Of a stretch of 58,398 nt of DNA, positions 1 through 58,398 are shown in pieces. Position numbers and translations under genes: made by a program. Every line of letters starts with the position of its first letter. The first letter of the stretch is position 1. This stretch comes from Thermodesulfobacteriota bacterium (GTDB lineage: Bacteria; Desulfobacterota; Desulfobaccia; Desulfobaccales; 0-14-0-80-60-11). The stretch spans positions 1 to 58,398 of the forward strand of contig JBFLZI010000002.1 in assembly GCA_040756315.1 (NCBI GenBank). The letters are read 5' to 3'. The notes beneath the pieces were generated by a model. The model was not told the DNA's origin. It saw nothing but the letters and a program-made list of their open reading frames with translations, and searched no databases.

Positions 1-133
1 CTGGGAGGTATTTTTCTGTAACCAAAAGATCGCCCAAATTGATTTTAAAAACCAAAGACGTTTATAAAGAGAAAAAAGTGTTACCTATGTCTCCGAACAA
101 CTGTTACCCTTCTTCCCGGTCCAAACAAAGGGA

Positions 134-192
134 TTGGGGGAGGGGGTGTGGGGGAGGGGGTAAGGGCCTGTGGCCCTGAGCTCCCTCCCCCA
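134..192. repeat. REP-like palindromic element, G5AG5 family (copy A plus an extra upstream half-site)
   Basis: TGGGGGAGGGGGTAAGGGCC-TGT-GGCCCTGAGCTCCCTCCCCCA folds as a long imperfect hairpin. Near-identical copies lie at 52597-52640 and 58351-58395, with a half copy at 56852-56875. Confidence 0.6.
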
Positions 193-209
193 CTCCACTA
201 ACCAATCAT

Positions 210-1040
210 ATGAGCGTAAAGGTTCAGGTAGCGGATTTTTGGGTCGGGGATGGTGGTCTGGTGATGATCGCCGGGCCTTGTGTGATTGAGTCCGGAGAGC
301 TTACCTTGGGGATCGCCTGGGGCTTAAGGGAGGTGGCCCGGGAGCTGTCTTTGCCCCTGATCTTCAAGGCCTCTTATGATAAGGCCAACCGCACCTCCAT
401 CAACTCTTTCCGGGGTCCGGGGTTAAAGGAGGGGTTGGAGATTCTGGCCCGGGTCAAAGCCGAAGTGGGGCTGCCGGTGCTGACTGACGTGCATCAGTTG
501 GAGGAGGTGGGGCCGGTGGCGGAGGTGGCGGACGTGCTGCAAATTCCCGCGTTTTTGTGCCGGCAGACCGACCTGGTGGTGGCCGCGGCTAAGACCGGCA
601 AGCCGGTGAATTTGAAAAAAGGCCAGTTCATGGCCCCCTGGGAGATGGCCGCGGTGGCGGAAAAGGCCGCGTCCACCGGCAACCAGGGCCTTCTGCTCAC
701 GGAGCGGGGCACCACCTTCGGCTATAACAATCTGGTGGTGGATTTCCGGAGCCTCCCCTTGCTTAAAGGCCTGGGTTATCCGGTGGTCCTGGACGTCACC
801 CATAGCGTGCAACTGCCCGGAGGGCAGAGCACGTGCTCCGGGGGGCAAAGGGAATTTATCCCCCCTCTGGCCCGGGCCGGGGTGGCGGTAGGGGTGGACG
901 CCCTCTTCATGGAGGTGCACCCGGAGCCGGAGCGGGCCCGGTGCGACGGACCCAATTCCCTGCCGATGGCCGAAGTGCCAAGCCTGTGGCGGGAGCTTAA
1001 GGCCTTGCACGAATTCTGCCGGGAAGAGAAAGCCCATTGA
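210..1040 (+). CDS. kdsA: 3-deoxy-8-phosphooctulonate synthase (KDO-8-P synthase)
   Basis: 276-aa ORF with family-typical strings (FKASYDKANRTS, DVTHSVQLPG). Sits next to kdsC and the lpt genes. Confidence 0.95.
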   Translation: MSVKVQVADFWVGDGGLVMIAGPCVIESGELTLGIAWGLREVARELSLPLIFKASYDKANRTSINSFRGPGLKEGLEILARVKAEVGLPVLTDVHQLEEVGPVAEVADVLQIPAFLCRQTDLVVAAAKTGKPVNLKKGQFMAPWEMAAVAEKAASTGNQGLLLTERGTTFGYNNLVVDFRSLPLLKGLGYPVVLDVTHSVQLPGGQSTCSGGQREFIPPLARAGVAVGVDALFMEVHPEPERARCDGPNSLPMAEVPSLWRELKALHEFCREEKAH

Positions 1041-1570
1041 ATTCCCAGGACTATCCCCCCGAGGTCCGGCAGCGGGCCCAGGCCATTCGCCTCTTGCTGC
1101 TGGACGTGGACGGGGTCCTCACCGACGGCAGCCTCTATTTTGACGCCAAAGGCGAGACCCTGAAGGTCTTTCACGTCCGGGACGGCCACGGCATCAAGAT
1201 GGCCCAGCGGGCCGGCATTGAGGTGGCTTTCCTTTCGGGACGCCGCTCCGACGCGGCTTTTCATCGGGCCAAGGAATTAGGCATTGCCAGGTTTTATGAA
1301 GGCCTTAGGGACAAGGTGGCGGTTTTCCAAGACTTGCTGGAGGTTTTGCGCCTCAGTCCCCCAGAGGTCGCGGCGGTGGGGGATGAGCTGGTGGACCTGC
1401 CCCTCTTTGGCCGGGTGGGGCTGGCGGTGGCGGTGGCGGACGCCCCGCCGGAAGTCAGGGCCGGGGCGCACTGGGTCACCACCCTGCCCGGCGGGAGAGG
1501 CGCGGTGCGGGAGGTCTGCGATTTGCTTCTAAAGGCCCAAGGGAAGTGGCCGGAGGTCGCTAATCCTTAA
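1037..1570 (+). CDS. kdsC: KDO-8-phosphate phosphatase (HAD family)
   Basis: 177 aa with HAD motif LLLLDVDGVLTDG. TTGA overlap with the kdsA stop. Confidence 0.88.
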   Translation: MNSQDYPPEVRQRAQAIRLLLLDVDGVLTDGSLYFDAKGETLKVFHVRDGHGIKMAQRAGIEVAFLSGRRSDAAFHRAKELGIARFYEGLRDKVAVFQDLLEVLRLSPPEVAAVGDELVDLPLFGRVGLAVAVADAPPEVRAGAHWVTTLPGGRGAVREVCDLLLKAQGKWPEVANP

Positions 1571-1586
1571 CTGGGCGGCTTGAGGT

Positions 1587-1764
1587 GGCGGGCGGGGACG
1601 CCCGCCCAACGTCAGTCATAACGAAGCCTGAGCGGGTAGAACCGCCGCCCCGGCGGTTCACGCGGCTGCCGGGGGCGGCGGCGCTACATTATCCTCGTCG
1701 GTAAAGGCTGGGCAATCCAAAACCGCATATTAATTTCTGCTAATGTTGGTGGGCGGTGCCCACC
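1587..1764. repeat. cluster of GC-rich perfect hairpins in the kdsC-lptC spacer
   Basis: GGCGGGCG-GGGA-CGCCCGCC (1587-1606), GAACCGCCG-CCC-CGGCGGTTC (1639-1659), GGTGGGC-GGT-GCCCACC (1748-1764). Confidence 0.45.
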
Positions 1765-1960
1765 CTGCATTTATTCTCTCACCCAACCTCGGTCTTGGCT
1801 GAAAGCTGATGGCTGATGGCTACTTGCGCTTCAAGCCTAGGGCTGCGGCCCCGGCAATCAAGCCCGTCCCCTTTCGCCCCTGGCCCCCGGCCCCCCAGAT
1901 AAGCCTTTACACTTTTTCTTCGGGTTAATATAATTCTTCCAGAAAAACGACCAAATTGGC

Positions 1961-2560
1961 ATGGAAAATTCTAGTCCCAAAAACCGGATAGGCTGGCGCA
2001 GATTTTTCGGCTGGAAATGGCTGGCGGTCTTGCCGCTGCTCCTGGGGGTGGCCGCCGCGGCGCTCTGGCTGCGCCCGGCTGCGCCTCCTCCGCCCCCGCC
2101 CCCCCCGGCCCCGGCAGAGGCCCAGGCCAAAATGGAGAGCCTTTGCCTCACCGAGACCGAGGATGGGGGAAGACGCTGGTGCCTGAACGCCAAGAAGGCC
2201 GATTTCCTGAAAGATCGGGGTGAAATCCGGATCAGCGACATCCAGGTGGATTTCTTCGGGTATCCGGGAGGGGATCTCCGGCTCAAATGCCAGGAAGGAC
2301 TGGTCAATACCAAGACCCGGGCCTTGACCCTCAAGGGCGGGGTGGAGATCGCCAGAGGCGATCTGCTCATCAAGACCGATCTGGTGACTTACCAGCCGGA
2401 GGACCGGGTCCTGGTAGCCCCGGGGGACATCACCCTGGAAAGACCCACCCTGAAAATCCAGGGAAAAGACCTTAAAGTGGACCTGGCCCACAAGAAATTG
2501 GTCCTGGCCCAACATCATTTCACCGAGTTAGCCATGCCCAAGGGGGGATTGCGACAGTGA
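1961..2560 (+). CDS. lptC: LptC-like LPS export protein (N-terminal TM anchor, poly-Pro linker)
   Basis: 199 aa with one TM helix followed by a beta-rich domain. Position is immediately upstream of lptA-lptB. The sequence itself is only weakly diagnostic. Confidence 0.6.
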   Translation: MENSSPKNRIGWRRFFGWKWLAVLPLLLGVAAAALWLRPAAPPPPPPPPAPAEAQAKMESLCLTETEDGGRRWCLNAKKADFLKDRGEIRISDIQVDFFGYPGGDLRLKCQEGLVNTKTRALTLKGGVEIARGDLLIKTDLVTYQPEDRVLVAPGDITLERPTLKIQGKDLKVDLAHKKLVLAQHHFTELAMPKGGLRQ

Positions 2561-3219
2561 GGCTTAAGAGGATATGGGGCAGGCGGTCCTTGGCCCTGGC
2601 CCTTTTTTTCTGGCTGGCTTGGGGCCTGGGAGCAGCCAGCGGGGCGGAGCCGAAGAAGAAGCCCCCGGCCGGGGAAGTTCCCCTGCATATTACCGCCGCC
2701 CGTTTAGAGGCCGATCAACAACAGCGGACGGTCACCTTCACCGGCCAGGTGAAGGCGGTTTATGGCGACGCCATCTTATACGCCGACCAGTTGCAAGTCT
2801 TTTATCAACCCGCTCCCGCCGCCGCCCCGCCCCCGTCAACTGCCCCGGAGAGCGCCGACACTTCTCCCCTGGGCGAGTTGGGGGGAGGCAAGATCGACCG
2901 CATCGTGGCCAAAGGCTCGGTGCGTTTCGTCCAGGAAGACAAAGTGGCCACCGGCCAGGAAGCCGTCTATTATAAGAATCGGGAAGAAGTGGTGCTCTTG
3001 GGCAACCCCCAGCTTTGGCAAAAGGAAAATAACGTCAAGGGGGAGAAGATTTCCTTCTTTTTGGAGAATAAACGGGTCTTAGTGGAAAGCTCCTCCCGCC
3101 AGCGGGTGGAGGCCCACCTCTACCCCAGCGGACAAGCCGCGGTGGGCTCCAAGGGAATCCTGCCGGTTTCTCCGGGCCGCAAGGGGCGCGGGCCCCAGCC
3201 CAAGGGCGGCGATACTTGA
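2557..3219 (+). CDS. lptA: LptA/OstA-family periplasmic LPS transport protein
   Basis: 220 aa with a signal peptide and an OstA-like repeat pattern (ITAARLEADQQ..VTFTGQVKA). GTGA overlap with lptC. Confidence 0.75.
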   Translation: MRLKRIWGRRSLALALFFWLAWGLGAASGAEPKKKPPAGEVPLHITAARLEADQQQRTVTFTGQVKAVYGDAILYADQLQVFYQPAPAAAPPPSTAPESADTSPLGELGGGKIDRIVAKGSVRFVQEDKVATGQEAVYYKNREEVVLLGNPQLWQKENNVKGEKISFFLENKRVLVESSSRQRVEAHLYPSGQAAVGSKGILPVSPGRKGRGPQPKGGDT

Positions 3220-3944
3220 AGATGCATCGTCTTCTGCTCAAAAACTTGACCAAGAGTTATAACGGCCGCAAGGTCGTGGATAACGTGTCCCTGGAGCTGA
3301 AGAGCGGGGAAGTGGTGGGCCTTCTGGGTCCCAACGGCGCCGGCAAGACCACCACTTTTTACATGGTGCTGGGGCTCCTCAAACCCGACTCCGGCACCAT
3401 TTACCTGGACGGGGAAGACATCTCCGAGCTGGCCATTTATCTCCGGGCCCGCAAAGGGGTGCAATATCTGCCCCAGGAGCCTTCGGTCTTCCGGAAGCTG
3501 ACCGTGGCCGAAAATATCCTGGCCATTCTGGAAACCCTGGAGCCTAACCCGGATATCCGCCAGGAGCGCCTGGAAAAGCTCCTGGGGGAGCTGCGCATCT
3601 CCCATTTGGCCCAGCAAAAGGCCTCGGTGCTGTCCGGGGGGGAACGCCGCCGGGTGGAGATTACCCGGGCATTGGTCACTTCTCCTTTCTTCATTATCCT
3701 GGACGAGCCTTTTTCCGGCATCGACCCCCTGGCCGTCACCGATATCCAGAATATTATCCGCCAACTGAAAGACCAGGGTCTGGGTATCCTGGTCTCCGAC
3801 CATAATGTGCGGGAAGCCCTGGGGGTGTGTGATCGCGCCTATATTTTAAGTGAGGGAGTCGTCCTGGAAGAAGGAACCCCGGCCCATCTGGTCCAAAGTG
3901 AGGTAGCCAAAAGGATTTACTTGGGAGAAAGCTTTAAGTTATAA
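3216..3944 (+). CDS. lptB: LPS export ABC transporter ATP-binding protein
   Basis: Walker A GPNGAGKTT, signature LSGGERRR, Walker B FIILDEP. An ATG at 3222 is an alternative start. Confidence 0.93.
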   Translation: MKMHRLLLKNLTKSYNGRKVVDNVSLELKSGEVVGLLGPNGAGKTTTFYMVLGLLKPDSGTIYLDGEDISELAIYLRARKGVQYLPQEPSVFRKLTVAENILAILETLEPNPDIRQERLEKLLGELRISHLAQQKASVLSGGERRRVEITRALVTSPFFIILDEPFSGIDPLAVTDIQNIIRQLKDQGLGILVSDHNVREALGVCDRAYILSEGVVLEEGTPAHLVQSEVAKRIYLGESFKL

Positions 3945-3998
3945 TGATAATCAGCACCAGACCGGGATAAGTCCGGCAATGGCGGTTAAGGTAAACCG

Positions 3999-5483
3999 AT
4001 GGCTTTAGAGATTCGTCAGAATCTTAAACTGACCCAGACACTTATCATGACCCAGAAGTTGCAGCAGGCCATTAAGCTGCTGCAGCTCTCGCGCATGGAG
4101 TTGCTGGGGGAAATACACCAGGCTCTGGAAACCAACCCGGTTTTAGAGGAGCAGATGGCCGAGGAGCGGGGACCGGAGAACCAGGAGCTCGAAGTCTGGT
4201 CCGGGGCTGCCGAAGGCCAGACCCCGGAGGCTGAGTCCGGGGAAGATGGCCAGGGTAAGTCGGCCCTGGAAGAATGGAATTGGGACGGTTTCCTAAAAGA
4301 TCAGATCATGCCTCCCACTACCGGCGAATATGAGGATCGGGAGGCCTTTCCCTTTGAGAACTTAAATCCCCAGAAAACCACCTTAAAGTCTCATTTGATG
4401 TGGCTCCTGAAGATGGCCGAGTTAGGGGCGGAGGGCGAGAAGATCGGGGCCCTGATCATCGGCAACCTGGACGCGGCCGGCTACCTGCGCACCACCCTGG
4501 AGGAGATCGCCGCTGAAGTGGGCTGTGAGCCCGGCCGGGTGGAAGAGGTCCTCCGGGTGATCCAGGGGTTCGACCCCCCGGGGGTCGCGGCCCGGGACCT
4601 GAAGGAATGTCTGCTCTTGCAACTCCAGGCCTCCGACCGGCAGGACCCCTTGGTGTACGCCATGGTAGAACATCACTTGCCTAATCTCGGGAACAAAAAT
4701 TACCAGGCCATCGCCCGGGAATTGAAAGTGCCCCTAGAAGAGGTCTTTCGGGCCAGTGAGGTCATCTCCCGGTTGGACCCCAAACCTGGCCGGATCTTCG
4801 ACGCGGAGGACCCGGCTTACATCAATCCGGACGTCCACGTGCAAAAAGTGGGGGATGATTACGTTATCACCTTGAATGAAGACGGCTTACCCAAGCTCCG
4901 GATCAGTTCCTTTTATCTGGAGGCCATGCGCCATCCCGAAAAGCTGACGGACGCGGCCAAAAGCTACATTCAGAAACATCTGGACAACGCCCTCTGGTTT
5001 ATCCGCAGTATCCACCAGCGACAAAAGACTCTATACAAAGTGGCCGAAAGCATTGTCCGCTTTCAAAGCGACTTTCTGGACCACGGCTTGTCCCATCTGC
5101 GGCCTCTGACCCTGCGCCAGGTGGCGGAAGACGTGCAGATGCATGAGTCCACTATCAGCCGGGTGACCACCAGCAAATATATGCATACCCCCCAGGGGGT
5201 CTTTAACCTGAAATACTTTTTCAACAGCGGTATCAACCAGGCCCTGGGGGACCAGATCGCCTCGGAGAGCGTCAAAGAGAAGATTCGCCAGATCGTGCAG
5301 TCCGAGAACCCCCGGCAGCCTTTGAGCGACCAGGAGATTGCCGACATTCTGCGTCGGGAAAACGTGATCATCGCGCGCCGGACCGTGGCTAAATATCGGG
5401 GGATGTTGGGGGTGCTCTCTTCCAGCAAACGGAAGAAACCGGGCTTTCGCAGTAAGACCCTGACCGAAACTACCGCCCACTGA
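3999..5483 (+). CDS. rpoN: RNA polymerase sigma-54 factor
   Basis: 494 aa. N-terminal Gln/Leu-rich region I, and a C-terminal RpoN box (ARRTVAKYR). Confidence 0.97.
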   Translation: MALEIRQNLKLTQTLIMTQKLQQAIKLLQLSRMELLGEIHQALETNPVLEEQMAEERGPENQELEVWSGAAEGQTPEAESGEDGQGKSALEEWNWDGFLKDQIMPPTTGEYEDREAFPFENLNPQKTTLKSHLMWLLKMAELGAEGEKIGALIIGNLDAAGYLRTTLEEIAAEVGCEPGRVEEVLRVIQGFDPPGVAARDLKECLLLQLQASDRQDPLVYAMVEHHLPNLGNKNYQAIARELKVPLEEVFRASEVISRLDPKPGRIFDAEDPAYINPDVHVQKVGDDYVITLNEDGLPKLRISSFYLEAMRHPEKLTDAAKSYIQKHLDNALWFIRSIHQRQKTLYKVAESIVRFQSDFLDHGLSHLRPLTLRQVAEDVQMHESTISRVTTSKYMHTPQGVFNLKYFFNSGINQALGDQIASESVKEKIRQIVQSENPRQPLSDQEIADILRRENVIIARRTVAKYRGMLGVLSSSKRKKPGFRSKTLTETTAH

Positions 5484-5524
5484 CCCCCAGCCTGCCCTGA
5501 GAGACCCGGGCGTCGGAGGAAAGC

Positions 5525-6052
5525 ATGCAAATTTCCGTGACCTTCAGGCAACTTGAGCCGTCCGAGGCTTTAAAGAATTATGTGACCGAGCGCTTGAAAA
5601 AATTTAAACGTTATCTGGAAGGTCCCCAGGAGGCCCATGTGGTCCTGGGGTTGGAGAAATTCCGCCATCTGGCTGATGTCACCATTAACAGCAATGGCCG
5701 TATCCTCAAAGGTCGGGAGGAGAACACCGACATGTATGCCGCTATCGACCTGGTGATGGCCAAGCTGGACATGCAACTGAAAAAATTACGGGAGAAGTCC
5801 CGGGAAGTTAAAGGAGACCGGGGGCGCGAGACGATAACCGCCCTGGCCCCGGAGGAGGAAAGCCCGGCTTTGCCCCAGGTGCGCCGCCTGCGGGTGGAGG
5901 TTCCCCCCTTGGAACTGGCTGACGCCCTGGAGTTGATCGAAGCCAAGGGTGACCGTTGGTTGGTCTTTACCGAAGAAGCCAGCGGCTCCCTGGCCATTCT
6001 CTACCGACGCCAGGACGGCAGCTACCTGCTGTTGGAACCCGAGCTGGAATGA
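5525..6052 (+). CDS. hpf: ribosome hibernation promoting factor (long form)
   Basis: 175 aa with a sigma-54 modulation/S30EA-type N-terminus (MQISVTFRQLEPSEALKNYV) and a C-terminal extension. Canonical position after rpoN. Confidence 0.9.
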   Translation: MQISVTFRQLEPSEALKNYVTERLKKFKRYLEGPQEAHVVLGLEKFRHLADVTINSNGRILKGREENTDMYAAIDLVMAKLDMQLKKLREKSREVKGDRGRETITALAPEEESPALPQVRRLRVEVPPLELADALELIEAKGDRWLVFTEEASGSLAILYRRQDGSYLLLEPELE

Positions 6053-6061
6053 ACCTAACCC

Positions 6062-6523
6062 ATGAAAATTATTGAGTTATTGAACCAGGATCAAGTTTTA
6101 CCGGATTTGCATGCCACCAACAAACGCGGCGTCCTGGAGGAACTGGCGGCCACTTTGGTGCCGGGGTCGGAAGGGCTGGACCTGCTGACGGTGGTGGAAG
6201 TGTTAATGGAACGGGAGCGCCTGGGAAGCACCGGTATCGGCGATAGTATCGCCATCCCCCACGGCAAACTGGCCAACCTCTCCCAACTGAAGCTGGCCTT
6301 TGGCCGGAGTCTCAACGGGGTGGATTTCGACTCCCTGGACGGCAAGCCGTCCCACCTCTTTTTTCTGCTGCTGACGCCGGCCAATTCCGCCGGGCTACAT
6401 CTTAAAGCCCTGGCCAAGATCTCCCGCATGCTCATGAACCAGTCGTTCCGGGAGAGCCTGATGCAGGCTGACACCCCGGAAAGAATCTTTGACTTATTGG
6501 TGGAGAAAGACGCGGAAATTTGA
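6062..6523 (+). CDS. ptsN: nitrogen-PTS EIIA component (PtsN-like)
   Basis: 153 aa. Active-site region GIGDSIAIPHGK is typical of the EIIA(Ntr/Fru) family. Confidence 0.85.
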   Translation: MKIIELLNQDQVLPDLHATNKRGVLEELAATLVPGSEGLDLLTVVEVLMERERLGSTGIGDSIAIPHGKLANLSQLKLAFGRSLNGVDFDSLDGKPSHLFFLLLTPANSAGLHLKALAKISRMLMNQSFRESLMQADTPERIFDLLVEKDAEI

Positions 6524-6599
6524 GACAAACCTGTAACCCAATCCCTGGCCTCCAGATGAAGATGGAGGCAGGGATGATTCTACCACCTCCCCATTAGGC

Positions 6600-7511
6600 A
6601 TGGGCCATAATTCGGTGACGCCCAAGCAGCCAGGCCAACATCTTGAGACCCCCTTTCCCGTCCTGATCATCACCGGACTGTCGGGTTCAGGAAAGAGCAC
6701 CGTGCTGAGGACTTTGGAAGACGTAGGCTATTTCTGCGTGGATAATCTCCCCTTAAGCCTGTTGTCCCCCTTTTTGCAAAAGCTGTCCAAGACCTATGGG
6801 GACAGCCGCCAGATAGCTCTGGTAATGGATGTGCGCACCGAGGGATTCCTGAAAAACTATTCCCGGGTCTTCCGGCGCTTGGAGGGCCAGGGGTATAAGA
6901 TCCATCTCCTGTTTCTGGAAGCGGACGAAGGCGCCCTGATCCGGCGCTTCAGCCAGACCCGGCGTCAGCACCCCTGGGCCGATAAAGACAGCATCTCGGA
7001 GGCCCTGCGCCTGGAGCGCACTTCTCTGGAGGGGCTTAGGCAACTGGCCCATCGCATCATCAATACCTCTTCTTATAATCCTCACCAATTGCGGCAATTG
7101 ATTATCGCCGAATACTCCGATCTGGCGCCCCGGCAGCAGATGTTGCTCCATCTTATCTCTTTTGCTTACAAAAACGGCATCCCCCCGGAGGCCGATCTGG
7201 TGATGGACGTGCGGTTTCTCCCCAATCCCTTTTTTGTACCGGAACTGAAGCAACACACCGGTATGGAGCCCCGGGTGCGGGATTACGTCTTAAATCAGAC
7301 GGAAACCCGGGAGTTCCTCACCCGGTTCTTCGGGTTCCTGGATTATCTTCTGCCCTCATTTCAGAAGGAAGGCAAGACCCACCTGACCGTGGCTATTGGT
7401 TGCACCGGAGGACAGCACCGCTCCGTCGTCCTGACCAATGTTCTGGGGGAGCACCTGTCCCAGGAAAATTATCCCTTTACCCTGACGCATCGAGATCTGG
7501 TTCAGAATTGA
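6600..7511 (+). CDS. rapZ: RNase adapter protein RapZ (P-loop, YhbJ family)
   Basis: P-loop GLSGSGKS, and a C-terminal GCTGGQHRSV motif. Confidence 0.9.
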   Translation: MGHNSVTPKQPGQHLETPFPVLIITGLSGSGKSTVLRTLEDVGYFCVDNLPLSLLSPFLQKLSKTYGDSRQIALVMDVRTEGFLKNYSRVFRRLEGQGYKIHLLFLEADEGALIRRFSQTRRQHPWADKDSISEALRLERTSLEGLRQLAHRIINTSSYNPHQLRQLIIAEYSDLAPRQQMLLHLISFAYKNGIPPEADLVMDVRFLPNPFFVPELKQHTGMEPRVRDYVLNQTETREFLTRFFGFLDYLLPSFQKEGKTHLTVAIGCTGGQHRSVVLTNVLGEHLSQENYPFTLTHRDLVQN

Positions 7512-7523
7512 GGAGAGTTACAC

Positions 7524-7925
7524 ATGATCGGCTTGTTAATCGTCACTCATAAAGAACTGGCTGAAGCTTTGGTGGCCGCGGCTGACCTAATTTTAGGACA
7601 TCAGGAGGGGGTCCTGGCCGTCTCCCTGGACCCCAACGATCCCCCGGAGGCCTCCCTGCAGCAGATCCAGCGCGGTCTGACCCAGGTGAACAACAACAAC
7701 GGCGTCATCATCCTGACGGACATGCTGGGGGGCACCCCTTCCAACCTGAGCCTTACCTTCTTACAGGAAGGCAAGGTGGAGGTGGTCACCGGGGTGAATC
7801 TGCCCATGCTCATGAAACTGGCCCAACTGCGCCAGGAAAAAAACCTGGCAGAGGTGGCTGCGGCCCTGAAGGATTCAGGTCAAAAAGGAATTAAAGTGGC
7901 CAGCGAGGTTCTGCACCAGAAATGA
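7524..7925 (+). CDS. PTS EIIA component, mannose/sorbose family
   Basis: 133 aa. MIGLLIVTHKELAEAL...TDMLGGTPSN is typical of EIIA-Man. Confidence 0.75.
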   Translation: MIGLLIVTHKELAEALVAAADLILGHQEGVLAVSLDPNDPPEASLQQIQRGLTQVNNNNGVIILTDMLGGTPSNLSLTFLQEGKVEVVTGVNLPMLMKLAQLRQEKNLAEVAAALKDSGQKGIKVASEVLHQK

Positions 7926-8440
7926 GTCAGGCCTGGCAGATCCGTCGGGGTGGCCTGACGGATGTGAAAGCCCTCTTAGAAATCGAAAGACTCTCCTTTG
8001 CCAGCCCTTGGTCCCTATGGTGCTTCTTAGCCGAAGTCAGCAACCCCGTAAGCCATACCCTGCTGATCGGCCCTTCCCCGCCCCAATCCTGGCAGACCTG
8101 GGGTTATATCATCTTCTGGGTGGTGGCCCAGGAAATGCACATCCTCAATCTGGCGGTGCACCCCCGGCACCGGCGACAGGGCCTGGCCCGGGCTTTGCTT
8201 AGAGCCGCCCTGGCTAAGGCTCGAGACCTGGACGCCAAGGCAGCCTGGCTGGAGGTGCGGCCCTCCAACCAGCCGGCCCGGGCCCTTTACACCTCTTTCG
8301 GCTTTCAGGAAGTGGGTTATCGTCCCCACTATTACGCGGATAACCGGGAAGCTGCTTTAATTCTGAGCTTGTCCTGGCAGGAAGAGGAGGTCCAGCCCCC
8401 TAACCCCAGCCCGACCCCGAAGATTGGCAAGCTCCTTTAG
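7922..8440 (+). CDS. rimI: GNAT acetyltransferase, RimI-like
   Basis: GNAT core LAVHPRHRRQGLARALL. ATGA overlap with the upstream gene. Confidence 0.8.
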   Translation: MSQAWQIRRGGLTDVKALLEIERLSFASPWSLWCFLAEVSNPVSHTLLIGPSPPQSWQTWGYIIFWVVAQEMHILNLAVHPRHRRQGLARALLRAALAKARDLDAKAAWLEVRPSNQPARALYTSFGFQEVGYRPHYYADNREAALILSLSWQEEEVQPPNPSPTPKIGKLL

Positions 8441-8482
8441 CAAAGATCTGAGTAATCAGGCGGTTTCGGGCAGGAGAAGGAA

Positions 8483-10405
8483 TTGACCTGGGCTATTGAA
8501 ACATTTTCCCTGACTAAATATTTCCCCACCCCGGGCGGCGGCCTGGGGCTTTTCGGCCAGCCCCGCCCATCTCGGGCTGCGGTGGATGGGGTCAGCCTGG
8601 CCATCCGACCGGGGGAATTGTTCGGACTGCTCGGTCCCAACGGCGCCGGCAAAACCACCCTTATCAAGATGCTGGCCACCCTCATCATTCCTTCCTCAGG
8701 AAATGCGCTGGTCAATGGCTGCAACCTGGCCGCCGACAAGGCGGTGCGAGATGCCATCGCCGTGGTGAGCAGTGATGAACGCAGCTTTTACTGGCGCCTT
8801 ACCGGTCGCCAGAACCTCGAATTCTTTTCAGCCCTTTATCATCTTTCTCCGGCCCAACGCCGCGCCCGGATCAGGGAAGTCCTCCATCTGGTGGGTCTGG
8901 AGGAAGGGGCGGAAGTTCCGGTAAAAGCCTTTTCATCCGGAATGAAGCAACGCCTGGCCATCGCCCGGGCCCTTCTCGCCCTCAAACCCATCCTCCTTCT
9001 GGACGAACCCACCAAGGGCCTGGACCCTCCGGCCATCCGCCAGCTCCACCAACTCATCCGGGAGGAGTTGACGGAACGCCGGGGCATCACCGTGTTGTTG
9101 ACCACTCACCAGCTTTGGGAGGCGGAGGCCCTGTGTCACCGGGTGGCCGTGATGCATCAGGGGCGGCTTAAAGGGTGTGGGACGCCCTGGGAACTGCGGC
9201 GCGATTTAGGCCTGATGGACCGCTGGCGCCTCCTGGTGCCCAGGCTCACCCCGGCCCTCAGAGGGGGCCTGGAGAAGGTCTGGCCGCGCCTCCGTTTCGC
9301 CTCTCAGGACAACGGTCAAGTCCTTCTTGAATGGGAGGCTGAGAACCAGGCCCTTGCCGATGATATTGTGGGAGTTATCTTCCAGGAAGGGGAGAAGATC
9401 CTCAGCCTCTCCCGGGAACCGGCTTCCTTGGAGGTTATCTTTGATACCCTTACCCAGAGGCCGGATTCCCAGGGAAGCCAGAGTCAGAAGTCAGGACCGG
9501 AACCGCCTGATAAAGATGACCGGCGGCACCGGGAAGAACTTCCTCCGAATATTGGGGTAAGGGCCGGACCGAAGGGGACGCCCGGTATTTTCAGAAACTG
9601 GCTGACGGTGGCGGCCGCTTTCTTCAAACGCGACATGCTGGAAGAGTGGAGCTATCGTCTATCCTTTTCGCTCCAGCTCATCAGCATCTTCTTCTCGGTA
9701 ACCATGTTCTACTTCTTGTCCCGCCTCTTCGGTCAGAGCGTCAATCAATATCTGTCGCCTTATGGAACGGATTATTTTTCCTTTGTCCTGATGGGGATCG
9801 CCTTTTCCCAGTATTTTGACGTGGGCCTGTCAACCTTCTCCAACAGCCTGCGGGAGGCCCAGACCACCGGCACCCTGGAAGCCATGTTCACCTCCCCCAC
9901 CAGCATCTCCCTCATCATTATCTCCTCTTCCCTGTGGAGCTACCTCTTCGCCTCCTTGCAAGTGCTGATCTATTTAGTCATGGGCACGGTTTTGTTCAAA
10001 GCCCGCTTGGTGGACTTCAGCCTGCCGGCGGTTATCGTCATCCTCAGCCTCACTATCGTCTGTTTCAGCAGCCTGGGGCTAATCGCCGCCAGTTTTATCA
10101 TGTTATTCAAGCGGGGGGATCCGGTCCTCTGGCTCTTCAGCACCTCCTCCGCCCTGCTGAGCGGCGTCTATTATCCTCTGGCCATCCTGCCCGAATGGCT
10201 CAGGTCTCTGTCCTACTTCTTACCCAACACTTATATTCTGGAAGCGGTGCGCTTGGCGCTCCTCCAGGGGTGCCCCCTGGCGGCCCTGAAGCGACAGTTG
10301 GCCTTTCTGGTCCTCTTCTGTGTGATTCTCGTGCCTTTGAGCCTGTGGGCCTTCCGTTGGGCGGTGTACCGGGCCAAAGTGGCCGGGACCCTTACTCATT
10401 ATTGA
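8483..10405 (+). CDS. fused ABC transporter: ATP-binding domain plus ABC-2-type permease
   Basis: 640 aa. The N-terminal half has Walker A GPNGAGKTT, signature FSSGMKQR and Walker B LLLDEP. A charged linker follows, then six predicted hydrophobic segments. TTG start. Confidence 0.85.
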   Translation: MTWAIETFSLTKYFPTPGGGLGLFGQPRPSRAAVDGVSLAIRPGELFGLLGPNGAGKTTLIKMLATLIIPSSGNALVNGCNLAADKAVRDAIAVVSSDERSFYWRLTGRQNLEFFSALYHLSPAQRRARIREVLHLVGLEEGAEVPVKAFSSGMKQRLAIARALLALKPILLLDEPTKGLDPPAIRQLHQLIREELTERRGITVLLTTHQLWEAEALCHRVAVMHQGRLKGCGTPWELRRDLGLMDRWRLLVPRLTPALRGGLEKVWPRLRFASQDNGQVLLEWEAENQALADDIVGVIFQEGEKILSLSREPASLEVIFDTLTQRPDSQGSQSQKSGPEPPDKDDRRHREELPPNIGVRAGPKGTPGIFRNWLTVAAAFFKRDMLEEWSYRLSFSLQLISIFFSVTMFYFLSRLFGQSVNQYLSPYGTDYFSFVLMGIAFSQYFDVGLSTFSNSLREAQTTGTLEAMFTSPTSISLIIISSSLWSYLFASLQVLIYLVMGTVLFKARLVDFSLPAVIVILSLTIVCFSSLGLIAASFIMLFKRGDPVLWLFSTSSALLSGVYYPLAILPEWLRSLSYFLPNTYILEAVRLALLQGCPLAALKRQLAFLVLFCVILVPLSLWAFRWAVYRAKVAGTLTHY

Positions 10406-10705
10406 GCCGACATCATCCGTCCAGGACCTGTTCGGGCCGGGAACAACCTTACCGGAATTCAGCCCCATCTTCACCCGAGATAGTGATTTTATCCCGTTTC
10501 CAGTTTTCAGTTTCCGGTTTTTTGTTAAAAGATAGAAGTTTATCAATAAGTTACAAGCACCATTTGTAACATTTGAAAGTGAAACTGATATTACTTGCTT
10601 CTTTCCTCCTCGGGTTTCTTCGCAGTCAAAAGGCATTAAAAGGCAGGAGCGAACCTGGTGTTCACCCACTGATTCAGGGCGAAGACCACGTGCGCCCCAA
10701 GGCCC

Positions 10706-11359
10706 CTAGATCATTCTGGCCTTCAAGGCCCGGACATTTTCACCAAGATCATGTTCATTAAAGAGGGCGGAACCGGCCACAAACACATCCACCCCGGCCG
10801 CCACCAGGGCATCGATAGTCTCCAAATTAACCCCCCCGTCCACTTCCAGCAAAACCGGGAGCTGTAAGTCATCGATCATCTTTCTCAACCTCCGGATTTT
10901 GGGAAGCACCGCGGGAATGAATTTTTGCCCCCCGAAGCCGGGATTTACCGACATCAAGAGCACCATGTCCACTTCGCTTAAAATGACCTCCAGGGTGTCC
11001 AAGGAAGTGGCGGGGTTCAGGGTTACCGTGGCTTTGGCCCCCAACTCCTTGATCCGCTGGACCAGCCTCTCCAGGTGAACGGCGGCCTCCACGTGGACGC
11101 CCAGCCAATCCGCGCCCGCGTCAATATAGGTTTCCAGGTAAAGCTCGGGGTTGGAAATCATCAGGTGGACGTCCAGGGGCAGGCTGGTGGCCCGACGGAG
11201 GGCTTTCACTACCTTGGGGCCTATGGTCAGGTTGGGGACAAAATGGCCGTCCATGACATCCACATGGAGCCAATCCGCGCCCGCCTGCTCCACGGCCTGG
11301 ACCTGGTCCGCCAGGTGTCCGAAATCCGCCGACAAAATAGAGGCCGAGAGCTTTTTCAT
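10706..11359 (-). CDS. rpe: ribulose-phosphate 3-epimerase
   Basis: 217 aa with LHVDVMDGHFVPN and MSVNPGFGGQKF motifs. Confidence 0.95.
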   Translation of the reverse strand: MKKLSASILSADFGHLADQVQAVEQAGADWLHVDVMDGHFVPNLTIGPKVVKALRRATSLPLDVHLMISNPELYLETYIDAGADWLGVHVEAAVHLERLVQRIKELGAKATVTLNPATSLDTLEVILSEVDMVLLMSVNPGFGGQKFIPAVLPKIRRLRKMIDDLQLPVLLEVDGGVNLETIDALVAAGVDVFVAGSALFNEHDLGENVRALKARMI

Positions 11360-11482
11360 GTTTGGGTCATCCTCAATATCATTGTTCGGGGCATCCCCCC
11401 AGGGTTACTACGTCTTTATGGTTTCGATTCAAAGAAACTTATCCAGCCCTTATGTGCTATGTGCATTGTCATTGTCCCTACT

Positions 11483-12199
11483 TTAAAGCCGGGCGGCGGC
11501 CTCCCGATCCACCAGCCAACGGAGCTCCCCCGTGAGGGGAGACAGCAATCGGGCCGGGAGGCGCTGGGGCTCCCGGGGGCCTTTAAGGACTTCCTTTAAG
11601 GTCTCGGCCTTGTCCGCACCGGCAACCAACACCGCAATCAACGCGGCCTGATTGATAAGAGGGAAAGTCAGAGTCACCCGGCAAAATTCTTCCTGGGGCA
11701 CTTTCACCACCGCGGTCCAGCGGGAGCGCTCCTTAAGGGCCTCGCTGCCGGGGAAGAGGGAGGCGGTGTGGCCGTCGGCCCCCAACCCTAAAAGCATCAG
11801 GTCAAACCGGGGCGTCCGGCCGGCAAAAAAGTCTTTAAGCCGGGCGGCGTATTGAGCCGCGCCGGCTTCCGGTGAGGCGCCGCACCAAATGGGATGGACA
11901 TTGCCCGCCGGGAGGGGCACGTGATCCAGGAGGGCTTCCCGGGCCAGGCGGGCGTTGCTTCTGGGGTCCTCCGGGGGCACGCAGCGCTCGTCCCCCCAGA
12001 AGACGTGGACCCTCTTCCAGTCAATTTCGTCTCGGAACTCCGGCTGGGCTAAAAGCTCGTAGGTCCGCCGGGGGGTGTGGCCGCCGGACAGGGCCAGGCT
12101 TACGCGGTCCCGAACTTCAAGGACTTCCCTGACCCGCCGGACAAAAGCGTCAGCCGCGGCCCGGCTCAAGGATTCCAGATCAGGATAGACCTGGATCAT
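11483..12199 (-). CDS. pgl: 6-phosphogluconolactonase
   Basis: DevB/Pgl-like (LALSGGHTP, LLGLGADGHTASLFP). Start set at ATG 12199, which forms an ATGA overlap with the zwf stop. The track ORF extends to 12271. Confidence 0.85.
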   Translation of the reverse strand: MIQVYPDLESLSRAAADAFVRRVREVLEVRDRVSLALSGGHTPRRTYELLAQPEFRDEIDWKRVHVFWGDERCVPPEDPRSNARLAREALLDHVPLPAGNVHPIWCGASPEAGAAQYAARLKDFFAGRTPRFDLMLLGLGADGHTASLFPGSEALKERSRWTAVVKVPQEEFCRVTLTFPLINQAALIAVLVAGADKAETLKEVLKGPREPQRLPARLLSPLTGELRWLVDREAAARL

Positions 12200-13749
12200 G
12201 ACGGCGCCATCAGGGTCACCCGGCATATGGCCGTGTCCTCCTGGCATTGCAGGAAAGTGGGCATGATCCAACTGCGGCCATCCTGGGCAATCAGGATGTC
12301 GGCCCCTTCCGGACCCCAGGTGCCGGCCTGGTAATTGGGGAAATCTGCGGGTTTGATGCTCTCCCAGGTGTCCAGGATGGGGGAGAGCACTTCCCAGGCG
12401 GCCTCGACCTGATCCCCCCGCATAAACAGGGTAGTGTCCCCTCGCATGACATCCAGCAAGAGGGTCTCATAGGCTTCCGGCGGTTCGGTCTTAAAGGCTT
12501 CCCGGTAGTAAAACTGCATAATTACCGGGGAGAGGCGCAGGGTCGGGCCGGGATGCTTGGCTTCGAACCTGATGAGGATGCCTTCCTCAGGCTGGATGGC
12601 GATGAGCAGGCGGTTGGGACGCCAGTCCAGCAGGGCGCTGGGAGGAAAGGTCTGGTGGGGAACGGGCCGGAACTGGATGGAGACCTCGGAAATCCGGCTG
12701 GGCAGGCGCTTGCCGGTGCGCAAATAGAACGGCACGTCCTGCCAGCGCCAGTTGTCCACGAACAACTTAACCGCGGCATAGGTCTCCGTGGCGGAATCCG
12801 GGGACACGTCGGGTTCGCTGTGGTAGCCCGGCACCAGGTCTCCTTCCACCCAACCCGAGCCGTATTGGCCTCGAACGGCATACTGGTTCACCTGTTCCGG
12901 CAGGATGGGGCGAATGGCGTGGAGCACGTCCACTTTTTTATTGCGCACTTCATCGGCCTCAAAGGAAATGGGCGCTTCCATGGCCACCAGACACAGAATT
13001 TGCAACAGGTGATTCTGAATCATATCCCGGAGCGCCCCGGCCTGATCATAGTAATGACCCCGAAGTTCCACTCCTAATTTTTCCGCCACGGTGATCTGGA
13101 TGTGATCGATGTAGTGCCGGTTCCAAACGGGTTCAAACAGGGTATTGGCGAAGCGAAAGGCCAAAATATTCTGAACGGTTTCCTTTCCCAGGTAGTGATC
13201 GATGCGAAAGATCTGGGATTCGTAAAACATCTGGGTGAGGGACTGATTCAAGGCCCGGGCCGAATCCAGGTTACGGCCGAAGGGCTTTTCCACTACGATA
13301 CGCGCCCTGCCGCGGTCCTGGTTGAGTTTGGCCCTGGCCAGCTGTTGGGCCGCCGGCTCAATGAGTTGGGGGGGTAAGGCCAGATAAAAAATCCGATTGG
13401 CCTTGGCGCCCCAGGCTTTTTCCTGCCCGGCGATCTTTTGGGCCAGTGCCGAGAAGGTTTGGGGATCGTCCAACTCGGAGGTCAAAAAAGCGAAATGGGA
13501 GATAAAGGTCTGCCAGGACCCCTCCTCCACCCTATGCCGGGAGAACTTCCCCGCCTCCTGGCGCAGGTGTAGGAGGAAATCCTCTTCCCTCCCATGCAGG
13601 TGACCCAGACCCAAAATGGCAAACTTCTCCGGGAGCCACTTTTCCCTGAATAGGCTATAGAGGGCCGGGATGAGCTTGCGGGAGGCGAGATCGCCGCCGG
13701 CGCCAAAAATCGCGAAGATGGTGGCCTCGGGCCGATGAGTAACCGTCAT
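12196..13749 (-). CDS. zwf: glucose-6-phosphate 1-dehydrogenase
   Basis: Motifs GAGGDLASRKL, RIDHYLGKE and NHLLQIL. Start set at ATG 13749, preceded by GAGG. The track start at 13770 is a GTG that overlaps gnd. Confidence 0.95.
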   Translation of the reverse strand: MTVTHRPEATIFAIFGAGGDLASRKLIPALYSLFREKWLPEKFAILGLGHLHGREEDFLLHLRQEAGKFSRHRVEEGSWQTFISHFAFLTSELDDPQTFSALAQKIAGQEKAWGAKANRIFYLALPPQLIEPAAQQLARAKLNQDRGRARIVVEKPFGRNLDSARALNQSLTQMFYESQIFRIDHYLGKETVQNILAFRFANTLFEPVWNRHYIDHIQITVAEKLGVELRGHYYDQAGALRDMIQNHLLQILCLVAMEAPISFEADEVRNKKVDVLHAIRPILPEQVNQYAVRGQYGSGWVEGDLVPGYHSEPDVSPDSATETYAAVKLFVDNWRWQDVPFYLRTGKRLPSRISEVSIQFRPVPHQTFPPSALLDWRPNRLLIAIQPEEGILIRFEAKHPGPTLRLSPVIMQFYYREAFKTEPPEAYETLLLDVMRGDTTLFMRGDQVEAAWEVLSPILDTWESIKPADFPNYQAGTWGPEGADILIAQDGRSWIMPTFLQCQEDTAICRVTLMAPS

Positions 13750-13760
13750 AATCGCCTCAC

Positions 13761-15173
13761 TTAGTCCCACTCCGTATGGAATGTGCCGGGCAGATCCACC
13801 CGCTCATAGGTGTGGGCGCCGAAATAATCCCGCTGGGCCTGGATCAGGTTGGCCGGCAGCCTGGCCCGGCGGTAACCGTCCCAATAAGCCAGGGACACCA
13901 TCAGCCCCGGCGTGGGAATGCCCCAGGCCACCGCACTCTGCAGCACCTGCCGCCAGTCCCCCTGGCGACTTGAGACTTCCCGGCCCAGATGAGGGTCCAG
14001 GAGGAGGTTGAGCAACTCCGGCTGGTGCTGATAAGCAGCCCGAACATCCTCCAGGAGCGCGGCCCGGATGATGCAGCCGCCCCGCCAGATACGGGCCACG
14101 GTTTCGAGATCGAGTTGGTAGCCGTAGGCCGTGGAGGCCTGCCGGAGCAAGGCCAGGCCCTGGGCATAGGTGACGATCATGGCGGCATATAAAGCGTTCT
14201 TCATCTTAGCCGCAAACCCCTGCCGGTCTTGGGAAACCTGGATCGCCGGGGCCGGCAGGACCCGGCTGGCCGCCTCCCGCTCCGCCTTCATGGCCGAGAG
14301 GCAGCGCACCGCCACCGCCAAATCTATAGTGGGCACCGGCACCCGGGCATCCATGGCCTCCTGGCAAGTCCATATCCCGGTGCCCTTTTGCCGGGCCACA
14401 TCCAAAATCACGTCCACCAGGCGCTCTCCGGTTTTTTCGTCCACCCGGGTAAAGATCTGGGAAGTGATTTCCACCAGGTAGGATTGCAGCTCTTCCTGGT
14501 TCCATTGGGCGAACAGGGTATGCAGATCGTCGTTGTTGAAACCCAAACCCAGCTTCAACAGATCATAAGTCTCGGCGATCAACTGTTCCAGGCCGTATTC
14601 GATGCCGTTGTGCACCATTTTAACGTAGTGGCCGGCGGACCCGGGACCCAGATAAGCCACGCAGGGTTCATTATTCACCTGGGCGGCTGCGGCCTCCAGG
14701 AGGAGACGAACCCGGTCATAACCCTCCCGGGGGCCGCCGGGCATCAGGCTGGGGCCGAAGCGGGCCCCCTTCTCCCCCCCGGAGACCCCCATGCCCATGT
14801 AGAGCAGACCCGCGCCGGCAAGGGATTGGCCCCGTCGGTCGGTGTCATGAAAATTCGAGTTGCCCCCGTCGATGATCAGGTCGCCGGTTTCCAAAAGGGG
14901 CCGGAGCTCATCCAGTACCGCGTCCACAGCCCGGCCCGCGGAAACCAGGAGAATGACGGCCCGGGGCCGCTTCAGCTGGCCCAGGAATTCCTTCAGGGTG
15001 TAGGCCGGGGCAATGGGACGCTCTCCTGCTTCGCTGTCCATAAATTCCCGGATTTTTGCGCTATTGCGATTATACACCGCCACGGGAAAACCGTGGTCGG
15101 CCAGGTTCAGCGCAAAGTTCCGGCCCATGACCCCCAAACCTATCAAGCCTATTTCATCATCCTGGTTGCTCAT
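13761..15173 (-). CDS. gnd: 6-phosphogluconate dehydrogenase, decarboxylating
   Basis: 470 aa with GLIGLGVMGRNFALN, GGNSNF and HYVKMVHNGIEY. Confidence 0.95.
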   Translation of the reverse strand: MSNQDDEIGLIGLGVMGRNFALNLADHGFPVAVYNRNSAKIREFMDSEAGERPIAPAYTLKEFLGQLKRPRAVILLVSAGRAVDAVLDELRPLLETGDLIIDGGNSNFHDTDRRGQSLAGAGLLYMGMGVSGGEKGARFGPSLMPGGPREGYDRVRLLLEAAAAQVNNEPCVAYLGPGSAGHYVKMVHNGIEYGLEQLIAETYDLLKLGLGFNNDDLHTLFAQWNQEELQSYLVEITSQIFTRVDEKTGERLVDVILDVARQKGTGIWTCQEAMDARVPVPTIDLAVAVRCLSAMKAEREAASRVLPAPAIQVSQDRQGFAAKMKNALYAAMIVTYAQGLALLRQASTAYGYQLDLETVARIWRGGCIIRAALLEDVRAAYQHQPELLNLLLDPHLGREVSSRQGDWRQVLQSAVAWGIPTPGLMVSLAYWDGYRRARLPANLIQAQRDYFGAHTYERVDLPGTFHTEWD

Positions 15174-15396
15174 GAAATGTCTCCAAATCTTTCAAAAAAT
15201 CCCTGTTCCGGGTTTAAATCATTGACCGGCAACCTAATTGCCACCATGACTCCCTGATTCTACTTTCAGATTGGCCTGACGGCACTTTTCACCACCTTTG
15301 GTAAGGCGGCCAGGCCTTGGGGGAATTACCCGCCCAGGCGGATATAATCCCGCTAGACACTCAGGCCGAAGGTCACGAGCCTACCCGAAGGATTAT

Positions 15397-15858
15397 TCAC
15401 CATGGCTGTTCCTCCAGTTTCTCCAGCCGCGCCACCTTTTCCAGTCGGCGGCAAAACCGGTCGGCTCCTTTGAAGTTGGCTTTCAGAAACGCCTGCACGA
15501 GCTCCCATGCCAGAGGAAAACAGGTAACCCGTCCCCCCAGGCACATAATGTTCATGTTATCGTCTTCCACACCCTGGCGGGCCGAATAGGTTTCATTGAT
15601 CAGCGCCGCCCGGACCCCGGCCACTTTGTTGGCTGCGATGGAAGCTCCCACGCCGCTACCGCAGATGGCCAGGCCCCGGTCCACCTCCCCTTGGGCCACC
15701 GCCCGGGCCAGGGGCACGACAAAATCAGGATAATCATCATGAGGATCGTAGTCAAAAGCCCCATAGTCAACTATTTCATGCTTCAGGCCCCGAATTTCTT
15801 CAATCAACTGTTCCTTGAGCTCAAACCCGCCATGATCCGCCGCGATGCCGATACGCAT
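15397..15858 (-). CDS. rpiB: ribose-5-phosphate isomerase B
   Basis: 153 aa with MRIGIAADHGGFELK and ICGSGVGASIAANK. Confidence 0.93.
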   Translation of the reverse strand: MRIGIAADHGGFELKEQLIEEIRGLKHEIVDYGAFDYDPHDDYPDFVVPLARAVAQGEVDRGLAICGSGVGASIAANKVAGVRAALINETYSARQGVEDDNMNIMCLGGRVTCFPLAWELVQAFLKANFKGADRFCRRLEKVARLEKLEEQPW

Positions 15859-15889
15859 AGTCTTTTCCCTTTTCTGGAAGAGATAAATA

Positions 15890-17731
15890 TCAAATTATTT
15901 CCTTCACCCGTTTGACGATGGCCGCGGCCGAGATCTCCTCGTAATCATAAAGCTCTGCCGGAGAGCCGCTCCTGGGTTTTTTTCGCACCGTCAGGGAGTA
16001 AACCGGGATAGAAAGGGTGGAGAGCGCGGCGGCCACCGCCTCTCCCAGCCCGCCCGGGCCATAATGGTCCTCCACGGTCAAGATGGCCCGGGTCTCCTGG
16101 GCGGCCTGCTTCAGGGTCGGTTCATCCAGAGGCTTGATGCTGTAGAGGTCGATCACCCGGGCCGAAATCCCGTCTTGCTGCAATTGCTCATAGGCCGTAA
16201 GCGCCTCGAAAAGGGTTAATCCCGCGCTCACCACGCTTACCGCATCCCGGTCGCTCTGACGCAGGACCTTACTGCCGCCGATGGGAAATGATTCCTCGGG
16301 ACTATAGAGGATGGGGGTGGGGCCTCTGGTGGTGCGGAGATAGACCAGACCCTGGTGCCGGGCGGCTTCCTCCACCAACCTCTCGGTGGCGATGGCGTCG
16401 GCGGGATACAGTACCACGCTGTGCAATATGCTGCGGAACATGGCCAGGTCTTCCAATCCCATCTGGGAAGGGCCGTCCGCGCCGATGGAGACCCCGGCGT
16501 GGGAGCCGACGAATTTCAAATTGGCGTCGGAGTATTGACTCATGCGGATCTGGTCGAAGGCCCGGGTCAAAAACGCCGCGAAACTGGAAACAAAGGGGAT
16601 CTTGCCCCGGCAGGCCAACCCCAGGGCCGCGCCGGCCATGTTCTGTTCGGCGATGTACATCTCAAAGAAGCGCTGTGGATAAGCCTCCTCGAAGTATTCC
16701 GCCCGGGTGGAGTTGCTCACCTCCCCGTCCAGGCTCACCATCAAGGGATATTGGGGATAGAGCCTCCTTAAAGCGATACCGTAAGCGTCCCGGGTGGGCA
16801 CCGGTTTCTCCGGCGGGTATGCCGGCGGCGCCGCTTCCCGGGGGGTGGGTCTGTCGGGGAGCAAGTCCACCGGCAGGGCGATTTCCCCTCGAACGGACAG
16901 GTCCACCTCCCCTAACTCCGGCAAAGCCTTGGCCAATTCTTCTTTTTTCAGGGCCACACCGTGCCAGCCGTTTTTGTCTTCCAGGAAAGAGACGCCTTTT
17001 CCCTTGACAGTCTTGGCGATGATCATGATGGGCTTCTCCGAGACGCTGCCCACCTCCTGGTATGCCCCCAGAACACTAGGAAAAGAATGGCCGTCCACCA
17101 GAATCGTCTCCCAGCCGAAGGCGGCGATCCGGCGTTCGTAGGCCTGGAGATCATGGCCGTACATAGTCTCGCCCCGCTGGCCCAGACGATTCACGTCAAT
17201 GATGCCCACCAGATTGTCCAGGCGATAGTGGGCCGCAATCTCCAGAGCTTCCCAGACAGAGCCTTCCGCCATTTCGCTGTCACCCAGAAGGACATAGGTC
17301 AGATAGGGAAGCTTATCCAAATACTTGGCGTTCAGGGCCTGGCCGATGCCGATGGACAAACCCTGTCCCAAAGAACCGGTGGCGGCTTCCACATAAGGAA
17401 AATCCACCGTGGGGTGGCCTTCCAGAGGGCTGCCGAACTTTCTATAAGTCTTGATGAACTCCTGGATATCCAGCTTTCCGGCCGCGGCCCACAAGGCATA
17501 AAAGAGGGGCGAGGCGTGCCCCTTGGAAAAGATGAGGCGATCATTGTTCGGGTGCTGGGGGTTATCCGGATGGTAGCGAAAGAAGCCCCCGAACAGCAGG
17601 GCGGTCATCAGCTCCACGGCCGACAAGGAAGAGGTGGGGTGTCCGGAGCCTGCTTCGGTAGTGGAAACCAGAATTAAATACCGAATCAACTTCGCCAATT
17701 TCTCCAGCTTGTCAATTGGTGGCACCATCAA
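15890..17731 (-). CDS. tkt: transketolase
   Basis: 613 aa with ThDP motifs (GSGHPTSSLS, GDSEMAEGSVWEA) and a C-terminal pyrimidine-binding domain. Confidence 0.93.
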   Translation of the reverse strand: MMVPPIDKLEKLAKLIRYLILVSTTEAGSGHPTSSLSAVELMTALLFGGFFRYHPDNPQHPNNDRLIFSKGHASPLFYALWAAAGKLDIQEFIKTYRKFGSPLEGHPTVDFPYVEAATGSLGQGLSIGIGQALNAKYLDKLPYLTYVLLGDSEMAEGSVWEALEIAAHYRLDNLVGIIDVNRLGQRGETMYGHDLQAYERRIAAFGWETILVDGHSFPSVLGAYQEVGSVSEKPIMIIAKTVKGKGVSFLEDKNGWHGVALKKEELAKALPELGEVDLSVRGEIALPVDLLPDRPTPREAAPPAYPPEKPVPTRDAYGIALRRLYPQYPLMVSLDGEVSNSTRAEYFEEAYPQRFFEMYIAEQNMAGAALGLACRGKIPFVSSFAAFLTRAFDQIRMSQYSDANLKFVGSHAGVSIGADGPSQMGLEDLAMFRSILHSVVLYPADAIATERLVEEAARHQGLVYLRTTRGPTPILYSPEESFPIGGSKVLRQSDRDAVSVVSAGLTLFEALTAYEQLQQDGISARVIDLYSIKPLDEPTLKQAAQETRAILTVEDHYGPGGLGEAVAAALSTLSIPVYSLTVRKKPRSGSPAELYDYEEISAAAIVKRVKEII

Positions 17732-17803
17732 ACTCCTCCTTTATCTGCACCGCCAGTCAGCCTGCCGGACCAGGGATGGCTCTCTCCGTCAACCAGCAAA
17801 TAG

Positions 17804-17872
17804 GTAGGGGGGGGTCTCCCCGCCCTTGGAGTGATGACCGGCGCCTAGCGGGCGGGGAAACCCCGCCCCGAC
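17804..17872. repeat. GC-rich hairpin element (GTAGGGG...CCCCGAC type)
   Basis: Contains the perfect hairpin GGGCGGGG-AAA-CCCCGCCC (17850-17868). Its ends resemble the GTAGGGGCG repeat family at 47081, 47214 and 51054. Confidence 0.4.
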
Positions 17873-18303
17873 AAGCCTCTCCTGGTTAATGTTACATGTT
17901 TGACGGCAATTTGGCATCAGCCGCCCCACGGCTAGAGAACTTAAAAAATTTCGGTTTGACAGGCTGGTATGCCAGCGGGGCGCTGGCCGGGAAATAGGCC
18001 CTGCCCAGGATTATATTTTATTGATAACCATCCCATAAAGCGATGTCGAGAGGCTTTGAAGGGAATTTCGCCGAATTGCCGCGGGGAGGGAAGGCTGGGG
18101 CTGACTCCAGAATGATTTCCGGCAGTTCCTTAACCTTACCGGTGACCTCCGGTGGGCCGGATCACCATGCTACTTATGGGGGCCTAGCTGATGTCTAGAG
18201 GGAACAATAACCTTTCCCAGCCGATGTTTGGGATCAATGGTTTGATACCTTGCCGGCGGCGGCCTGGTTCCGTTCCCCCTCAGGGTGATTTAACCGGGCT
18301 TTT

Positions 18304-20322
18304 TTAGGCAGGCACTTTTTTAGTAACCGCCTCCTCTATTTCTCTTAATTGGGTGCACCATTGGTCTATTTCCTTCAAAAGATCAGAGGGGCTGTTGGCG
18401 GCCAGAGTTTGGAAAAGCACCCGCCCAGGATGGAGGCCGGCTTCCACTAAAAGGGCCTGGGCCTGTTCCGTCCGCCAGTGGGCGTGAAGGTTGCCCCGGT
18501 GCGATCGGCAATTCTCCGGATGGCAGGCCAGCACCAGGACCCCGGCGGCCCCCATGGTAAAAGCCTTCAAGATAAAGTCCAGGTCGATTTTGCCGGCGCA
18601 GGGCAATTTAAACGCGGTGAAGCCCAAGGGGAGCACCCCCTGCTCCAGTTTCAGGGCTGCCTGGTAGGCGATCCAGGCTGAGTTCCGACACATGAAGGCA
18701 ATGATTCGGGGGTGGAGTCTGGGGTCCAGGTTTTCCAGCTCGGCGAACATCTGCTCATCGCTGTAACTGCTAAAGTGGATGGCGTTATTGGGACATTCGC
18801 TGGCGCACAGGCCGCAGCCCTGGCAGTCCAGGTCCCGGATCAAGGCCCGGTTGTCCCAGGTAATGGCTCCATGGGGGCAGAGGCGATAACAGGTGAGACA
18901 CAGGACGCAGCGGCCCCGGTCCACCGTGGCCTCGGCCTTGGGGCCGCGGCGGTGGCCCCGATCCAGGAGTTTGCTGACCTCCAGGGCGGTGGCCTTGGCT
19001 TCTGTCAGGGATTCAGGCAATTCCAGGACGCCGTGTCCCGGCCCCACCACAAAGATGCCCCGGCGGTTGGTGACCCCGGCCAGATGGTGCACATTCTCCC
19101 CCTGGAGAAACCGGGAAGGGGCCGGACCGATTTGCGTGAGGAGGGAGAGAAACTGGTTTTCGGGTGCTCCGTAATAGTTTTCCTCCACCACCACCACGTC
19201 AGCCCGAATCTCCAGGGGCCGAAGCAGGATAGGGTCCCGAAAGCCCAACTTTATGCCGTCTTTTTCAGGCACAATCTCAGGCGTCTCCTGAAGTTTATAA
19301 AGGAATAGTCCTGCGGCCAGGGCGTTCTCCAGGGCCTCCTCCAGGCCGGGCGCCGCCACCTGGGCCTGCCCCAGAAACAGGTGCACCTGCCGGTTTCTTG
19401 AAAGCAACCGGGAGGCTGCCCCCAGGGCGCGACGCAGACTCTGGGGGCAGGTGTCCCCGGCCAACCCCAGGAGGAAGGCGGCCACTCCCAAGGGGGGGTG
19501 ATCCGTCTCCGGTTCGGAAAGAAGGAGGCTTTCCAACTGGGTCTGGGAGAGGAGCCGGGGCTGGGGAGAGAGCCCATAGCCGGCAAAATTGGCAGTCAGC
19601 CTGAACTCCGGGGCCAGGATGACGGCCCCCACCCGTTCTTCCCGTAGGCCGGCCCCGGTCTTGATTTGCACCGTAAAGTTGCCCGCGCCTCCCGCCAGGT
19701 CCATGATGCTTGCCTCCCAAAGCGGCTGGATCAGAGCCTGGGCCTGGACCTGGTTGAGGAGGGGCATCAGGTCCGGGGGAGGCGTCTCCGGGAGGGCCGA
19801 CCCCGGCGCGGCCAGAATCACTTCATGATCCTGTTGGGCCAGCTCCAGGGCGGCCTGGCAAGCGGCCCAGGAGTCCCCCCAGACCAGGACCCGGGAATTC
19901 ATCGGAAAATCCTGGAATTCTGTAGGATGGGCCTGGGCTACCCGGGTGGCGGCCAGGTAAATCAACTCCTGGGCTTTGATGAGGACATATTTGGCGTGGG
20001 GATATTGCAGGGCCTCATAGAGGTCCACCAGAGCCAACAGCCCCGGGTTTAACCGGAATTTTTCCAACAATAGATTGATGGTAGCGCGTCCCCGCCAGAG
20101 CGGGTCCAGGCCCACCAATACTACCGGATGCCGTTTGCCTTTGAGCAAAAAGGCCCTCAGGCGTTCTTCCTGTTCAAGCTCTGGGAGGGCCGGGTCCAGG
20201 GCCAGCACCCTGGTCTGGGAGAGACCCGCGGTCCACAAGGCCAGTTCCGGAAAGTCAAACCAACCGACGTCGGTCTCAAAACTGTAAAGAAATATGATTT
20301 CAACAAGTTGGGCGAATTTCAT
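18304..20322 (-). CDS. multidomain Fe-S protein: about 450-aa N-terminal region of unclear family, 2x[4Fe-4S] ferredoxin domain, and C-terminal MvhD/FlpD domain
   Basis: 672 aa. Ferredoxin motifs CVLCLTCYRLCP and CQGCGLCASECP. The MvhD-like tail is IIAFMCRNSAW...LPCAGKIDLDFILKAF..GAAGVLVLACHPENCRSH. Confidence 0.7.
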   Translation of the reverse strand: MKFAQLVEIIFLYSFETDVGWFDFPELALWTAGLSQTRVLALDPALPELEQEERLRAFLLKGKRHPVVLVGLDPLWRGRATINLLLEKFRLNPGLLALVDLYEALQYPHAKYVLIKAQELIYLAATRVAQAHPTEFQDFPMNSRVLVWGDSWAACQAALELAQQDHEVILAAPGSALPETPPPDLMPLLNQVQAQALIQPLWEASIMDLAGGAGNFTVQIKTGAGLREERVGAVILAPEFRLTANFAGYGLSPQPRLLSQTQLESLLLSEPETDHPPLGVAAFLLGLAGDTCPQSLRRALGAASRLLSRNRQVHLFLGQAQVAAPGLEEALENALAAGLFLYKLQETPEIVPEKDGIKLGFRDPILLRPLEIRADVVVVEENYYGAPENQFLSLLTQIGPAPSRFLQGENVHHLAGVTNRRGIFVVGPGHGVLELPESLTEAKATALEVSKLLDRGHRRGPKAEATVDRGRCVLCLTCYRLCPHGAITWDNRALIRDLDCQGCGLCASECPNNAIHFSSYSDEQMFAELENLDPRLHPRIIAFMCRNSAWIAYQAALKLEQGVLPLGFTAFKLPCAGKIDLDFILKAFTMGAAGVLVLACHPENCRSHRGNLHAHWRTEQAQALLVEAGLHPGRVLFQTLAANSPSDLLKEIDQWCTQLREIEEAVTKKVPA

Positions 20323-20346
20323 AAGTCATTCACTGAGGAAATATTT

Positions 20347-21654
20347 CTAGTGGCCGGCACCTACTTGTTCCCTGATCTGTTCCGGGTCCGGGGCGCGGCG
20401 GCAAGTTCCCTCCAGGTAGCGATGTACTCTCCAGGCGGCCGCGGTGGCCTGGGCGATACTCTCGGGAATGCTCAGGGGACCTAGAGCGGCGCCCGCCAAA
20501 AAAACGCCGGGTTGGCCGGTGGTGGCCCGCTCCTCGGCATCCGCCGGTTGGAAAAAGCGCTCCGGCGTCAACTCCAGGCGCAGCATACTCCCTAACGTCC
20601 GGTTATCCTGTCCGGCCCCCATTCCCACTGCCAGCACCACCAGATCGAACTCTTCAAACAGGGCTTGGCCCGTGGACTCCTCCACATAACGGACCTTGAC
20701 GGTCCCGCCCGCGGTCCCGGCCACAATTCCCGGCAAGGCCCGGATAGTGGTGATTTCCTCCTGGACGGCGGCCAAAAACTTCCCGGGAGTTTGACCCACA
20801 TTCTGGAGGTCCATGTAAAAAGTGGTGACCTGGCAGTCCGGCCGGCGATGTTTAATGAGCCGGGCCAGCCTCAGGGTATAGGCGCAGCAAACCCGGGAAC
20901 AATAAGGATGGCGATGATTCCGGCTGCCGACGCACTGGATGAAGGCCACCCGGCTTAGCTGTCGGCCCCCACCCGGAAAGAGTTGTTCAAACCCATGGCG
21001 GAGCAGGTTTTCCAGCTCCACTCCGGTGATTACTCCGGGAACGTAACCGTAACCATAGTGACTCAGCTCCCGGGGATCAGCGGGCTGATAACCGGTGGCC
21101 AGCACCACCGCCGCCACCGTCAGGTCCAGTTCCCGTTCCCGTTGGTTCAAATCGATGGCCCCGGTGGGACAAAGGTCGGCGCAAACGCGGCAGGACCCTT
21201 CCAGGAAATGCAGGCAATGCTCCGGTAAAATGGCGTACCGGGGGTGATGCGGCACCTGGGAGGTGGTCATCACCGCCCCCGCCTCAGCCGCGGGACACTC
21301 GCTGGCGCACAGGCTGCAATTGATACAGCGCTTAGGGTCCACCAGCAGCGGCTGCCCCTTGAGAGTGCAGCGGAATCGGCCGTTTTCCCGCCGACAGGCG
21401 ATGAGTTGCGATTGGGTCTCGATCTTAAGACGCGGTGCGGCAAACAGGTCGAGGAGACACTGCTCCACCAGGCAGGCGCCGCATTTCTGGCAGGTGTCGG
21501 TAGCCTTGCAGGTGAAGTGCGCCGCCCGGCCTCCCAAAAAAGGGCCTTTTTCCGCTAAGATAACCGTGTGGCCCAGGCGGGTCAGCTCCAGGGTCGCGGT
21601 GATGCCGGCAATGCCACCGCCCAGGACCAACACCGGATTCTCTAAAGGTTTCAT
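20347..21654 (-). CDS. HdrA-like FAD-dependent oxidoreductase with Fe-S motifs
   Basis: Dinucleotide fold VLVLGGGIAGITATLEL, Cys clusters CQKCGACLVEQC and CINCSLCASECP, and CVGSRN..PYCSRVCC typical of HdrA. ATG 21654 preferred; the track start is 21696. Confidence 0.75.
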   Translation of the reverse strand: MKPLENPVLVLGGGIAGITATLELTRLGHTVILAEKGPFLGGRAAHFTCKATDTCQKCGACLVEQCLLDLFAAPRLKIETQSQLIACRRENGRFRCTLKGQPLLVDPKRCINCSLCASECPAAEAGAVMTTSQVPHHPRYAILPEHCLHFLEGSCRVCADLCPTGAIDLNQRERELDLTVAAVVLATGYQPADPRELSHYGYGYVPGVITGVELENLLRHGFEQLFPGGGRQLSRVAFIQCVGSRNHRHPYCSRVCCAYTLRLARLIKHRRPDCQVTTFYMDLQNVGQTPGKFLAAVQEEITTIRALPGIVAGTAGGTVKVRYVEESTGQALFEEFDLVVLAVGMGAGQDNRTLGSMLRLELTPERFFQPADAEERATTGQPGVFLAGAALGPLSIPESIAQATAAAWRVHRYLEGTCRRAPDPEQIREQVGAGH

Positions 21655-21716
21655 AATATTATCGCTTTTCCCCCAGGACCTCCAAGCACGCGACACCTAA
21701 AACCTGACACCTGCCC

Positions 21717-22601
21717 CTAGAGGCCCGCGGCTTTAAGGACCAGGTTGATCAGGTCAACCCGGCCCCCGGCCTTCAGATAAGCCCCCTCCGCCAGGTTTTC
21801 CGCCTTGATCCTTTTGAGAAGGCCGCCGGCCAGCTCCGCGGCCCGGCGAGAAAATTCCTCCCCTTCCAAGTCCTTCAGTTCCGACAAAAATTCCAGGGGA
21901 ACCCGGAAGACCTGGCGCCACTCCTCCGTGTCAGCCTGGGCTGCTTCCTCCAGGGAGAGGACCTTCACCGTAGCCAGAAGTTTAACGGGATTAGCGGCCA
22001 GGGACTGGCGAAAGGCCCGCAATCTCTCCAAATCAAAGACCGGCGGGGTGACGAAAAACTGCGCCCCGGCCTTGACCTTTTTCTCGAATTTCAGAAGTTG
22101 GGGCGCTAGCGGCTCGGCTTCGGGGATGACCACCGCGCCCAGGAAAAAGTTGGGAGCGCCGTCCAGGGTCAGACCGGCGCTGTCCCGGCCTGCGGCCAGG
22201 TCCCGGGCGATTTGCAAAAGCTGCACCGAATCGGCGTCATACACCGGCTTGGCGTCGGGGTGGTCCCCCAGGGTGACGTAGTCGCCGCTCACCACCAGGA
22301 CGTTTTCTATCCCCAGGGCCGCGGCCCCTAATAGCTCGCTCTCCAGGGCCAACCGGTTCCGGTCCCGGCAGGTGAGGTGCCAAAGGGGCTCTCCCCCGGC
22401 TTCTTGGGCCAGCCGGCTTACCGCCAAGGCCGAGAGGCGCATCCGGGCCTGCTCGTTGTCCGGCACCCCGAACGCGGTGACCCGGTCCTGGAGCGCGGCT
22501 ACCAGAGCCAGCATACCTTCCACCCGCACCCCCTTGGGGGGCTGGAGTTCCGCCACCGCGGCAAAGGCGCCGGAATCCAAGGCCTCCTTAAGCTTGCTCA
22601 T
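21717..22601 (-). CDS. metF: methylenetetrahydrofolate reductase (MetF, acetogen/SRB type)
   Basis: 294 aa with an MTHFR TIM-barrel-like sequence (CRDRNRLALESELLGAAALGIENVLVVSGD). Overlaps the metV stop. Confidence 0.85.
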   Translation of the reverse strand: MSKLKEALDSGAFAAVAELQPPKGVRVEGMLALVAALQDRVTAFGVPDNEQARMRLSALAVSRLAQEAGGEPLWHLTCRDRNRLALESELLGAAALGIENVLVVSGDYVTLGDHPDAKPVYDADSVQLLQIARDLAAGRDSAGLTLDGAPNFFLGAVVIPEAEPLAPQLLKFEKKVKAGAQFFVTPPVFDLERLRAFRQSLAANPVKLLATVKVLSLEEAAQADTEEWRQVFRVPLEFLSELKDLEGEEFSRRAAELAGGLLKRIKAENLAEGAYLKAGGRVDLINLVLKAAGL

Positions 22602-23274
22602 GAGCGCCGTATCTCCTCTTGTAGGCCGGGTGGATGACCTTCCCGGGGGTAGTGCGCTTTTGGTAAGGGTGCAGGGGCAAAATCCCCTGGAACTGTTCCA
22701 GCCGCCCTTGCCTTTCCAGGCGATAAAAAATGTCGCACCAGGCGCAGGTGTTCTCGGGATTCACTTCGCAACGCCCATTGAACATGCCGCCGCACGGCCC
22801 GTTCAACAACCCCTTGGGACACATGGTCACCGGGCAGATGCCTCCCGTCACCCCCAGGTAGCAGTGATTGCAGGCCAGGCACCGCTCCGCGTAATGGCCG
22901 GCCTCCAGATTGACGCCGATGAAGCTCGTGTTGACTGCCGGGAAGATAGGCTTCATGTAACACAACTGTCCCAAGTCCTGCACTCCGGCCCCGCAGGCCA
23001 TGGAGATAATGCAGTCATAGTCGGCAATGAAGTCGCACAGGGGCTGGATGAACTCCAGGTCACACTGGCGCTCCACGGTGATTTCCCCCACCTCGAGGTG
23101 CCGGCCTCTCAGGCCCGCCGCCAGCTTGAGCTGGGAAGCCAGCAATCCCACTTCTTTTTCTCCCCCCACCAGGCACACGGCCACGCAGGTGCCGCAGCCC
23201 AAGATAAGGATCTTTTCATAAGGGGCCACCGCGGCCGCGATTTCCGCAAAAGGCTTTCGTTCTGCGATAATCAT
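22588..23274 (-). CDS. metV: MetV-like zinc-ribbon/Fe-S subunit (MTHFR C-terminal-like domain protein)
   Basis: 228 aa with a Cys-rich tail CLACNHCYLGVTGGICPVTMCPKGLLNGPCGG..GRCEV. Located directly upstream of metF. Confidence 0.75.
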   Translation of the reverse strand: MIIAERKPFAEIAAAVAPYEKILILGCGTCVAVCLVGGEKEVGLLASQLKLAAGLRGRHLEVGEITVERQCDLEFIQPLCDFIADYDCIISMACGAGVQDLGQLCYMKPIFPAVNTSFIGVNLEAGHYAERCLACNHCYLGVTGGICPVTMCPKGLLNGPCGGMFNGRCEVNPENTCAWCDIFYRLERQGRLEQFQGILPLHPYQKRTTPGKVIHPAYKRRYGAHEQA

Positions 23275-23276
23275 GC

Positions 23277-23732
23277 TTAAATCCCACCTCCCTGCTGTTC
23301 CGGAAGGTCGGCTGCCGGGCGCCGGCCCCCTTTCAAAGGATTAGGGCCCAACGCCTTTATCCGGGCGGTCATCTCCCTGACCACGGCCACCCACTTGTGA
23401 GCATCCGAGGCGGCCACTTCGTACATCTCCAAGCGGCCCCGCCCCAAACCGATCTCTTCCAGCAGGTGTTGGGCGTATTCCACCCGCTCCCGGGCCCGAA
23501 GATTTCCTTCCAGGAAGTGACAGCTCCCGGCCTCGCAGCCGCTCACCATCACCCCGTCGGCCCCGGCCTCGAAGGCCTTCAAGATATGCAGCAGGTCGAT
23601 GCTGCCGGTGCAGAGGTATTTGACGATGCGCACCGTGGCGGGATACTGCATCCTGGCCGAGCCGGCGATGTCCGCGGCCGTGTAGGTGCAGTAGGTGCAG
23701 ACAAAGGCCAGAATTTTCGGGACCCAAGCCAT
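23277..23732 (-). CDS. mvhD: MvhD/FlpD-type [2Fe-2S] electron-transfer subunit
   Basis: ILAFVCTYCTYTAADIAG...YLCTGSIDLLHILKAFEAGADGVMVSGCEAGSCHF. Start set at ATG 23732, preceded by GGAAGGA. The track ORF extends to 23759. Confidence 0.85.
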   Translation of the reverse strand: MAWVPKILAFVCTYCTYTAADIAGSARMQYPATVRIVKYLCTGSIDLLHILKAFEAGADGVMVSGCEAGSCHFLEGNLRARERVEYAQHLLEEIGLGRGRLEMYEVAASDAHKWVAVVREMTARIKALGPNPLKGGRRPAADLPEQQGGGI

Positions 23733-23743
23733 ATTTCCTTCCC

Positions 23744-23778
23744 AAAGTTCAAAGTTCAAGGTTCAAGGTTCGAAGTTA
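23744..23778 (-). repeat. tandem heptamer repeat in the hdrA-mvhD spacer
   Basis: Plus strand reads AAAGTTC AAAGTTC AAGGTTC AAGGTTC GAAGTTA. On the mRNA this is (GAACYUU)x4, ending 11 nt before the mvhD ATG. Confidence 0.7.
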
Positions 23779-23781
23779 ACC

Positions 23782-26700
23782 TCACGATGCCGCCATCTCC
23801 CCCAGGTCAATGGCGCAAATCTTGGCAATGAATTGCCGGTCCCGGCTGTGCATTACTTCGATGGCCTTCCGGGGACAGGCGCTGGCGCAACTGCCGCAAC
23901 CATGGCAGGCTGCCGGGTCGATGTCCACAACGCCTTCGGCCACATTAACCCGGGGCACCCCGAAGGGGCAGGTGCGCAGGCAGGTCAGGCAAAGCACGCA
24001 GTGCTGGGGGTCCACCGCGGCCACCGCGCCCCCCACCCACATCACTTTCCGGGCTAAGATGCCCAGGGCCCGGGCCGCGGCTCCTTGGGCCTGGGCGATG
24101 CTCTCGTCAATGAACTTGGGACTGTGGGCCAACCCGCACAGGAAGATGCCGTCGACGGCTAAATCCAGGGGCCTGAGCTTCAGGTGCGCCTCCATCAAGA
24201 AGCCGTCGGCATCGAAGGGCAGCTTAAAGACTTGGGCGATCTCCCGGCTCAGGGGGTGGGGACGGGTGGCCGCGGCCAGGGTCAAATAATCCACTGTCAG
24301 CCCCAGGGTGGCTCGGAGATTCTGGTCGAAAACCGAAACTTGGAGGCCCTCCCCGGCGGGGGTCACCTCGGGCTTACGATCAGTCTCATAGCGGATAAAT
24401 TGCACCCCTAAGTCACGAGCCTTTTTGTAGTACAGCTCTTTTAAGCCATAAGTGCGGATATCCCGGTAGAGAATAAATACCTGGGCCCGGGGGTTGGCCT
24501 CCTTGATTCTGATGGCGTGCTTGATGGCCTGGCTGCAGCATACCCGACTGCAGTAGGGGTGCTCCGGCTCCCGGGAGCCGACACACTGGATCATGGCCAC
24601 CCTGGGCGCGCCCTCCAGGAGATGCGGCTCCCGGTCCAGAAGCTGGTCCAACTCTATTAAGGTCAACACCCGGGGATGCTGGCCATACATATATTCGGAG
24701 GGCCGGTATTCGATTCCACCGGTGGCGATGACCGCCACCCCATAGGCCAGTTCCCGCTTTTCCGTGGGGTACTCCAGCAGGCTCCTGAACTTGCCCACCT
24801 GCCCGGAGAAACTTTTTACCCTGGTCAAGGGCCACCAGCGGATGCGGGGATGCTCGTCCACCCGGCGGAAGCATTCCTGAATGTAGGCCTGAACATCATG
24901 GCCCTCCAGGGTAAAATGGACTTTGTGGGCCAGCCCTCCCATGCCGTAGTGGTCCTCCAGGGCCGCCAGGTGCACCTGGTAGCCGGCGTCGGCAATGGTC
25001 AAAGCCGCGGTCAGGGCCGCCAGACCGTTGCCTACCACCAGGGCGCTCTGATTCACTTGGGAGGGAATTTCTCTGAGGGGGTCCAGGAGCGCGGCCCGGG
25101 CCACTGCCATTTTTACCAGTTCCTTGGCCTTCGCCGTGGCGAGCTCAGGTTCGGCCTGGTGTACCCAGGAATCCTGGTCCCGGATGTTGGCCATCTCAAA
25201 AAGGTACTTGTTGAGTCCGGCTTTGCGCAGGTTATCCTGAAAGAGCGGCTCATGCGTCCGGGGACTGCAGGAGGCCACCACCACCCGGTTCAGCCCTTCG
25301 GTTTCAATCACTTCCCGCATCTTTTCCAGGGAGTCGGTGGCGCAGGTGAAGGGATAATGGTGGGCATAGGCGACCTGCGGCAAGGTTGCGGCGTATTCTG
25401 CCACCCGGGCCACGTCCACCACCCCGGCGATATTGATGCCGCAATGGCAGACAAAGACCCCGATGCGGGGCTCCTCCGTAGCTACTTCCCGTTCCGAGGG
25501 AAATCCCTTCTTGGTGAGGAGAGTGCCCCGGGCCTCCCCCAAGAGAGCCGCGGCCGCCGCACTAGCCGCGGAAGCCTGGACCACGGTCTCCGGGATATCT
25601 TTGGGAGATTGATAAGCCCCACAGGTGAAAATGCCTTCCCGGGTGGTGGAGACCAGGTGAAATGGCTGGTTTTTCACAAAGCCGTAAGGGTCGGTCTCGA
25701 TGCCGCAGACCTGAGCCAATTCCCGGGCGGCCGGATGGGGGCTTAACCCCACTGAGAGTACCACCAGATCGAATTCTTCCGCCTGGATGCTACCCGCTTC
25801 ATCCGCATAGGCGATTTCCAGATTGCTGGTGCGGGGGTCCTGGGTCACCCGGGAGATCATGGAGCGGATAAAGCGTACCCCGTGCACATCCCGGGCCCGT
25901 TCGTAGTAGCGATCAAATCCCTTGCCCTGAGCCCGGAAGTCCAGGAAAAAGATGGCGGTCTCCACCTTAGGGTCATGTTCCCGAGCAATGATGGCCTGCT
26001 TGGCGGCATACATGCAACACACATAAGAGCAATACTCCCGTCCGATGCTGGCGTCCCGGGAACCCACGCACTGAATCCAGGCGATTTTTTTAGGGTCCGT
26101 CCCATCACTGGGCCGGCGGACGTGCCCGGCGCAGGGTCCGGTGGCGGACAGCAAACGCTCGAATTCGAGAGAGGTGATCACATTGGGATAGCGGCCATAG
26201 CCGTACTCGGGCTTTAACCGGGCGTCAAAGGGCCGAAAGCCTGGGGCCAGGATGACCGCGCCCACCTGGATCTGCCGTTCCGTGTCTGACTGAGACAGGT
26301 CCACCGCCTGGGTCGGGCAGAATTTCTCACAGGCCCGGCACTTGCCATCTTTTTGAAAATAAATGCAGTTGTCCTGGTCGATGGCGTACTTCAAGGGCAC
26401 CGCCTGGGGATACCGGATATAGACAGCCTTGCGGAAGGTCAGGCCCTCGTTGAAGGCGTCTTTCACTTTTTTGGGGCACTTTTCGGCGCACACGCCGCAG
26501 GCGATGCACTTTTCCGGGTCGATGTAACGGGCTGGCTGAAGGAGCTTCACCGTGAAGCTGCCCGCCTCCCCACTAACTTCAGCCATCCTGGCGGGGGCGA
26601 TGATCTCGATGTCCGGGTGCTGGGCCACCTCGATTAATTTGGGGGAAATGAGGCAGGTGGAGCAGTCATTGGTAGGAAAAGTTTTATCCAACTGGGCCAT

Positions 26701-26865
26701 GACCCCGCCGATGGAGACGTCTTGCTCCACCAGATAGACCTTGAAACCGGCGCCGGCCGCGTCCAGGGCGGCCTGCATGCCGCCGATGCCGCCTCCCACC
26801 ACCATGACGGCCCCAATTTTTCCCTTCTTTTCTTTGAGAGACATGGGGCATCTCTTACTAAACAT
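23782..26865 (-). CDS. hdrA: heterodisulfide reductase subunit A-like flavoprotein, extended 1027-aa form
   Basis: VVGGGIGGMQAALDAAGAGFKVYLVE, FPTNDCSTC, CVGSRD...YCSYVCC, and four ferredoxin-type CxxCxxCxxxCP motifs. A second Rossmann-like segment (VVGNGLAALTAAL) and a second CVGSRE..PYCSRVCC are also present. Confidence 0.9.
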   Translation of the reverse strand: MFSKRCPMSLKEKKGKIGAVMVVGGGIGGMQAALDAAGAGFKVYLVEQDVSIGGVMAQLDKTFPTNDCSTCLISPKLIEVAQHPDIEIIAPARMAEVSGEAGSFTVKLLQPARYIDPEKCIACGVCAEKCPKKVKDAFNEGLTFRKAVYIRYPQAVPLKYAIDQDNCIYFQKDGKCRACEKFCPTQAVDLSQSDTERQIQVGAVILAPGFRPFDARLKPEYGYGRYPNVITSLEFERLLSATGPCAGHVRRPSDGTDPKKIAWIQCVGSRDASIGREYCSYVCCMYAAKQAIIAREHDPKVETAIFFLDFRAQGKGFDRYYERARDVHGVRFIRSMISRVTQDPRTSNLEIAYADEAGSIQAEEFDLVVLSVGLSPHPAARELAQVCGIETDPYGFVKNQPFHLVSTTREGIFTCGAYQSPKDIPETVVQASAASAAAAALLGEARGTLLTKKGFPSEREVATEEPRIGVFVCHCGINIAGVVDVARVAEYAATLPQVAYAHHYPFTCATDSLEKMREVIETEGLNRVVVASCSPRTHEPLFQDNLRKAGLNKYLFEMANIRDQDSWVHQAEPELATAKAKELVKMAVARAALLDPLREIPSQVNQSALVVGNGLAALTAALTIADAGYQVHLAALEDHYGMGGLAHKVHFTLEGHDVQAYIQECFRRVDEHPRIRWWPLTRVKSFSGQVGKFRSLLEYPTEKRELAYGVAVIATGGIEYRPSEYMYGQHPRVLTLIELDQLLDREPHLLEGAPRVAMIQCVGSREPEHPYCSRVCCSQAIKHAIRIKEANPRAQVFILYRDIRTYGLKELYYKKARDLGVQFIRYETDRKPEVTPAGEGLQVSVFDQNLRATLGLTVDYLTLAAATRPHPLSREIAQVFKLPFDADGFLMEAHLKLRPLDLAVDGIFLCGLAHSPKFIDESIAQAQGAAARALGILARKVMWVGGAVAAVDPQHCVLCLTCLRTCPFGVPRVNVAEGVVDIDPAACHGCGSCASACPRKAIEVMHSRDRQFIAKICAIDLGEMAAS

Positions 26866-27191
26866 AAGAGGGTGGAAAAGAAATGACTATCAGATGATTT
26901 CTGATTCTTTTGTCAAAAGATTTCTTACAACCGGAGCTGCCCATCTTTGAGTAATATTGGGAAGGTAATCTCTGTTTTTTTAGCAAAATATATACCAGGG
27001 GCTAAATCTTACCCTTGACCAGAACCGTCCCTGGCCGGCCTTCTTATATCCATTTGGGAAACCAGGGTCCCGGAGGCGGTATGACCGAAGTTCTCTAAGG
27101 AACTTGGTGAGACTCTTAAAGGGTGCATTTTGCCCCCACCCCAACTCCGGATAATGGCGGGGTAGGTTAATCAGCCACGCAAAATCTAAGT

Positions 27192-27207
27192 TGGCATAAA
27201 AACTGCT
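27192..27207 (+). promoter_or_regulatory. candidate sigma-54 (-24/-12) promoter
   Basis: TGGCAT-AAAAA-CTGCTT. GG and GC have the canonical 10-nt separation. Lies about 65 nt upstream of the first ATG of the NifX-like/MinD operon, and a sigma-54 activator is encoded in the same array. Confidence 0.55.
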
Positions 27208-27273
27208 TCTGGCATTTTCAGGAGTCTTTGAAATTGCGGCAGTCAGGCGGAGGGGTGAGGAAGAGCCATCCCC

Positions 27274-27858
27274 ATGATTCGCCTGAGAGGTGTAATGATC
27301 GCCATTCCCGTTTTGCGCTCCCGGGTGGCGCCGGTGCTGAATTGGTGCTCCCGGGTTCGGATATTTCCTGATGACCCCTCTTATCAAGGATCGGGGGAAG
27401 AGCTCGAGGTGTCCCATTTGGAGGCCGGTCAACGCCTGGATTTCCTCCGGGAGAAAGGTGTAAAAACTTTGATCTGCGGGGCTTTAAGCCCCGATCTGCT
27501 GCATTACGCCGGTGAACTGGGAATGACGGTCGTGTGCGGCGTCGCGGGGGAAGTTGAGGAAGTGCGGCAGTCATATTGGCAAAACCGGTTGGATCAGCCC
27601 CAATTCTGGCTGCCGGGCTGCAGAGGCCGGAGACGTTACCGTTCCGGCTGGAAAGGCGTCAAAGGTTGTCAGGACTTTGCTAAAGGCAGCAACCGGGGCC
27701 CCAAGCGCAACCGGAGCGCCCAGGTCGGTGAAGCAGGACCGTGGGGCCCCGCTAGTTGCTTATGTCCGGCCTGCGGGTTCAGACAACCTCATGAGAGAGG
27801 GATTCCCTGCCTGCAGGTTGCCTGTCCCCGCTGTGGTCAGGCCATGGTGCGGGAATAA
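27274..27858 (+). CDS. NifX/NifB-like (Nitro_FeMo-Co family) domain fused to a basic linker and a C-terminal double CPxCG zinc ribbon
   Basis: N-terminal part MIAIPVLRSRVAPVLNWC...KTLICGALSP..LHYAGELGMTVV. C-terminal part CLCPACGFRQPHERGIPCLQVACPRCGQAMVRE, which is paralogous to the ORF at 44897. Alternative ATG at 27295 with GAGAGG. Confidence 0.7.
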   Translation: MIRLRGVMIAIPVLRSRVAPVLNWCSRVRIFPDDPSYQGSGEELEVSHLEAGQRLDFLREKGVKTLICGALSPDLLHYAGELGMTVVCGVAGEVEEVRQSYWQNRLDQPQFWLPGCRGRRRYRSGWKGVKGCQDFAKGSNRGPKRNRSAQVGEAGPWGPASCLCPACGFRQPHERGIPCLQVACPRCGQAMVRE

Positions 27859-27879
27859 GGGCAGAAAACCGGCAAAAAG

Positions 27880-28719
27880 ATGATTATCAGCATTGCCAGC
27901 GGCAAGGGGGGCACCGGTAAGACTACCGTAGCCGTCAACCTGGCAGCGGCTCTGGGAGAACCGGTGCAACTCCTGGACTGCGATGTGGAAGAGCCTAACG
28001 CCCACCTCTTCCTCAAGCCTGCCATTACCCAGGAACTTAAAGTTTACCTGGAAGTGCCGGAGATTTCCCTGGATAAATGCACTTTCTGCGGCCTCTGCCA
28101 GGAACTTTGCCAGTTCAACGCCATCGCCATTCTCCCCCAAACCGCGCTCACCTTCCCGGAACTTTGCCACAGTTGCGGCGGCTGTTTTCTCATCTGTCCG
28201 GAGGAGGCCATTCTTAGCCGAAAACGGCTGGTGGGCCAGGTAGAGATAGGTTCCCGGAACGGCCTCCGCTTCGTCCATGGCCGGCTGCGGGTTGGGGAAG
28301 CCATGTCCCCGCCCCTCATCCGCCGGGTGAAACAAGAAATCCAGCCCCACGGCACGGTTATCATCGACGCGCCGCCGGGAACCTCCTGCCCGGTGGTGAC
28401 CACCCTCTGGGGCAGCGATTATGTCCTCCTGGTGACGGAACCCACCCCTTTCGGTCTCAATGATTTAGAACTGGCCGTGGGGGTGGCAAGGCATTTAGAC
28501 CTGCCTTGCGGCCTGGTGATCAACCGGGCCGATTTAGGGGACCGGCGGGTGCACGACTATGCCGTCCGGGAGAACCTGCCGATTCTGCTGGAAATCCCCT
28601 TTGACCGGGAGGCCGCGGAAATCTATGCCCAAGGCGGTTTACTGGTGGAAAAGCTCCCCCGCTGGCGCCGTCTCATGGAGGACTTGCTCATTAAGCTAGG
28701 GGGTTGGTTAAGCCATTAA
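27880..28719 (+). CDS. MinD/CooC-superfamily P-loop ATPase with inserted 2x[4Fe-4S] ferredoxin domain
   Basis: Deviant Walker A SGKGGTGKTT. Insert CTFCGLCQELCQFNAI / CHSCGGCFLICPEEAI. Confidence 0.85.
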   Translation: MIISIASGKGGTGKTTVAVNLAAALGEPVQLLDCDVEEPNAHLFLKPAITQELKVYLEVPEISLDKCTFCGLCQELCQFNAIAILPQTALTFPELCHSCGGCFLICPEEAILSRKRLVGQVEIGSRNGLRFVHGRLRVGEAMSPPLIRRVKQEIQPHGTVIIDAPPGTSCPVVTTLWGSDYVLLVTEPTPFGLNDLELAVGVARHLDLPCGLVINRADLGDRRVHDYAVRENLPILLEIPFDREAAEIYAQGGLLVEKLPRWRRLMEDLLIKLGGWLSH

Positions 28720-28886
28720 CCGCACATCAGGAAAGCGCCCACCAGGGGAGGGGGAGAAACAGCCCCAATTTTCTAGGCGAGCCAATTGTGATAAATTACC
28801 AGATCAAAAGCGTTTCCTGACCGGGTGAGTTCATCTCCGGCGATGCGGCTTTTACCGGTAAGGCGCCATTCAAAAAGGAGGCACCG

Positions 28887-29060
28887 ATGTCCAACCCCAA
28901 AATTTCCGAGATCAAGGGCAAACTGGCCAGCGACCCGAGCCAATTGAGCCGGCAGGAGTTGGAGTGGCTGGTGAAACGGGTGGAGGAGCTGGAAAAAGAA
29001 AACGATTGGCTTAAAAGAGAACTCTCTTATGCCGAACATCAGGGTGAAGTCAGTTTTTAA
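28887..29060 (+). CDS. small coiled-coil protein, 57 aa, absent from the ORF track
   Basis: ATG preceded by AAAAAGGAGG at a spacing of 6 nt. Translation is MSNPKISEIKGKLASDPSQLSRQELEWLVKRVEELEKENDWLKRELSYAEHQGEVSF. It fills the gap between two operon genes on the same strand. The 88-aa antisense ORF at 28773-29039 lacks these signals. Confidence 0.6.
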   Translation: MSNPKISEIKGKLASDPSQLSRQELEWLVKRVEELEKENDWLKRELSYAEHQGEVSF

Positions 29061-29089
29061 CCGAAATAGTCCGGTCCAGGGGGGGTCGC

Positions 29090-29575
29090 ATGGATGACAT
29101 TATCCTCCGGCCCATCGGCACCATCCAGACGCCCTTTCGCGAACCCCAGGGAACGCCGATACAACCGCCGGCAGCCAAAGGGGTGGCGGGGCTAGTCACC
29201 TTGTTTCCCGAGTACCGGGAAGGCCTCCAGGATCTAGATGGTTTTTCCCATCTTTATCTCATTTATCATTTCCACCTCTGCAAGGGTTTTTCCCTGAAGG
29301 TCAAGCCGTTTCTGGACGACCGGAAACGGGGGGTCTTTGCCACCCGGGCGCCGGCCCGGCCCAACTCCATCGGCGTCTCTTTAGTGCGTTTGGAGAAGAT
29401 CGAGGGAGACCGGCTGCACGTCCGGGACGTGGACATGGTGGATGGCACACCCCTTTTGGACATCAAGCCTTATGTCCCGGAATTCGATTCTCGTCTCCAG
29501 GCAAGGATCGGCTGGCTGGCGACCAATCTGGTTAAACTGCGGACGGCCCGGGATGACGGTAGATTTACGGCCTGA
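29090..29575 (+). CDS. TrmO/TsaA(YaeB)-family SAM-dependent methyltransferase-like protein
   Basis: 161 aa. IGTIQTPF...GTPIQP, DLDGFSHLYLIYHFH, RAPARPNSIGVSLVRL, GTPLLDIKPY. Confidence 0.8.
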   Translation: MDDIILRPIGTIQTPFREPQGTPIQPPAAKGVAGLVTLFPEYREGLQDLDGFSHLYLIYHFHLCKGFSLKVKPFLDDRKRGVFATRAPARPNSIGVSLVRLEKIEGDRLHVRDVDMVDGTPLLDIKPYVPEFDSRLQARIGWLATNLVKLRTARDDGRFTA

Positions 29576-29607
29576 ATTACTCCGGGGGCCTGAGATACGG
29601 GGGAAAG

Positions 29608-30498
29608 GTGTCGGATATTAGCGAACTGGTGGTATTAAGCGGCAAAGGCGGCACAGGTAAGACCAGCCTGGTGGGAGCCCTGGCGGCCCTGGCGCCGGAT
29701 AAAGTCCTGTGCGATGCCGACGTGGACGCCGCGGACCTGCACCTGTTGCTCCGGCCGGAGATCCGGCAACGCCATGATTTTTATGCCGGCCATAAGGCGG
29801 TGATTGCTGCCGACCGGTGCAGCCAATGCGGCGAGTGTCTCGATTGGTGCCGTTTCGGCGCCATCAGCGGGTCTTTCGCCATTAATCCTTTGCTCTGCGA
29901 AGGCTGCGGGGTCTGCTGGCATTTGTGCCCGGTTAAAGCCATCGATTTTCCCGTCAACCTCTGCGGCGAGTGGTTCATTTCCGATACCCGCTTCGGCCCC
30001 CTGGTGCATGCCCGGCTGGGTATCGCCGAAGAAAACTCCGGGAAACTGGTGGCTTTGGTCCGGCAGGAAGCCCGGCGTTTGGCAGAAGAGCAAGGTCTGG
30101 ACTGGATCCTTACCGACGGCCCCCCGGGCATCGGCTGTCCGGTAATCTCTTCTCTGGGCAACGCCAGCGCGGTGCTCGTCATTACCGAGCCCAGCGTTGC
30201 CGGTCTCCATGACCTGGAACGGGTGGCGGCGCTGGCCCAGCACTTTGTCCTGCCGGTCTCGGTCCTGGTGAACAAAGCCGACCTGCATTGGGAAACCGCC
30301 GAGGCGATCTCGCAATTTTGCCGGGAGAAAGGCTATACCTTCCTGGGGCACCTGCCTTTTGATCCTGATTTCACCCGGGCCCAGGTTGAAGGCCGGACGA
30401 TTATGGAATATAATAACCAGAAGTTGCACGTCCTTCTCCGGGAGGTCTGGGAACGATTAAAAAGCGAGCTGCCAAGACCCAGGCTCAAGATTTGCTGA
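29608..30498 (+). CDS. MinD/CooC-superfamily P-loop ATPase with inserted ferredoxin domain (second paralog)
   Basis: SGKGGTGKTS. Insert CSQCGECLDWCRFGAI / CEGCGVCWHLCPVKAI. GTG start. Confidence 0.85.
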   Translation: MSDISELVVLSGKGGTGKTSLVGALAALAPDKVLCDADVDAADLHLLLRPEIRQRHDFYAGHKAVIAADRCSQCGECLDWCRFGAISGSFAINPLLCEGCGVCWHLCPVKAIDFPVNLCGEWFISDTRFGPLVHARLGIAEENSGKLVALVRQEARRLAEEQGLDWILTDGPPGIGCPVISSLGNASAVLVITEPSVAGLHDLERVAALAQHFVLPVSVLVNKADLHWETAEAISQFCREKGYTFLGHLPFDPDFTRAQVEGRTIMEYNNQKLHVLLREVWERLKSELPRPRLKIC

Positions 30499-31868
30499 CC
30501 AAGCCCAACGCCGGCCCGGGGCTGCTCAAGACCGGAGCAGCTTCTCCCCTTACTCCCCATACGGAAATCATCCTGAACAGCATTGCCGACGGCGTTTTCA
30601 CCGTGGACCTGGATTGGCGGGTAACTTTTTTCAACCAGGCGGCCGAGGAGATTACCGGCGTTCCGGCCACAGAAGCCCTGGGACGGCCTTGCTGCGAAGT
30701 CTTCCGGGCCAACGTCTGTGAATCGGCCTGCGTCCTCAAGCACACCCTGGAGACGGGCAAACCGGTGGTGAACCGGGCCATCGCCATCCTCCGGGCCGAC
30801 GGCAAGGAAATCCCCATCAGCGTCAGCACGGCTCTTTTGAAAAATGAAAACGGAGCCGTCATCGGCGGGGTGGAGACCTTTCGGGATTTGAGCCTGGTGG
30901 AGGAGCTGCGCCGGGAAATCCAACGACAATACCGTCTGGGCGACATCATCTCCAAATCGCCCCTGATGCAAAAAATCTTCGGGCTCCTGCCGGAAATCGC
31001 CCGCTCCGACAGCACCGTTTTGATCGAAGGGGAGTCCGGCACCGGCAAGGAACTGGTGGCCCGGGCCTTGCATCACCTAAGCCGCCGGGCCAAAGGCCCC
31101 TTTGTGGCCGTCAATTGCGGCGCGCTCCCGGACACCCTGCTGGAGTCGGAGCTTTTCGGCCACACCGCCGGCGCGTTTACCGACGCCCGCCGTGACCGCT
31201 TGGGCCGCTTTGCCCTGGCGGAAAAAGGCACCCTCTTCCTGGATGAAATCGGGGACATTTCCCCGGCTCTCCAGGTGCGGCTGCTCCGGGTCCTGGAAGA
31301 GAAGGCCTACATGCCCTTGGGTTCCTCCAAGAGCCTGAAGGCCGATGTGCGCATCGTCACCGCCACCCATAGAGACCTGGGCAAGCTGGTAGAGGAAGGC
31401 GCCTTTCGCCGGGACCTTTACTATCGCATCAATGTGGTGAAGTTGACATTGCCTCGGCTGGCCGAACGTAAAGAAGATATCCCCCTGTTGGCCCAGCATT
31501 TCATCGAGCGGTTTAATCGCCTCAAAGAGAAAAAGCTGGTGGGGTTGAGCCACGCCGCCCTGTCCATTTTCATGCGCCACGACTGGCCCGGCAACGTCCG
31601 GGAACTGGAAAACGCCATCGAACACGCGTTCATTCTGTGCCCCTCGGGCCTTATCCAGCCCCAGCATTTGCCGGAGCACCTGCGACCGGAATATCAGCCC
31701 GGCCCGCTGCTCACCGGCTTGACGTTGGAGGAGATGGAGAAGCGGACCCTGTGGGAGGCTCTGGAGCGCCACCAGTGGCGCCGTATGGCTACGGCCCGGG
31801 AACTGGGCATCGACAAGAATACTCTGCGCCGCAAAATCAAACGCCACGGGCTTACGCCGCCGGAATAG
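30492..31868 (+). CDS. sigma-54-dependent transcriptional activator with N-terminal Cys-rich PAS domain (no receiver domain)
   Basis: AAA+ core GESGTGKE, the sigma-54 contact motif GAFTDA (GAFTGA-type), and a C-terminal Fis-type HTH (ELGIDKNTLRRKIKRHG). The PAS domain carries C-x8-C-x3-C. Confidence 0.92.
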   Translation: MLTKPNAGPGLLKTGAASPLTPHTEIILNSIADGVFTVDLDWRVTFFNQAAEEITGVPATEALGRPCCEVFRANVCESACVLKHTLETGKPVVNRAIAILRADGKEIPISVSTALLKNENGAVIGGVETFRDLSLVEELRREIQRQYRLGDIISKSPLMQKIFGLLPEIARSDSTVLIEGESGTGKELVARALHHLSRRAKGPFVAVNCGALPDTLLESELFGHTAGAFTDARRDRLGRFALAEKGTLFLDEIGDISPALQVRLLRVLEEKAYMPLGSSKSLKADVRIVTATHRDLGKLVEEGAFRRDLYYRINVVKLTLPRLAERKEDIPLLAQHFIERFNRLKEKKLVGLSHAALSIFMRHDWPGNVRELENAIEHAFILCPSGLIQPQHLPEHLRPEYQPGPLLTGLTLEEMEKRTLWEALERHQWRRMATARELGIDKNTLRRKIKRHGLTPPE

Positions 31869-31900
31869 GGTCCCGGAGAAACTCTTTTAATAACCGTTAA

Positions 31901-32338
31901 CTAATGCGGCTCACCGGGCTTGGTCTGCCAGAGAGGCAATCCCGCAGGGTTGCGCAGTCTCAGAATCCGGGAGCCTTTTTTCACTTCTCGGGCGACAATT
32001 ACCGGCCTTTGTCCCACCGCGGTCCTCGAGCCGGTTACCTCCAGGAGGTCTTGGGGAGCCAACTTAAAGCCCTGCTCCTGGATGAAGGCCAACGGTCCCA
32101 GGCAGACCAGGATGGTTTCCCGGGGAGTCTGCAGTTGGACGGCCAGACGGTCGGGGATTTCCTTCTTTGGAGCGGATACCGTCACTAAATCCACGGCCTG
32201 GCCCTGAAGCACTTCCACCGTTTGGGGAAGGTAGGCAGGACAAAAAGCCCAGTCCATTTCTCCTGAGTTAGCCGGCGGGGCGGAGAGGCAAGCCAAAAAG
32301 ATGAACCAACCGAGGCAACGCCAACCGGTTTTTCTCAT
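31901..32338 (-). CDS. hypothetical exported protein
   Basis: Signal peptide MRKTGWRCLGWFIFLACLSAPPANSG. ATG 32338 is preceded by AAAGGGGA. The track ORF extends to 32380. No recognisable family. Confidence 0.55.
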   Translation of the reverse strand: MRKTGWRCLGWFIFLACLSAPPANSGEMDWAFCPAYLPQTVEVLQGQAVDLVTVSAPKKEIPDRLAVQLQTPRETILVCLGPLAFIQEQGFKLAPQDLLEVTGSRTAVGQRPVIVAREVKKGSRILRLRNPAGLPLWQTKPGEPH

Positions 32339-32478
32339 CTGATTTTTCCCCTTTCCCCATCCAGGGCTGGACAGTTGCATGGATAATATTGTATCAGACC
32401 TGGCCGATTACTTCCGAATAATTTCATCTTCCGGCTACGCCGGGTGACCGGGATAAAAAATGATATCAGCAAAGATCG

Positions 32479-33225
32479 GTGGATGGCATGGGGCTATCTT
32501 TTGATGAGCAGGCGGAGGCCTATGACCGCTGGTATGAGACGCCCCTGGGGCGGTTGGTGGATACCGTGGAGAAACAGGCCGTCTTTGACCTGACGCCCCA
32601 GGTACAGGGTCGGCGCATCCTGGAGGTGGGCTGCGGCACCGGCAATTTTTCCCTGGAATTGGCCCACCGGGGGGCACAAGTGGTGGGGCTGGACTCCTCC
32701 GGTCCCATGCTGGCCAGGGCCCGGGCCAAGGCCGGGAGGCAGGACCGGGCCGTCGCCTGGGTCCGGGGCCGGGCCTCGCGTTTACCCTTTGGGGACGGTG
32801 GTTTTGACGGAGTAATGTGTATCCTGGCCCTGGACTTCATGTCGGACCGGGAGGCGGTCCTGAAGGAGATGGTCCGGGTGCTGGCGCCGGGAGGGTTTTT
32901 AGCGGTGGCCATCCTGAACCGCTACAGTCTTTGGACGCTGAAGCGGCTTATCCGGGCTTGGTTCAAGCCTTCTCTCTGGCGGGAGGTCCGTTTCCTCACC
33001 GCCAAAGAACTGGGGCGGTTGCTGACCGGGAGTCAGGAATTGGCGGAAATCCGCAGCCGTTGGGCCGTTTACTTCCCCCCCTGGGCCCACCGGCGACTGG
33101 TGCGCTATTATCCTTACCTGGAGAGCTTGGGAGACCGGCTGAATCTTGCCAGCGGGGCCTTCCTGGCGGCGGTGGCCAGAAAAAAAATCAACCTTCCCCA
33201 ACCTTTGGGGAGGTCTCTCGCCTAA
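32479..33225 (+). CDS. class I SAM-dependent methyltransferase
   Basis: Motif I ILEVGCGTGNFS. Acidic post-I residue in VVGLDSS. Motif II region FDGVMC. Confidence 0.85.
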   Translation: MDGMGLSFDEQAEAYDRWYETPLGRLVDTVEKQAVFDLTPQVQGRRILEVGCGTGNFSLELAHRGAQVVGLDSSGPMLARARAKAGRQDRAVAWVRGRASRLPFGDGGFDGVMCILALDFMSDREAVLKEMVRVLAPGGFLAVAILNRYSLWTLKRLIRAWFKPSLWREVRFLTAKELGRLLTGSQELAEIRSRWAVYFPPWAHRRLVRYYPYLESLGDRLNLASGAFLAAVARKKINLPQPLGRSLA

Positions 33226-33350
33226 AGAGCTGCCCCGAACCTTCCCCTAGAAACAATTTGCACCCAAAGCCCAAGGAATTTGGGCTCATATTGTTCCCAA
33301 CCCTCATCTCCCGGCCTTTGCCCAAGCCTCTGTCGCCGACTGGTCTCAAC

Positions 33351-33366
33351 TGGCATACTACTTGAT
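33351..33366 (+). promoter_or_regulatory. candidate sigma-54 promoter (weak -12 element)
   Basis: TGGCAT-ACTAC-TTGATG. Correct GG-to-12 spacing, but GA replaces GC at -12. It is embedded in a promoter module that is duplicated at 34797-34877. Confidence 0.4.
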
Positions 33367-33529
33367 GAACTAAAAATGAAAAGTTTTCCAGAAATCTCGG
33401 ACTCCTGGCAAAGCCTCAGGCCCGGTTCGGGGAAAGCGTCGTCGTTGAGGCCGTGCCGCATGGTTGGGGGCCTTGGTCAAAACGCGGGCAGAAACCATAA
33501 GGTTTTGCCAGGCAGTACAGGAGTTGGTC

Positions 33530-33793
33530 ATGCCCACCTATGAATACGAGTGCCGCGCCTGCGGTTACCAATTCGAAATGCCGCAAGGCATGCTGGACGC
33601 GCCTCTTAAGAAATGCCCGGAGTGTCAAGGGCCTGTCCGGCGCCTGGTCAGCGGCTGGCTCGGTTTCATCCTCAAAGGGCGGGACTCCGGCCGGGTTGCG
33701 CACCAGGGCCAGGCATGTTCCCGGGAACGGGGCAGCGGAACCTGCTGCGGTCGGGAAGAGCGTTGCGACCGGCCGCCATGCGGAGATAATTAA
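33530..33793 (+). CDS. FmdB-family zinc-ribbon protein with Cys-rich tail
   Basis: MPTYEYECRACGYQFE...KKCPECQGPVRR is the classic CxxC..CxxC FmdB signature. RBS CAGGAG. The track start at 33464 is an upstream extension. Confidence 0.8.
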   Translation: MPTYEYECRACGYQFEMPQGMLDAPLKKCPECQGPVRRLVSGWLGFILKGRDSGRVAHQGQACSRERGSGTCCGREERCDRPPCGDN

Positions 33794-34780
33794 ATGACCA
33801 CATCCGGCTTTCGCTACATCTATGGCCCGGTAAACTCGCGCCGTTTGGGTCGCTCCTTGGGAGTGGACCTCGTGCCTTTTAAGACCTGCACCTACGATTG
33901 CATCTACTGCCAGTTGGGGCATACCACCAATAAGACCTGCAGACGGCAAGAATATGTCCCCATTGCCGACATTCTCGGCGAATTGCAGCAGAAATTAGCC
34001 GAAGGGCCTCCTCTGGATTACATCACCCTGGGAGGCTCGGGGGAACCGACGCTGAATGCCCGCCTGGGTGAATTGCTAGGGCAGATAAAGGGGCTGACCC
34101 GCGTCCCTCTGGCCGTTCTCACCAATGGTTCCCTTTTGTGGCGGCGAGTGGTTCAGGATGCCCTGATGGAGGCCGACCTCGTCCTGCCTTCCCTCGACGC
34201 CGGGGATGAACAGTTATTTCGGTATGTAAATCGCCCCCACCGGGACATTACCTTTGACCACATGGTTTATGGCCTGGCGGAATTCACCAGGCGTTTCCCC
34301 AAGTCAGTGTGGCTGGAAGTGTTGCTGTTGTCGGGGGTGACGGGCATAGTGACGGAAGTGGAGAAGATCGCGGCCCTGGCCAGAAGCATCCGGCCGGAAC
34401 GGGTGCAACTGAACACGGTATCCCGCCCCCCCTCCGAAGAGTTCGCCTGTCCCGTCCCCCGGGATCAGTTGGAAGCCTTCGCCAAGCTGTTTGAAGGCAA
34501 GGCGGAAGTGATCAGTGCCGCTAATGGGGAGGTAACCAGGTCGCCGCAGGCCCATCCGGCAACGGATGCTGACATCCTGGCTTTGTTAAGCCGGCGCCCC
34601 TGCACGGTTCAGGGGGTTTCAGCCAGTTTAGGCCTCCACGTCGGGGAAGCGGCCAAACGGCTGCAAGCTTTGGCCGATCAAGGCTCAGTGATAGCCGTGC
34701 GCAATAATGGGGGAATTTTTTATGAGCCGTTGCGGACCTCCGCTCCGGAAGTTATCGTGGGGGACAAAATGAACCCTTAG
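33794..34780 (+). CDS. radical SAM protein with C-terminal winged-helix-like domain
   Basis: Canonical CTYDCIYC (Cx3Cx2C) and GGSGEPT. The ATG directly abuts the TAA stop of the upstream zinc-ribbon gene. Confidence 0.85.
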   Translation: MTTSGFRYIYGPVNSRRLGRSLGVDLVPFKTCTYDCIYCQLGHTTNKTCRRQEYVPIADILGELQQKLAEGPPLDYITLGGSGEPTLNARLGELLGQIKGLTRVPLAVLTNGSLLWRRVVQDALMEADLVLPSLDAGDEQLFRYVNRPHRDITFDHMVYGLAEFTRRFPKSVWLEVLLLSGVTGIVTEVEKIAALARSIRPERVQLNTVSRPPSEEFACPVPRDQLEAFAKLFEGKAEVISAANGEVTRSPQAHPATDADILALLSRRPCTVQGVSASLGLHVGEAAKRLQALADQGSVIAVRNNGGIFYEPLRTSAPEVIVGDKMNP

Positions 34781-34861
34781 AAGATCGATCCAGGTTTATA
34801 TTGTTCCCAGCACCTCTCCCGGCCTTTGCCAAAGCCCTGGTTTCTGCTGATCCCCCCCCCT

Positions 34862-34877
34862 TGGCACAGTATTTGAT
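34862..34877 (+). promoter_or_regulatory. candidate sigma-54 promoter (weak -12 element)
   Basis: TGGCAC-AGTAT-TTGATC, about 45 nt upstream of ATG 34921. Same architecture as the candidate at 33351. Confidence 0.45.
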
Positions 34878-34920
34878 CAGATAGAAGATAAAACGTCCGG
34901 CAACCAAGGAGTGATAAGAT

Positions 34921-36189
34921 ATGAGCACCTGTCAGAGCCGCCAGTGCGGATCAGGCGGCGGCAAAACCCATCACCATGAAACCGAAGACGATTCCCGTCT
35001 TCAGGAACAACTCCGGCACATTCGCCACAAACTCTTAGTTATGAGCGGCAAGGGCGGCGTGGGCAAGACCAGCGTGGCCACCTACCTGGCCTTGGGCCTG
35101 GCCCAAAGAGGATATCAGGTGGGACTCTTGGACGTGGACCTGCACGGTCCGGACATCCCCCGGATGCTGGGCATCAGCGGCCGGTTCGAAATGGATGCCG
35201 AAGGGCATCTGCTGCCCCACCGTTACAGCGACCATCTCCAGGTGGTCTCCATCGAATGCCTGCTGCATGACCGGGACGAAGCGGTGATCTGGCGGGGTCC
35301 CCTCAAGCACAGCTACATCCAGCAGAGCCTGTCCCAGGTGAATTGGGGCGAGTTGGACTTCCTGGTCATCGACTCGCCTCCCGGCACCGGGGATGAGCCG
35401 CTGAGCGTGGCCCAGACCATCACCGGGGTTCAGGCCGTCGTGGTCACCACCCCTCAGGAGATCTCCCTGGCCGACGTACGCAAGGCCATCAATTTCTGCC
35501 GGAAAGTGGAGATGCCCATCCTGGGCCTGGTGGAGAACATGAGCGGCCTTATTTGCCCCCATTGCGGCAAAGAGATTCCCTTGTTCAGCCAGGGAGGCGG
35601 GCAGAAGACCGCGGAGTTGACGGCCGTGCCCCTCTTGGCCAGTCTTCCCTTTGATCTCAGGGTGGTGCAAGGCGGCGATGCGGGACGTCCCTTGCTGGAG
35701 TCCCAGGATGGGAGCCCTTTCATTCTTGCTTTGAGGCGTCTGCTGGATGAAGTGGAAAAGCATCTGAGTGGACCACAGGTAAAAATTCCCGAACCGACTG
35801 CAGAAATTAGAAAACCGGAGGCAATGTCAACTATGGCGAAGGCGGGAGATTATACCTTCAAAGCCGCGGTGCCCCTGGCGGGTGGGGTGCTGTGCAACCA
35901 TTTCGGCCATTGTGAGCAGTTTGCGGTGCTGCACGTGGCTGACGGCAAGATCAGCGCCACGGAAATGCATGTGCCGCCGCCCCATGAGCCCGGGGTTCTG
36001 CCCCGGTGGCTGGGAGATTTAGGCGTAAACCTCATCATCGCCGGAGGTATGGGGCAAAGGGCCCTGGGGCTGTTCGCCGAGCAGGGCATCCAGGTGATCA
36101 CCGGCGCCCCGAATCTGGAGCCTGAGGCTCTGGTGCAGAGCTATCTGGCCGGAAGCTTGACGACCGGACCCAATATCTGTGATCACTAA
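34921..36189 (+). CDS. Mrp/NBP35(ApbC)-type Fe-S cluster carrier ATPase fused to a C-terminal NifX-like domain
   Basis: MSGKGGVGKTS and CPHCG (the Mrp CxxC motif). The C-terminal part has NHFGHCEQFAVL...LIIAGGMGQRALGLFAEQGIQV, typical of Nitro_FeMo-Co. Confidence 0.88.
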   Translation: MSTCQSRQCGSGGGKTHHHETEDDSRLQEQLRHIRHKLLVMSGKGGVGKTSVATYLALGLAQRGYQVGLLDVDLHGPDIPRMLGISGRFEMDAEGHLLPHRYSDHLQVVSIECLLHDRDEAVIWRGPLKHSYIQQSLSQVNWGELDFLVIDSPPGTGDEPLSVAQTITGVQAVVVTTPQEISLADVRKAINFCRKVEMPILGLVENMSGLICPHCGKEIPLFSQGGGQKTAELTAVPLLASLPFDLRVVQGGDAGRPLLESQDGSPFILALRRLLDEVEKHLSGPQVKIPEPTAEIRKPEAMSTMAKAGDYTFKAAVPLAGGVLCNHFGHCEQFAVLHVADGKISATEMHVPPPHEPGVLPRWLGDLGVNLIIAGGMGQRALGLFAEQGIQVITGAPNLEPEALVQSYLAGSLTTGPNICDH

Positions 36190-36402
36190 GGCTATACCCA
36201 TCAACCCAATGATATTCACGGTGGTCCCATAGGGCTTCTCCCTGGCGGGAGGTTGAGGGTTTGTTTTTTTCCCTGGGCATGGAAAACCTCCCTCTTCATG
36301 ACCGAACTCCCGCCAGGGAGAATTTTGGCGGTAAACCTTCCTCAAAGCTGCTTTTAGGGGATTTGGGCAAGATCTTCTTATGAAGACTTAAAGGAGAGCG
36401 CG

Positions 36403-36765
36403 GTGAAGATTGCCATAAGCGCCAACGGACCTGGTCTGGAGGCCCAGGTGGACCCCCGCTTCGGGCGGGCGGCCTACTTTCTCCTGGTGGATCCGGAAAC
36501 CCTGGAATTCGAGGTAGTCCCCAATCTGCCGAACCTCCAGGCGGCCCAGGGTGCCGGCATCCAGGCGGCCACCCTGGTGGCCCGCCATCGGCCGGCCGCG
36601 GTCCTCACGGGCCACTGCGGGCCGAAGGCTTTTTACACCCTGGAGGCCGCGGGCATCCCGGTGATCGTGGGTGTGGAAGGGTCGGTGCGGGAAGCGGTGG
36701 AGAACTACCAAACCGGAAAATTCCGTCCTGCCGGGGGGCCCAACGTCGCCAGCCATTGGGGCTGA
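36403..36765 (+). CDS. stand-alone NifX/NifB-like (Nitro_FeMo-Co family) cluster-binding protein, ORP-like size
   Basis: 120 aa. MKIAISANG..VDPRFGRAAYFLLVD...AVLTGHCGPKAF..LEAAGIPV. GTG start with AAGGAGA. Confidence 0.85.
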   Translation: MKIAISANGPGLEAQVDPRFGRAAYFLLVDPETLEFEVVPNLPNLQAAQGAGIQAATLVARHRPAAVLTGHCGPKAFYTLEAAGIPVIVGVEGSVREAVENYQTGKFRPAGGPNVASHWG

Positions 36766-36883
36766 TCTGAAGGGAAAGGGGCCTTCTTGAAGTTCCATTA
36801 AAAAGCCTTACCTTTTGAACAAAGACTCAAAAAACGGATAGCGACTCCCAAGGAAACTATCCTCAAAAAGGGAGGTAAGAGAC

Positions 36884-37135
36884 ATGGTGCCCCCGGAAAA
36901 GGAAATGACCATGGAATGCGCCCTGTGCGGCTATAGCGCCTCAGGGAAGTTTGTGGGGGATATCTGTCCCCAGTGCAACCTGACCTACTGGCGTTGCAGC
37001 AATTGCCGCTACACCCTCACCGCGGCCCAGCCCCCGGAAGTCTGTCCCAGTTGTCAGCAGAAATGCGATTTCCTCAACATCACCTGCTACACCCCGGAAT
37101 GCGGCGGCCCCGGGCATATTGACCCCAAGCTCTAG
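36884..37135 (+). CDS. Cys-rich multi-zinc-ribbon/rubredoxin-like small protein
   Basis: 83 aa with four CxxC pairs (CALCG, CPQC, CSNC, CPSC) plus extra Cys residues. RBS GGGAGG. Confidence 0.65.
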   Translation: MVPPEKEMTMECALCGYSASGKFVGDICPQCNLTYWRCSNCRYTLTAAQPPEVCPSCQQKCDFLNITCYTPECGGPGHIDPKL

Positions 37136-37203
37136 GTCAGGATCACCAGCCGGCTTGATTTGTGAGGCTCTCAGAGAGCTTGCCGCTTTAAGGATCGGCA
37201 AAG

Positions 37204-37845
37204 ATGAAGCTCACCATCGTTTATGACAATGAGGTGGATCAAGCCGGCCTGGAGGCCGATTGGGGGTTTGCCTGCCTGGTGGAGGCGGACGGCCGGCGGT
37301 TGCTCTTTGACACCGGGGCCAGAGGGGCGCTGTTGGTGCACAACCTGGAGAAGCTCCATCTGGCTCCGGGGCAGATCCCGGAAATTTTCATCTCCCACGA
37401 TCATTGGGACCACCTGGGGGGCCTGGAGGAAATTCTCCGGCTCAACCCGCAAGCCACGGTTTTCCTCCCCAAGTCCTGCTGCGAGACTTTTGCGGCCCGG
37501 CAGGTGGTCAGGGTCCAGGGGGCCTGCGGCCTCTCCCGGATTTTCTTTTCCACCGGGGAACTGCGCAACGTGGAGCAATCCCTGGTGGTCAAGACGAACG
37601 GCGGCCTGGTAGTAATTTGCGGCTGTTCTCACCCCGGAGTGGGACCTATCCTGGCAGCCGCCTCTCAGTTCGGACGAGTCTCGGCTCTGGTGGGCGGCCT
37701 GCACGGTTTCCGGGAATTCGAGCAGCTCGCTGACCTGGCCCTGGTCTGCCCCTGCCATTGCACCAGGCACAAAGAGGAAATTATGGCGCTCTTTCCGAAG
37801 ACCGCGGTGCGTGGCGGGGCCGGCAAAGTACTGGAGATTCACTAG
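37204..37845 (+). CDS. MBL-fold metallo-hydrolase (short COG1237-like form)
   Basis: FDTGARG, and the metal motif [10 protein letters not shown]. Confidence 0.8.
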
Positions 37846-38089
37846 CAAGAAGGCGGCTCTGGTCCAAAGGGAAGGGAGTCTTGGCAACCCGCCCCTTGAC
37901 CTGGAATCAACCGTCCGGGTGGATGGCGTTCCAAAAAATGGACTTTGCGGTTTAAGGGAAGAGAGGCAGAAGAAGATGGCGGAACAACCTTCAGATAAGT
38001 GCGTGAGCCCGGCTAAGGGGCCGATCCTGACCAAGAAGACCGGACAAGCGGAAGGCTCCGGCATTTCACCTGGCAGGGAGGAACAGAAG

Positions 38090-38683
38090 ATGGGAGCGAA
38101 AGTCGGCAAACCGGCCCCGGACTTTGAGGCCGCGGCCTTTATCAATGGTGGTTTCAAAAACATCAAGCTCTCCGATTATAAAGGAAAATGGGTAGTGCTG
38201 TGCTTTTATCCGGGTGATTTCACCTTTGTCTGACCCACGGAACTGGCGGCAGTTGCCGCCAGATATAAAGAGTTTCAGGACTTGGGGGTAGAATTCCTGT
38301 CCATCAGCACCGACAGCCGCTTCAGTCATAAGATTTGGCAGGAAGAAGAGCTAAGCAAAATGGTGCCCGGCGGGATTCCCTTCCCCATGTTATCTGACCC
38401 CATGGGACTCATCGGGCAGGTGTACGGCGTCTTTGATGAGGAAGGCGGGGTGGATATCCGGGGCCGGTTTATCATTGATCCGGATGGCGTCATTCAAGCC
38501 GCGGAAACCTTGAGTCCACCGGTGGGCCGCAATCCTGCCGAGTTGCTCCGGCAGATCAAGGCTTATCAGCATGTCCGGGCCACCGGGGAAGTCTGCCCTT
38601 CAGGTTGGCAGCCGGGAAAATCTACTTTGAAGCCCGGTCCCGCCCTGGTAGGGAAAGTCTATCAGTGCTGGCAGCCGGAATAG
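38090..38683 (+). CDS. 2-Cys peroxiredoxin (AhpC/Prx family) with selenocysteine (TGA 38231-38233) at the peroxidatic position
   Basis: Two same-frame track ORFs join through one TGA. The joined sequence [16 protein letters not shown] matches the Prx motif FYPxDFTFVCPTE. Resolving-Cys region EVCPSGW. RBS GGGAGG 9 nt before the ATG. A hairpin lies downstream of the TGA. Confidence 0.85.
38243..38262 (+). promoter_or_regulatory. candidate bacterial SECIS hairpin (Prx)
   Basis: CTGGCGGC-AGTT-GCCGCCAG. Perfect 8-bp stem with GU in the loop. Starts 10 nt after the TGA. Confidence 0.65.
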
Positions 38684-38761
38684 GCTTGCCGACGGCCCAT
38701 GAGCACAAGTGCGGGCTGCGGTTGTCTGTGCTTAATTTACTTTTAGCCAAGGAGAACCACC

Positions 38762-39022
38762 ATGAAAGGCAAGCACGAACATAAGCATTTGCACTCCCAT
38801 GAACACACGCACGTCCACGGTCATGAGCACCGGCATGGAGACGAAGTCCACCTGCATGAGCACGCCCATACGCACACCCACGAGCATTTGCACGAGCACT
38901 CCCACGAGCATAGCCATGCCCAAGACTCCCACGTGCACGACCATGAGCACTCCGGGGAGCATGGTCCTCATGACCATGAGCATCCGGCCCACGACGCGGA
39001 GATGCACGAACATTCGCATTGA
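38762..39022 (+). CDS. histidine-rich metal-binding protein
   Basis: 86 aa, of which 35 are His, mostly as alternating HxH. RBS AAGGAGA. Lies upstream of a ZIP transporter gene. Confidence 0.75.
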   Translation: MKGKHEHKHLHSHEHTHVHGHEHRHGDEVHLHEHAHTHTHEHLHEHSHEHSHAQDSHVHDHEHSGEHGPHDHEHPAHDAEMHEHSH

Positions 39023-39135
39023 CCAGATTACTGCGCCTGGATCAAAGGCTGGGGCCCCGGATGCCAACGGAGGCCCGAAAAGGAAGGCATCTTTAATGGC
39101 CTCCGGCTTAAGGCCTTAGCCAAGGGGGCGAGATC

Positions 39136-39450
39136 ATGCCGAGATATTATGGTCCACGTCAGTATGCCAGAGGTCCTGGCTGGGGACGGGGCTTCGGGTT
39201 CGGGAGGGGATACGGCGGCGGTTGGTGTTGGTGGCCGCGGCGATCCTGGTGTCTGGGCTGGGGAGGGTGGGGGCCGCCCCCCTTTTGGGAGGCTGGCCCA
39301 TATGGACCCGGGCCTTATTGGGAAGAGCCGCCCTATGAATCTCCTCAAGAGGAACTGGCCGACCTTAAAGAGCAGGAAGCATCTCTCCGGAAGGAATTAG
39401 CAGCCGTTCAGACACGCCTGGCCGAACTGGAGAAAGAGGCCTCGGGTTAG
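39136..39450 (+). CDS. DUF5320-like protein: Gly/Arg/Trp-rich N-terminal region plus C-terminal coiled coil
   Basis: MPRYYGPRQYARGPGWGRGFGFGRGYGGG... followed by ELADLKEQEASLRKELAAVQTRLAELEKE. Paralog of the ORF at 45200. Confidence 0.7.
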   Translation: MPRYYGPRQYARGPGWGRGFGFGRGYGGGWCWWPRRSWCLGWGGWGPPPFWEAGPYGPGPYWEEPPYESPQEELADLKEQEASLRKELAAVQTRLAELEKEASG

Positions 39451-39528
39451 TGAGACCGGAACCCTAGCCTTCCCGGTGGGGGAAGCGCCGATCCCGGCAC
39501 CGGGGGCGACAGAAAGGCGGATTCGGCA

Positions 39529-40266
39529 ATGCTGGCCTGGATCATCTTTTTCAGCCTGCTGGGAAGCGTGGGGGCTCTCTTGGGGGCGGCCCTGGTCCTG
39601 ATCTTGCCGGAAAAGTTCCGGAAATTTCTGGTGGCCAACCTGATCAGCTACGCCACCGGCACCCTCCTGGGCGCGGTATTCCTCGGCCTGGTGCCCAGAG
39701 CCTTGCAAGAGTCTCCTTCCCCCAGGATACTGGTTTGGCTTTTAGGGGGTATCCTCTTCTTTTTCGTCATGGAGAAGCTGATCCTCTGGCGCCACTGCCA
39801 CCTGCCCGACTGCGACGTTCACGCCAGCGCCGGCCCTCTCCTGCTTATCGGGGACGCGGTCCACAATTTTACCGACGGGGTGATCATCGCCGGGGCCTTT
39901 CTCCTGTCGATGCCTTTAGGCATCGCCACCGGCCTGGCGGTGGTTTCCCACGAAGTGCCCCAGGAGCTGGGAGACTTCGCCATCCTGCTGGAGAGCGGCT
40001 ATTCCCGGGGCCAGGCCCTCGGTTACAACCTGATTTCCGCCCTGGCCACGCTGCCCGGCGCTCTTTTGGGGTACTATTTTTTGGCCCACCTGATGCAGGT
40101 GGTGCCCTATATCCTGTTAATGGGGGCGGCCAGTTTCCTGTATATCGCCCTGGCGGATCTGACCCCGTATCTCCACCGGCGCTTCGGGTTGACGGACAGC
40201 CTGCTCCAGCTTGGCTTAATCCTGGGCGGCATCGCCACCATCTGGCTGTTCCATACCGGGAGTTAA
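39529..40266 (+). CDS. ZIP-family (ZupT-like) divalent metal transporter
   Basis: Multi-pass membrane protein with HNFTDG and SHEVPQELGDF motifs. Confidence 0.88.
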   Translation: MLAWIIFFSLLGSVGALLGAALVLILPEKFRKFLVANLISYATGTLLGAVFLGLVPRALQESPSPRILVWLLGGILFFFVMEKLILWRHCHLPDCDVHASAGPLLLIGDAVHNFTDGVIIAGAFLLSMPLGIATGLAVVSHEVPQELGDFAILLESGYSRGQALGYNLISALATLPGALLGYYFLAHLMQVVPYILLMGAASFLYIALADLTPYLHRRFGLTDSLLQLGLILGGIATIWLFHTGS

Positions 40267-40299
40267 ATTCGCTTGGGGAAAAATTCCCTCGATTTGGCT

Positions 40300-41439
40300 A
40301 TGTGGGCGCGGCTCAAATCTTTTTTGGATTATTGTCAGAGGGTGTGTGGCTTAGAAGCGCCTCGCTGGCAATATCTCCAGGTGGAGGTAACCACGCGCTG
40401 CAACCTGGCGGGGTGCGCCATGTGTCCCCGCACCGCCTGGCCGGAAAGGTGGCAGGCCCGGGATCTGGCCTGGGAAACCTGGGAAGCCCTCATGCCGTCT
40501 CTGAAATTTTTCTCTCAGGTCCATTTAGGCGGCTGGGGGGAACCGCTTTTGCATCCCCGGCTTTGGGATCTGGTCCAGGGCTTGCGGTCTCAAAGGGTGG
40601 AAGTCAGCTTGACCACCAATGGCGTCGGCTTGAGGGAAGAAGCGCGGACGCAAATCCTGGAGCATCTTAATCTGGTTACCATCTCCTTGGATGGGGCCCA
40701 GGCGAAAACTTATGGGAGACTACGTCCCGGCGGCGATTTTTATCGGATCATTGGAAACATCGCCGCGCTTTGCTCCCGGAAGCAATCCCTGGGACTAGCG
40801 AGGCCGAAGGTGGTGCTGCGGTTTTTGAAGATGCGTCCGAACCTGGCGGAATTGCCCGAGTTTCTCAGATTAGCCGCCTCCCTGGGGGTGGACCGGGTTG
40901 ACGCCCCCAACCTGGCCTTTATTCCGGTCCCGGCAATGGAGCCTTTGAGTCTTTTGTCTCCCGGTCCGCCGGACTCCCGGATCAAGGCCATACAGCAGGA
41001 AGCCGAAAGGGAGGCCTGGGCCTTGAAATTGCCCTTCCGGAACTTCAGCCTCTCCCCCAATTTTAACCTGAGAGTCTGTGAGGCCAATCCCCTGGGCCAG
41101 GCCTTCGTCACCGTCTCCGGGGAGGTGGCCCCCTGCGCTTATTTGGGGCTTCCCGTTAACGGCTCATTTACACGTCGGTACTTCAACAAGTCTTATCAGA
41201 CCGGCAATTATTCCTATGGGAATGCCCGGGAGCACGGCTTGCTAAAACTTTACCAGCAACCGGCCTATCTTAACTTTATTGATTATTTTCGGAGTCCGGC
41301 GGAGATATTTGCTCTCTTGCAACCGGTCAGAGACGCTGACCGGCCAGCGGCTGAACCGTCCGGGGCAAGTCCGGTTGCCACCGCCTTAGGCCGCTGGCCG
41401 CCACCCTGTCAGGGGTGCCTGAAAAGCTTGGGGGTTTAG
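40300..41439 (+). CDS. radical SAM protein with SPASM/twitch-like C-terminal domain and a non-canonical Cx4Cx2C cluster motif
   Basis: VEVTTRCNLAGCAMCPR, GGWGEPLLHP. The C-terminal part has CEANPLGQAFVTVSGEVAPC ... PPCQGC. Start uncertain (TTG 40273 or ATG 40300). Confidence 0.75.
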   Translation: MWARLKSFLDYCQRVCGLEAPRWQYLQVEVTTRCNLAGCAMCPRTAWPERWQARDLAWETWEALMPSLKFFSQVHLGGWGEPLLHPRLWDLVQGLRSQRVEVSLTTNGVGLREEARTQILEHLNLVTISLDGAQAKTYGRLRPGGDFYRIIGNIAALCSRKQSLGLARPKVVLRFLKMRPNLAELPEFLRLAASLGVDRVDAPNLAFIPVPAMEPLSLLSPGPPDSRIKAIQQEAEREAWALKLPFRNFSLSPNFNLRVCEANPLGQAFVTVSGEVAPCAYLGLPVNGSFTRRYFNKSYQTGNYSYGNAREHGLLKLYQQPAYLNFIDYFRSPAEIFALLQPVRDADRPAAEPSGASPVATALGRWPPPCQGCLKSLGV

Positions 41440-41534
41440 GTCCAGGTGGAGACTTATTCAGACCGATAAATGCCGGCTGTTGAGTTGATTGAGGCAAGTG
41501 GTGAATATCACCGGAGGGACCCGGAGGGTTAGAA

Positions 41535-42710
41535 ATGTTTAATGTGCCTGAACTAGCAGACAAGATCTATTTCCTGGGAGCCAGGGATTGGCATCGCCGT
41601 ATCTTTGATGCTCTTATCCCCCTGCCCCAGGGGACGACATATAATGCCTACCTGGTCAAAGGCAGCGACCAAACAGCCCTGATTGATACAGTAAATCCTG
41701 GTTTTGAGCCGGAGTTGCTTGCCAGACTCTCCCAGGTCATGGAGCCGGGGGAGCTGGATTATGTGGTGATGAACCACGCGGAGCCGGACCATGCCGGAGC
41801 CATTCCGGCCGTCTTACAGGCCAGCCCCAGGGCCAAATTGATCACTACCGCCAAGGGCGCGAGTATGGCCCGCACCTATTTTCAGACCCCGGAAGAGAGA
41901 ATCATGGTGGTGAAAGACAGCGATACCGTCACCCTGGGCGATAAAACCCTGCGCTTTCTGGAGGCCCCCTGGCTCCACTGGCCGGAAACCATGTTTACCT
42001 ATGCGGTAGAGGAACGGGTGCTTTTTTCCTGTGACTTCTTCGGCGCCCATACTGCCTTCGGATTGTATGAGGATGAGGTGGAGGACCTGCCGGTTTTGGC
42101 CAAGAGGTACTTCGGTGAAATCATGATGCCCTTCCGCCTGCCAGGGCAAAAGGCTCTGCGGAAGCTGGCCGATCTGGAGATCGGCCTCATCGCCCCCAGC
42201 CACGGCCCCGTTTACCGGAATCCTAAAAAAATTCTGGCCGCTTATCAAGACTGGACGTCAGGCGTTACCGGTGAAAAAGCGACCCTGGTATATGCCAGCA
42301 TGTGGCAATCCACCGAGAAGATGGTTTTTCACCTGGCGGAAGTTTTTCAGGCCGAGGCCATACAGGTCTGCCTCTATAACCTGGTTAATGCGGATTTGGG
42401 CGATATTGCCAAAGACCTGGTAGATTCCCGGGCCTTGGTCCTCGGCACCCCCACAGTTTTAGGGGGCATGCATCCCCTGGCCCTTTTTGGAGCCTACCTG
42501 GTGAAAGCTTTACGTCCTCCGGCAAAGTATGGGGCAGTGCTTAGCTCCTATGGCTGGGGCGGCGGGGCCCTGCGTCAAATTTCCGAAATCCTCTCCGGCA
42601 CTAACATTGAGTTGGCAGGCGCCGTGGAGGTTTTGGGACCGCCCACCGCAGAAACCCTGGAGCAAGTGGAGGGTCTGGGTCATAAACTCGCGGGCAAAAT
42701 TAAGGGTTAA
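41535..42710 (+). CDS. flavodiiron protein (FprA/ROO-type O2/NO reductase)
   Basis: MBL-like diiron motif NHAEPDHAG, then a flavodoxin-like C-terminal domain. RBS GGAGGG. Confidence 0.88.
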   Translation: MFNVPELADKIYFLGARDWHRRIFDALIPLPQGTTYNAYLVKGSDQTALIDTVNPGFEPELLARLSQVMEPGELDYVVMNHAEPDHAGAIPAVLQASPRAKLITTAKGASMARTYFQTPEERIMVVKDSDTVTLGDKTLRFLEAPWLHWPETMFTYAVEERVLFSCDFFGAHTAFGLYEDEVEDLPVLAKRYFGEIMMPFRLPGQKALRKLADLEIGLIAPSHGPVYRNPKKILAAYQDWTSGVTGEKATLVYASMWQSTEKMVFHLAEVFQAEAIQVCLYNLVNADLGDIAKDLVDSRALVLGTPTVLGGMHPLALFGAYLVKALRPPAKYGAVLSSYGWGGGALRQISEILSGTNIELAGAVEVLGPPTAETLEQVEGLGHKLAGKIKG

Positions 42711-42795
42711 AAAAAATAGTCAAGATCAGCGACAGGGCAGGCTGGCTCACTAATTAACTTACCTTTCCTGAGAAGCAACGGGTTTAAGACACGTT

Positions 42796-44055
42796 ATGGA
42801 TACGGGTGAACGTCTGGCATTAGCGTCTGTAGCAGTCAACCTTTTGGTGACCGGGCTCAAGTATTTCCTGGGGGTGTTTTCCGGGAGTCTGGCCCTCTTG
42901 GCCGACGCGGTGCACTCCAGCGCCGACGTGGTCTCGTCCGCCTCCATCTGGGCCGGGATCAGGCTCTCCCGGCGCAAGACCAAACGGTTTCCCTATGGCC
43001 TCTACAAGGTGGAAAACCTGGTGGCTTTAATCACCGCGGCGATTATTCTCCTGGCCGGCTATGAGATCGCCCGCAGCGTGTTGTGGGCCGGGGAGAGGGT
43101 CCGGGCGGAACGCCTGCCGTACGCCATTTTCGGAGTGATGGTGATTGTTTTGATTCTCCTGGCCTTTTCCCGCTACGAGCTGAGAAAGGCCAGAGCCCTC
43201 AGTTCCCCCAGCCTGGAGGCCGACGCCCAGCACCTGGGCGCCGACCTGTTTTCTTCTTGCGTCATCCTGGTGGGACTGGCAGGAACCTATTTTCAGGTGA
43301 AATTCCCCCTGGACCGGGTGGCGGCCCTGATCATCGTGGGATTGATCGCCTGGGTGGGGGTGAAAATCGCAGTGGACGCCATCCGGGTGCTCCTGGACGC
43401 CTCCCTGGACTTCCATACCTTGAACACTATCCGGGACATTATCCTTGAGACCCCCCAGGTCAGTAAGATCAACGCGCTGACGGGAAGGAATTCCGGCAAA
43501 TTCAAGTTCATCGAAGCCGACCTGGCCCTTAAGGTCAGGGAGCTCCCCAAGGCTCACTTTATTGCCAATCAAATCGAGGGCCGCATCAAAGCCAGAGTGT
43601 CCAATGTGGATCACGTTCTCATCCATTATGAACCCATTAAAAAAGAGACTCGGGTCATTGCCTTGCCCGTGGCGGCAGATCGGCAGCACCTGTCGGAGCA
43701 CTTCGGGGAAGCGCCTTATTTCCTTTTGCTCACCTTAAAGATTGAAGACGGCAGTCTTTTAGAAGAAACCTGGCAGTCCAACCCCTTTCTAGGGGTGGAA
43801 AAAGGTAAAGGCATCCAGGTGAGCGAATGGCTGGTGAGCCTGGGGATTGACGAAGTGGTCACCGCCAAAAGTTTCGCGCATAAGGGTCCCTTTTACGTCT
43901 TTTCCGACAATGAAGTGGAGGTGCGGCAAACCGAGGGGCAGAGCCTCAAGGAGATCAAGGAATCTCTCATCGGGTCTGCCGAGGCCGGTAGCGCTGGCCA
44001 GGACTTCAGCTTTGGTGGAAATAATCCCCCCATTTACTCAGAAGATAGCCATTGA
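42796..44055 (+). CDS. cation diffusion facilitator (CDF) efflux transporter fused to a C-terminal NifX-like domain
   Basis: CDF membrane and cytoplasmic domains (LLADAVHSSADVVSS, six TM segments). The last ~110 aa or so read RVIALPVAADRQHLSEHFGEAPYFLLL...GIDEVVTAKSF, which matches the Nitro_FeMo-Co pattern. Confidence 0.85.
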   Translation: MDTGERLALASVAVNLLVTGLKYFLGVFSGSLALLADAVHSSADVVSSASIWAGIRLSRRKTKRFPYGLYKVENLVALITAAIILLAGYEIARSVLWAGERVRAERLPYAIFGVMVIVLILLAFSRYELRKARALSSPSLEADAQHLGADLFSSCVILVGLAGTYFQVKFPLDRVAALIIVGLIAWVGVKIAVDAIRVLLDASLDFHTLNTIRDIILETPQVSKINALTGRNSGKFKFIEADLALKVRELPKAHFIANQIEGRIKARVSNVDHVLIHYEPIKKETRVIALPVAADRQHLSEHFGEAPYFLLLTLKIEDGSLLEETWQSNPFLGVEKGKGIQVSEWLVSLGIDEVVTAKSFAHKGPFYVFSDNEVEVRQTEGQSLKEIKESLIGSAEAGSAGQDFSFGGNNPPIYSEDSH

Positions 44056-44833
44056 CTGCCTCCTCCACCGTCCCTGTGTGGAGTTGGCTTATGGCGATTA
44101 CGGGGCCGGCGAGGCCCTCATCCTGATTCATGGGCTGGGCGGCAGGGGTTGGAGCTGGCGCCAGCAAATTGCCGAGCTGTCTCAGGATTACCGGGTCCTG
44201 GCCCTGGACCTGCGAGGCCACGGGAACTCCGGCTGCCGGGCCGGGGAGACCATCAGCCTCAGGTCCCTGGCTGAGGACGTCATGGCCTTGATGAAGAACC
44301 TCGGAGTGGTTCGGGGCCATATCTGCGGCCATTCCCTGGGGGGCATGATCGCCCTGGAGATCCTGGCCCGCTCCGGCACCTTGATAAAGTCCCTGGTCTT
44401 GACGGACACCACGGCTTTTTTCCCCCCGCCTTCAATGTTGGCAGAATTTTTGCACCACTTTGACCTGATGGAAATGGCAAATTGGGCCAGGTTTATGGCG
44501 CCCCGGCTCCTGGGGCGGGAAGCGCCGGCGGCTTTGACCGAGGAGGTGGTGGAGACCATCAGCGCCACCTCCCGGGTCGCGTACCGCCAGGCCCTCATCG
44601 CCGCTTTCCAAGCGGACTATCGCTGGTTACTCCCTTTGCTTGACCTTCCCACCTTGATTCTGGTGGGAGAAGAAGATCAGGCGACCCCCTGGGGTCATGC
44701 CCGTTACCTCCAGAGCCGGATCAGAGAGGCATCTCTTCAGGTGGTGCCTAAGGCCGGGCACCTGTCCCCTCAAGAAAATCCCCAGGAATTCAACCGGCAG
44801 CTTCGGGCGCACCTGAAAGGATATGAGAGGTAA
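44015..44833 (+). CDS. alpha/beta-fold hydrolase
   Basis: LILIHGLGG and the nucleophile elbow GHSLGG. The start is uncertain: GTG 44015, GTG 44078 or TTG 44084. The long track ORF starting at 43847 overlaps the CDF gene. Confidence 0.75.
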   Translation: MEIIPPFTQKIAIDCLLHRPCVELAYGDYGAGEALILIHGLGGRGWSWRQQIAELSQDYRVLALDLRGHGNSGCRAGETISLRSLAEDVMALMKNLGVVRGHICGHSLGGMIALEILARSGTLIKSLVLTDTTAFFPPPSMLAEFLHHFDLMEMANWARFMAPRLLGREAPAALTEEVVETISATSRVAYRQALIAAFQADYRWLLPLLDLPTLILVGEEDQATPWGHARYLQSRIREASLQVVPKAGHLSPQENPQEFNRQLRAHLKGYER

Positions 44834-44896
44834 TGGTCTTGCCGGGGAGCAAATATCAACCCTAGAAAAGCCAATTACTGGAAAGGAGATCCGTGT

Positions 44897-45130
44897 ATGC
44901 CAGGTTTTGCTCGGAGTCAAGGTCCAGGCGGCGGAGCGGGCGGCGGTCCAGGCCGCGGGCCCGGTCGCGGCGGGGGCCGGGGCGGTGGCCGGGGCGGCGG
45001 TTTCCGGCCGGGCCCTGGAGGTTTCTGCCTCTGCCCGGCCTGTGGCCACAAGGTGTCTCACCAGCAGGGAGTCCCCTGCTTTGAGGTAAAATGCCCCCAA
45101 TGCGGGGCGATGATGATCCGGGAAAGATGA
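44897..45130 (+). CDS. Gly/Arg-rich protein with C-terminal double CPxCG zinc ribbon
   Basis: 77 aa. MPGFARSQGPGGGAGGGPGRGPGRGGGRGGGRGGG... followed by CLCPACGHKVSHQQGVPCFEVKCPQCGAMMIRE. RBS AAAGGAGA. The ribbon matches the tail of the ORF at 27274. Confidence 0.7.
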   Translation: MPGFARSQGPGGGAGGGPGRGPGRGGGRGGGRGGGFRPGPGGFCLCPACGHKVSHQQGVPCFEVKCPQCGAMMIRER

Positions 45131-45199
45131 GGCGGCTCCGGGCCTTTTACCGCCCGGGAGCGCGGCGACATTCTTTCCTGGTAAAGGAGGTATTGGATT

Positions 45200-45523
45200 A
45201 TGCCAGGTTATGATGGTACAGGACCCCGGGGCCAAGGCCCTGGCACCGGCTGGGGTCTGGGTCCCTGTGGCGCGGGTCGGCGGAGAGGCGCCGGCTTCGG
45301 TCCGGGGTTTGGCCGGGGCGCTGGGGGTTTCGGCCGGGGCGCCTGGGGCCGCCCCCGTTGGGGTTGGGGCGCGCGGCGGGCCTACGGCCCTTTCGCCCCC
45401 GGCGGCGGTCCGGTCTATGGAGCTCCACCGGACGAAGCCCAGGCTTTGAAAGAGGAAGCGGCCTACTTACAAAGTGAGCTGGAGGCCGTCCAGAGGCGGA
45501 TCGCCGCACTGGAGAGCTCTTAA
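45200..45523 (+). CDS. DUF5320-like protein: Gly/Arg-rich N-terminal region plus C-terminal coiled coil
   Basis: MPGYDGTGPRGQGPGTG... followed by EAQALKEEAAYLQSELEAVQRRIAALESS. RBS AAAGGAGG. Confidence 0.75.
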   Translation: MPGYDGTGPRGQGPGTGWGLGPCGAGRRRGAGFGPGFGRGAGGFGRGAWGRPRWGWGARRAYGPFAPGGGPVYGAPPDEAQALKEEAAYLQSELEAVQRRIAALESS

Positions 45524-45534
45524 CTTTCGGCCAT

Positions 45535-45581
45535 GTCCCCTGCTCCGGATAAAATCAGGGCAGGGGACGTGAGACTTTTTT
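45535..45581 (+). terminator. rho-independent terminator candidate
   Basis: GTCCCCTGC-16 nt-GCAGGGGAC is a perfect 9-bp stem, followed by GTGAGACTTTTTT. Confidence 0.55.
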
Positions 45582-45631
45582 GGCAGCAGGGCTTTGCGCC
45601 GGTGAACCGGCTTTTTAAGAGGTATGTGGCC

Positions 45632-46072
45632 ATGTCAGAAGTTGAGTGTCAACTCCCGGAGTTCAACCCGGAAGACACGGAAATCAAGGAAATTTTGGCA
45701 AAGAGCCGGATCATTGCGGTAGTGGGGCTTTCCGCCGACCCTGACAAGGACAGCCATCAGGTGGCCAAATACCTGCAGGAACAGGGCTATCGCATTGTGC
45801 CGGTCAACCCCAGGCCGGGCGAGATTTTGGGTCAGAAATGTTACGCCAGCCTCAAAGAAATCCCTTTTCCAGTGGATATCGTGGATATTTTTCGAAAAAT
45901 CGCCGCCATTCCGGCAGTGGTGGACGACGCCATTGCCATCGGCGCCAAAGTAGTCTGGATGCAGTTGGGTCTGGCCGAAAACCAGGCAGCTCGTAAGGCG
46001 ATGGCTGCCGGTCTTCAGGTGGTCATGAATAAATGCCTGAAAATCGAACACAGGCGCTATTTCTCCCGATAA
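45632..46072 (+). CDS. CoA-binding domain protein (YccU/YneT-like)
   Basis: RIIAVVGLSADPDKDSHQVAKYLQEQGYRIVPVNP. Start set at ATG 45632 with AAGAGG. The track extension from 45533 contains the terminator. Confidence 0.8.
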   Translation: MSEVECQLPEFNPEDTEIKEILAKSRIIAVVGLSADPDKDSHQVAKYLQEQGYRIVPVNPRPGEILGQKCYASLKEIPFPVDIVDIFRKIAAIPAVVDDAIAIGAKVVWMQLGLAENQAARKAMAAGLQVVMNKCLKIEHRRYFSR

Positions 46073-46168
46073 TCCCGGCAGGCGGCCCAGGCGGCTTGAG
46101 AGTTGAGCCAGGCCCGGCGCCGGCCGCCGGCCGGTGACCATGTCCCGGCGGTTATTGCCGAAAGCGCC

Positions 46169-46197
46169 TTGACTGGGAAAGCTTTCTGGACTAATTT
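46169..46197 (+). promoter_or_regulatory. sigma-70-type promoter candidate
   Basis: TTGACT, 17-nt spacer, TAATTT. Lies 28 nt upstream of the rhodanese GTG. Confidence 0.5.
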
Positions 46198-46225
46198 CTA
46201 TTGGTATTAAACAGAAAGGAGGAAC

Positions 46226-46948
46226 GTGCCAGTGACCAGAAAGATCTTTTTATGCGCATTGGTAGTGGCGCTCTTGGGCGCCTTTGCGGTGATGGGTGCA
46301 GCCCAACAGGCGGCGAAACCGGCCGCGCCGGCGGCGGCGCCGGAAAAAGCCGCGGCCCCGGAAAAACCGGCGGCGCCGGCGGCCCCAGCCGCAGCCAAAG
46401 AGGCGGCCGCACCCGCACCTAAGGCTGCCCCCGCCCCCGAGGACAAGAAGAAGCATGTCGCCTCGGGGCTGTACGTCTCGGCTAAAGACGCTTACGCCAT
46501 GTGGCAGGCGGACAAAGCCAACGTCAAGGTTTTGGATTGCCGCACCCCCGAGGAATATGCCTTTATCGGGCATGCCCCCATGGCCGTAAACATTCCTATC
46601 AAATTCGTGGTTTACAAGTGGGATCCGGAAAAGAAAGCCTACCAGATGAAACCGAATCCCAAATTCCTGAGAGAAGCCAAAAAGCGCTTCAAGAAAACCG
46701 ACACCATCCTGGTGATGTGCCGTTCAGGGCACCGGAGCGCCGCCTCAGCCAACGCCCTCATCAAAGCCGGCTACCCTAAGGTGTATAACATCATTGACGG
46801 CTATGAGGGGGACAAGGTGAAAGACAAGAACAGCCCTGATTTCGGCAAGCGCACCATCAACGGCTGGAAGAATTCCGGGGTTCCCTGGACCTATGATCTT
46901 GACGTGGAACAGATTTACCTCATCGCCAAACCCAAGAAGACCAAATGA
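46226..46948 (+). CDS. exported rhodanese-domain sulfurtransferase with Ala/Pro-rich linker
   Basis: Signal peptide, then an (A/P/K/E)-rich spacer of about 55 aa, then a rhodanese domain with active-site loop CRSGHRS. RBS AAAGGAGGA. Confidence 0.85.
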   Translation: MPVTRKIFLCALVVALLGAFAVMGAAQQAAKPAAPAAAPEKAAAPEKPAAPAAPAAAKEAAAPAPKAAPAPEDKKKHVASGLYVSAKDAYAMWQADKANVKVLDCRTPEEYAFIGHAPMAVNIPIKFVVYKWDPEKKAYQMKPNPKFLREAKKRFKKTDTILVMCRSGHRSAASANALIKAGYPKVYNIIDGYEGDKVKDKNSPDFGKRTINGWKNSGVPWTYDLDVEQIYLIAKPKKTK

Positions 46949-46975
46949 TCCGTGCGGTGATAGAGTCAAGAAGTC

Positions 46976-47015
46976 GGGGCCGGCCTTCCCTGAAGAAGCT
47001 GGCCCCAGTGTTTTT
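46976..47015 (+). terminator. rho-independent terminator candidate
   Basis: GGGGCCGGC-13 nt-GCTGGCCCC (9 bp, one G-U pair), then AGTGTTTTT. Confidence 0.55.
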
Positions 47016-47050
47016 AATAGCCGGTTAACTGGGGGAAATAATTAAGTTAT

Positions 47051-47172
47051 ACCAATTCGCACTCAAATAGGTATTAAAATGTAGGGGCGAACCTTGGGTT
47101 CGCCCACTGATTTAGGGCGAATCCAAGATTCGCCCCTACGAAAAAAATTGTCGTTTGATGGCGAATTGGTAT
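47051..47172. repeat. MITE-like element: terminal inverted repeats ACCAATTCGC/GCGAATTGGT around a double-hairpin GTAGGGGCG...CGCCCCTAC core
   Basis: The core at 47081-47139 contains GGGCGAAC-CTTG-GGTTCGCCC and GGGCGAATC-CAA-GATTCGCCC. Related cores lie at 47214-47270 and 51054-51117. The GGCGAATTGGTATTAG end recurs at 51675-51690. Confidence 0.55.
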
Positions 47173-47213
47173 TAGACAGGCCCGGCGGGCGCCGGGCTGC
47201 CTTAAGCAGTTTG

Positions 47214-47270
47214 GTCGGGGCGCACCCGCGTGTGCTCCTTTGAAATCGGGCGGACACCTAAGTCCGCCCC
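47214..47270. repeat. degenerate copy of the GTAGGGGCG double-hairpin repeat
   Basis: GTCGGGGCGCAC..GTGTGCTCC..GGGCGGAC-ACCTAA-GTCCGCCCCTGG. Confidence 0.45.
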
Positions 47271-47382
47271 TGGAGGAGACTCTATTAGTGTTTGACGGAA
47301 ACATCCGGGACATAACCGTAAGGGAAAATGTAACTTCACTGACAGGGCAGATCTAGAAAAGGGGGTGACAAAGGTGAGCAAC

Positions 47383-47730
47383 ATGCTCTTTATCATTTCC
47401 AACGGCTTTGAAAAGGCGGGCCGGGCCACCCGGGCCTTCCAATTCGCCAAGGTAGCCAGGGAAAAGGGACATGACGTTAAGGTCTTTCTGGTGGACGACG
47501 CCATCCATTGGGCCCAACTGGGCATGGCCGAAGGGGTCCGGGCCGCCACCGGCGAGGAGATGAAGCCTTTTATCGACTACCTGCTGGCCAACGGCACGGA
47601 GATTGTCGCCTGCAAGGCCTGAGTGGACCACAGGTACTTAACCCCCGATGAAATGATTCCGGGGGTCACTATTCAAGGGGCGCCATATCTCATCGATTTG
47701 ATAGAACGCTATCAGACGATGACCTTTTAA
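47383..47730 (+). CDS. DsrE/YchN-family protein with selenocysteine (TGA 47620-47622) in a CxxU motif
   Basis: The track ORF stops at ...EIVACKA. Reading through the TGA adds VDHRYLTPDEMIPGVTIQGAPYLIDLIERYQTMTF, restoring the C-terminal third typical of DsrE/YchN. The family motif CxxC becomes CKAU. Start is ATG 47383 or GTG 47365/47374. Confidence 0.75.
47641..47666 (+). promoter_or_regulatory. candidate SECIS hairpin (DsrE-like gene)
   Basis: ACCCCCG-12 nt-CGGGGGT. Perfect 7-bp stem starting 19 nt after the TGA. Confidence 0.5.
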
Positions 47731-47960
47731 AGGGCCTGGTTCTAAAAAGCGCTTCCCTCTGTCGCCCGGTGGGGTGGAGGAAGGAGATTCCTTTTTTAGC
47801 CAAAAGGCCCGGTATTACTGCGCCTGGAACTTTCAGGGGATTCAGGTCAGGCAACCTCGGAGATCCCGCCCGGGTTGCGGCTGACGGAAAAGGGAGAGGT
47901 TTGTTTTTTCCCTCCCCCTGGCAGGGTTTCCGGCAAGACCTTTAAGACGGTTAAGGTAAG

Positions 47961-49037
47961 ATGACCCCTATGTCTTTATTGCCTGCTGATTTGCCCGATT
48001 GGCCGCATTTTATCATTCAAAGCGTGGCGGACGGCATAATCACGGTGGACGGCGAGATGCGGGTTACCGACCTTAATCAGGCGGCGGAAAGACTCACGGG
48101 GTACAGCCGGGAGAAGGCTTTAGGGCGTTTTTGCGGAAAAGTCCTCCAGAGCAGTATGTGCGGACGGGAATGTCCCCTGAAGATGGCCATGAGCACCGGC
48201 GAGATCATCTCTCGGGAAGCCGTCCTGACCAATCGCCGGGGGGAAAAAATTGAGGTCATGCTGTCCGCCTCAGCTTTACGGGATGATCAGGGCAACCTCC
48301 TGGGCGGGGTGGAAACCTTTCGGGACATCGCGCCCCTCAAACACCTGGAAAATGAGCGCCGCCAACTGGTGGGCATGTTCGCCCATGATCTGAAGGCCCC
48401 GGTGGTAGGCGTGGCCGGCCTCCTCAACCGTCTTCTCCAGGGCAAGGCGGGGAAACTCAATAAAGACCAGAAGTCCTACCTGGAGACCGTCTATCGGGAA
48501 ATGCAGCGCCTGGAGAGCCTCATCACCAATTTTCTGGACTATTCCCGCTTGGACCTGCACATCATTACCCCGGTGATTAGCGCCATGCAAGTGGAGAAGG
48601 AGTGCCAGGAGGTTATCAATCGATTGCGGCCCCAAGCAGAGGAAAAGGGCATTGCGCTTCAGGTGGAATACCCGCAAGACATCCTCGTCCTCCAGGCTGA
48701 TCCCGTGTTATTCCAGAGGACTCTCTGCAACCTTATGGGCAACGCCATCAAGTATTCCCCGCCCCAAGGTCGGGTGACCCTGACGGTGAGCGATTTGGGG
48801 GAGGAAATCCTGTTTGCCGTTAAAGACCAGGGGCCGGGCATTGACCCTGGCGACTTGCCCCATCTATTTGAACTGCTTTATCGGGGGAAAAGCGTAGGGC
48901 AAGAGAGCGGCTTGGGTCTGGGTTTGGCCATAGTCAAGCGCATCATCGACGCCCACGGCGGCCGGGTATGGGTGGAAAGCGAGACCGGCCAGGGGGCCAC
49001 CTTCTTTTTCACGCTTCCCCGGAGCAACCGGGCGTAA
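47961..49037 (+). CDS. cytoplasmic sensor histidine kinase with Cys-rich PAS domain
   Basis: PAS domain with C-x8-C-x3-C, HisKA H-box FAHDLKAP, and HATPase motifs (GNAIKYS, DQGPGI, GLGLGLAIV). No TM segment. Confidence 0.9.
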   Translation: MTPMSLLPADLPDWPHFIIQSVADGIITVDGEMRVTDLNQAAERLTGYSREKALGRFCGKVLQSSMCGRECPLKMAMSTGEIISREAVLTNRRGEKIEVMLSASALRDDQGNLLGGVETFRDIAPLKHLENERRQLVGMFAHDLKAPVVGVAGLLNRLLQGKAGKLNKDQKSYLETVYREMQRLESLITNFLDYSRLDLHIITPVISAMQVEKECQEVINRLRPQAEEKGIALQVEYPQDILVLQADPVLFQRTLCNLMGNAIKYSPPQGRVTLTVSDLGEEILFAVKDQGPGIDPGDLPHLFELLYRGKSVGQESGLGLGLAIVKRIIDAHGGRVWVESETGQGATFFFTLPRSNRA

Positions 49038-49279
49038 CCCCGCCCTGGTGGGAAACATGGTTCTAGTCTGCCGCGGCCAGGACAGGGAACTCGGTGTCTT
49101 CTCATAACTCCGGGTCTGACCCCGGCGGGATCAGACCTCTGCAAAGTGAAAGAAAGGCTGGTTTCGGTGGGCCATGGCGTCGGGACCGCGGCAGGCACCG
49201 GACCTGACCACGGGCCGCCTGAGGCGCAGCGTTTGCCGGCAAGCGGCCCCCTGCCGGAGACACACAAAGGAGAACTGGT

Positions 49280-50635
49280 ATGGAAAAAGGACATAAACTG
49301 GTGATCATCGGCATGGGAGGAGTGGGCGGCCCGGCGGCTATGCTCGCTCGCAAGTTACTGCCGGGCGTGGACATTACCGTTATCCGGGAAGAAGACCGCT
49401 TCATCGTCCGCTGAGCCCTCCCCCACGTGGTGGCCGGTGTGGCTACCGTTGACTCCATCACCAATCCGGACCGGATGTTTGAGGAAGCCGGCATCAAGGT
49501 GGTGCTGGGAAAAGTCGTGAAGGCTGACGCGGTCAATAAAACCCTGATGTTGGCGGATGGCGGCACCATCCATTTTGACAAGCTCATCTTGGGCCTGGGG
49601 GCCCGACAGATGATCTCACCTTTGGAGGGGAGTACCCTCAAGGGCGTTTTTACCTTGAGGAGCGCCGCTGACGCCGTGCGCATCCGGGAATATCTCGAGG
49701 CTGAAAATCCTCGTCAACTGATCTTTATCGGCGCGGGTTACACCAATCTGGAAACCGCCTCCTTGCTGATGACCGCCAAACCGGATTACTACCGGGCCAC
49801 CGTCGTTGAACTTATGGAGTATCCTTTGCCCTTGATGCTGGACCGGGACCTGGCCCTGGGGGTTCAGGATTATTTAGCCGAAAAAGGCCTCCAGATGAAA
49901 ATGGGAGAAAAAGCCGCCCGGCTCCTGGGAAACAACGGCCGGGTAGCCGGGGTTGAACTTACCTCGGGGGAACAAATCCCCGGAGATTTTGTTTTGATCG
50001 CGGTGGGGGCCGCCCCTAACCTGGAACTGGCCCAGCAGTTAGATCTGGCCCTAGAAAAATTCGGCATTCAGGTAAATGAGTTTTTGGAGACCTCCCATCC
50101 CGATATTCTGGCCGGAGGCGATTGTGTGGAGAAGCTCCATTTTATCACGAAAAAACCGGTGCTCAGCATGCTGCGCGGCCCCGCCGTCATTCAGGGGCGG
50201 CTCCTGGCCAAACGCCTGGCCGGTTATGCGATTCCTTTCCCGGGAGTCTTGAACAATTCCGCGGTCAGGTTGTTCGACAAATATTTGGGTTCCGTGGGTC
50301 TGACCGAAGACGCGGCCCGCCGGGAAGGGTTCGACCCCATCACGGCTTCGGCGGTCTCCCGCAGTAAACACGGCATGATCCCCGGGGTCAAGCCCTGGAC
50401 CCTAAAACTGGTGTTCGACCGCCAAACCCAAAAGCTCCTGGGGGGGCAGATCATCAGTGACAGCGAGGCGCCGGTGAAGGAGATCGATACGATCAACGCC
50501 CTGATCCTGGGGGGCAAAACCATCCCCGACCTGACCCTCTTGATGTGCGCCGGCACGCCGGACTTGTCGTCCGAACCGAGTCTGGAGCCCATCACGATCT
50601 GCGCCGAGCAGGCGCTGCAAAAAATGCGCGGATAA
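49280..50635 (+). CDS. CoA-disulfide reductase/NADH oxidase-family flavoprotein with selenocysteine (TGA 49412-49414) at the redox-active Cys position
   Basis: ATG 49280 with AAAGGAGA. MEKGHKLVIIGMGGVGGPAAM...RFIVR-U-ALPHVVAG aligns with the SFANCALPY region of CoADR/Nox. Same frame as the track ORF at 49427-50635. The joined protein is 451 aa. Confidence 0.82.
49427..49449 (+). promoter_or_regulatory. candidate SECIS hairpin (CoADR/Nox-like gene)
   Basis: GGTGGCC-GGTGT-GGCTACC (7 bp including one G-U pair, extendable by two wobble pairs). Starts 13-15 nt after the TGA. Confidence 0.5.
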
Positions 50636-50674
50636 ACGGCATCTTTGCCAATCATTAGAAAAGGAGATTTTCCC

Positions 50675-51019
50675 ATGAAAAAAGTGATGCTGGTAGGTTG
50701 TGGAGCCTACATGGACAGCGGTTACGGCTGTCCGGGGGAATGGCGCTGCATGAAGGCGGCCACGTTGGGGGAGGGGACGTTTACCGAACCCGTGCAGGTC
50801 ATGTCCTTTGTCAAGTGTCAGTGCCCCGGTCGCAGCCTGGTGGCCAACGTGGGCATGGCCATGAAGCTGGCGGAAATGAAGCCGGAAGCGATTTATTTGA
50901 GTTCCTGCCTGGCCAAGGCCAAGCCGGGGTGTCCTTATAGCACCGCCGAAGAAATCTCCCAGCTTATCACGGGAAAAACCGGCATCCCGGTGATATTGGG
51001 GACCCACGAATATCATTAA
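50675..51019 (+). CDS. CGGC-domain protein
   Basis: MKKVMLVGCGAYMDSGYGCPGEWRC...CQCPG...SSCL. RBS AAAGGAG 9 nt upstream. The track start at 50645 is an extension. Confidence 0.7.
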   Translation: MKKVMLVGCGAYMDSGYGCPGEWRCMKAATLGEGTFTEPVQVMSFVKCQCPGRSLVANVGMAMKLAEMKPEAIYLSSCLAKAKPGCPYSTAEEISQLITGKTGIPVILGTHEYH

Positions 51020-51053
51020 TACCAAGGTGCGCTCATAACGGTAATATATTTTC

Positions 51054-51117
51054 TGTAGGGGCGGACCTAGGTGTCCGCCTCAGATTTTGGGCGCACACAC
51101 AGGTGCGCCCCTACAGA
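51054..51117. repeat. GTAGGGGCG double-hairpin repeat (best copy)
   Basis: CTGTAGGGGCGGAC-CTAGGT-GTCCGCC...GGGCGCAC-ACACAG-GTGCGCCCCTACAG. Confidence 0.55.
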
Positions 51118-51166
51118 CAAGCAGATTGACTTACTTCTTTGAGCGTAACTTGGCATACACCCTTCA

Positions 51167-51218
51167 AAATAGAAAACCGCTCATGCATCCCCTCATGAAA
51201 TTGAGGGGAGAGAGCGGT
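51167..51218 (-). terminator. rho-independent terminator downstream of tRNA-Ala
   Basis: On the minus strand: ACCGCTC..CCCCTCA-ATTTCA-TGAGGGG..GAGCGGT, followed by TTTTCTATTTT. Confidence 0.65.
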
Positions 51219-51243
51219 ACCAGGGATAACTTATTGAATAACT

Positions 51244-51319
51244 TGGTGGAGATGAGGGGATTTGAACCCCTGACCTCCTGCATGCGAAGCAGGCGCTCTT
51301 CCAACTGAGCTACATCCCC
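51244..51319 (-). tRNA. tRNA-Ala (anticodon CGC), CCA encoded
   Basis: The reverse complement GGGGATGTAGCTCAGTTGGAAGAGCGCCTGCTTCGCATGCAGGAGGTCAGGGGTTCAAATCCCCTCATCTCCACCA folds as a cloverleaf. It has the G3:U70 Ala identity pair and anticodon loop TTCGCAT. Confidence 0.95.
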
Positions 51320-51431
51320 ACAGATTTTAATTATGGCCGGGAATTACTCGATGTCAAGCGGAAACGCCGTCGGCTTAAAGAGAAGACCAGAGGGCCAGCG
51401 GTCACCCGGCCCTCTGAGTTCAGCTACTCTT

Positions 51432-51690
51432 ATACCAATCCGCCAGCAAACCTGGGTTTGGATAGTAGAGGCGAATCTGGTATTCCCCCTGAATCGGCGG
51501 GAGAACACGAGGAAACCGTCTCAAAACCCATATTTTTATCAAAATGTCATTCTGAGCGAAGCGAAGAATCTCGTATTATTAAACACTTGATACCCTTCGC
51601 TTCGCTCAGGGCGACAGAAAGAAAAGGTTTTGGGACGGTTTCCGAGGTTCGTCCCTTGTCTAATACCTTTTGAAGGCGAATTGGTATTAG
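51432..51690. repeat. composite repeat region (ATACCAAT-CGCC/GGCGAAT-TGGTAT inverted repeats plus a TGAGCGAAGCGAAG/CTTCGCTTCGCTCA hairpin)
   Basis: TATACCAATCCGCC (51431-51444) pairs with GGCGAATCTGGTAT (51470-51483). A 14-bp inverted repeat lies at about 51553-51609. GGCGAATTGGTATTAG at 51675-51690 is identical to 47160-47175. Confidence 0.5.
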
Positions 51691-51743
51691 AACAGTCTCA
51701 GCTTATCCCCTGCAGGCAGGTACCCCGAGACTCCTTTTAGCCT

Positions 51744-52649
51744 TCAGGTCCCGAAAAGAAAGAGGCGTACGTAAACCACCACCGGGACAGCGAAGAGCAG
51801 GCTGTCCAGGCGGTCCAGCATGCCGCCGTGCCCCGGCAGTAGGGAGCCGGCGTCCTTCACCCGGGCCTGACGCTTGAGCATGGATTCGAAGAGGTCCCCC
51901 ACCAGCCCCAGTAAACCCACCAGCAGGGACAGCCAGGCCAGGCTTACGGTCCGGCTCTGTGGAAAGAGCTGCCGCCCCAGCAAAATCCCCACCACCAGAC
52001 AGGCGGCCAGACCGCCGGCAGTGCCCACCCAGGTCTTCCCCGGACTCACCTGGGGATAGAGCTTCTTTTCCCCCCAGGCCTTACCGCTGTAAAAGGCCGT
52101 GGTGTCTCCGGCGAAAATTACCGCCAGGAGCCATAAGACCCACCATTCCCCCTGAGCCATGAAGCGGAGCCAGACCAGATGGCCTAACAGCAGGGGCAGA
52201 TAAAGCAGCCCCAAGGCATTTACCGCCAGACTCCAGGCCACCTTTTCAATATGGCCGTAGCTGAGGAGATAAAAAAGCAGCAGGCCGAACAGGCAAAACA
52301 CTAAGACCATTACCGGCCCGATGGGGTTGATGGGATAAGCCTGCTTCGGTATGGTCCAGAAACTTAAGATCAATATCGTGCCCAGGGTAATGGGGTAGAG
52401 CTTGCGCACCCAGTCGGATTCCGGCTTGAACATGCCGATAAATTCCCATTGCCCCAGCCCGCTGATCAAAACGATCATCAACACAAAGAGGATGCGACCT
52501 CCCAGAAGGAGCACCAGGAGCAAAATGGGCACCGCAATGATGGCCGTAAGCCAACGCTGCCAATGCAAAGGAAATTCCTCTCTGGGGTGATTGACGTGGG
52601 GGAGGGGGCTAAGGGCCTCAGGTCCCTGGCCCTCCCTCCACAACTTCAT
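51744..52649 (-). CDS. cdsA: phosphatidate cytidylyltransferase
   Basis: Polytopic membrane protein with C-terminal signature SMLKRQARVKDAGSLLPGHGGMLDRLDS. ATG 52649 forms an ATGA overlap with lgt, but the first 27 codons cover a REP-like element. TTG 52568 with GAGAGGA is an alternative start. Confidence 0.88.
   Translation of the reverse strand: MKLWREGQGPEALSPLPHVNHPREEFPLHWQRWLTAIIAVPILLLVLLLGGRILFVLMIVLISGLGQWEFIGMFKPESDWVRKLYPITLGTILILSFWTIPKQAYPINPIGPVMVLVFCLFGLLLFYLLSYGHIEKVAWSLAVNALGLLYLPLLLGHLVWLRFMAQGEWWVLWLLAVIFAGDTTAFYSGKAWGEKKLYPQVSPGKTWVGTAGGLAACLVVGILLGRQLFPQSRTVSLAWLSLLVGLLGLVGDLFESMLKRQARVKDAGSLLPGHGGMLDRLDSLLFAVPVVVYVRLFLFGT
52597..52640. repeat. REP-like palindromic element, G5AG5 family (copy B)
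   Basis: TGGGGGAGGGGGCTAAGGGCC-TCAGGT-CCCTGGCCCTCCCTCCA. Confidence 0.55.
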
Positions 52650-53422
52650 TCCTTTTCCTTACTCCTATGCCAGGCCCAAAGTAAAACCGCGCCCGCGGTC
52701 AGGGACAGGCCCAGGGCAAAGACCTGGGTAGAGGGCATCTCCCCGATTAATAGCGGTCCCCGGTAGTCCAGGGGGGATCGAAAAAACTCTACCACAAAAC
52801 GCACCAGGCCAGCCAGCACGAAGTAGGTAAGAATCACCTGGCCCTCGAAGCGTTTCCTGGTCCTGAGCCAATAGACCACCCCGAAGACTCCCAGGGATAA
52901 CAGGGCTTCATAGAGTTGCGTGGGGTGGATGGGCACTTTGATGGGGCACAGGGTCTCGGGGTGGGTAAAGGTGACCCCCCAGGGGAGATCAGTGGGGCGG
53001 CCGTAACAACAGCCGGCCATGAAGCAGCCCAGCCGCCCGAAAAACTGTCCCACCGGCAGGCCCACTCCCAGGGAATCAAAGGAAGTCCGCCAGGGCAGAT
53101 CATGGCGGCGCATATACCAGAACCCCACCGCCACCGCGGCCACCAGGCCGCCGTGAAACACCAGCCCGCCGTCCCAGAGGACAAAGATTTTCAGGGGGTT
53201 AGCCAGAAAATAGGGGTATTCCAAAATGACATACAACAAGCGGGAGCCCACTAAGGCGGACAGGACGATGTAAAAACAGAGATCATAGAATCGCCCGACG
53301 TTCAGGCCCTGACGCCGGGCCTCCTGGGCGGAGAGATAGATGGCGGCAAGGAAGGCCAGGGCCAGGAAAAATCCATAGGTGAAGATATTAATGGGACCTA
53401 ATCTAAACAGGATGGGATGCAT
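52646..53422 (-). CDS. lgt: prolipoprotein diacylglyceryl transferase
   Basis: 258 aa with GGLVFHGG, and GRLGCFMAGCCYGRPT matching the Lgt signature. Confidence 0.93.
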   Translation of the reverse strand: MHPILFRLGPINIFTYGFFLALAFLAAIYLSAQEARRQGLNVGRFYDLCFYIVLSALVGSRLLYVILEYPYFLANPLKIFVLWDGGLVFHGGLVAAVAVGFWYMRRHDLPWRTSFDSLGVGLPVGQFFGRLGCFMAGCCYGRPTDLPWGVTFTHPETLCPIKVPIHPTQLYEALLSLGVFGVVYWLRTRKRFEGQVILTYFVLAGLVRFVVEFFRSPLDYRGPLLIGEMPSTQVFALGLSLTAGAVLLWAWHRSKEKE

Positions 53423-53903
53423 CTTGTCCTTTCTCTTCCGTCAGGATGACCCAGACCAGGAGTCCGGCTCCCAGGCAGACCAGGCTGTCCGCCACATTGA
53501 AGGCCGGCCAATGGTGCCGCCCCCAATAGAAATCCAAGAAGTCGATGACTTCTTTCAGGCGCACCCGGTCAATGAGATTGCCCAAGGCCCCGGTCATAAT
53601 CAGGCTGTAGCCCAAGGCCGCCAACCCGTGGCCCTCCGGCAGGCGCCACCAGAGATAACCCACCACCACCAGCACCACCAGGGTGGTGATGATAAAGAAA
53701 ATCCAGGCAAAGTTAGGGGACAGGCTTGACAACAGTCCGAACGCGGCCCCCCGGTTGCGGATGTGCACCAGGTTGAAAAAACCCGGGATGATGGGAATCT
53801 GGGTCCCCAAAGGCAGGGATCTGACCACCAGAAACTTGGTAATCTGGTCCAGGGCCACCCCGACGACCAGGACCGGCAACAGGAACATGACTTTGCGAGA
53901 CAT
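53403..53903 (-). CDS. lspA: lipoprotein signal peptidase II
   Basis: 166 aa with NRGAAFG and FNVAD motifs. Classic ileS-lspA linkage. Confidence 0.92.
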   Translation of the reverse strand: MSRKVMFLLPVLVVGVALDQITKFLVVRSLPLGTQIPIIPGFFNLVHIRNRGAAFGLLSSLSPNFAWIFFIITTLVVLVVVGYLWWRLPEGHGLAALGYSLIMTGALGNLIDRVRLKEVIDFLDFYWGRHHWPAFNVADSLVCLGAGLLVWVILTEEKGQDASHPV

Positions 53904-53979
53904 AAGGTTCGAAGCCTTTTTATCCCTAGGGCGGGCCTCCCGCCCGTCTTTGGCGCCTGACTTTAGGGGTATCGGGTTA

Positions 53980-56766
53980 TTAAGCCTCCAGGACCTGAAG
54001 ACAACGGGCGCAAATCTGGGGATGCCCGGCGTCGGCCCCGACGCTGGGGGATTGGAACCAGCAGCGCACGCACTTTTCCCCCGGGGCTTTGTCCACCTGG
54101 ACCCAAAGCCCGGGGACCTCTTGGGCCGGCAGCGCCGCCGCGGTGCCGACCTGCCATTCAGCCACTTCCAAATCCGCCACCTGGGCCAGGGTCTTCAGTT
54201 CCCCTTCCTGTTGGGAGAGCTTTTCATAAAGACCGGCCTCAGTGACCCCCAGCACCACCCGGGCTTCCTGGGGGGTGCTGAGTTGTTTGGCTCTCCGGGC
54301 CTCCTCCAGGCCCCGGTTGATCTCCGCCCGCACCTGGAGTAGAAATTCATACTTGCTCAATAAAGCCTCCTCCGGGAACCCGGGGCGGGGTTCCGGGAAG
54401 GCGGTCAGATGGACGCTTTCTTCTCTAGTCTGACCGGGAAGATGGTCCCACACCTCCTCCGCGGTAAAAGAGAGGATAGGGGCCAAAAGCCTGGTCAAGT
54501 CGCGCAAAATCTCCCACAGGGTGCTTTGGGCGCTCCGCCGGGCCGGGGATTCGGCTTTGGAAATATAAAGGCGATCTTTCAGGATATCCAGATAGATGGC
54601 CGACATCTCCACCGCGCAGAATTGGTGCAGGCGGTGAAAGACCAAATGGAATTCGTAATCCAGGTAAGCCTTTTTTACCCGCTCCCGCAGTTGGGCCAGC
54701 CAGGACAGGGCCAGGCGATCCAATTCCTCCCGGTCCCCGGGGGGCACCAGGTGGCGCTCCGGGTCAAAATCATAGAGATTACCCAGCATGAACCGGGCGG
54801 TATTCCGGAAACGCCGATAAGCCTCGGCCAGTTGCTTTAAAATGCCGTCCGAGAGGCGCACGTCGTCCCGGTAATCCTCCGCCGCCACCCACAGCCGGAG
54901 AATCTCCGCGCCGTAAGCCTGCATGACCTCCTGGGGAACGATGACGTTTCCCAGGGATTTGGACATCTTGCGCCCGTCGCCGTCCACCACGAAGCCGTGG
55001 GTCAGCACCCCCCGATAAGGGGCCTGGCCCCGCGTGCCCACCGCGGCCAAAAGGCTGCTGTGGAACCAACCCCGGTGTTGGTCGGAGCCTTCCAGGTACA
55101 GGTCCGCGGGAAAGCGCAGCTCCGGGTTACCTTCCAACACCGCAGCGAAACTCACCCCGGAGTCGAACCAGACGTCCAGGATGTCCGTTTCCTTGCGGAA
55201 ATCTTTTCCCTGACAACGGGGGCAAGAGATCTCGGGGGGCAGCAGTTCCGTCACCGGACTGGCAAACCAGAAATCCGCGCCTTCCCGGCGCACCCGGGCG
55301 ATAATGCCGTCCAGGATTTCCCGGGTCAAAACCACTTCGCCGCAGCCCTGACAATGAAACGCGACAATGGGCACTCCCCAGGCCCGCTGGCGGGAGATGC
55401 ACCAATCCGGGCGTTGCTCCACCATCTGGTAGATGCGCTCCCGGCCCCAGCGGGGAATCCAGGCGGCCCCGTCAATGGCCTCCAGGGCCTTTTCCCGGAG
55501 GCCGTTTTGCTCCATGGAGATGAACCACTGCTCCGTAGCCCGAAAGATAATGGGCTGCTTGCAGCGCCAGCAGTGAGGATAGCTGTGGCTGGCCTCTTCG
55601 GCCAGGAGCAAAGCGCCCTTACGGCGCAGCAGGTCGATGATGCCGGGGTTGGCGCCCCAGACGCTCTCTCCGGCGAACTCCGGCACTTCCTTAGTAAAGC
55701 AGCCGCTGTCGTCCACGGGAGAATAGGGTTTTAGACCATACTTGAGGCCGCTGTCATAATCCTCCTGACCGTGGCCCGGAGCAATATGCACCAAACCGGT
55801 GCCCGCGGTCACCGTGACGTAATCCGCTAAAATTACCTGGGAGTCCCGCTCCAGCCAGGGGTGCCGGGCCACGGCCCCTTCCAGTTGCCGCCCGCTTACT
55901 CTTAAGACCTCCTCCCCTTTGAGGCCCCAGAAGGCCAACAGGCCGGCGGCCAGGTCCGCGGCCACCACCAACAGTTCCTCACCCACCTGAAGGGCCACGT
56001 AATCCAGGTCGGGATGCACGGCAATAGCCAGATTGGCGGGCAGAGTCCAGGGGGTGGTGGTCCAGATCACCAGGGAAACGGGCCTTCCCCCCAACTCCGG
56101 AGCGCCAGCTGGCGGGCTGATCAGGGGAAACTTCACATAAATGGAGGGGGTGTGGTGGTCTTCATATTCCACCTCCGCCTCCGCCAGGGCGGTATGACAG
56201 GTGGCGCACCAGTGGATGGGCTTTTTACTCCGGTAAATGGAGCCGTTCAAAAAAAACTTGCCGTATTCTGTCACGATGGCCGCCACATAGGCCGGGTCCA
56301 TAGTCAGATAAGGATGCCGCCAATCTCCTAAGACCCCCAGGCGCTCAAACTCCTCCCGCTGGATGTCGATAAATTTTTCGGCATAGGCCCGGCAGCGGTT
56401 CCGCACCTCCAACTGGGGCAGGGCCTGGCCCTGGGCCTTCAGTTCCTTGTCCACCTGATGTTCGATGGGCAGCCCGTGGCAATCCCAACCCGGCACATAG
56501 GGGCAGGCAAACCCGGCCATCTGCCGGGATTTGATGATAATGTCCTTGAGAATCTTGTTTAGGGCATGGCCCAGATGAATGTGGCCATTGGCGTAGGGCG
56601 GCCCGTCATGCAAGATGAAGCGGGGTCTGCCCCGGGTGTTGGTCTGAATCCTGCCATAGAGGTCCATTTCCCCCCAGCGCCGCAGGATTTCCGGCTCCCG
56701 CCGGGGCAGCTCCGCTTTCATGGGGAAAGCCGTGCGAGGCAGGTTAAGGGTATCCTTGTAATCCAT
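53980..56766 (-). CDS. ileS: isoleucine--tRNA ligase
   Basis: 928 aa with HIGH-type motif [16 protein letters not shown], and C-terminal zinc-binding pairs CVRC...CARC. Confidence 0.97.
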
Positions 56767-56851
56767 CCAGCCGCCTCCCTGCTAAACTCAAAGGTTTAAC
56801 TTACCTCATTTGCCTAAAAAAGCAACCGAGTGAGAGGGGGAGATGAGGTTT

Positions 56852-56875
56852 TTGGGGGAGGGGGCCAGGGGGAAT
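56852..56875. repeat. half copy of the G5AG5 REP-like element
   Basis: TTGGGGGAGGGGGCCAGGGGGAAT. It lacks the second arm. Confidence 0.4.
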
Positions 56876-56921
56876 AGTAAAGGGCGAAAAGGGAAAAAGG
56901 TCAACTCATTCTAAAATTGTA

Positions 56922-57010
56922 CTTGGGAACGACAATGAATGCCAAGCTTAACTTGGCTGGTAAAAGCGTTCCCAAGCGCAGCTTGGGAACGAGCCATTCA
57001 TGTTCCAAGG
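56922..57010. repeat. nested inverted-repeat structure (CTTGGGAACG units) in the ileS upstream region
   Basis: CTTGGGAACG (56922-31) pairs perfectly with CGTTCCCAAG (56967-76) and encloses the hairpin GCCAAG-CTTAA-CTTGGC (56941-57). A second unit, CTTGGGAACG (56982-91) with GTTCCAAGG (57002-10), follows. Confidence 0.6.
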
Positions 57011-57184
57011 AACACCCAAAACCAGGAAAATTAACGTAGGGTGAGTCTCACGCACCATTTTTGGCTACGACAGACATTTTCAGAGCAGGCTATTTTTAAG
57101 CGAATTTATGAAGTGTTATCTATACCCACCCCTCTAAACCCGGCCATAACTTGACCTCAAAACCTGATTTAGATAAGATGAGCC

Positions 57185-57517
57185 ATGCGACCGGCGTTAA
57201 CGGCTTTTTTCCTGTCGGCCCTGGTCTTTCCCGGTTTGGGCCAGCTCTACAAGCAGGACCGCAAAAAAGGCATCATCCTGATTTTGCTGGCTAACCTGCT
57301 TTTGGGCCTTCTCCTGTTAATGGGATTGATTACTTTTTCCCAGGAATATATGGCGAATTTTTTCCCGGCCCCCATATCCCTGGAGATTTTGCGGCCCTTG
57401 CTCTTAAGAGTCGTCACCCGCCCCTGGTTCATCATTCCTTTTAGCCTCATGGTGGGATTGTGGGCCTTCGCGGCGTTGGACGCCCTGCGCCGACCGCCCC
57501 CACCCCAGGAGGATTAA
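57185..57517 (+). CDS. hypothetical small membrane protein
   Basis: 110 aa with three hydrophobic segments and an N-terminal FPGLGQLY motif. The stop overlaps the next ATG (TAATG). Confidence 0.6.
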   Translation: MRPALTAFFLSALVFPGLGQLYKQDRKKGIILILLANLLLGLLLLMGLITFSQEYMANFFPAPISLEILRPLLLRVVTRPWFIIPFSLMVGLWAFAALDALRRPPPPQED

Positions 57518-58338
57518 TGGATTTCCTCCAGTTTTTCTGGATTTTCCTCATCTTCATTGCGCTTCAGCCCCTATTCCGGCAGAAGGCCCTGGAGTTTTCC
57601 CGGAAGCGCCTCCTGGCCCGCTTGCAGCAAAAACGCTCCTCCCGGGTCATCCTCCTGGTGCACCGCCAGGAGACCATGGCCCTTTTAGGCTTTCCCGTCT
57701 TCCGCTATATCGACGTGAACGACTCGGAAGAGGTGATCCGGGCCGTCCACTTCTCCGATCCGGAAACCCCCATCGACCTGATTCTTCATACCCCCGGCGG
57801 CCTGGTCCTGGCTTCCCTGCAGATCGCCTTTGCCCTGAATAAACATCCCGGCAAAGTCACCGTCTTTGTGCCCCACTATGCCATGTCCGGGGGCACCTTA
57901 ATCGCCCTGGCCGCGGATGAAATTGTCATGTGCGAACACGCCGTCCTGGGGCCGGTGGACCCCCAGATCGCCCAATTCCCCGCCACCTCCCTCCTCCGAG
58001 CGGTGGCCAAAAAGCCCCTGGGGGACCTGGAGGACAAGACCCTGATCCTGGCGGACCAGGCGGAGATGGCCATCGTGGAAGTGCGGAACAGCGTCCGGGA
58101 ATTGCTGCGGACCAAATTCCCCGACGAAAAGGCTGAGGAACTGGCCCGCATCCTCTCGGAAGGACGCTGGACCCACGATTTTCCCATCACCTTCGAAGTG
58201 GCCCGGACCCTGGGCCTGCCGGTGTCCAACGACATGCCCCAGGAAATCATGGAACTCATGGGCCTCTTCCCCCAACCCGTCCGCCAAACCCCGGCAGTGG
58301 AATACCTTCCCTTCCCCCGCCGCACCCGGCCTGATTGA
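57517..58338 (+). CDS. Clp-fold serine protease of the SDH/SppA-like family, membrane-anchored
   Basis: N-terminal TM helix, then ILHTPGGLVLASLQIA and AMSGGTLIALAADEIVM (ClpP/crotonase-like serine-protease core). Start set at ATG 57517; the track start is 57460. Confidence 0.75.
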   Translation: MDFLQFFWIFLIFIALQPLFRQKALEFSRKRLLARLQQKRSSRVILLVHRQETMALLGFPVFRYIDVNDSEEVIRAVHFSDPETPIDLILHTPGGLVLASLQIAFALNKHPGKVTVFVPHYAMSGGTLIALAADEIVMCEHAVLGPVDPQIAQFPATSLLRAVAKKPLGDLEDKTLILADQAEMAIVEVRNSVRELLRTKFPDEKAEELARILSEGRWTHDFPITFEVARTLGLPVSNDMPQEIMELMGLFPQPVRQTPAVEYLPFPRRTRPD

Positions 58339-58350
58339 GAGTGAGTTACT

Positions 58351-58395
58351 TGGGGGAGGGGGCTAAGGGCCACAGGCCCTTACCCCCTCCCCCAA
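58351..58395. repeat. REP-like palindromic element, G5AG5 family (copy D, best hairpin)
   Basis: TGGGGGAGGGGGCTAAGGGCC-ACA-GGCCCTTACCCCCTCCCCCA. The arms are complementary except for one bulged nucleotide. It lies immediately 3' of the protease gene. Confidence 0.6.
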
Positions 58396-58398
58396 ACC

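What the first reader, a model, noticed from the sequence alone, without database searches (positions are those of the whole stretch)
49280..50635. CoA-disulfide reductase/NADH-oxidase-like flavoprotein with Sec replacing the single redox-active Cys; N-terminus missed by the ORF track
The track ORF starts at an internal GTG (49427). Upstream in the same frame, ATG 49280 (RBS AAAGGAGA) opens MEKGHKLVIIGMGGVGGPAAMLARKLL...EDRFIVR, then TGA (49412-49414), then ALPHVVAGVATV... This supplies the missing FAD-binding GxGxxG fold. It also places U exactly where CoADR/Nox enzymes have the catalytic Cys (the SFANCALPY region). A hairpin GGTGGCC-GGTGT-GGCTACC starts about 15 nt after the TGA. The joined length of 451 aa is typical for the family.
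Basis: partly seen in the sequence, partly recalled or inferred. Interest (0 to 1): 0.7.

Follow-up and report, generated by a model that had tools for sequence, protein, structure and literature searches.

The report
Selenocysteine flavoprotein gene split by annotation
This is a real gene for a 451-residue NADH/FAD-dependent sulfur-redox enzyme whose catalytic cysteine is replaced by selenocysteine (encoded by a UGA "stop"); the enzyme type is already catalogued, but gene finders routinely cut this branch of it into a 44-residue stub and a headless 400-residue protein.

Summary

**The gene.** ATG 49280 (Shine-Dalgarno 49266-49273) opens a frame that runs through TGA 49412-49414 to TAA 50633-50635, giving 451 codons.

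**Evidence for selenocysteine (Sec).**
- The TGA aligns with the flavin-proximal catalytic Cys of solved CoADR/Npsr structures. It also aligns with Cys in 130 of 130 distant relatives.
- All 80 related genomic loci (55-88% identity) carry TGA at this codon, never TAA, TAG or a Cys codon. Each has a conserved N-terminal GxGxxG segment, and 78 of the 80 upstream regions scanned (79 loci plus the window) have a ribosome-binding site.
- The hairpin at 49429-49447 meets all four published bacterial SECIS (Sec insertion sequence) criteria. Its wobble positions are almost frozen and it shows compensatory changes. Cys paralogues lack it.
- Two other genes in the window, a peroxiredoxin and a DsrE-like protein, also have conserved in-frame TGAs at redox Cys sites.
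- TGA ends at least seven ordinary genes here, so the code is not reassigned.

**Novelty.** A Sec "NADH oxidase / CoA-disulfide reductase-like" family has been listed since 2004. This is therefore a new member of a known kind.

**What is distinctive.** The clade is Sec-fixed, has a U[A/S]LPH motif and an invariant C-terminal Cys423, and is split in every public entry found.

**Open points.** The substrate is unknown. No sel genes lie in the window.

The parts
49266..49273 (+). Shine-Dalgarno sequence AAAGGAGA, 6 nt upstream of the true start codon
   Evidence: Read from the sequence. An SD-like motif lies 4-15 nt before the equivalent start in 78 of the 80 upstream regions scanned, 79 loci plus the window.
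49280..50635 (+). Full coding sequence of the selenoprotein: 451 residues including Sec45, with TAA stop at 50633-50635
   Evidence: Translation. Pfam Pyr_redox_2 6-286, Pyr_redox 147-228 and Pyr_redox_dim 333-419. PDB matches over residues 5-449. tblastn matches cover residues 1-450 in 79 of 80 loci; L031 matches 18-450.
49310..49330 (+). FAD-binding dinucleotide motif GMGGVGG (residues 11-17). It is present only if translation starts at 49280.
   Evidence: It is conserved as G[MCSRG][GS]G[VAST]G[GA] in the 79 loci whose match includes the N-terminus.
49412..49414 (+). In-frame TGA read as selenocysteine (residue 45), at the flavin-proximal catalytic Cys position
   Evidence: TGA in 80 of 80 loci. 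Aligned to Cys in solved structures and in 130 of 130 representatives. Entries P0271 and P0272 show W here, which is a code-4 translation of TGA.
49429..49447 (+). Bacterial SECIS hairpin: stem 49429-49435 / 49441-49447, apical loop GGUGU at 49436-49440
   Evidence: Hairpin energy is -12.6 kcal/mol. Loop of 5 nt, stem of 6-7 bp, loop starts with GG, 21 nt from UGA to loop; this matches the criteria in the PMC13188914 Fig. 2 legend. 92% of cells are paired (core six pairs about 98%) vs 21-54% when slid, with G-C to A-U and U-A to C-G double changes. Wobble entropy is 0-0.75 bit vs about 1.5-1.9 elsewhere. Cys paralogues lack it.
49427..49429 (+). Internal GTG used as a false start by ORF and gene callers
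   Evidence: the ORF listing. This codon is GTN or GCN in relatives, so it is often not a start codon. Public entries are truncated to 386-411 aa.
49730..49753 (+). Second Rossmann motif GAGYTNLE (residues 151-158) for NAD(P)H binding. The invariant Glu177 (nt 49808-49810) aligns with AfNpsr Glu183.
   Evidence: Alignment to 6pfz. Invariant columns G151, A152, G153, E158 and E177. The role of E183 in NADH specificity is described in PMC7969121.
50357..50386 (+). Clade-invariant motif SRSKHGMIPG (residues 360-369). It aligns with the segment of P. horikoshii CoADR that contains His367, which lies directly above the catalytic Cys.
   Evidence: Invariant columns. Alignment STRPHYYPGG vs SRSKHGMIPG. 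The position of H367 is given in PMC6026696.
50546..50548 (+). Codon of the invariant Cys423 in LMCAGxPD. The motif replaces the LAYAPP tyrosine motif found in all solved relatives.
   Evidence: Invariant C423. All matching PDB chains have AYAPP. 93 of 130 representatives have Tyr at column 425, and only the Sec clade plus P0122 have C423.
50675..51019 (+). Downstream CGGC-domain gene (114 aa), 39 nt after the stop. Probably co-transcribed and a possible partner.
   Evidence: Pfam CGGC, 6.4e-21. A homologue lies within about 1.5 kb of the Sec gene in 15 of 80 loci, downstream or upstream, and about 6 kb away in L009.

Best explanation
Window 49280-50635 (+) is one gene for a 451-residue homodimer-type flavoprotein. 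It belongs to the single-redox-centre branch of the pyridine nucleotide-disulfide oxidoreductases, the CoADR / persulfide reductase / NADH oxidase / NADH peroxidase group.

**Recoding.** Codon 45 (UGA, 49412-49414) is decoded as selenocysteine. A 6-7 bp hairpin with a GGU-containing 5-nt loop, placed 14 nt downstream, acts as the bacterial SECIS that recruits SelB-Sec-tRNA(Sec).

**Shown here.**
- The Sec/Cys pairing with homologues.
- The conservation of the TGA.
- The SECIS-like structure.
- The domain architecture.

**Inferred from the family mechanism.** NADH (Glu177 aligns with the residue that excludes NADPH in AfNpsr) reduces FAD. FAD then reduces the oxidised selenium centre at residue 45, which could be a selenenylsulfide with a thiol or CoA, or a selenenic acid. 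That centre in turn reduces the substrate.

**Substrate (inferred, not shown).** The most likely substrate is a per- or polysulfide, or a small-molecule or protein disulfide or persulfide. The gene sits in a thiol / sulfane-sulfur / Fe-S redox island and recurs next to DsrE-like and CGGC proteins. Peroxide or O2 reduction is the main alternative.

**Confidence.** The stated confidence (0.9) is for the selenoprotein-gene identity. For the sulfur/disulfide substrate class it is only about 0.5.
For: **Sequence and family.**
- One continuous frame with a single TGA.
- Pfam Pyr_redox_2 / Pyr_redox / Pyr_redox_dim cover residues 6-419.
- The best NCBIfam hit is CoADR TIGR03385.
- The best PDB hits are 6pfz (5e-57) and Pyrococcus CoADR, with the TGA on the catalytic Cys.

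**Comparative evidence.**
- All 120 top database homologues are truncated to 386-411 aa at the same point.
- 80 of 80 genomic loci have TGA at the codon and a conserved, start-codon-initiated N-terminus.
- 78 of the 80 upstream regions scanned (79 loci plus the window) have an RBS.
- The upstream 44 codons show conserved amino acids with free wobble positions, which means they are translated.
- All 130 representatives have Cys at position 45.

**SECIS.**
- Synonymous-site freezing over codons +6 to +10.
- Pair counts and compensatory changes.
- Published criteria met.
- Negative control on Cys paralogues.

**Genetic code and Sec use.**
- TGA is an ordinary stop for KdsA, RpoN, an ABC transporter, transketolase, CDF, CdsA and Lgt.
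- Independent Sec use in the same contig: Sec-peroxiredoxin with TGA 38231 and a perfect 8-bp hairpin, and a DsrE-like gene with TGA 47620. Both TGAs are conserved in relatives.

**Literature.** This enzyme family is a listed selenoprotein family, and Deltaproteobacteria are the richest Sec users.
Against: - No selA, selB, selC or selD lies in the 58-kb window. ARAGORN finds only tRNA-Ala.
- Single-sequence folding does not pick the hairpin, and the region is not more stable than shuffles (z = +1.2 to +1.6).
- Rfam gives no SECIS hit. It also gives none for the textbook-like Prx hairpin, so this test is uninformative.
- There is no protein-level evidence of selenium.
- The substrate assignment rests only on homology at 41% identity or less to Cys forms, and on gene neighbourhood. 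The neighbourhood is variable: DsrE-like in 14 and CGGC in 15-16 of about 80 loci.
Confidence: 0.9

Rival explanations
1. There are two separate products. Translation ends at TGA 49412, giving a 44-aa peptide, and a 402-aa protein initiates independently at GTG 49427. This is how public annotation treats the locus.
For: The ORF list and all public gene calls show a protein of about 400 aa. A separate 44-aa 'hypothetical protein' is deposited in dozens of clusters.
Against: - The 402-aa product would lack the GxGxxG FAD-binding beta-alpha-beta unit and the catalytic residue, so it would be a dead flavoenzyme.
- Codon 49427 is GTN or GCN in relatives, so it is often not a start codon, and it has no RBS because it lies in coding sequence.
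- The 44 codons and the downstream frame stay in phase, with TGA only, in 80 of 80 loci.
- The split calls are what any standard gene caller produces at a Sec codon.
Confidence: 0.03
2. It is a pseudogene, or the TGA is an assembly or sequencing error: a nonsense mutation in a formerly Cys-containing gene.
For: There is a single in-frame stop in an otherwise intact gene. The window is probably from a metagenome-assembled contig.
Against: - The same TGA occurs in 80 independent assemblies across several orders, never as TAA, TAG or TGC/TGT.
- Purifying selection is visible on both sides of it.
- A conserved RNA hairpin lies just downstream.
Confidence: 0.01
3. The UGA is read through without selenium, for example by a suppressor or near-cognate tRNA inserting Trp, Cys or Gly, or through a reassigned genetic code.
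For: Two ENA entries translate the codon as W, which is code 4. The Sec machinery has not been seen in the window.
Against: - TGA terminates at least seven Pfam-verified genes in the same window, so UGA is not reassigned.
- The position is a redox-active Cys in all homologues, which is the signature of Sec.
- The hairpin matches the SelB-type SECIS model.
- The neighbouring Prx and DsrE-like genes show the same pattern at their redox Cys.
Confidence: 0.03
4. The gene is the same selenoprotein, but its physiological role is peroxide or oxygen detoxification. It would act as an NADH peroxidase or oxidase with a selenenic-acid intermediate, rather than in sulfur or disulfide reduction.
For: - The family includes Nox and Npx. 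AfNpsr, the best PDB hit, has NADH oxidase activity.
- A Sec-peroxiredoxin lies about 11 kb upstream and an ODP-type di-iron protein about 6.6 kb upstream in the window. Both recur near the gene in other loci: Prx in 7 and an MBL/ODP-like protein in 10.
- A PAS sensor kinase lies directly upstream.
- From general knowledge, Sec resists over-oxidation.
Against: - The Nox equivalog score is 120 vs a cut-off of 600.
- The best matches are CoADR and persulfide reductases.
- The U-A-L-P-H motif resembles CoADR-type CALP[YH].
- DsrE-like sulfur-carrier genes are the tightest recurrent neighbours.
Confidence: 0.25

Closest known systems
[quoted passage not shown] Also reported once in the Olavius delta-1 symbiont and once in the GOS data.
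   Same: It is the same enzyme superfamily and COG; JGI names the homologues with the COG0446 label. TIGR03385 is the best NCBIfam hit. Sec replaces the single flavin-proximal catalytic Cys. The hosts are Deltaproteobacteria/Desulfobacterota.
   Different: The listed motif is UGxP (PMC13188914), whereas this clade has U[A/S]LPH in 80 of 80 loci. The literature counts one sequence per data set. Here at least 80 species-level genomes and more than 120 protein clusters form a Sec-only clade. I could not retrieve the exemplar sequence, so whether it belongs to the same clade or reflects an independent Cys-to-Sec event is untested.
Archaeoglobus fulgidus NADH-dependent persulfide reductase AfNpsr (PDB 6pfz, 'NoxA-3')
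   Same: It is the best solved-structure match (5e-57, residues 7-449). The catalytic Cys42 aligns with the TGA. The NADH-specifying Glu183 aligns with the invariant Glu177. The host is a sulfate reducer.
   Different: AfNpsr has Cys rather than Sec. It carries a C-terminal rhodanese domain (551 aa) that is absent here. It has the LAYAPPYS tyrosine motif where this protein has LMCAGTPD.
Pyrococcus horikoshii CoA-disulfide / polysulfide reductase (PDB 4fx9, 3kd9, 5l1n) and Staphylococcus aureus CoADR (1yqz)
   Same: They have the same length class (about 440-450 aa), the same three-domain architecture, and a single catalytic Cys at the aligned position.
   Different: Identity is about 30-35%. 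The NCBIfam CoADR equivalog cut-offs are missed by a wide margin. The channel residues over the active site differ: RPHYYPGG vs the invariant SKHGMIPG, and AYAPP vs CAGxP. CoA binding is not established here.
Enterococcus NADH peroxidase (1joa and others) and H2O-forming NADH oxidases (2bc0, 2cdu)
   Same: They belong to the same PNDOR subgroup and have one redox-active Cys, which cycles through Cys-SOH next to FAD (one search hits; mechanism from general knowledge).
   Different: The matches are weaker (1e-30 or worse, and partial). The Nox equivalog score is 120 vs 600.
Mammalian thioredoxin reductase (a Sec-containing flavoprotein disulfide reductase; from general knowledge)
   Same: It is an NAD(P)H/FAD pyridine nucleotide-disulfide oxidoreductase that uses selenocysteine in catalysis.
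   Different: TrxR keeps a CxxxxC disulfide next to the flavin and has Sec in a C-terminal GCUG tail of the partner subunit. Here Sec itself occupies the flavin-proximal position and there is no CxxxxC. The SECIS is bacterial and lies in the coding sequence, not in a 3'-UTR.

Membership tests
Bacterial selenoprotein gene (Sec-UGA plus bSECIS) | The in-frame UGA aligns with a conserved Cys in homologues (Sec/Cys pair) | tested here: met
   Cys in solved structures. Cys in the closest full-length relatives P0122, P0128, P0130 and others. Cys in 130 of 130 representatives.
Bacterial selenoprotein gene (Sec-UGA plus bSECIS) | TGA-containing orthologues exist in other organisms, with coding conservation on both sides | tested here: met
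   80 of 80 loci have TGA, never TAA or TAG. The N-terminal 44 codons are conserved at the amino-acid level with free wobble positions.
Bacterial selenoprotein gene (Sec-UGA plus bSECIS) | bSECIS model: 3-9 nt apical loop, 4-16 bp stem, G in the first two loop positions, 16-37 nt from UGA to loop, and -7.5 kcal/mol or lower (PMC13188914) | tested here: met
   The loop is GGUGU or GGUCU (5 nt), the stem is 6-7 bp, the spacing is 21 nt and the energy is -12.6 kcal/mol. Conservation and covariation are shown.
Bacterial selenoprotein gene (Sec-UGA plus bSECIS) | The genome encodes selA, selB, selC (tRNA-Sec) and selD | tested here: inconclusive
   None is found in the 58-kb window, and the rest of the genome is not available. 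Indirect support comes from two more conserved in-frame-TGA genes of known selenoprotein families on the same contig.
Bacterial selenoprotein gene (Sec-UGA plus bSECIS) | Selenium is actually incorporated in the protein | not testable with these tools
   This needs 75Se labelling or mass spectrometry.
Single-redox-centre PNDOR (CoADR / Npsr / Nox / Npx group) | Pyr_redox_2 plus Pyr_redox_dim architecture with an N-terminal GxGxxG and a second NAD(P)H Rossmann motif | tested here: met
   Pfam coverage of residues 6-286 and 333-419. GMGGVGG at 11-17 and GAGYTNLE at 151-158.
Single-redox-centre PNDOR (CoADR / Npsr / Nox / Npx group) | One redox-active residue near position 42-48 beside the flavin, and no CxxxxC disulfide | tested here: met
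   Residue 45 aligns with Cys42, Cys43 or Cys48 of the solved enzymes. The only other cysteines are C282, C423 and C441, so there is no CxxxxC.
CoA-disulfide reductase sensu stricto (NCBIfam TIGR03385, NF007123, NF010037) | Score at or above the curated equivalog cut-off | tested here: not met
   225.3 vs 578.8 bits, 184.1 vs 458, and 120.7 vs 394.
CoA-disulfide reductase sensu stricto (NCBIfam TIGR03385, NF007123, NF010037) | C-terminal AYAPP tyrosine motif contributed to the partner's active site (its role is from my own knowledge of S. aureus CoADR Tyr419') | tested here: not met
   The column holds Gly425. The motif is LMCAGTPD, whereas all matching PDB chains have LAYAPP.
Npsr (CoADR-rhodanese fusion persulfide reductase) | C-terminal rhodanese domain of about 100 aa fused to the reductase (PMC7969121) | tested here: not met
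   The protein ends at residue 451 with no rhodanese domain. A stand-alone rhodanese gene at 46226-46948 is not conserved near the gene in other loci.
H2O-forming NADH oxidase (NF046103) | Score at or above the curated cut-off | tested here: not met
   119.9 vs 600 bits, and only residues 66-420 match.
Catalogued Sec 'FAD-dependent oxidoreductase (CoADR / NADH oxidase)' family | COG0446 / TIGR03385-type protein with Sec at the catalytic Cys | tested here: met
   (JGI COG0446 names). The family is described in PMC9312934 and PMC13188914.
Catalogued Sec 'FAD-dependent oxidoreductase (CoADR / NADH oxidase)' family | Listed Sec motif UGxP, and orthology to exemplar WP_011365774.1 | tested here: inconclusive
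   The motif here is U[A/S]LP (UxxP, but position +1 is not Gly) in 80 of 80 loci. The exemplar sequence could not be obtained with these tools.

The most novel reading that the evidence does not exclude
The clade may not be simply 'CoADR with Sec'. It could be a distinct two-centre enzyme.

In this reading, the invariant Cys423 sits in LMCAGxPD, where relatives have the partner-subunit active-site tyrosine motif AYAPP. It would form an intersubunit selenenylsulfide with Sec45'. The enzyme would then serve as the dedicated NADH-dependent reductase of the neighbouring DsrE-like proteins (themselves Sec- or Cys-containing) and/or the CGGC proteins. That would make a selenium-based persulfide/disulfide relay in sulfate reducers.
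Probability: 0.12. Interest if true: 0.6.

Novelty: new member of a known kind. Interest (0 to 1): 0.3.

Why it matters
**Annotation.** Every public entry found for this clade is wrong in the same way. There are more than 120 protein clusters of a headless "NADH oxidase" of about 400 aa. There are also dozens of 44-aa "hypothetical proteins", some named "D-arabinose 1-dehydrogenase-like". The TGA rule plus the hairpin described here would repair all of them.

**Biology.** The branch is large and Sec-only. No Cys form was seen above 41% identity. In sulfate-reducing and syntrophic Desulfobacterota it lies beside Sec-peroxiredoxin and Sec- or Cys-containing DsrE-like genes. That points to a selenium-dependent thiol / sulfane-sulfur defence module. 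It does not change the known picture of Sec usage.

Tried and rejected
- **Single-sequence folding** of 64-nt and 106-nt stretches. The MFE picks other pairings and z-scores are positive. This is uninformative in 59% GC coding sequence, so I replaced it with comparative tests.
- **Rfam.** The gathering scan of the whole window found only tRNA-Ala. Permissive scans around TGA 49412 and the Prx TGA 38231 gave only chance hits and no SECIS family.
- **Sigma-54 promoter.** An aGGCgC-N5-TTGC motif at 49223-49236 is not conserved: only 4 strict and 10 loose matches in 80. Dropped.
- **Rhodanese and CoA-binding genes** 2-4 kb upstream as conserved partners. They gave 0 of 80 loci by tblastn. Rejected as a conserved linkage.
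- **ORFs 20347-21696 and 18304-20322 (-)** as a split Sec-HdrA. The junction is a TAG followed by a new ATG, so these are ordinary genes.
- **P0192** as a second truncated Sec lineage. It is a contig-end fragment that carries Cys.
- **sel genes in the window.** None found.
- **Structure prediction** of the full-length product. The exhaustive search had to be run with the post-TGA part only.
- **Contig look-up** for the window's own truncated protein. Not on record.
- **Source material.** The 2004 EMBO Reports paper and the exemplar WP_011365774.1 are not held or retrievable.
Full report
**1. The observation**

- AAAGGAGA lies at 49266-49273, followed by ATG at 49280.
- The frame reads MEKGHKLVIIGMGGVGGPAAMLARKLLPGVDITVIREEDRFIVR, then TGA at 49412-49414, then ALPHVVAGVATV..., and ends at TAA 50633-50635. 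That is 451 codons.
- The mechanical ORF list begins at GTG 49427 (402 aa).
- The hairpin GGTGGCC-GGTGT-GGCTACC occupies 49429-49447.

**2. What the protein is**

I placed Cys at the TGA for searching.
- Pfam finds Pyr_redox_2 (residues 6-286, 1e-45), Pyr_redox and Pyr_redox_dim.
- NCBIfam's best model is CoA-disulfide reductase TIGR03385. The score is 225 bits against a cut-off of 579, and every other equivalog (Nox, NorW, Lpd and so on) is also far below its threshold.
- Against the PDB, the best matches are A. fulgidus 'NoxA-3' 6pfz (5e-57) and the Pyrococcus CoADRs 4fx9, 3kd9 and 5l1n (1e-49 to 5e-50). These are followed by further CoADR, Nox and persulfide-reductase entries, with NADH peroxidase and the Npsr-type entries near 1e-30.
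- In the printed alignments the TGA column is the catalytic Cys: RCGLPY in 6pfz and PCGIPY in Pyrococcus.
- 6pfz has been characterised as an NADH-specific persulfide/polysulfide reductase (PMC7969121). Its NADH-determining Glu183 aligns with Glu177 here, which is invariant in the clade.

**3. Is the TGA translated?**

*Database homologues.* The 120 best entries (63-100% identity) are all 386-411 aa and cover only 85-90% of the query. They are cut at the same place.

*Genomic loci.* A scan of one genome per GTDB species found 225 species with a relative. All of the 80 best loci (55-88% identity) match through the stop. They come from Desulfobaccales, Syntrophobacterales, Desulfobacterales and Desulfobulbales, plus a few bins labelled otherwise.
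- Each of the 80 has a stop at the identical position, FIVR*[A/S]LPH. It is preceded by 44 conserved codons that start with ATG or GTG and contain the GxGxxG motif.
- The stop is TGA in 80 of 80, never TAA, TAG or a Cys codon.
- Of the 80 upstream regions scanned (79 loci plus the window), 78 have a Shine-Dalgarno motif before that start.
- In the upstream 44 codons the amino acids are conserved while third positions vary freely (about 1.5-1.9 bit). That is the signature of a translated region.

*Distant relatives.* An exhaustive HMMER search of 1.84 billion representatives showed that the clade collapses into one 50% cluster (P0121, truncated). The next relatives are full-length proteins at 41% identity or less. 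All of them have Cys at the aligned position, 130 of 130 in a joint alignment.

*N-terminal search.* A search with the N-terminal 80 residues returned dozens of stand-alone 44-aa 'hypothetical proteins'. Two short entries read W at the site, which is a code-4 translation of TGA. No public entry with Cys, or with an annotated Sec, was found for this clade.

**4. The SECIS**

- Codons +6 to +10 after the TGA are GTG GCC GGT CTG/GTG GCC. Their synonymous third-position entropy is 0.35, 0.29, 0.17, 0.00 and 0.75 bit. Four-fold codons on either side show about 1.5-1.9 bit.
- On 75 distinct sequences the 7-bp helix is paired in 92% of cells, and the six core pairs in about 98%. When the 3' arm is slid by 1-3 nt the figure falls to 21-54%. 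There are G-C to A-U changes in 5 sequences, U-A to C-G in 2, and many G-U intermediates.
- The hairpin alone is worth -12.6 kcal/mol.
- It meets all four published bSECIS constraints: 3-9 nt loop, 4-16 bp stem, G in the first two loop positions, 16-37 nt from UGA to loop, and -7.5 kcal/mol or lower (PMC13188914 Fig. 2 legend). Here the loop is GGUGU or GGUCU and the spacing is 21 nt.
- As a negative control I used seven Cys-containing paralogues encoded next to the Sec gene in some of the loci. They show 0-3 of 7 pairs in the same geometry and a mean MFE of -7.6 kcal/mol. The Sec genes show 6.4 of 7 pairs and -15.2 kcal/mol.
- Single-sequence MFE folding and Rfam gave nothing. Rfam is equally silent on the obvious Prx hairpin, so those negatives carry little weight.

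**5. Does this organism read UGA as Sec?**

No sel gene or tRNA-Sec is in the window. However, TGA terminates at least seven Pfam-verified genes here: KdsA, RpoN, an ABC transporter, transketolase, CDF, CdsA and Lgt. The code is therefore standard.

Two further genes on the contig have an in-frame TGA at a redox Cys.
- **Peroxiredoxin.** ATG 38090...[12 protein letters not shown]..., TGA 38231. A perfect 8-bp hairpin CUGGCGGC-AGUU-GCCGCCAG lies at 38243-38262. Pfam AhpC-TSA scores 1e-40. The TGA is conserved in 7 loci.
- **DsrE-like protein.** ATG 47383...ACKA*VDHRY..., TGA 47620. The TGA is conserved in L001 and L002. Other loci have CxxC, or a TGA at the first Cys.

Both belong to catalogued selenoprotein families.

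**6. Context and likely function**

The window around the gene reads, in order:
- CoA_binding_2 (45533)
- rhodanese (46226)
- DsrE-like with Sec (47383)
- PAS histidine kinase (47961)
- the Sec flavoprotein (49280)
- CGGC-domain protein (50675)
- tRNA-Ala, CdsA, Lgt, LspA and IleRS on the other strand

Across about 80 loci the recurrent neighbours are:

| Neighbour | Loci |
|---|---|
| PAS / sigma-54 regulators | 26 |
| CGGC | 15-16 |
| DsrE-like (often directly upstream, same strand) | 14 |
| Cys PNDOR paralogue | 13 by clustering, 7 confirmed |
| 4Fe-4S (Fer4) ferredoxin-domain protein | 12 |
| Fe-S assembly-type proteins: NifU_N, MinD-4Fe4S and Mrp, with Nitro_FeMo-Co-like assigned by sequence similarity only | about 10 each |
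| MBL/ODP-like | 10 |
| Sec-Prx | 7 |

The rhodanese and CoA-binding genes are not conserved neighbours.

From the family mechanism I infer the electron path NADH, then FAD, then Sec45, then substrate. The neighbourhood and the best structural relatives favour a persulfide, polysulfide or disulfide substrate, possibly protein-bound. A peroxidase or oxidase role is the main alternative. None of this is shown.

**7. How it differs from characterised relatives**

- All matching solved structures carry LAYAPP near the C-terminus. This clade has LMCAGxPD, with an invariant Cys423 and Gly at the tyrosine column.
- Only the Sec clade and its nearest Cys relative P0122 share C423. Of 130 representatives, 93 have the tyrosine.
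- The segment that in P. horikoshii CoADR holds His367 'directly above the catalytic cysteine' (PMC6026696) is the invariant SRSKHGMIPG here.

This suggests a different substrate pocket. Speculatively, it suggests a Sec45-Cys423' selenenylsulfide.

**8. Comparison with what is known**

- A Sec-containing 'NADH oxidase' was listed for Geobacter metallireducens, one sequence among 285 bacterial selenoproteins (PMC1794560). The reviews attribute the family to their reference 12, which is probably the 2004 EMBO Reports paper; I could not retrieve that paper.
- It was found once in the Olavius delta-1 symbiont (PMC1976440) and once in the GOS data (PMC2398784).

The finding is therefore a member of a known selenoprotein family. 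What is new at the margin:
- the size of this branch and the fact that Sec is fixed in it;
- its U[A/S]LPH motif;
- the C-terminal Cys;
- its linkage to Sec-Prx and DsrE-like genes;
- the fact that all public entries found are split.

I could not obtain the exemplar sequence. Whether this clade is the same lineage or an independent Cys-to-Sec replacement remains open.

**9. Verdict**

- Novelty: new member of a known kind.
- Interest is modest (0.3). The result is a solid annotation correction and a well-defined biochemical target, not a surprise to specialists.

Noticed in passing
window 38090-38683 (+); TGA 38231-38233; hairpin 38243-38262: A second selenoprotein gene: a peroxiredoxin (AhpC-TSA 1e-40, 1-cysPrx_C) with TGA at the peroxidatic Cys ([12 protein letters not shown]). 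A perfect 8-bp hairpin CUGGCGGC-AGUU-GCCGCCAG follows 9 nt later. The ORF track splits it into 37811-38233 and 38282-38683. The TGA is conserved in 7 related loci.
   Followed up: partly
window 47383-47730 (+); TGA 47620-47622: A probable third selenoprotein: a DsrE/DsrF-like protein reading ...IVACKA*VDHRYL..., which is CxxU. L001 and L002 keep the TGA. L064, L069 and L074 have CxxC. L049, L053 and L054 have the TGA at the first Cys, which is UxxC, the motif listed in reviews. Sec therefore appears at either Cys of the same CxxC in different lineages. No convincing SECIS was defined.
   Followed up: partly
public protein databases (P0274-P0333; P0001-P0120): The gene is systematically split in public annotation. 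Dozens of clusters hold a stand-alone 44-aa 'hypothetical protein', some named 'D-arabinose 1-dehydrogenase-like Zn-dependent alcohol dehydrogenase' or 'NADH dehydrogenase'. A further 120 or more clusters hold a 386-411-aa 'NADH oxidase (H2O2-forming)'. Two ENA fragments read W at the Sec codon, a code-4 call.
   Followed up: yes
window about 27880-47730 and neighbourhoods of L001-L080: The Sec genes sit in a recurrent island of Fe-S, metal and thiol genes. In the window the island holds MinD/ParA-4Fe4S (27880, 29608), a sigma-54 PAS activator (30492), radical SAM (33794), Mrp/NUBPL plus Nitro_FeMo-Co (34921), Prx (38090), a His-rich protein (38762), ZIP (39529), radical SAM-SPASM (40273), ODP di-iron/MBL (41535), CDF plus Nitro_FeMo-Co (42796), an alpha/beta hydrolase (43847) and DUF5320 (45200). 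Similar sets, plus a NifU_N protein, recur in other loci. The function of the island is unknown.
   Followed up: partly
window 38762-39019 (+): An 86-aa ORF made almost entirely of His/Glu repeats (MKGKHEHKHLHSHEHTHVHGHEHRHGDEVHLHEH...). It has no Pfam hit. It lies between the Sec-Prx and a ZIP transporter, so it may be a metal-binding protein.
   Followed up: no
window 18304-26865 (-): An HdrA-like / MvhD / MetF-MetV cluster. It holds an HdrA-like protein of 1027 aa, FlpD (MvhD), MTHFR with its C-terminal partner, and a second flavoprotein-ferredoxin pair (449 aa and 672 aa with an FlpD domain). This arrangement is typical of acetyl-CoA-pathway anaerobes. The 449/672 junction is a TAG, not a Sec site.
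   Followed up: partly
L036, L041, L044, L048, L052, L056 (record titles): Some carriers of the Sec gene are MAGs labelled Gammaproteobacteria, Fibrobacteraceae, Dehalococcoidia or Phycisphaeraceae. P0320 is labelled Chloroflexota. This reflects either horizontal transfer of the gene or mis-binned contigs.
   Followed up: no
L042:6133-6200: This locus has a 1-nt insertion just after the TGA that shifts the frame (GCGCTTGCCTCAT vs GCGCTGCCTCAT). It is probably an assembly error rather than a pseudogene.
   Followed up: no
L028, L029, L032, L033, L034, L062, L070 (neighbours of the Sec gene): A Cys-containing paralogue of the same flavoprotein family (about 450 aa, LVPCGIPY[IM]FG) is encoded within a few kb of the Sec gene, often on the opposite strand. 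This suggests a Sec/Cys enzyme pair in those genomes.
   Followed up: partly
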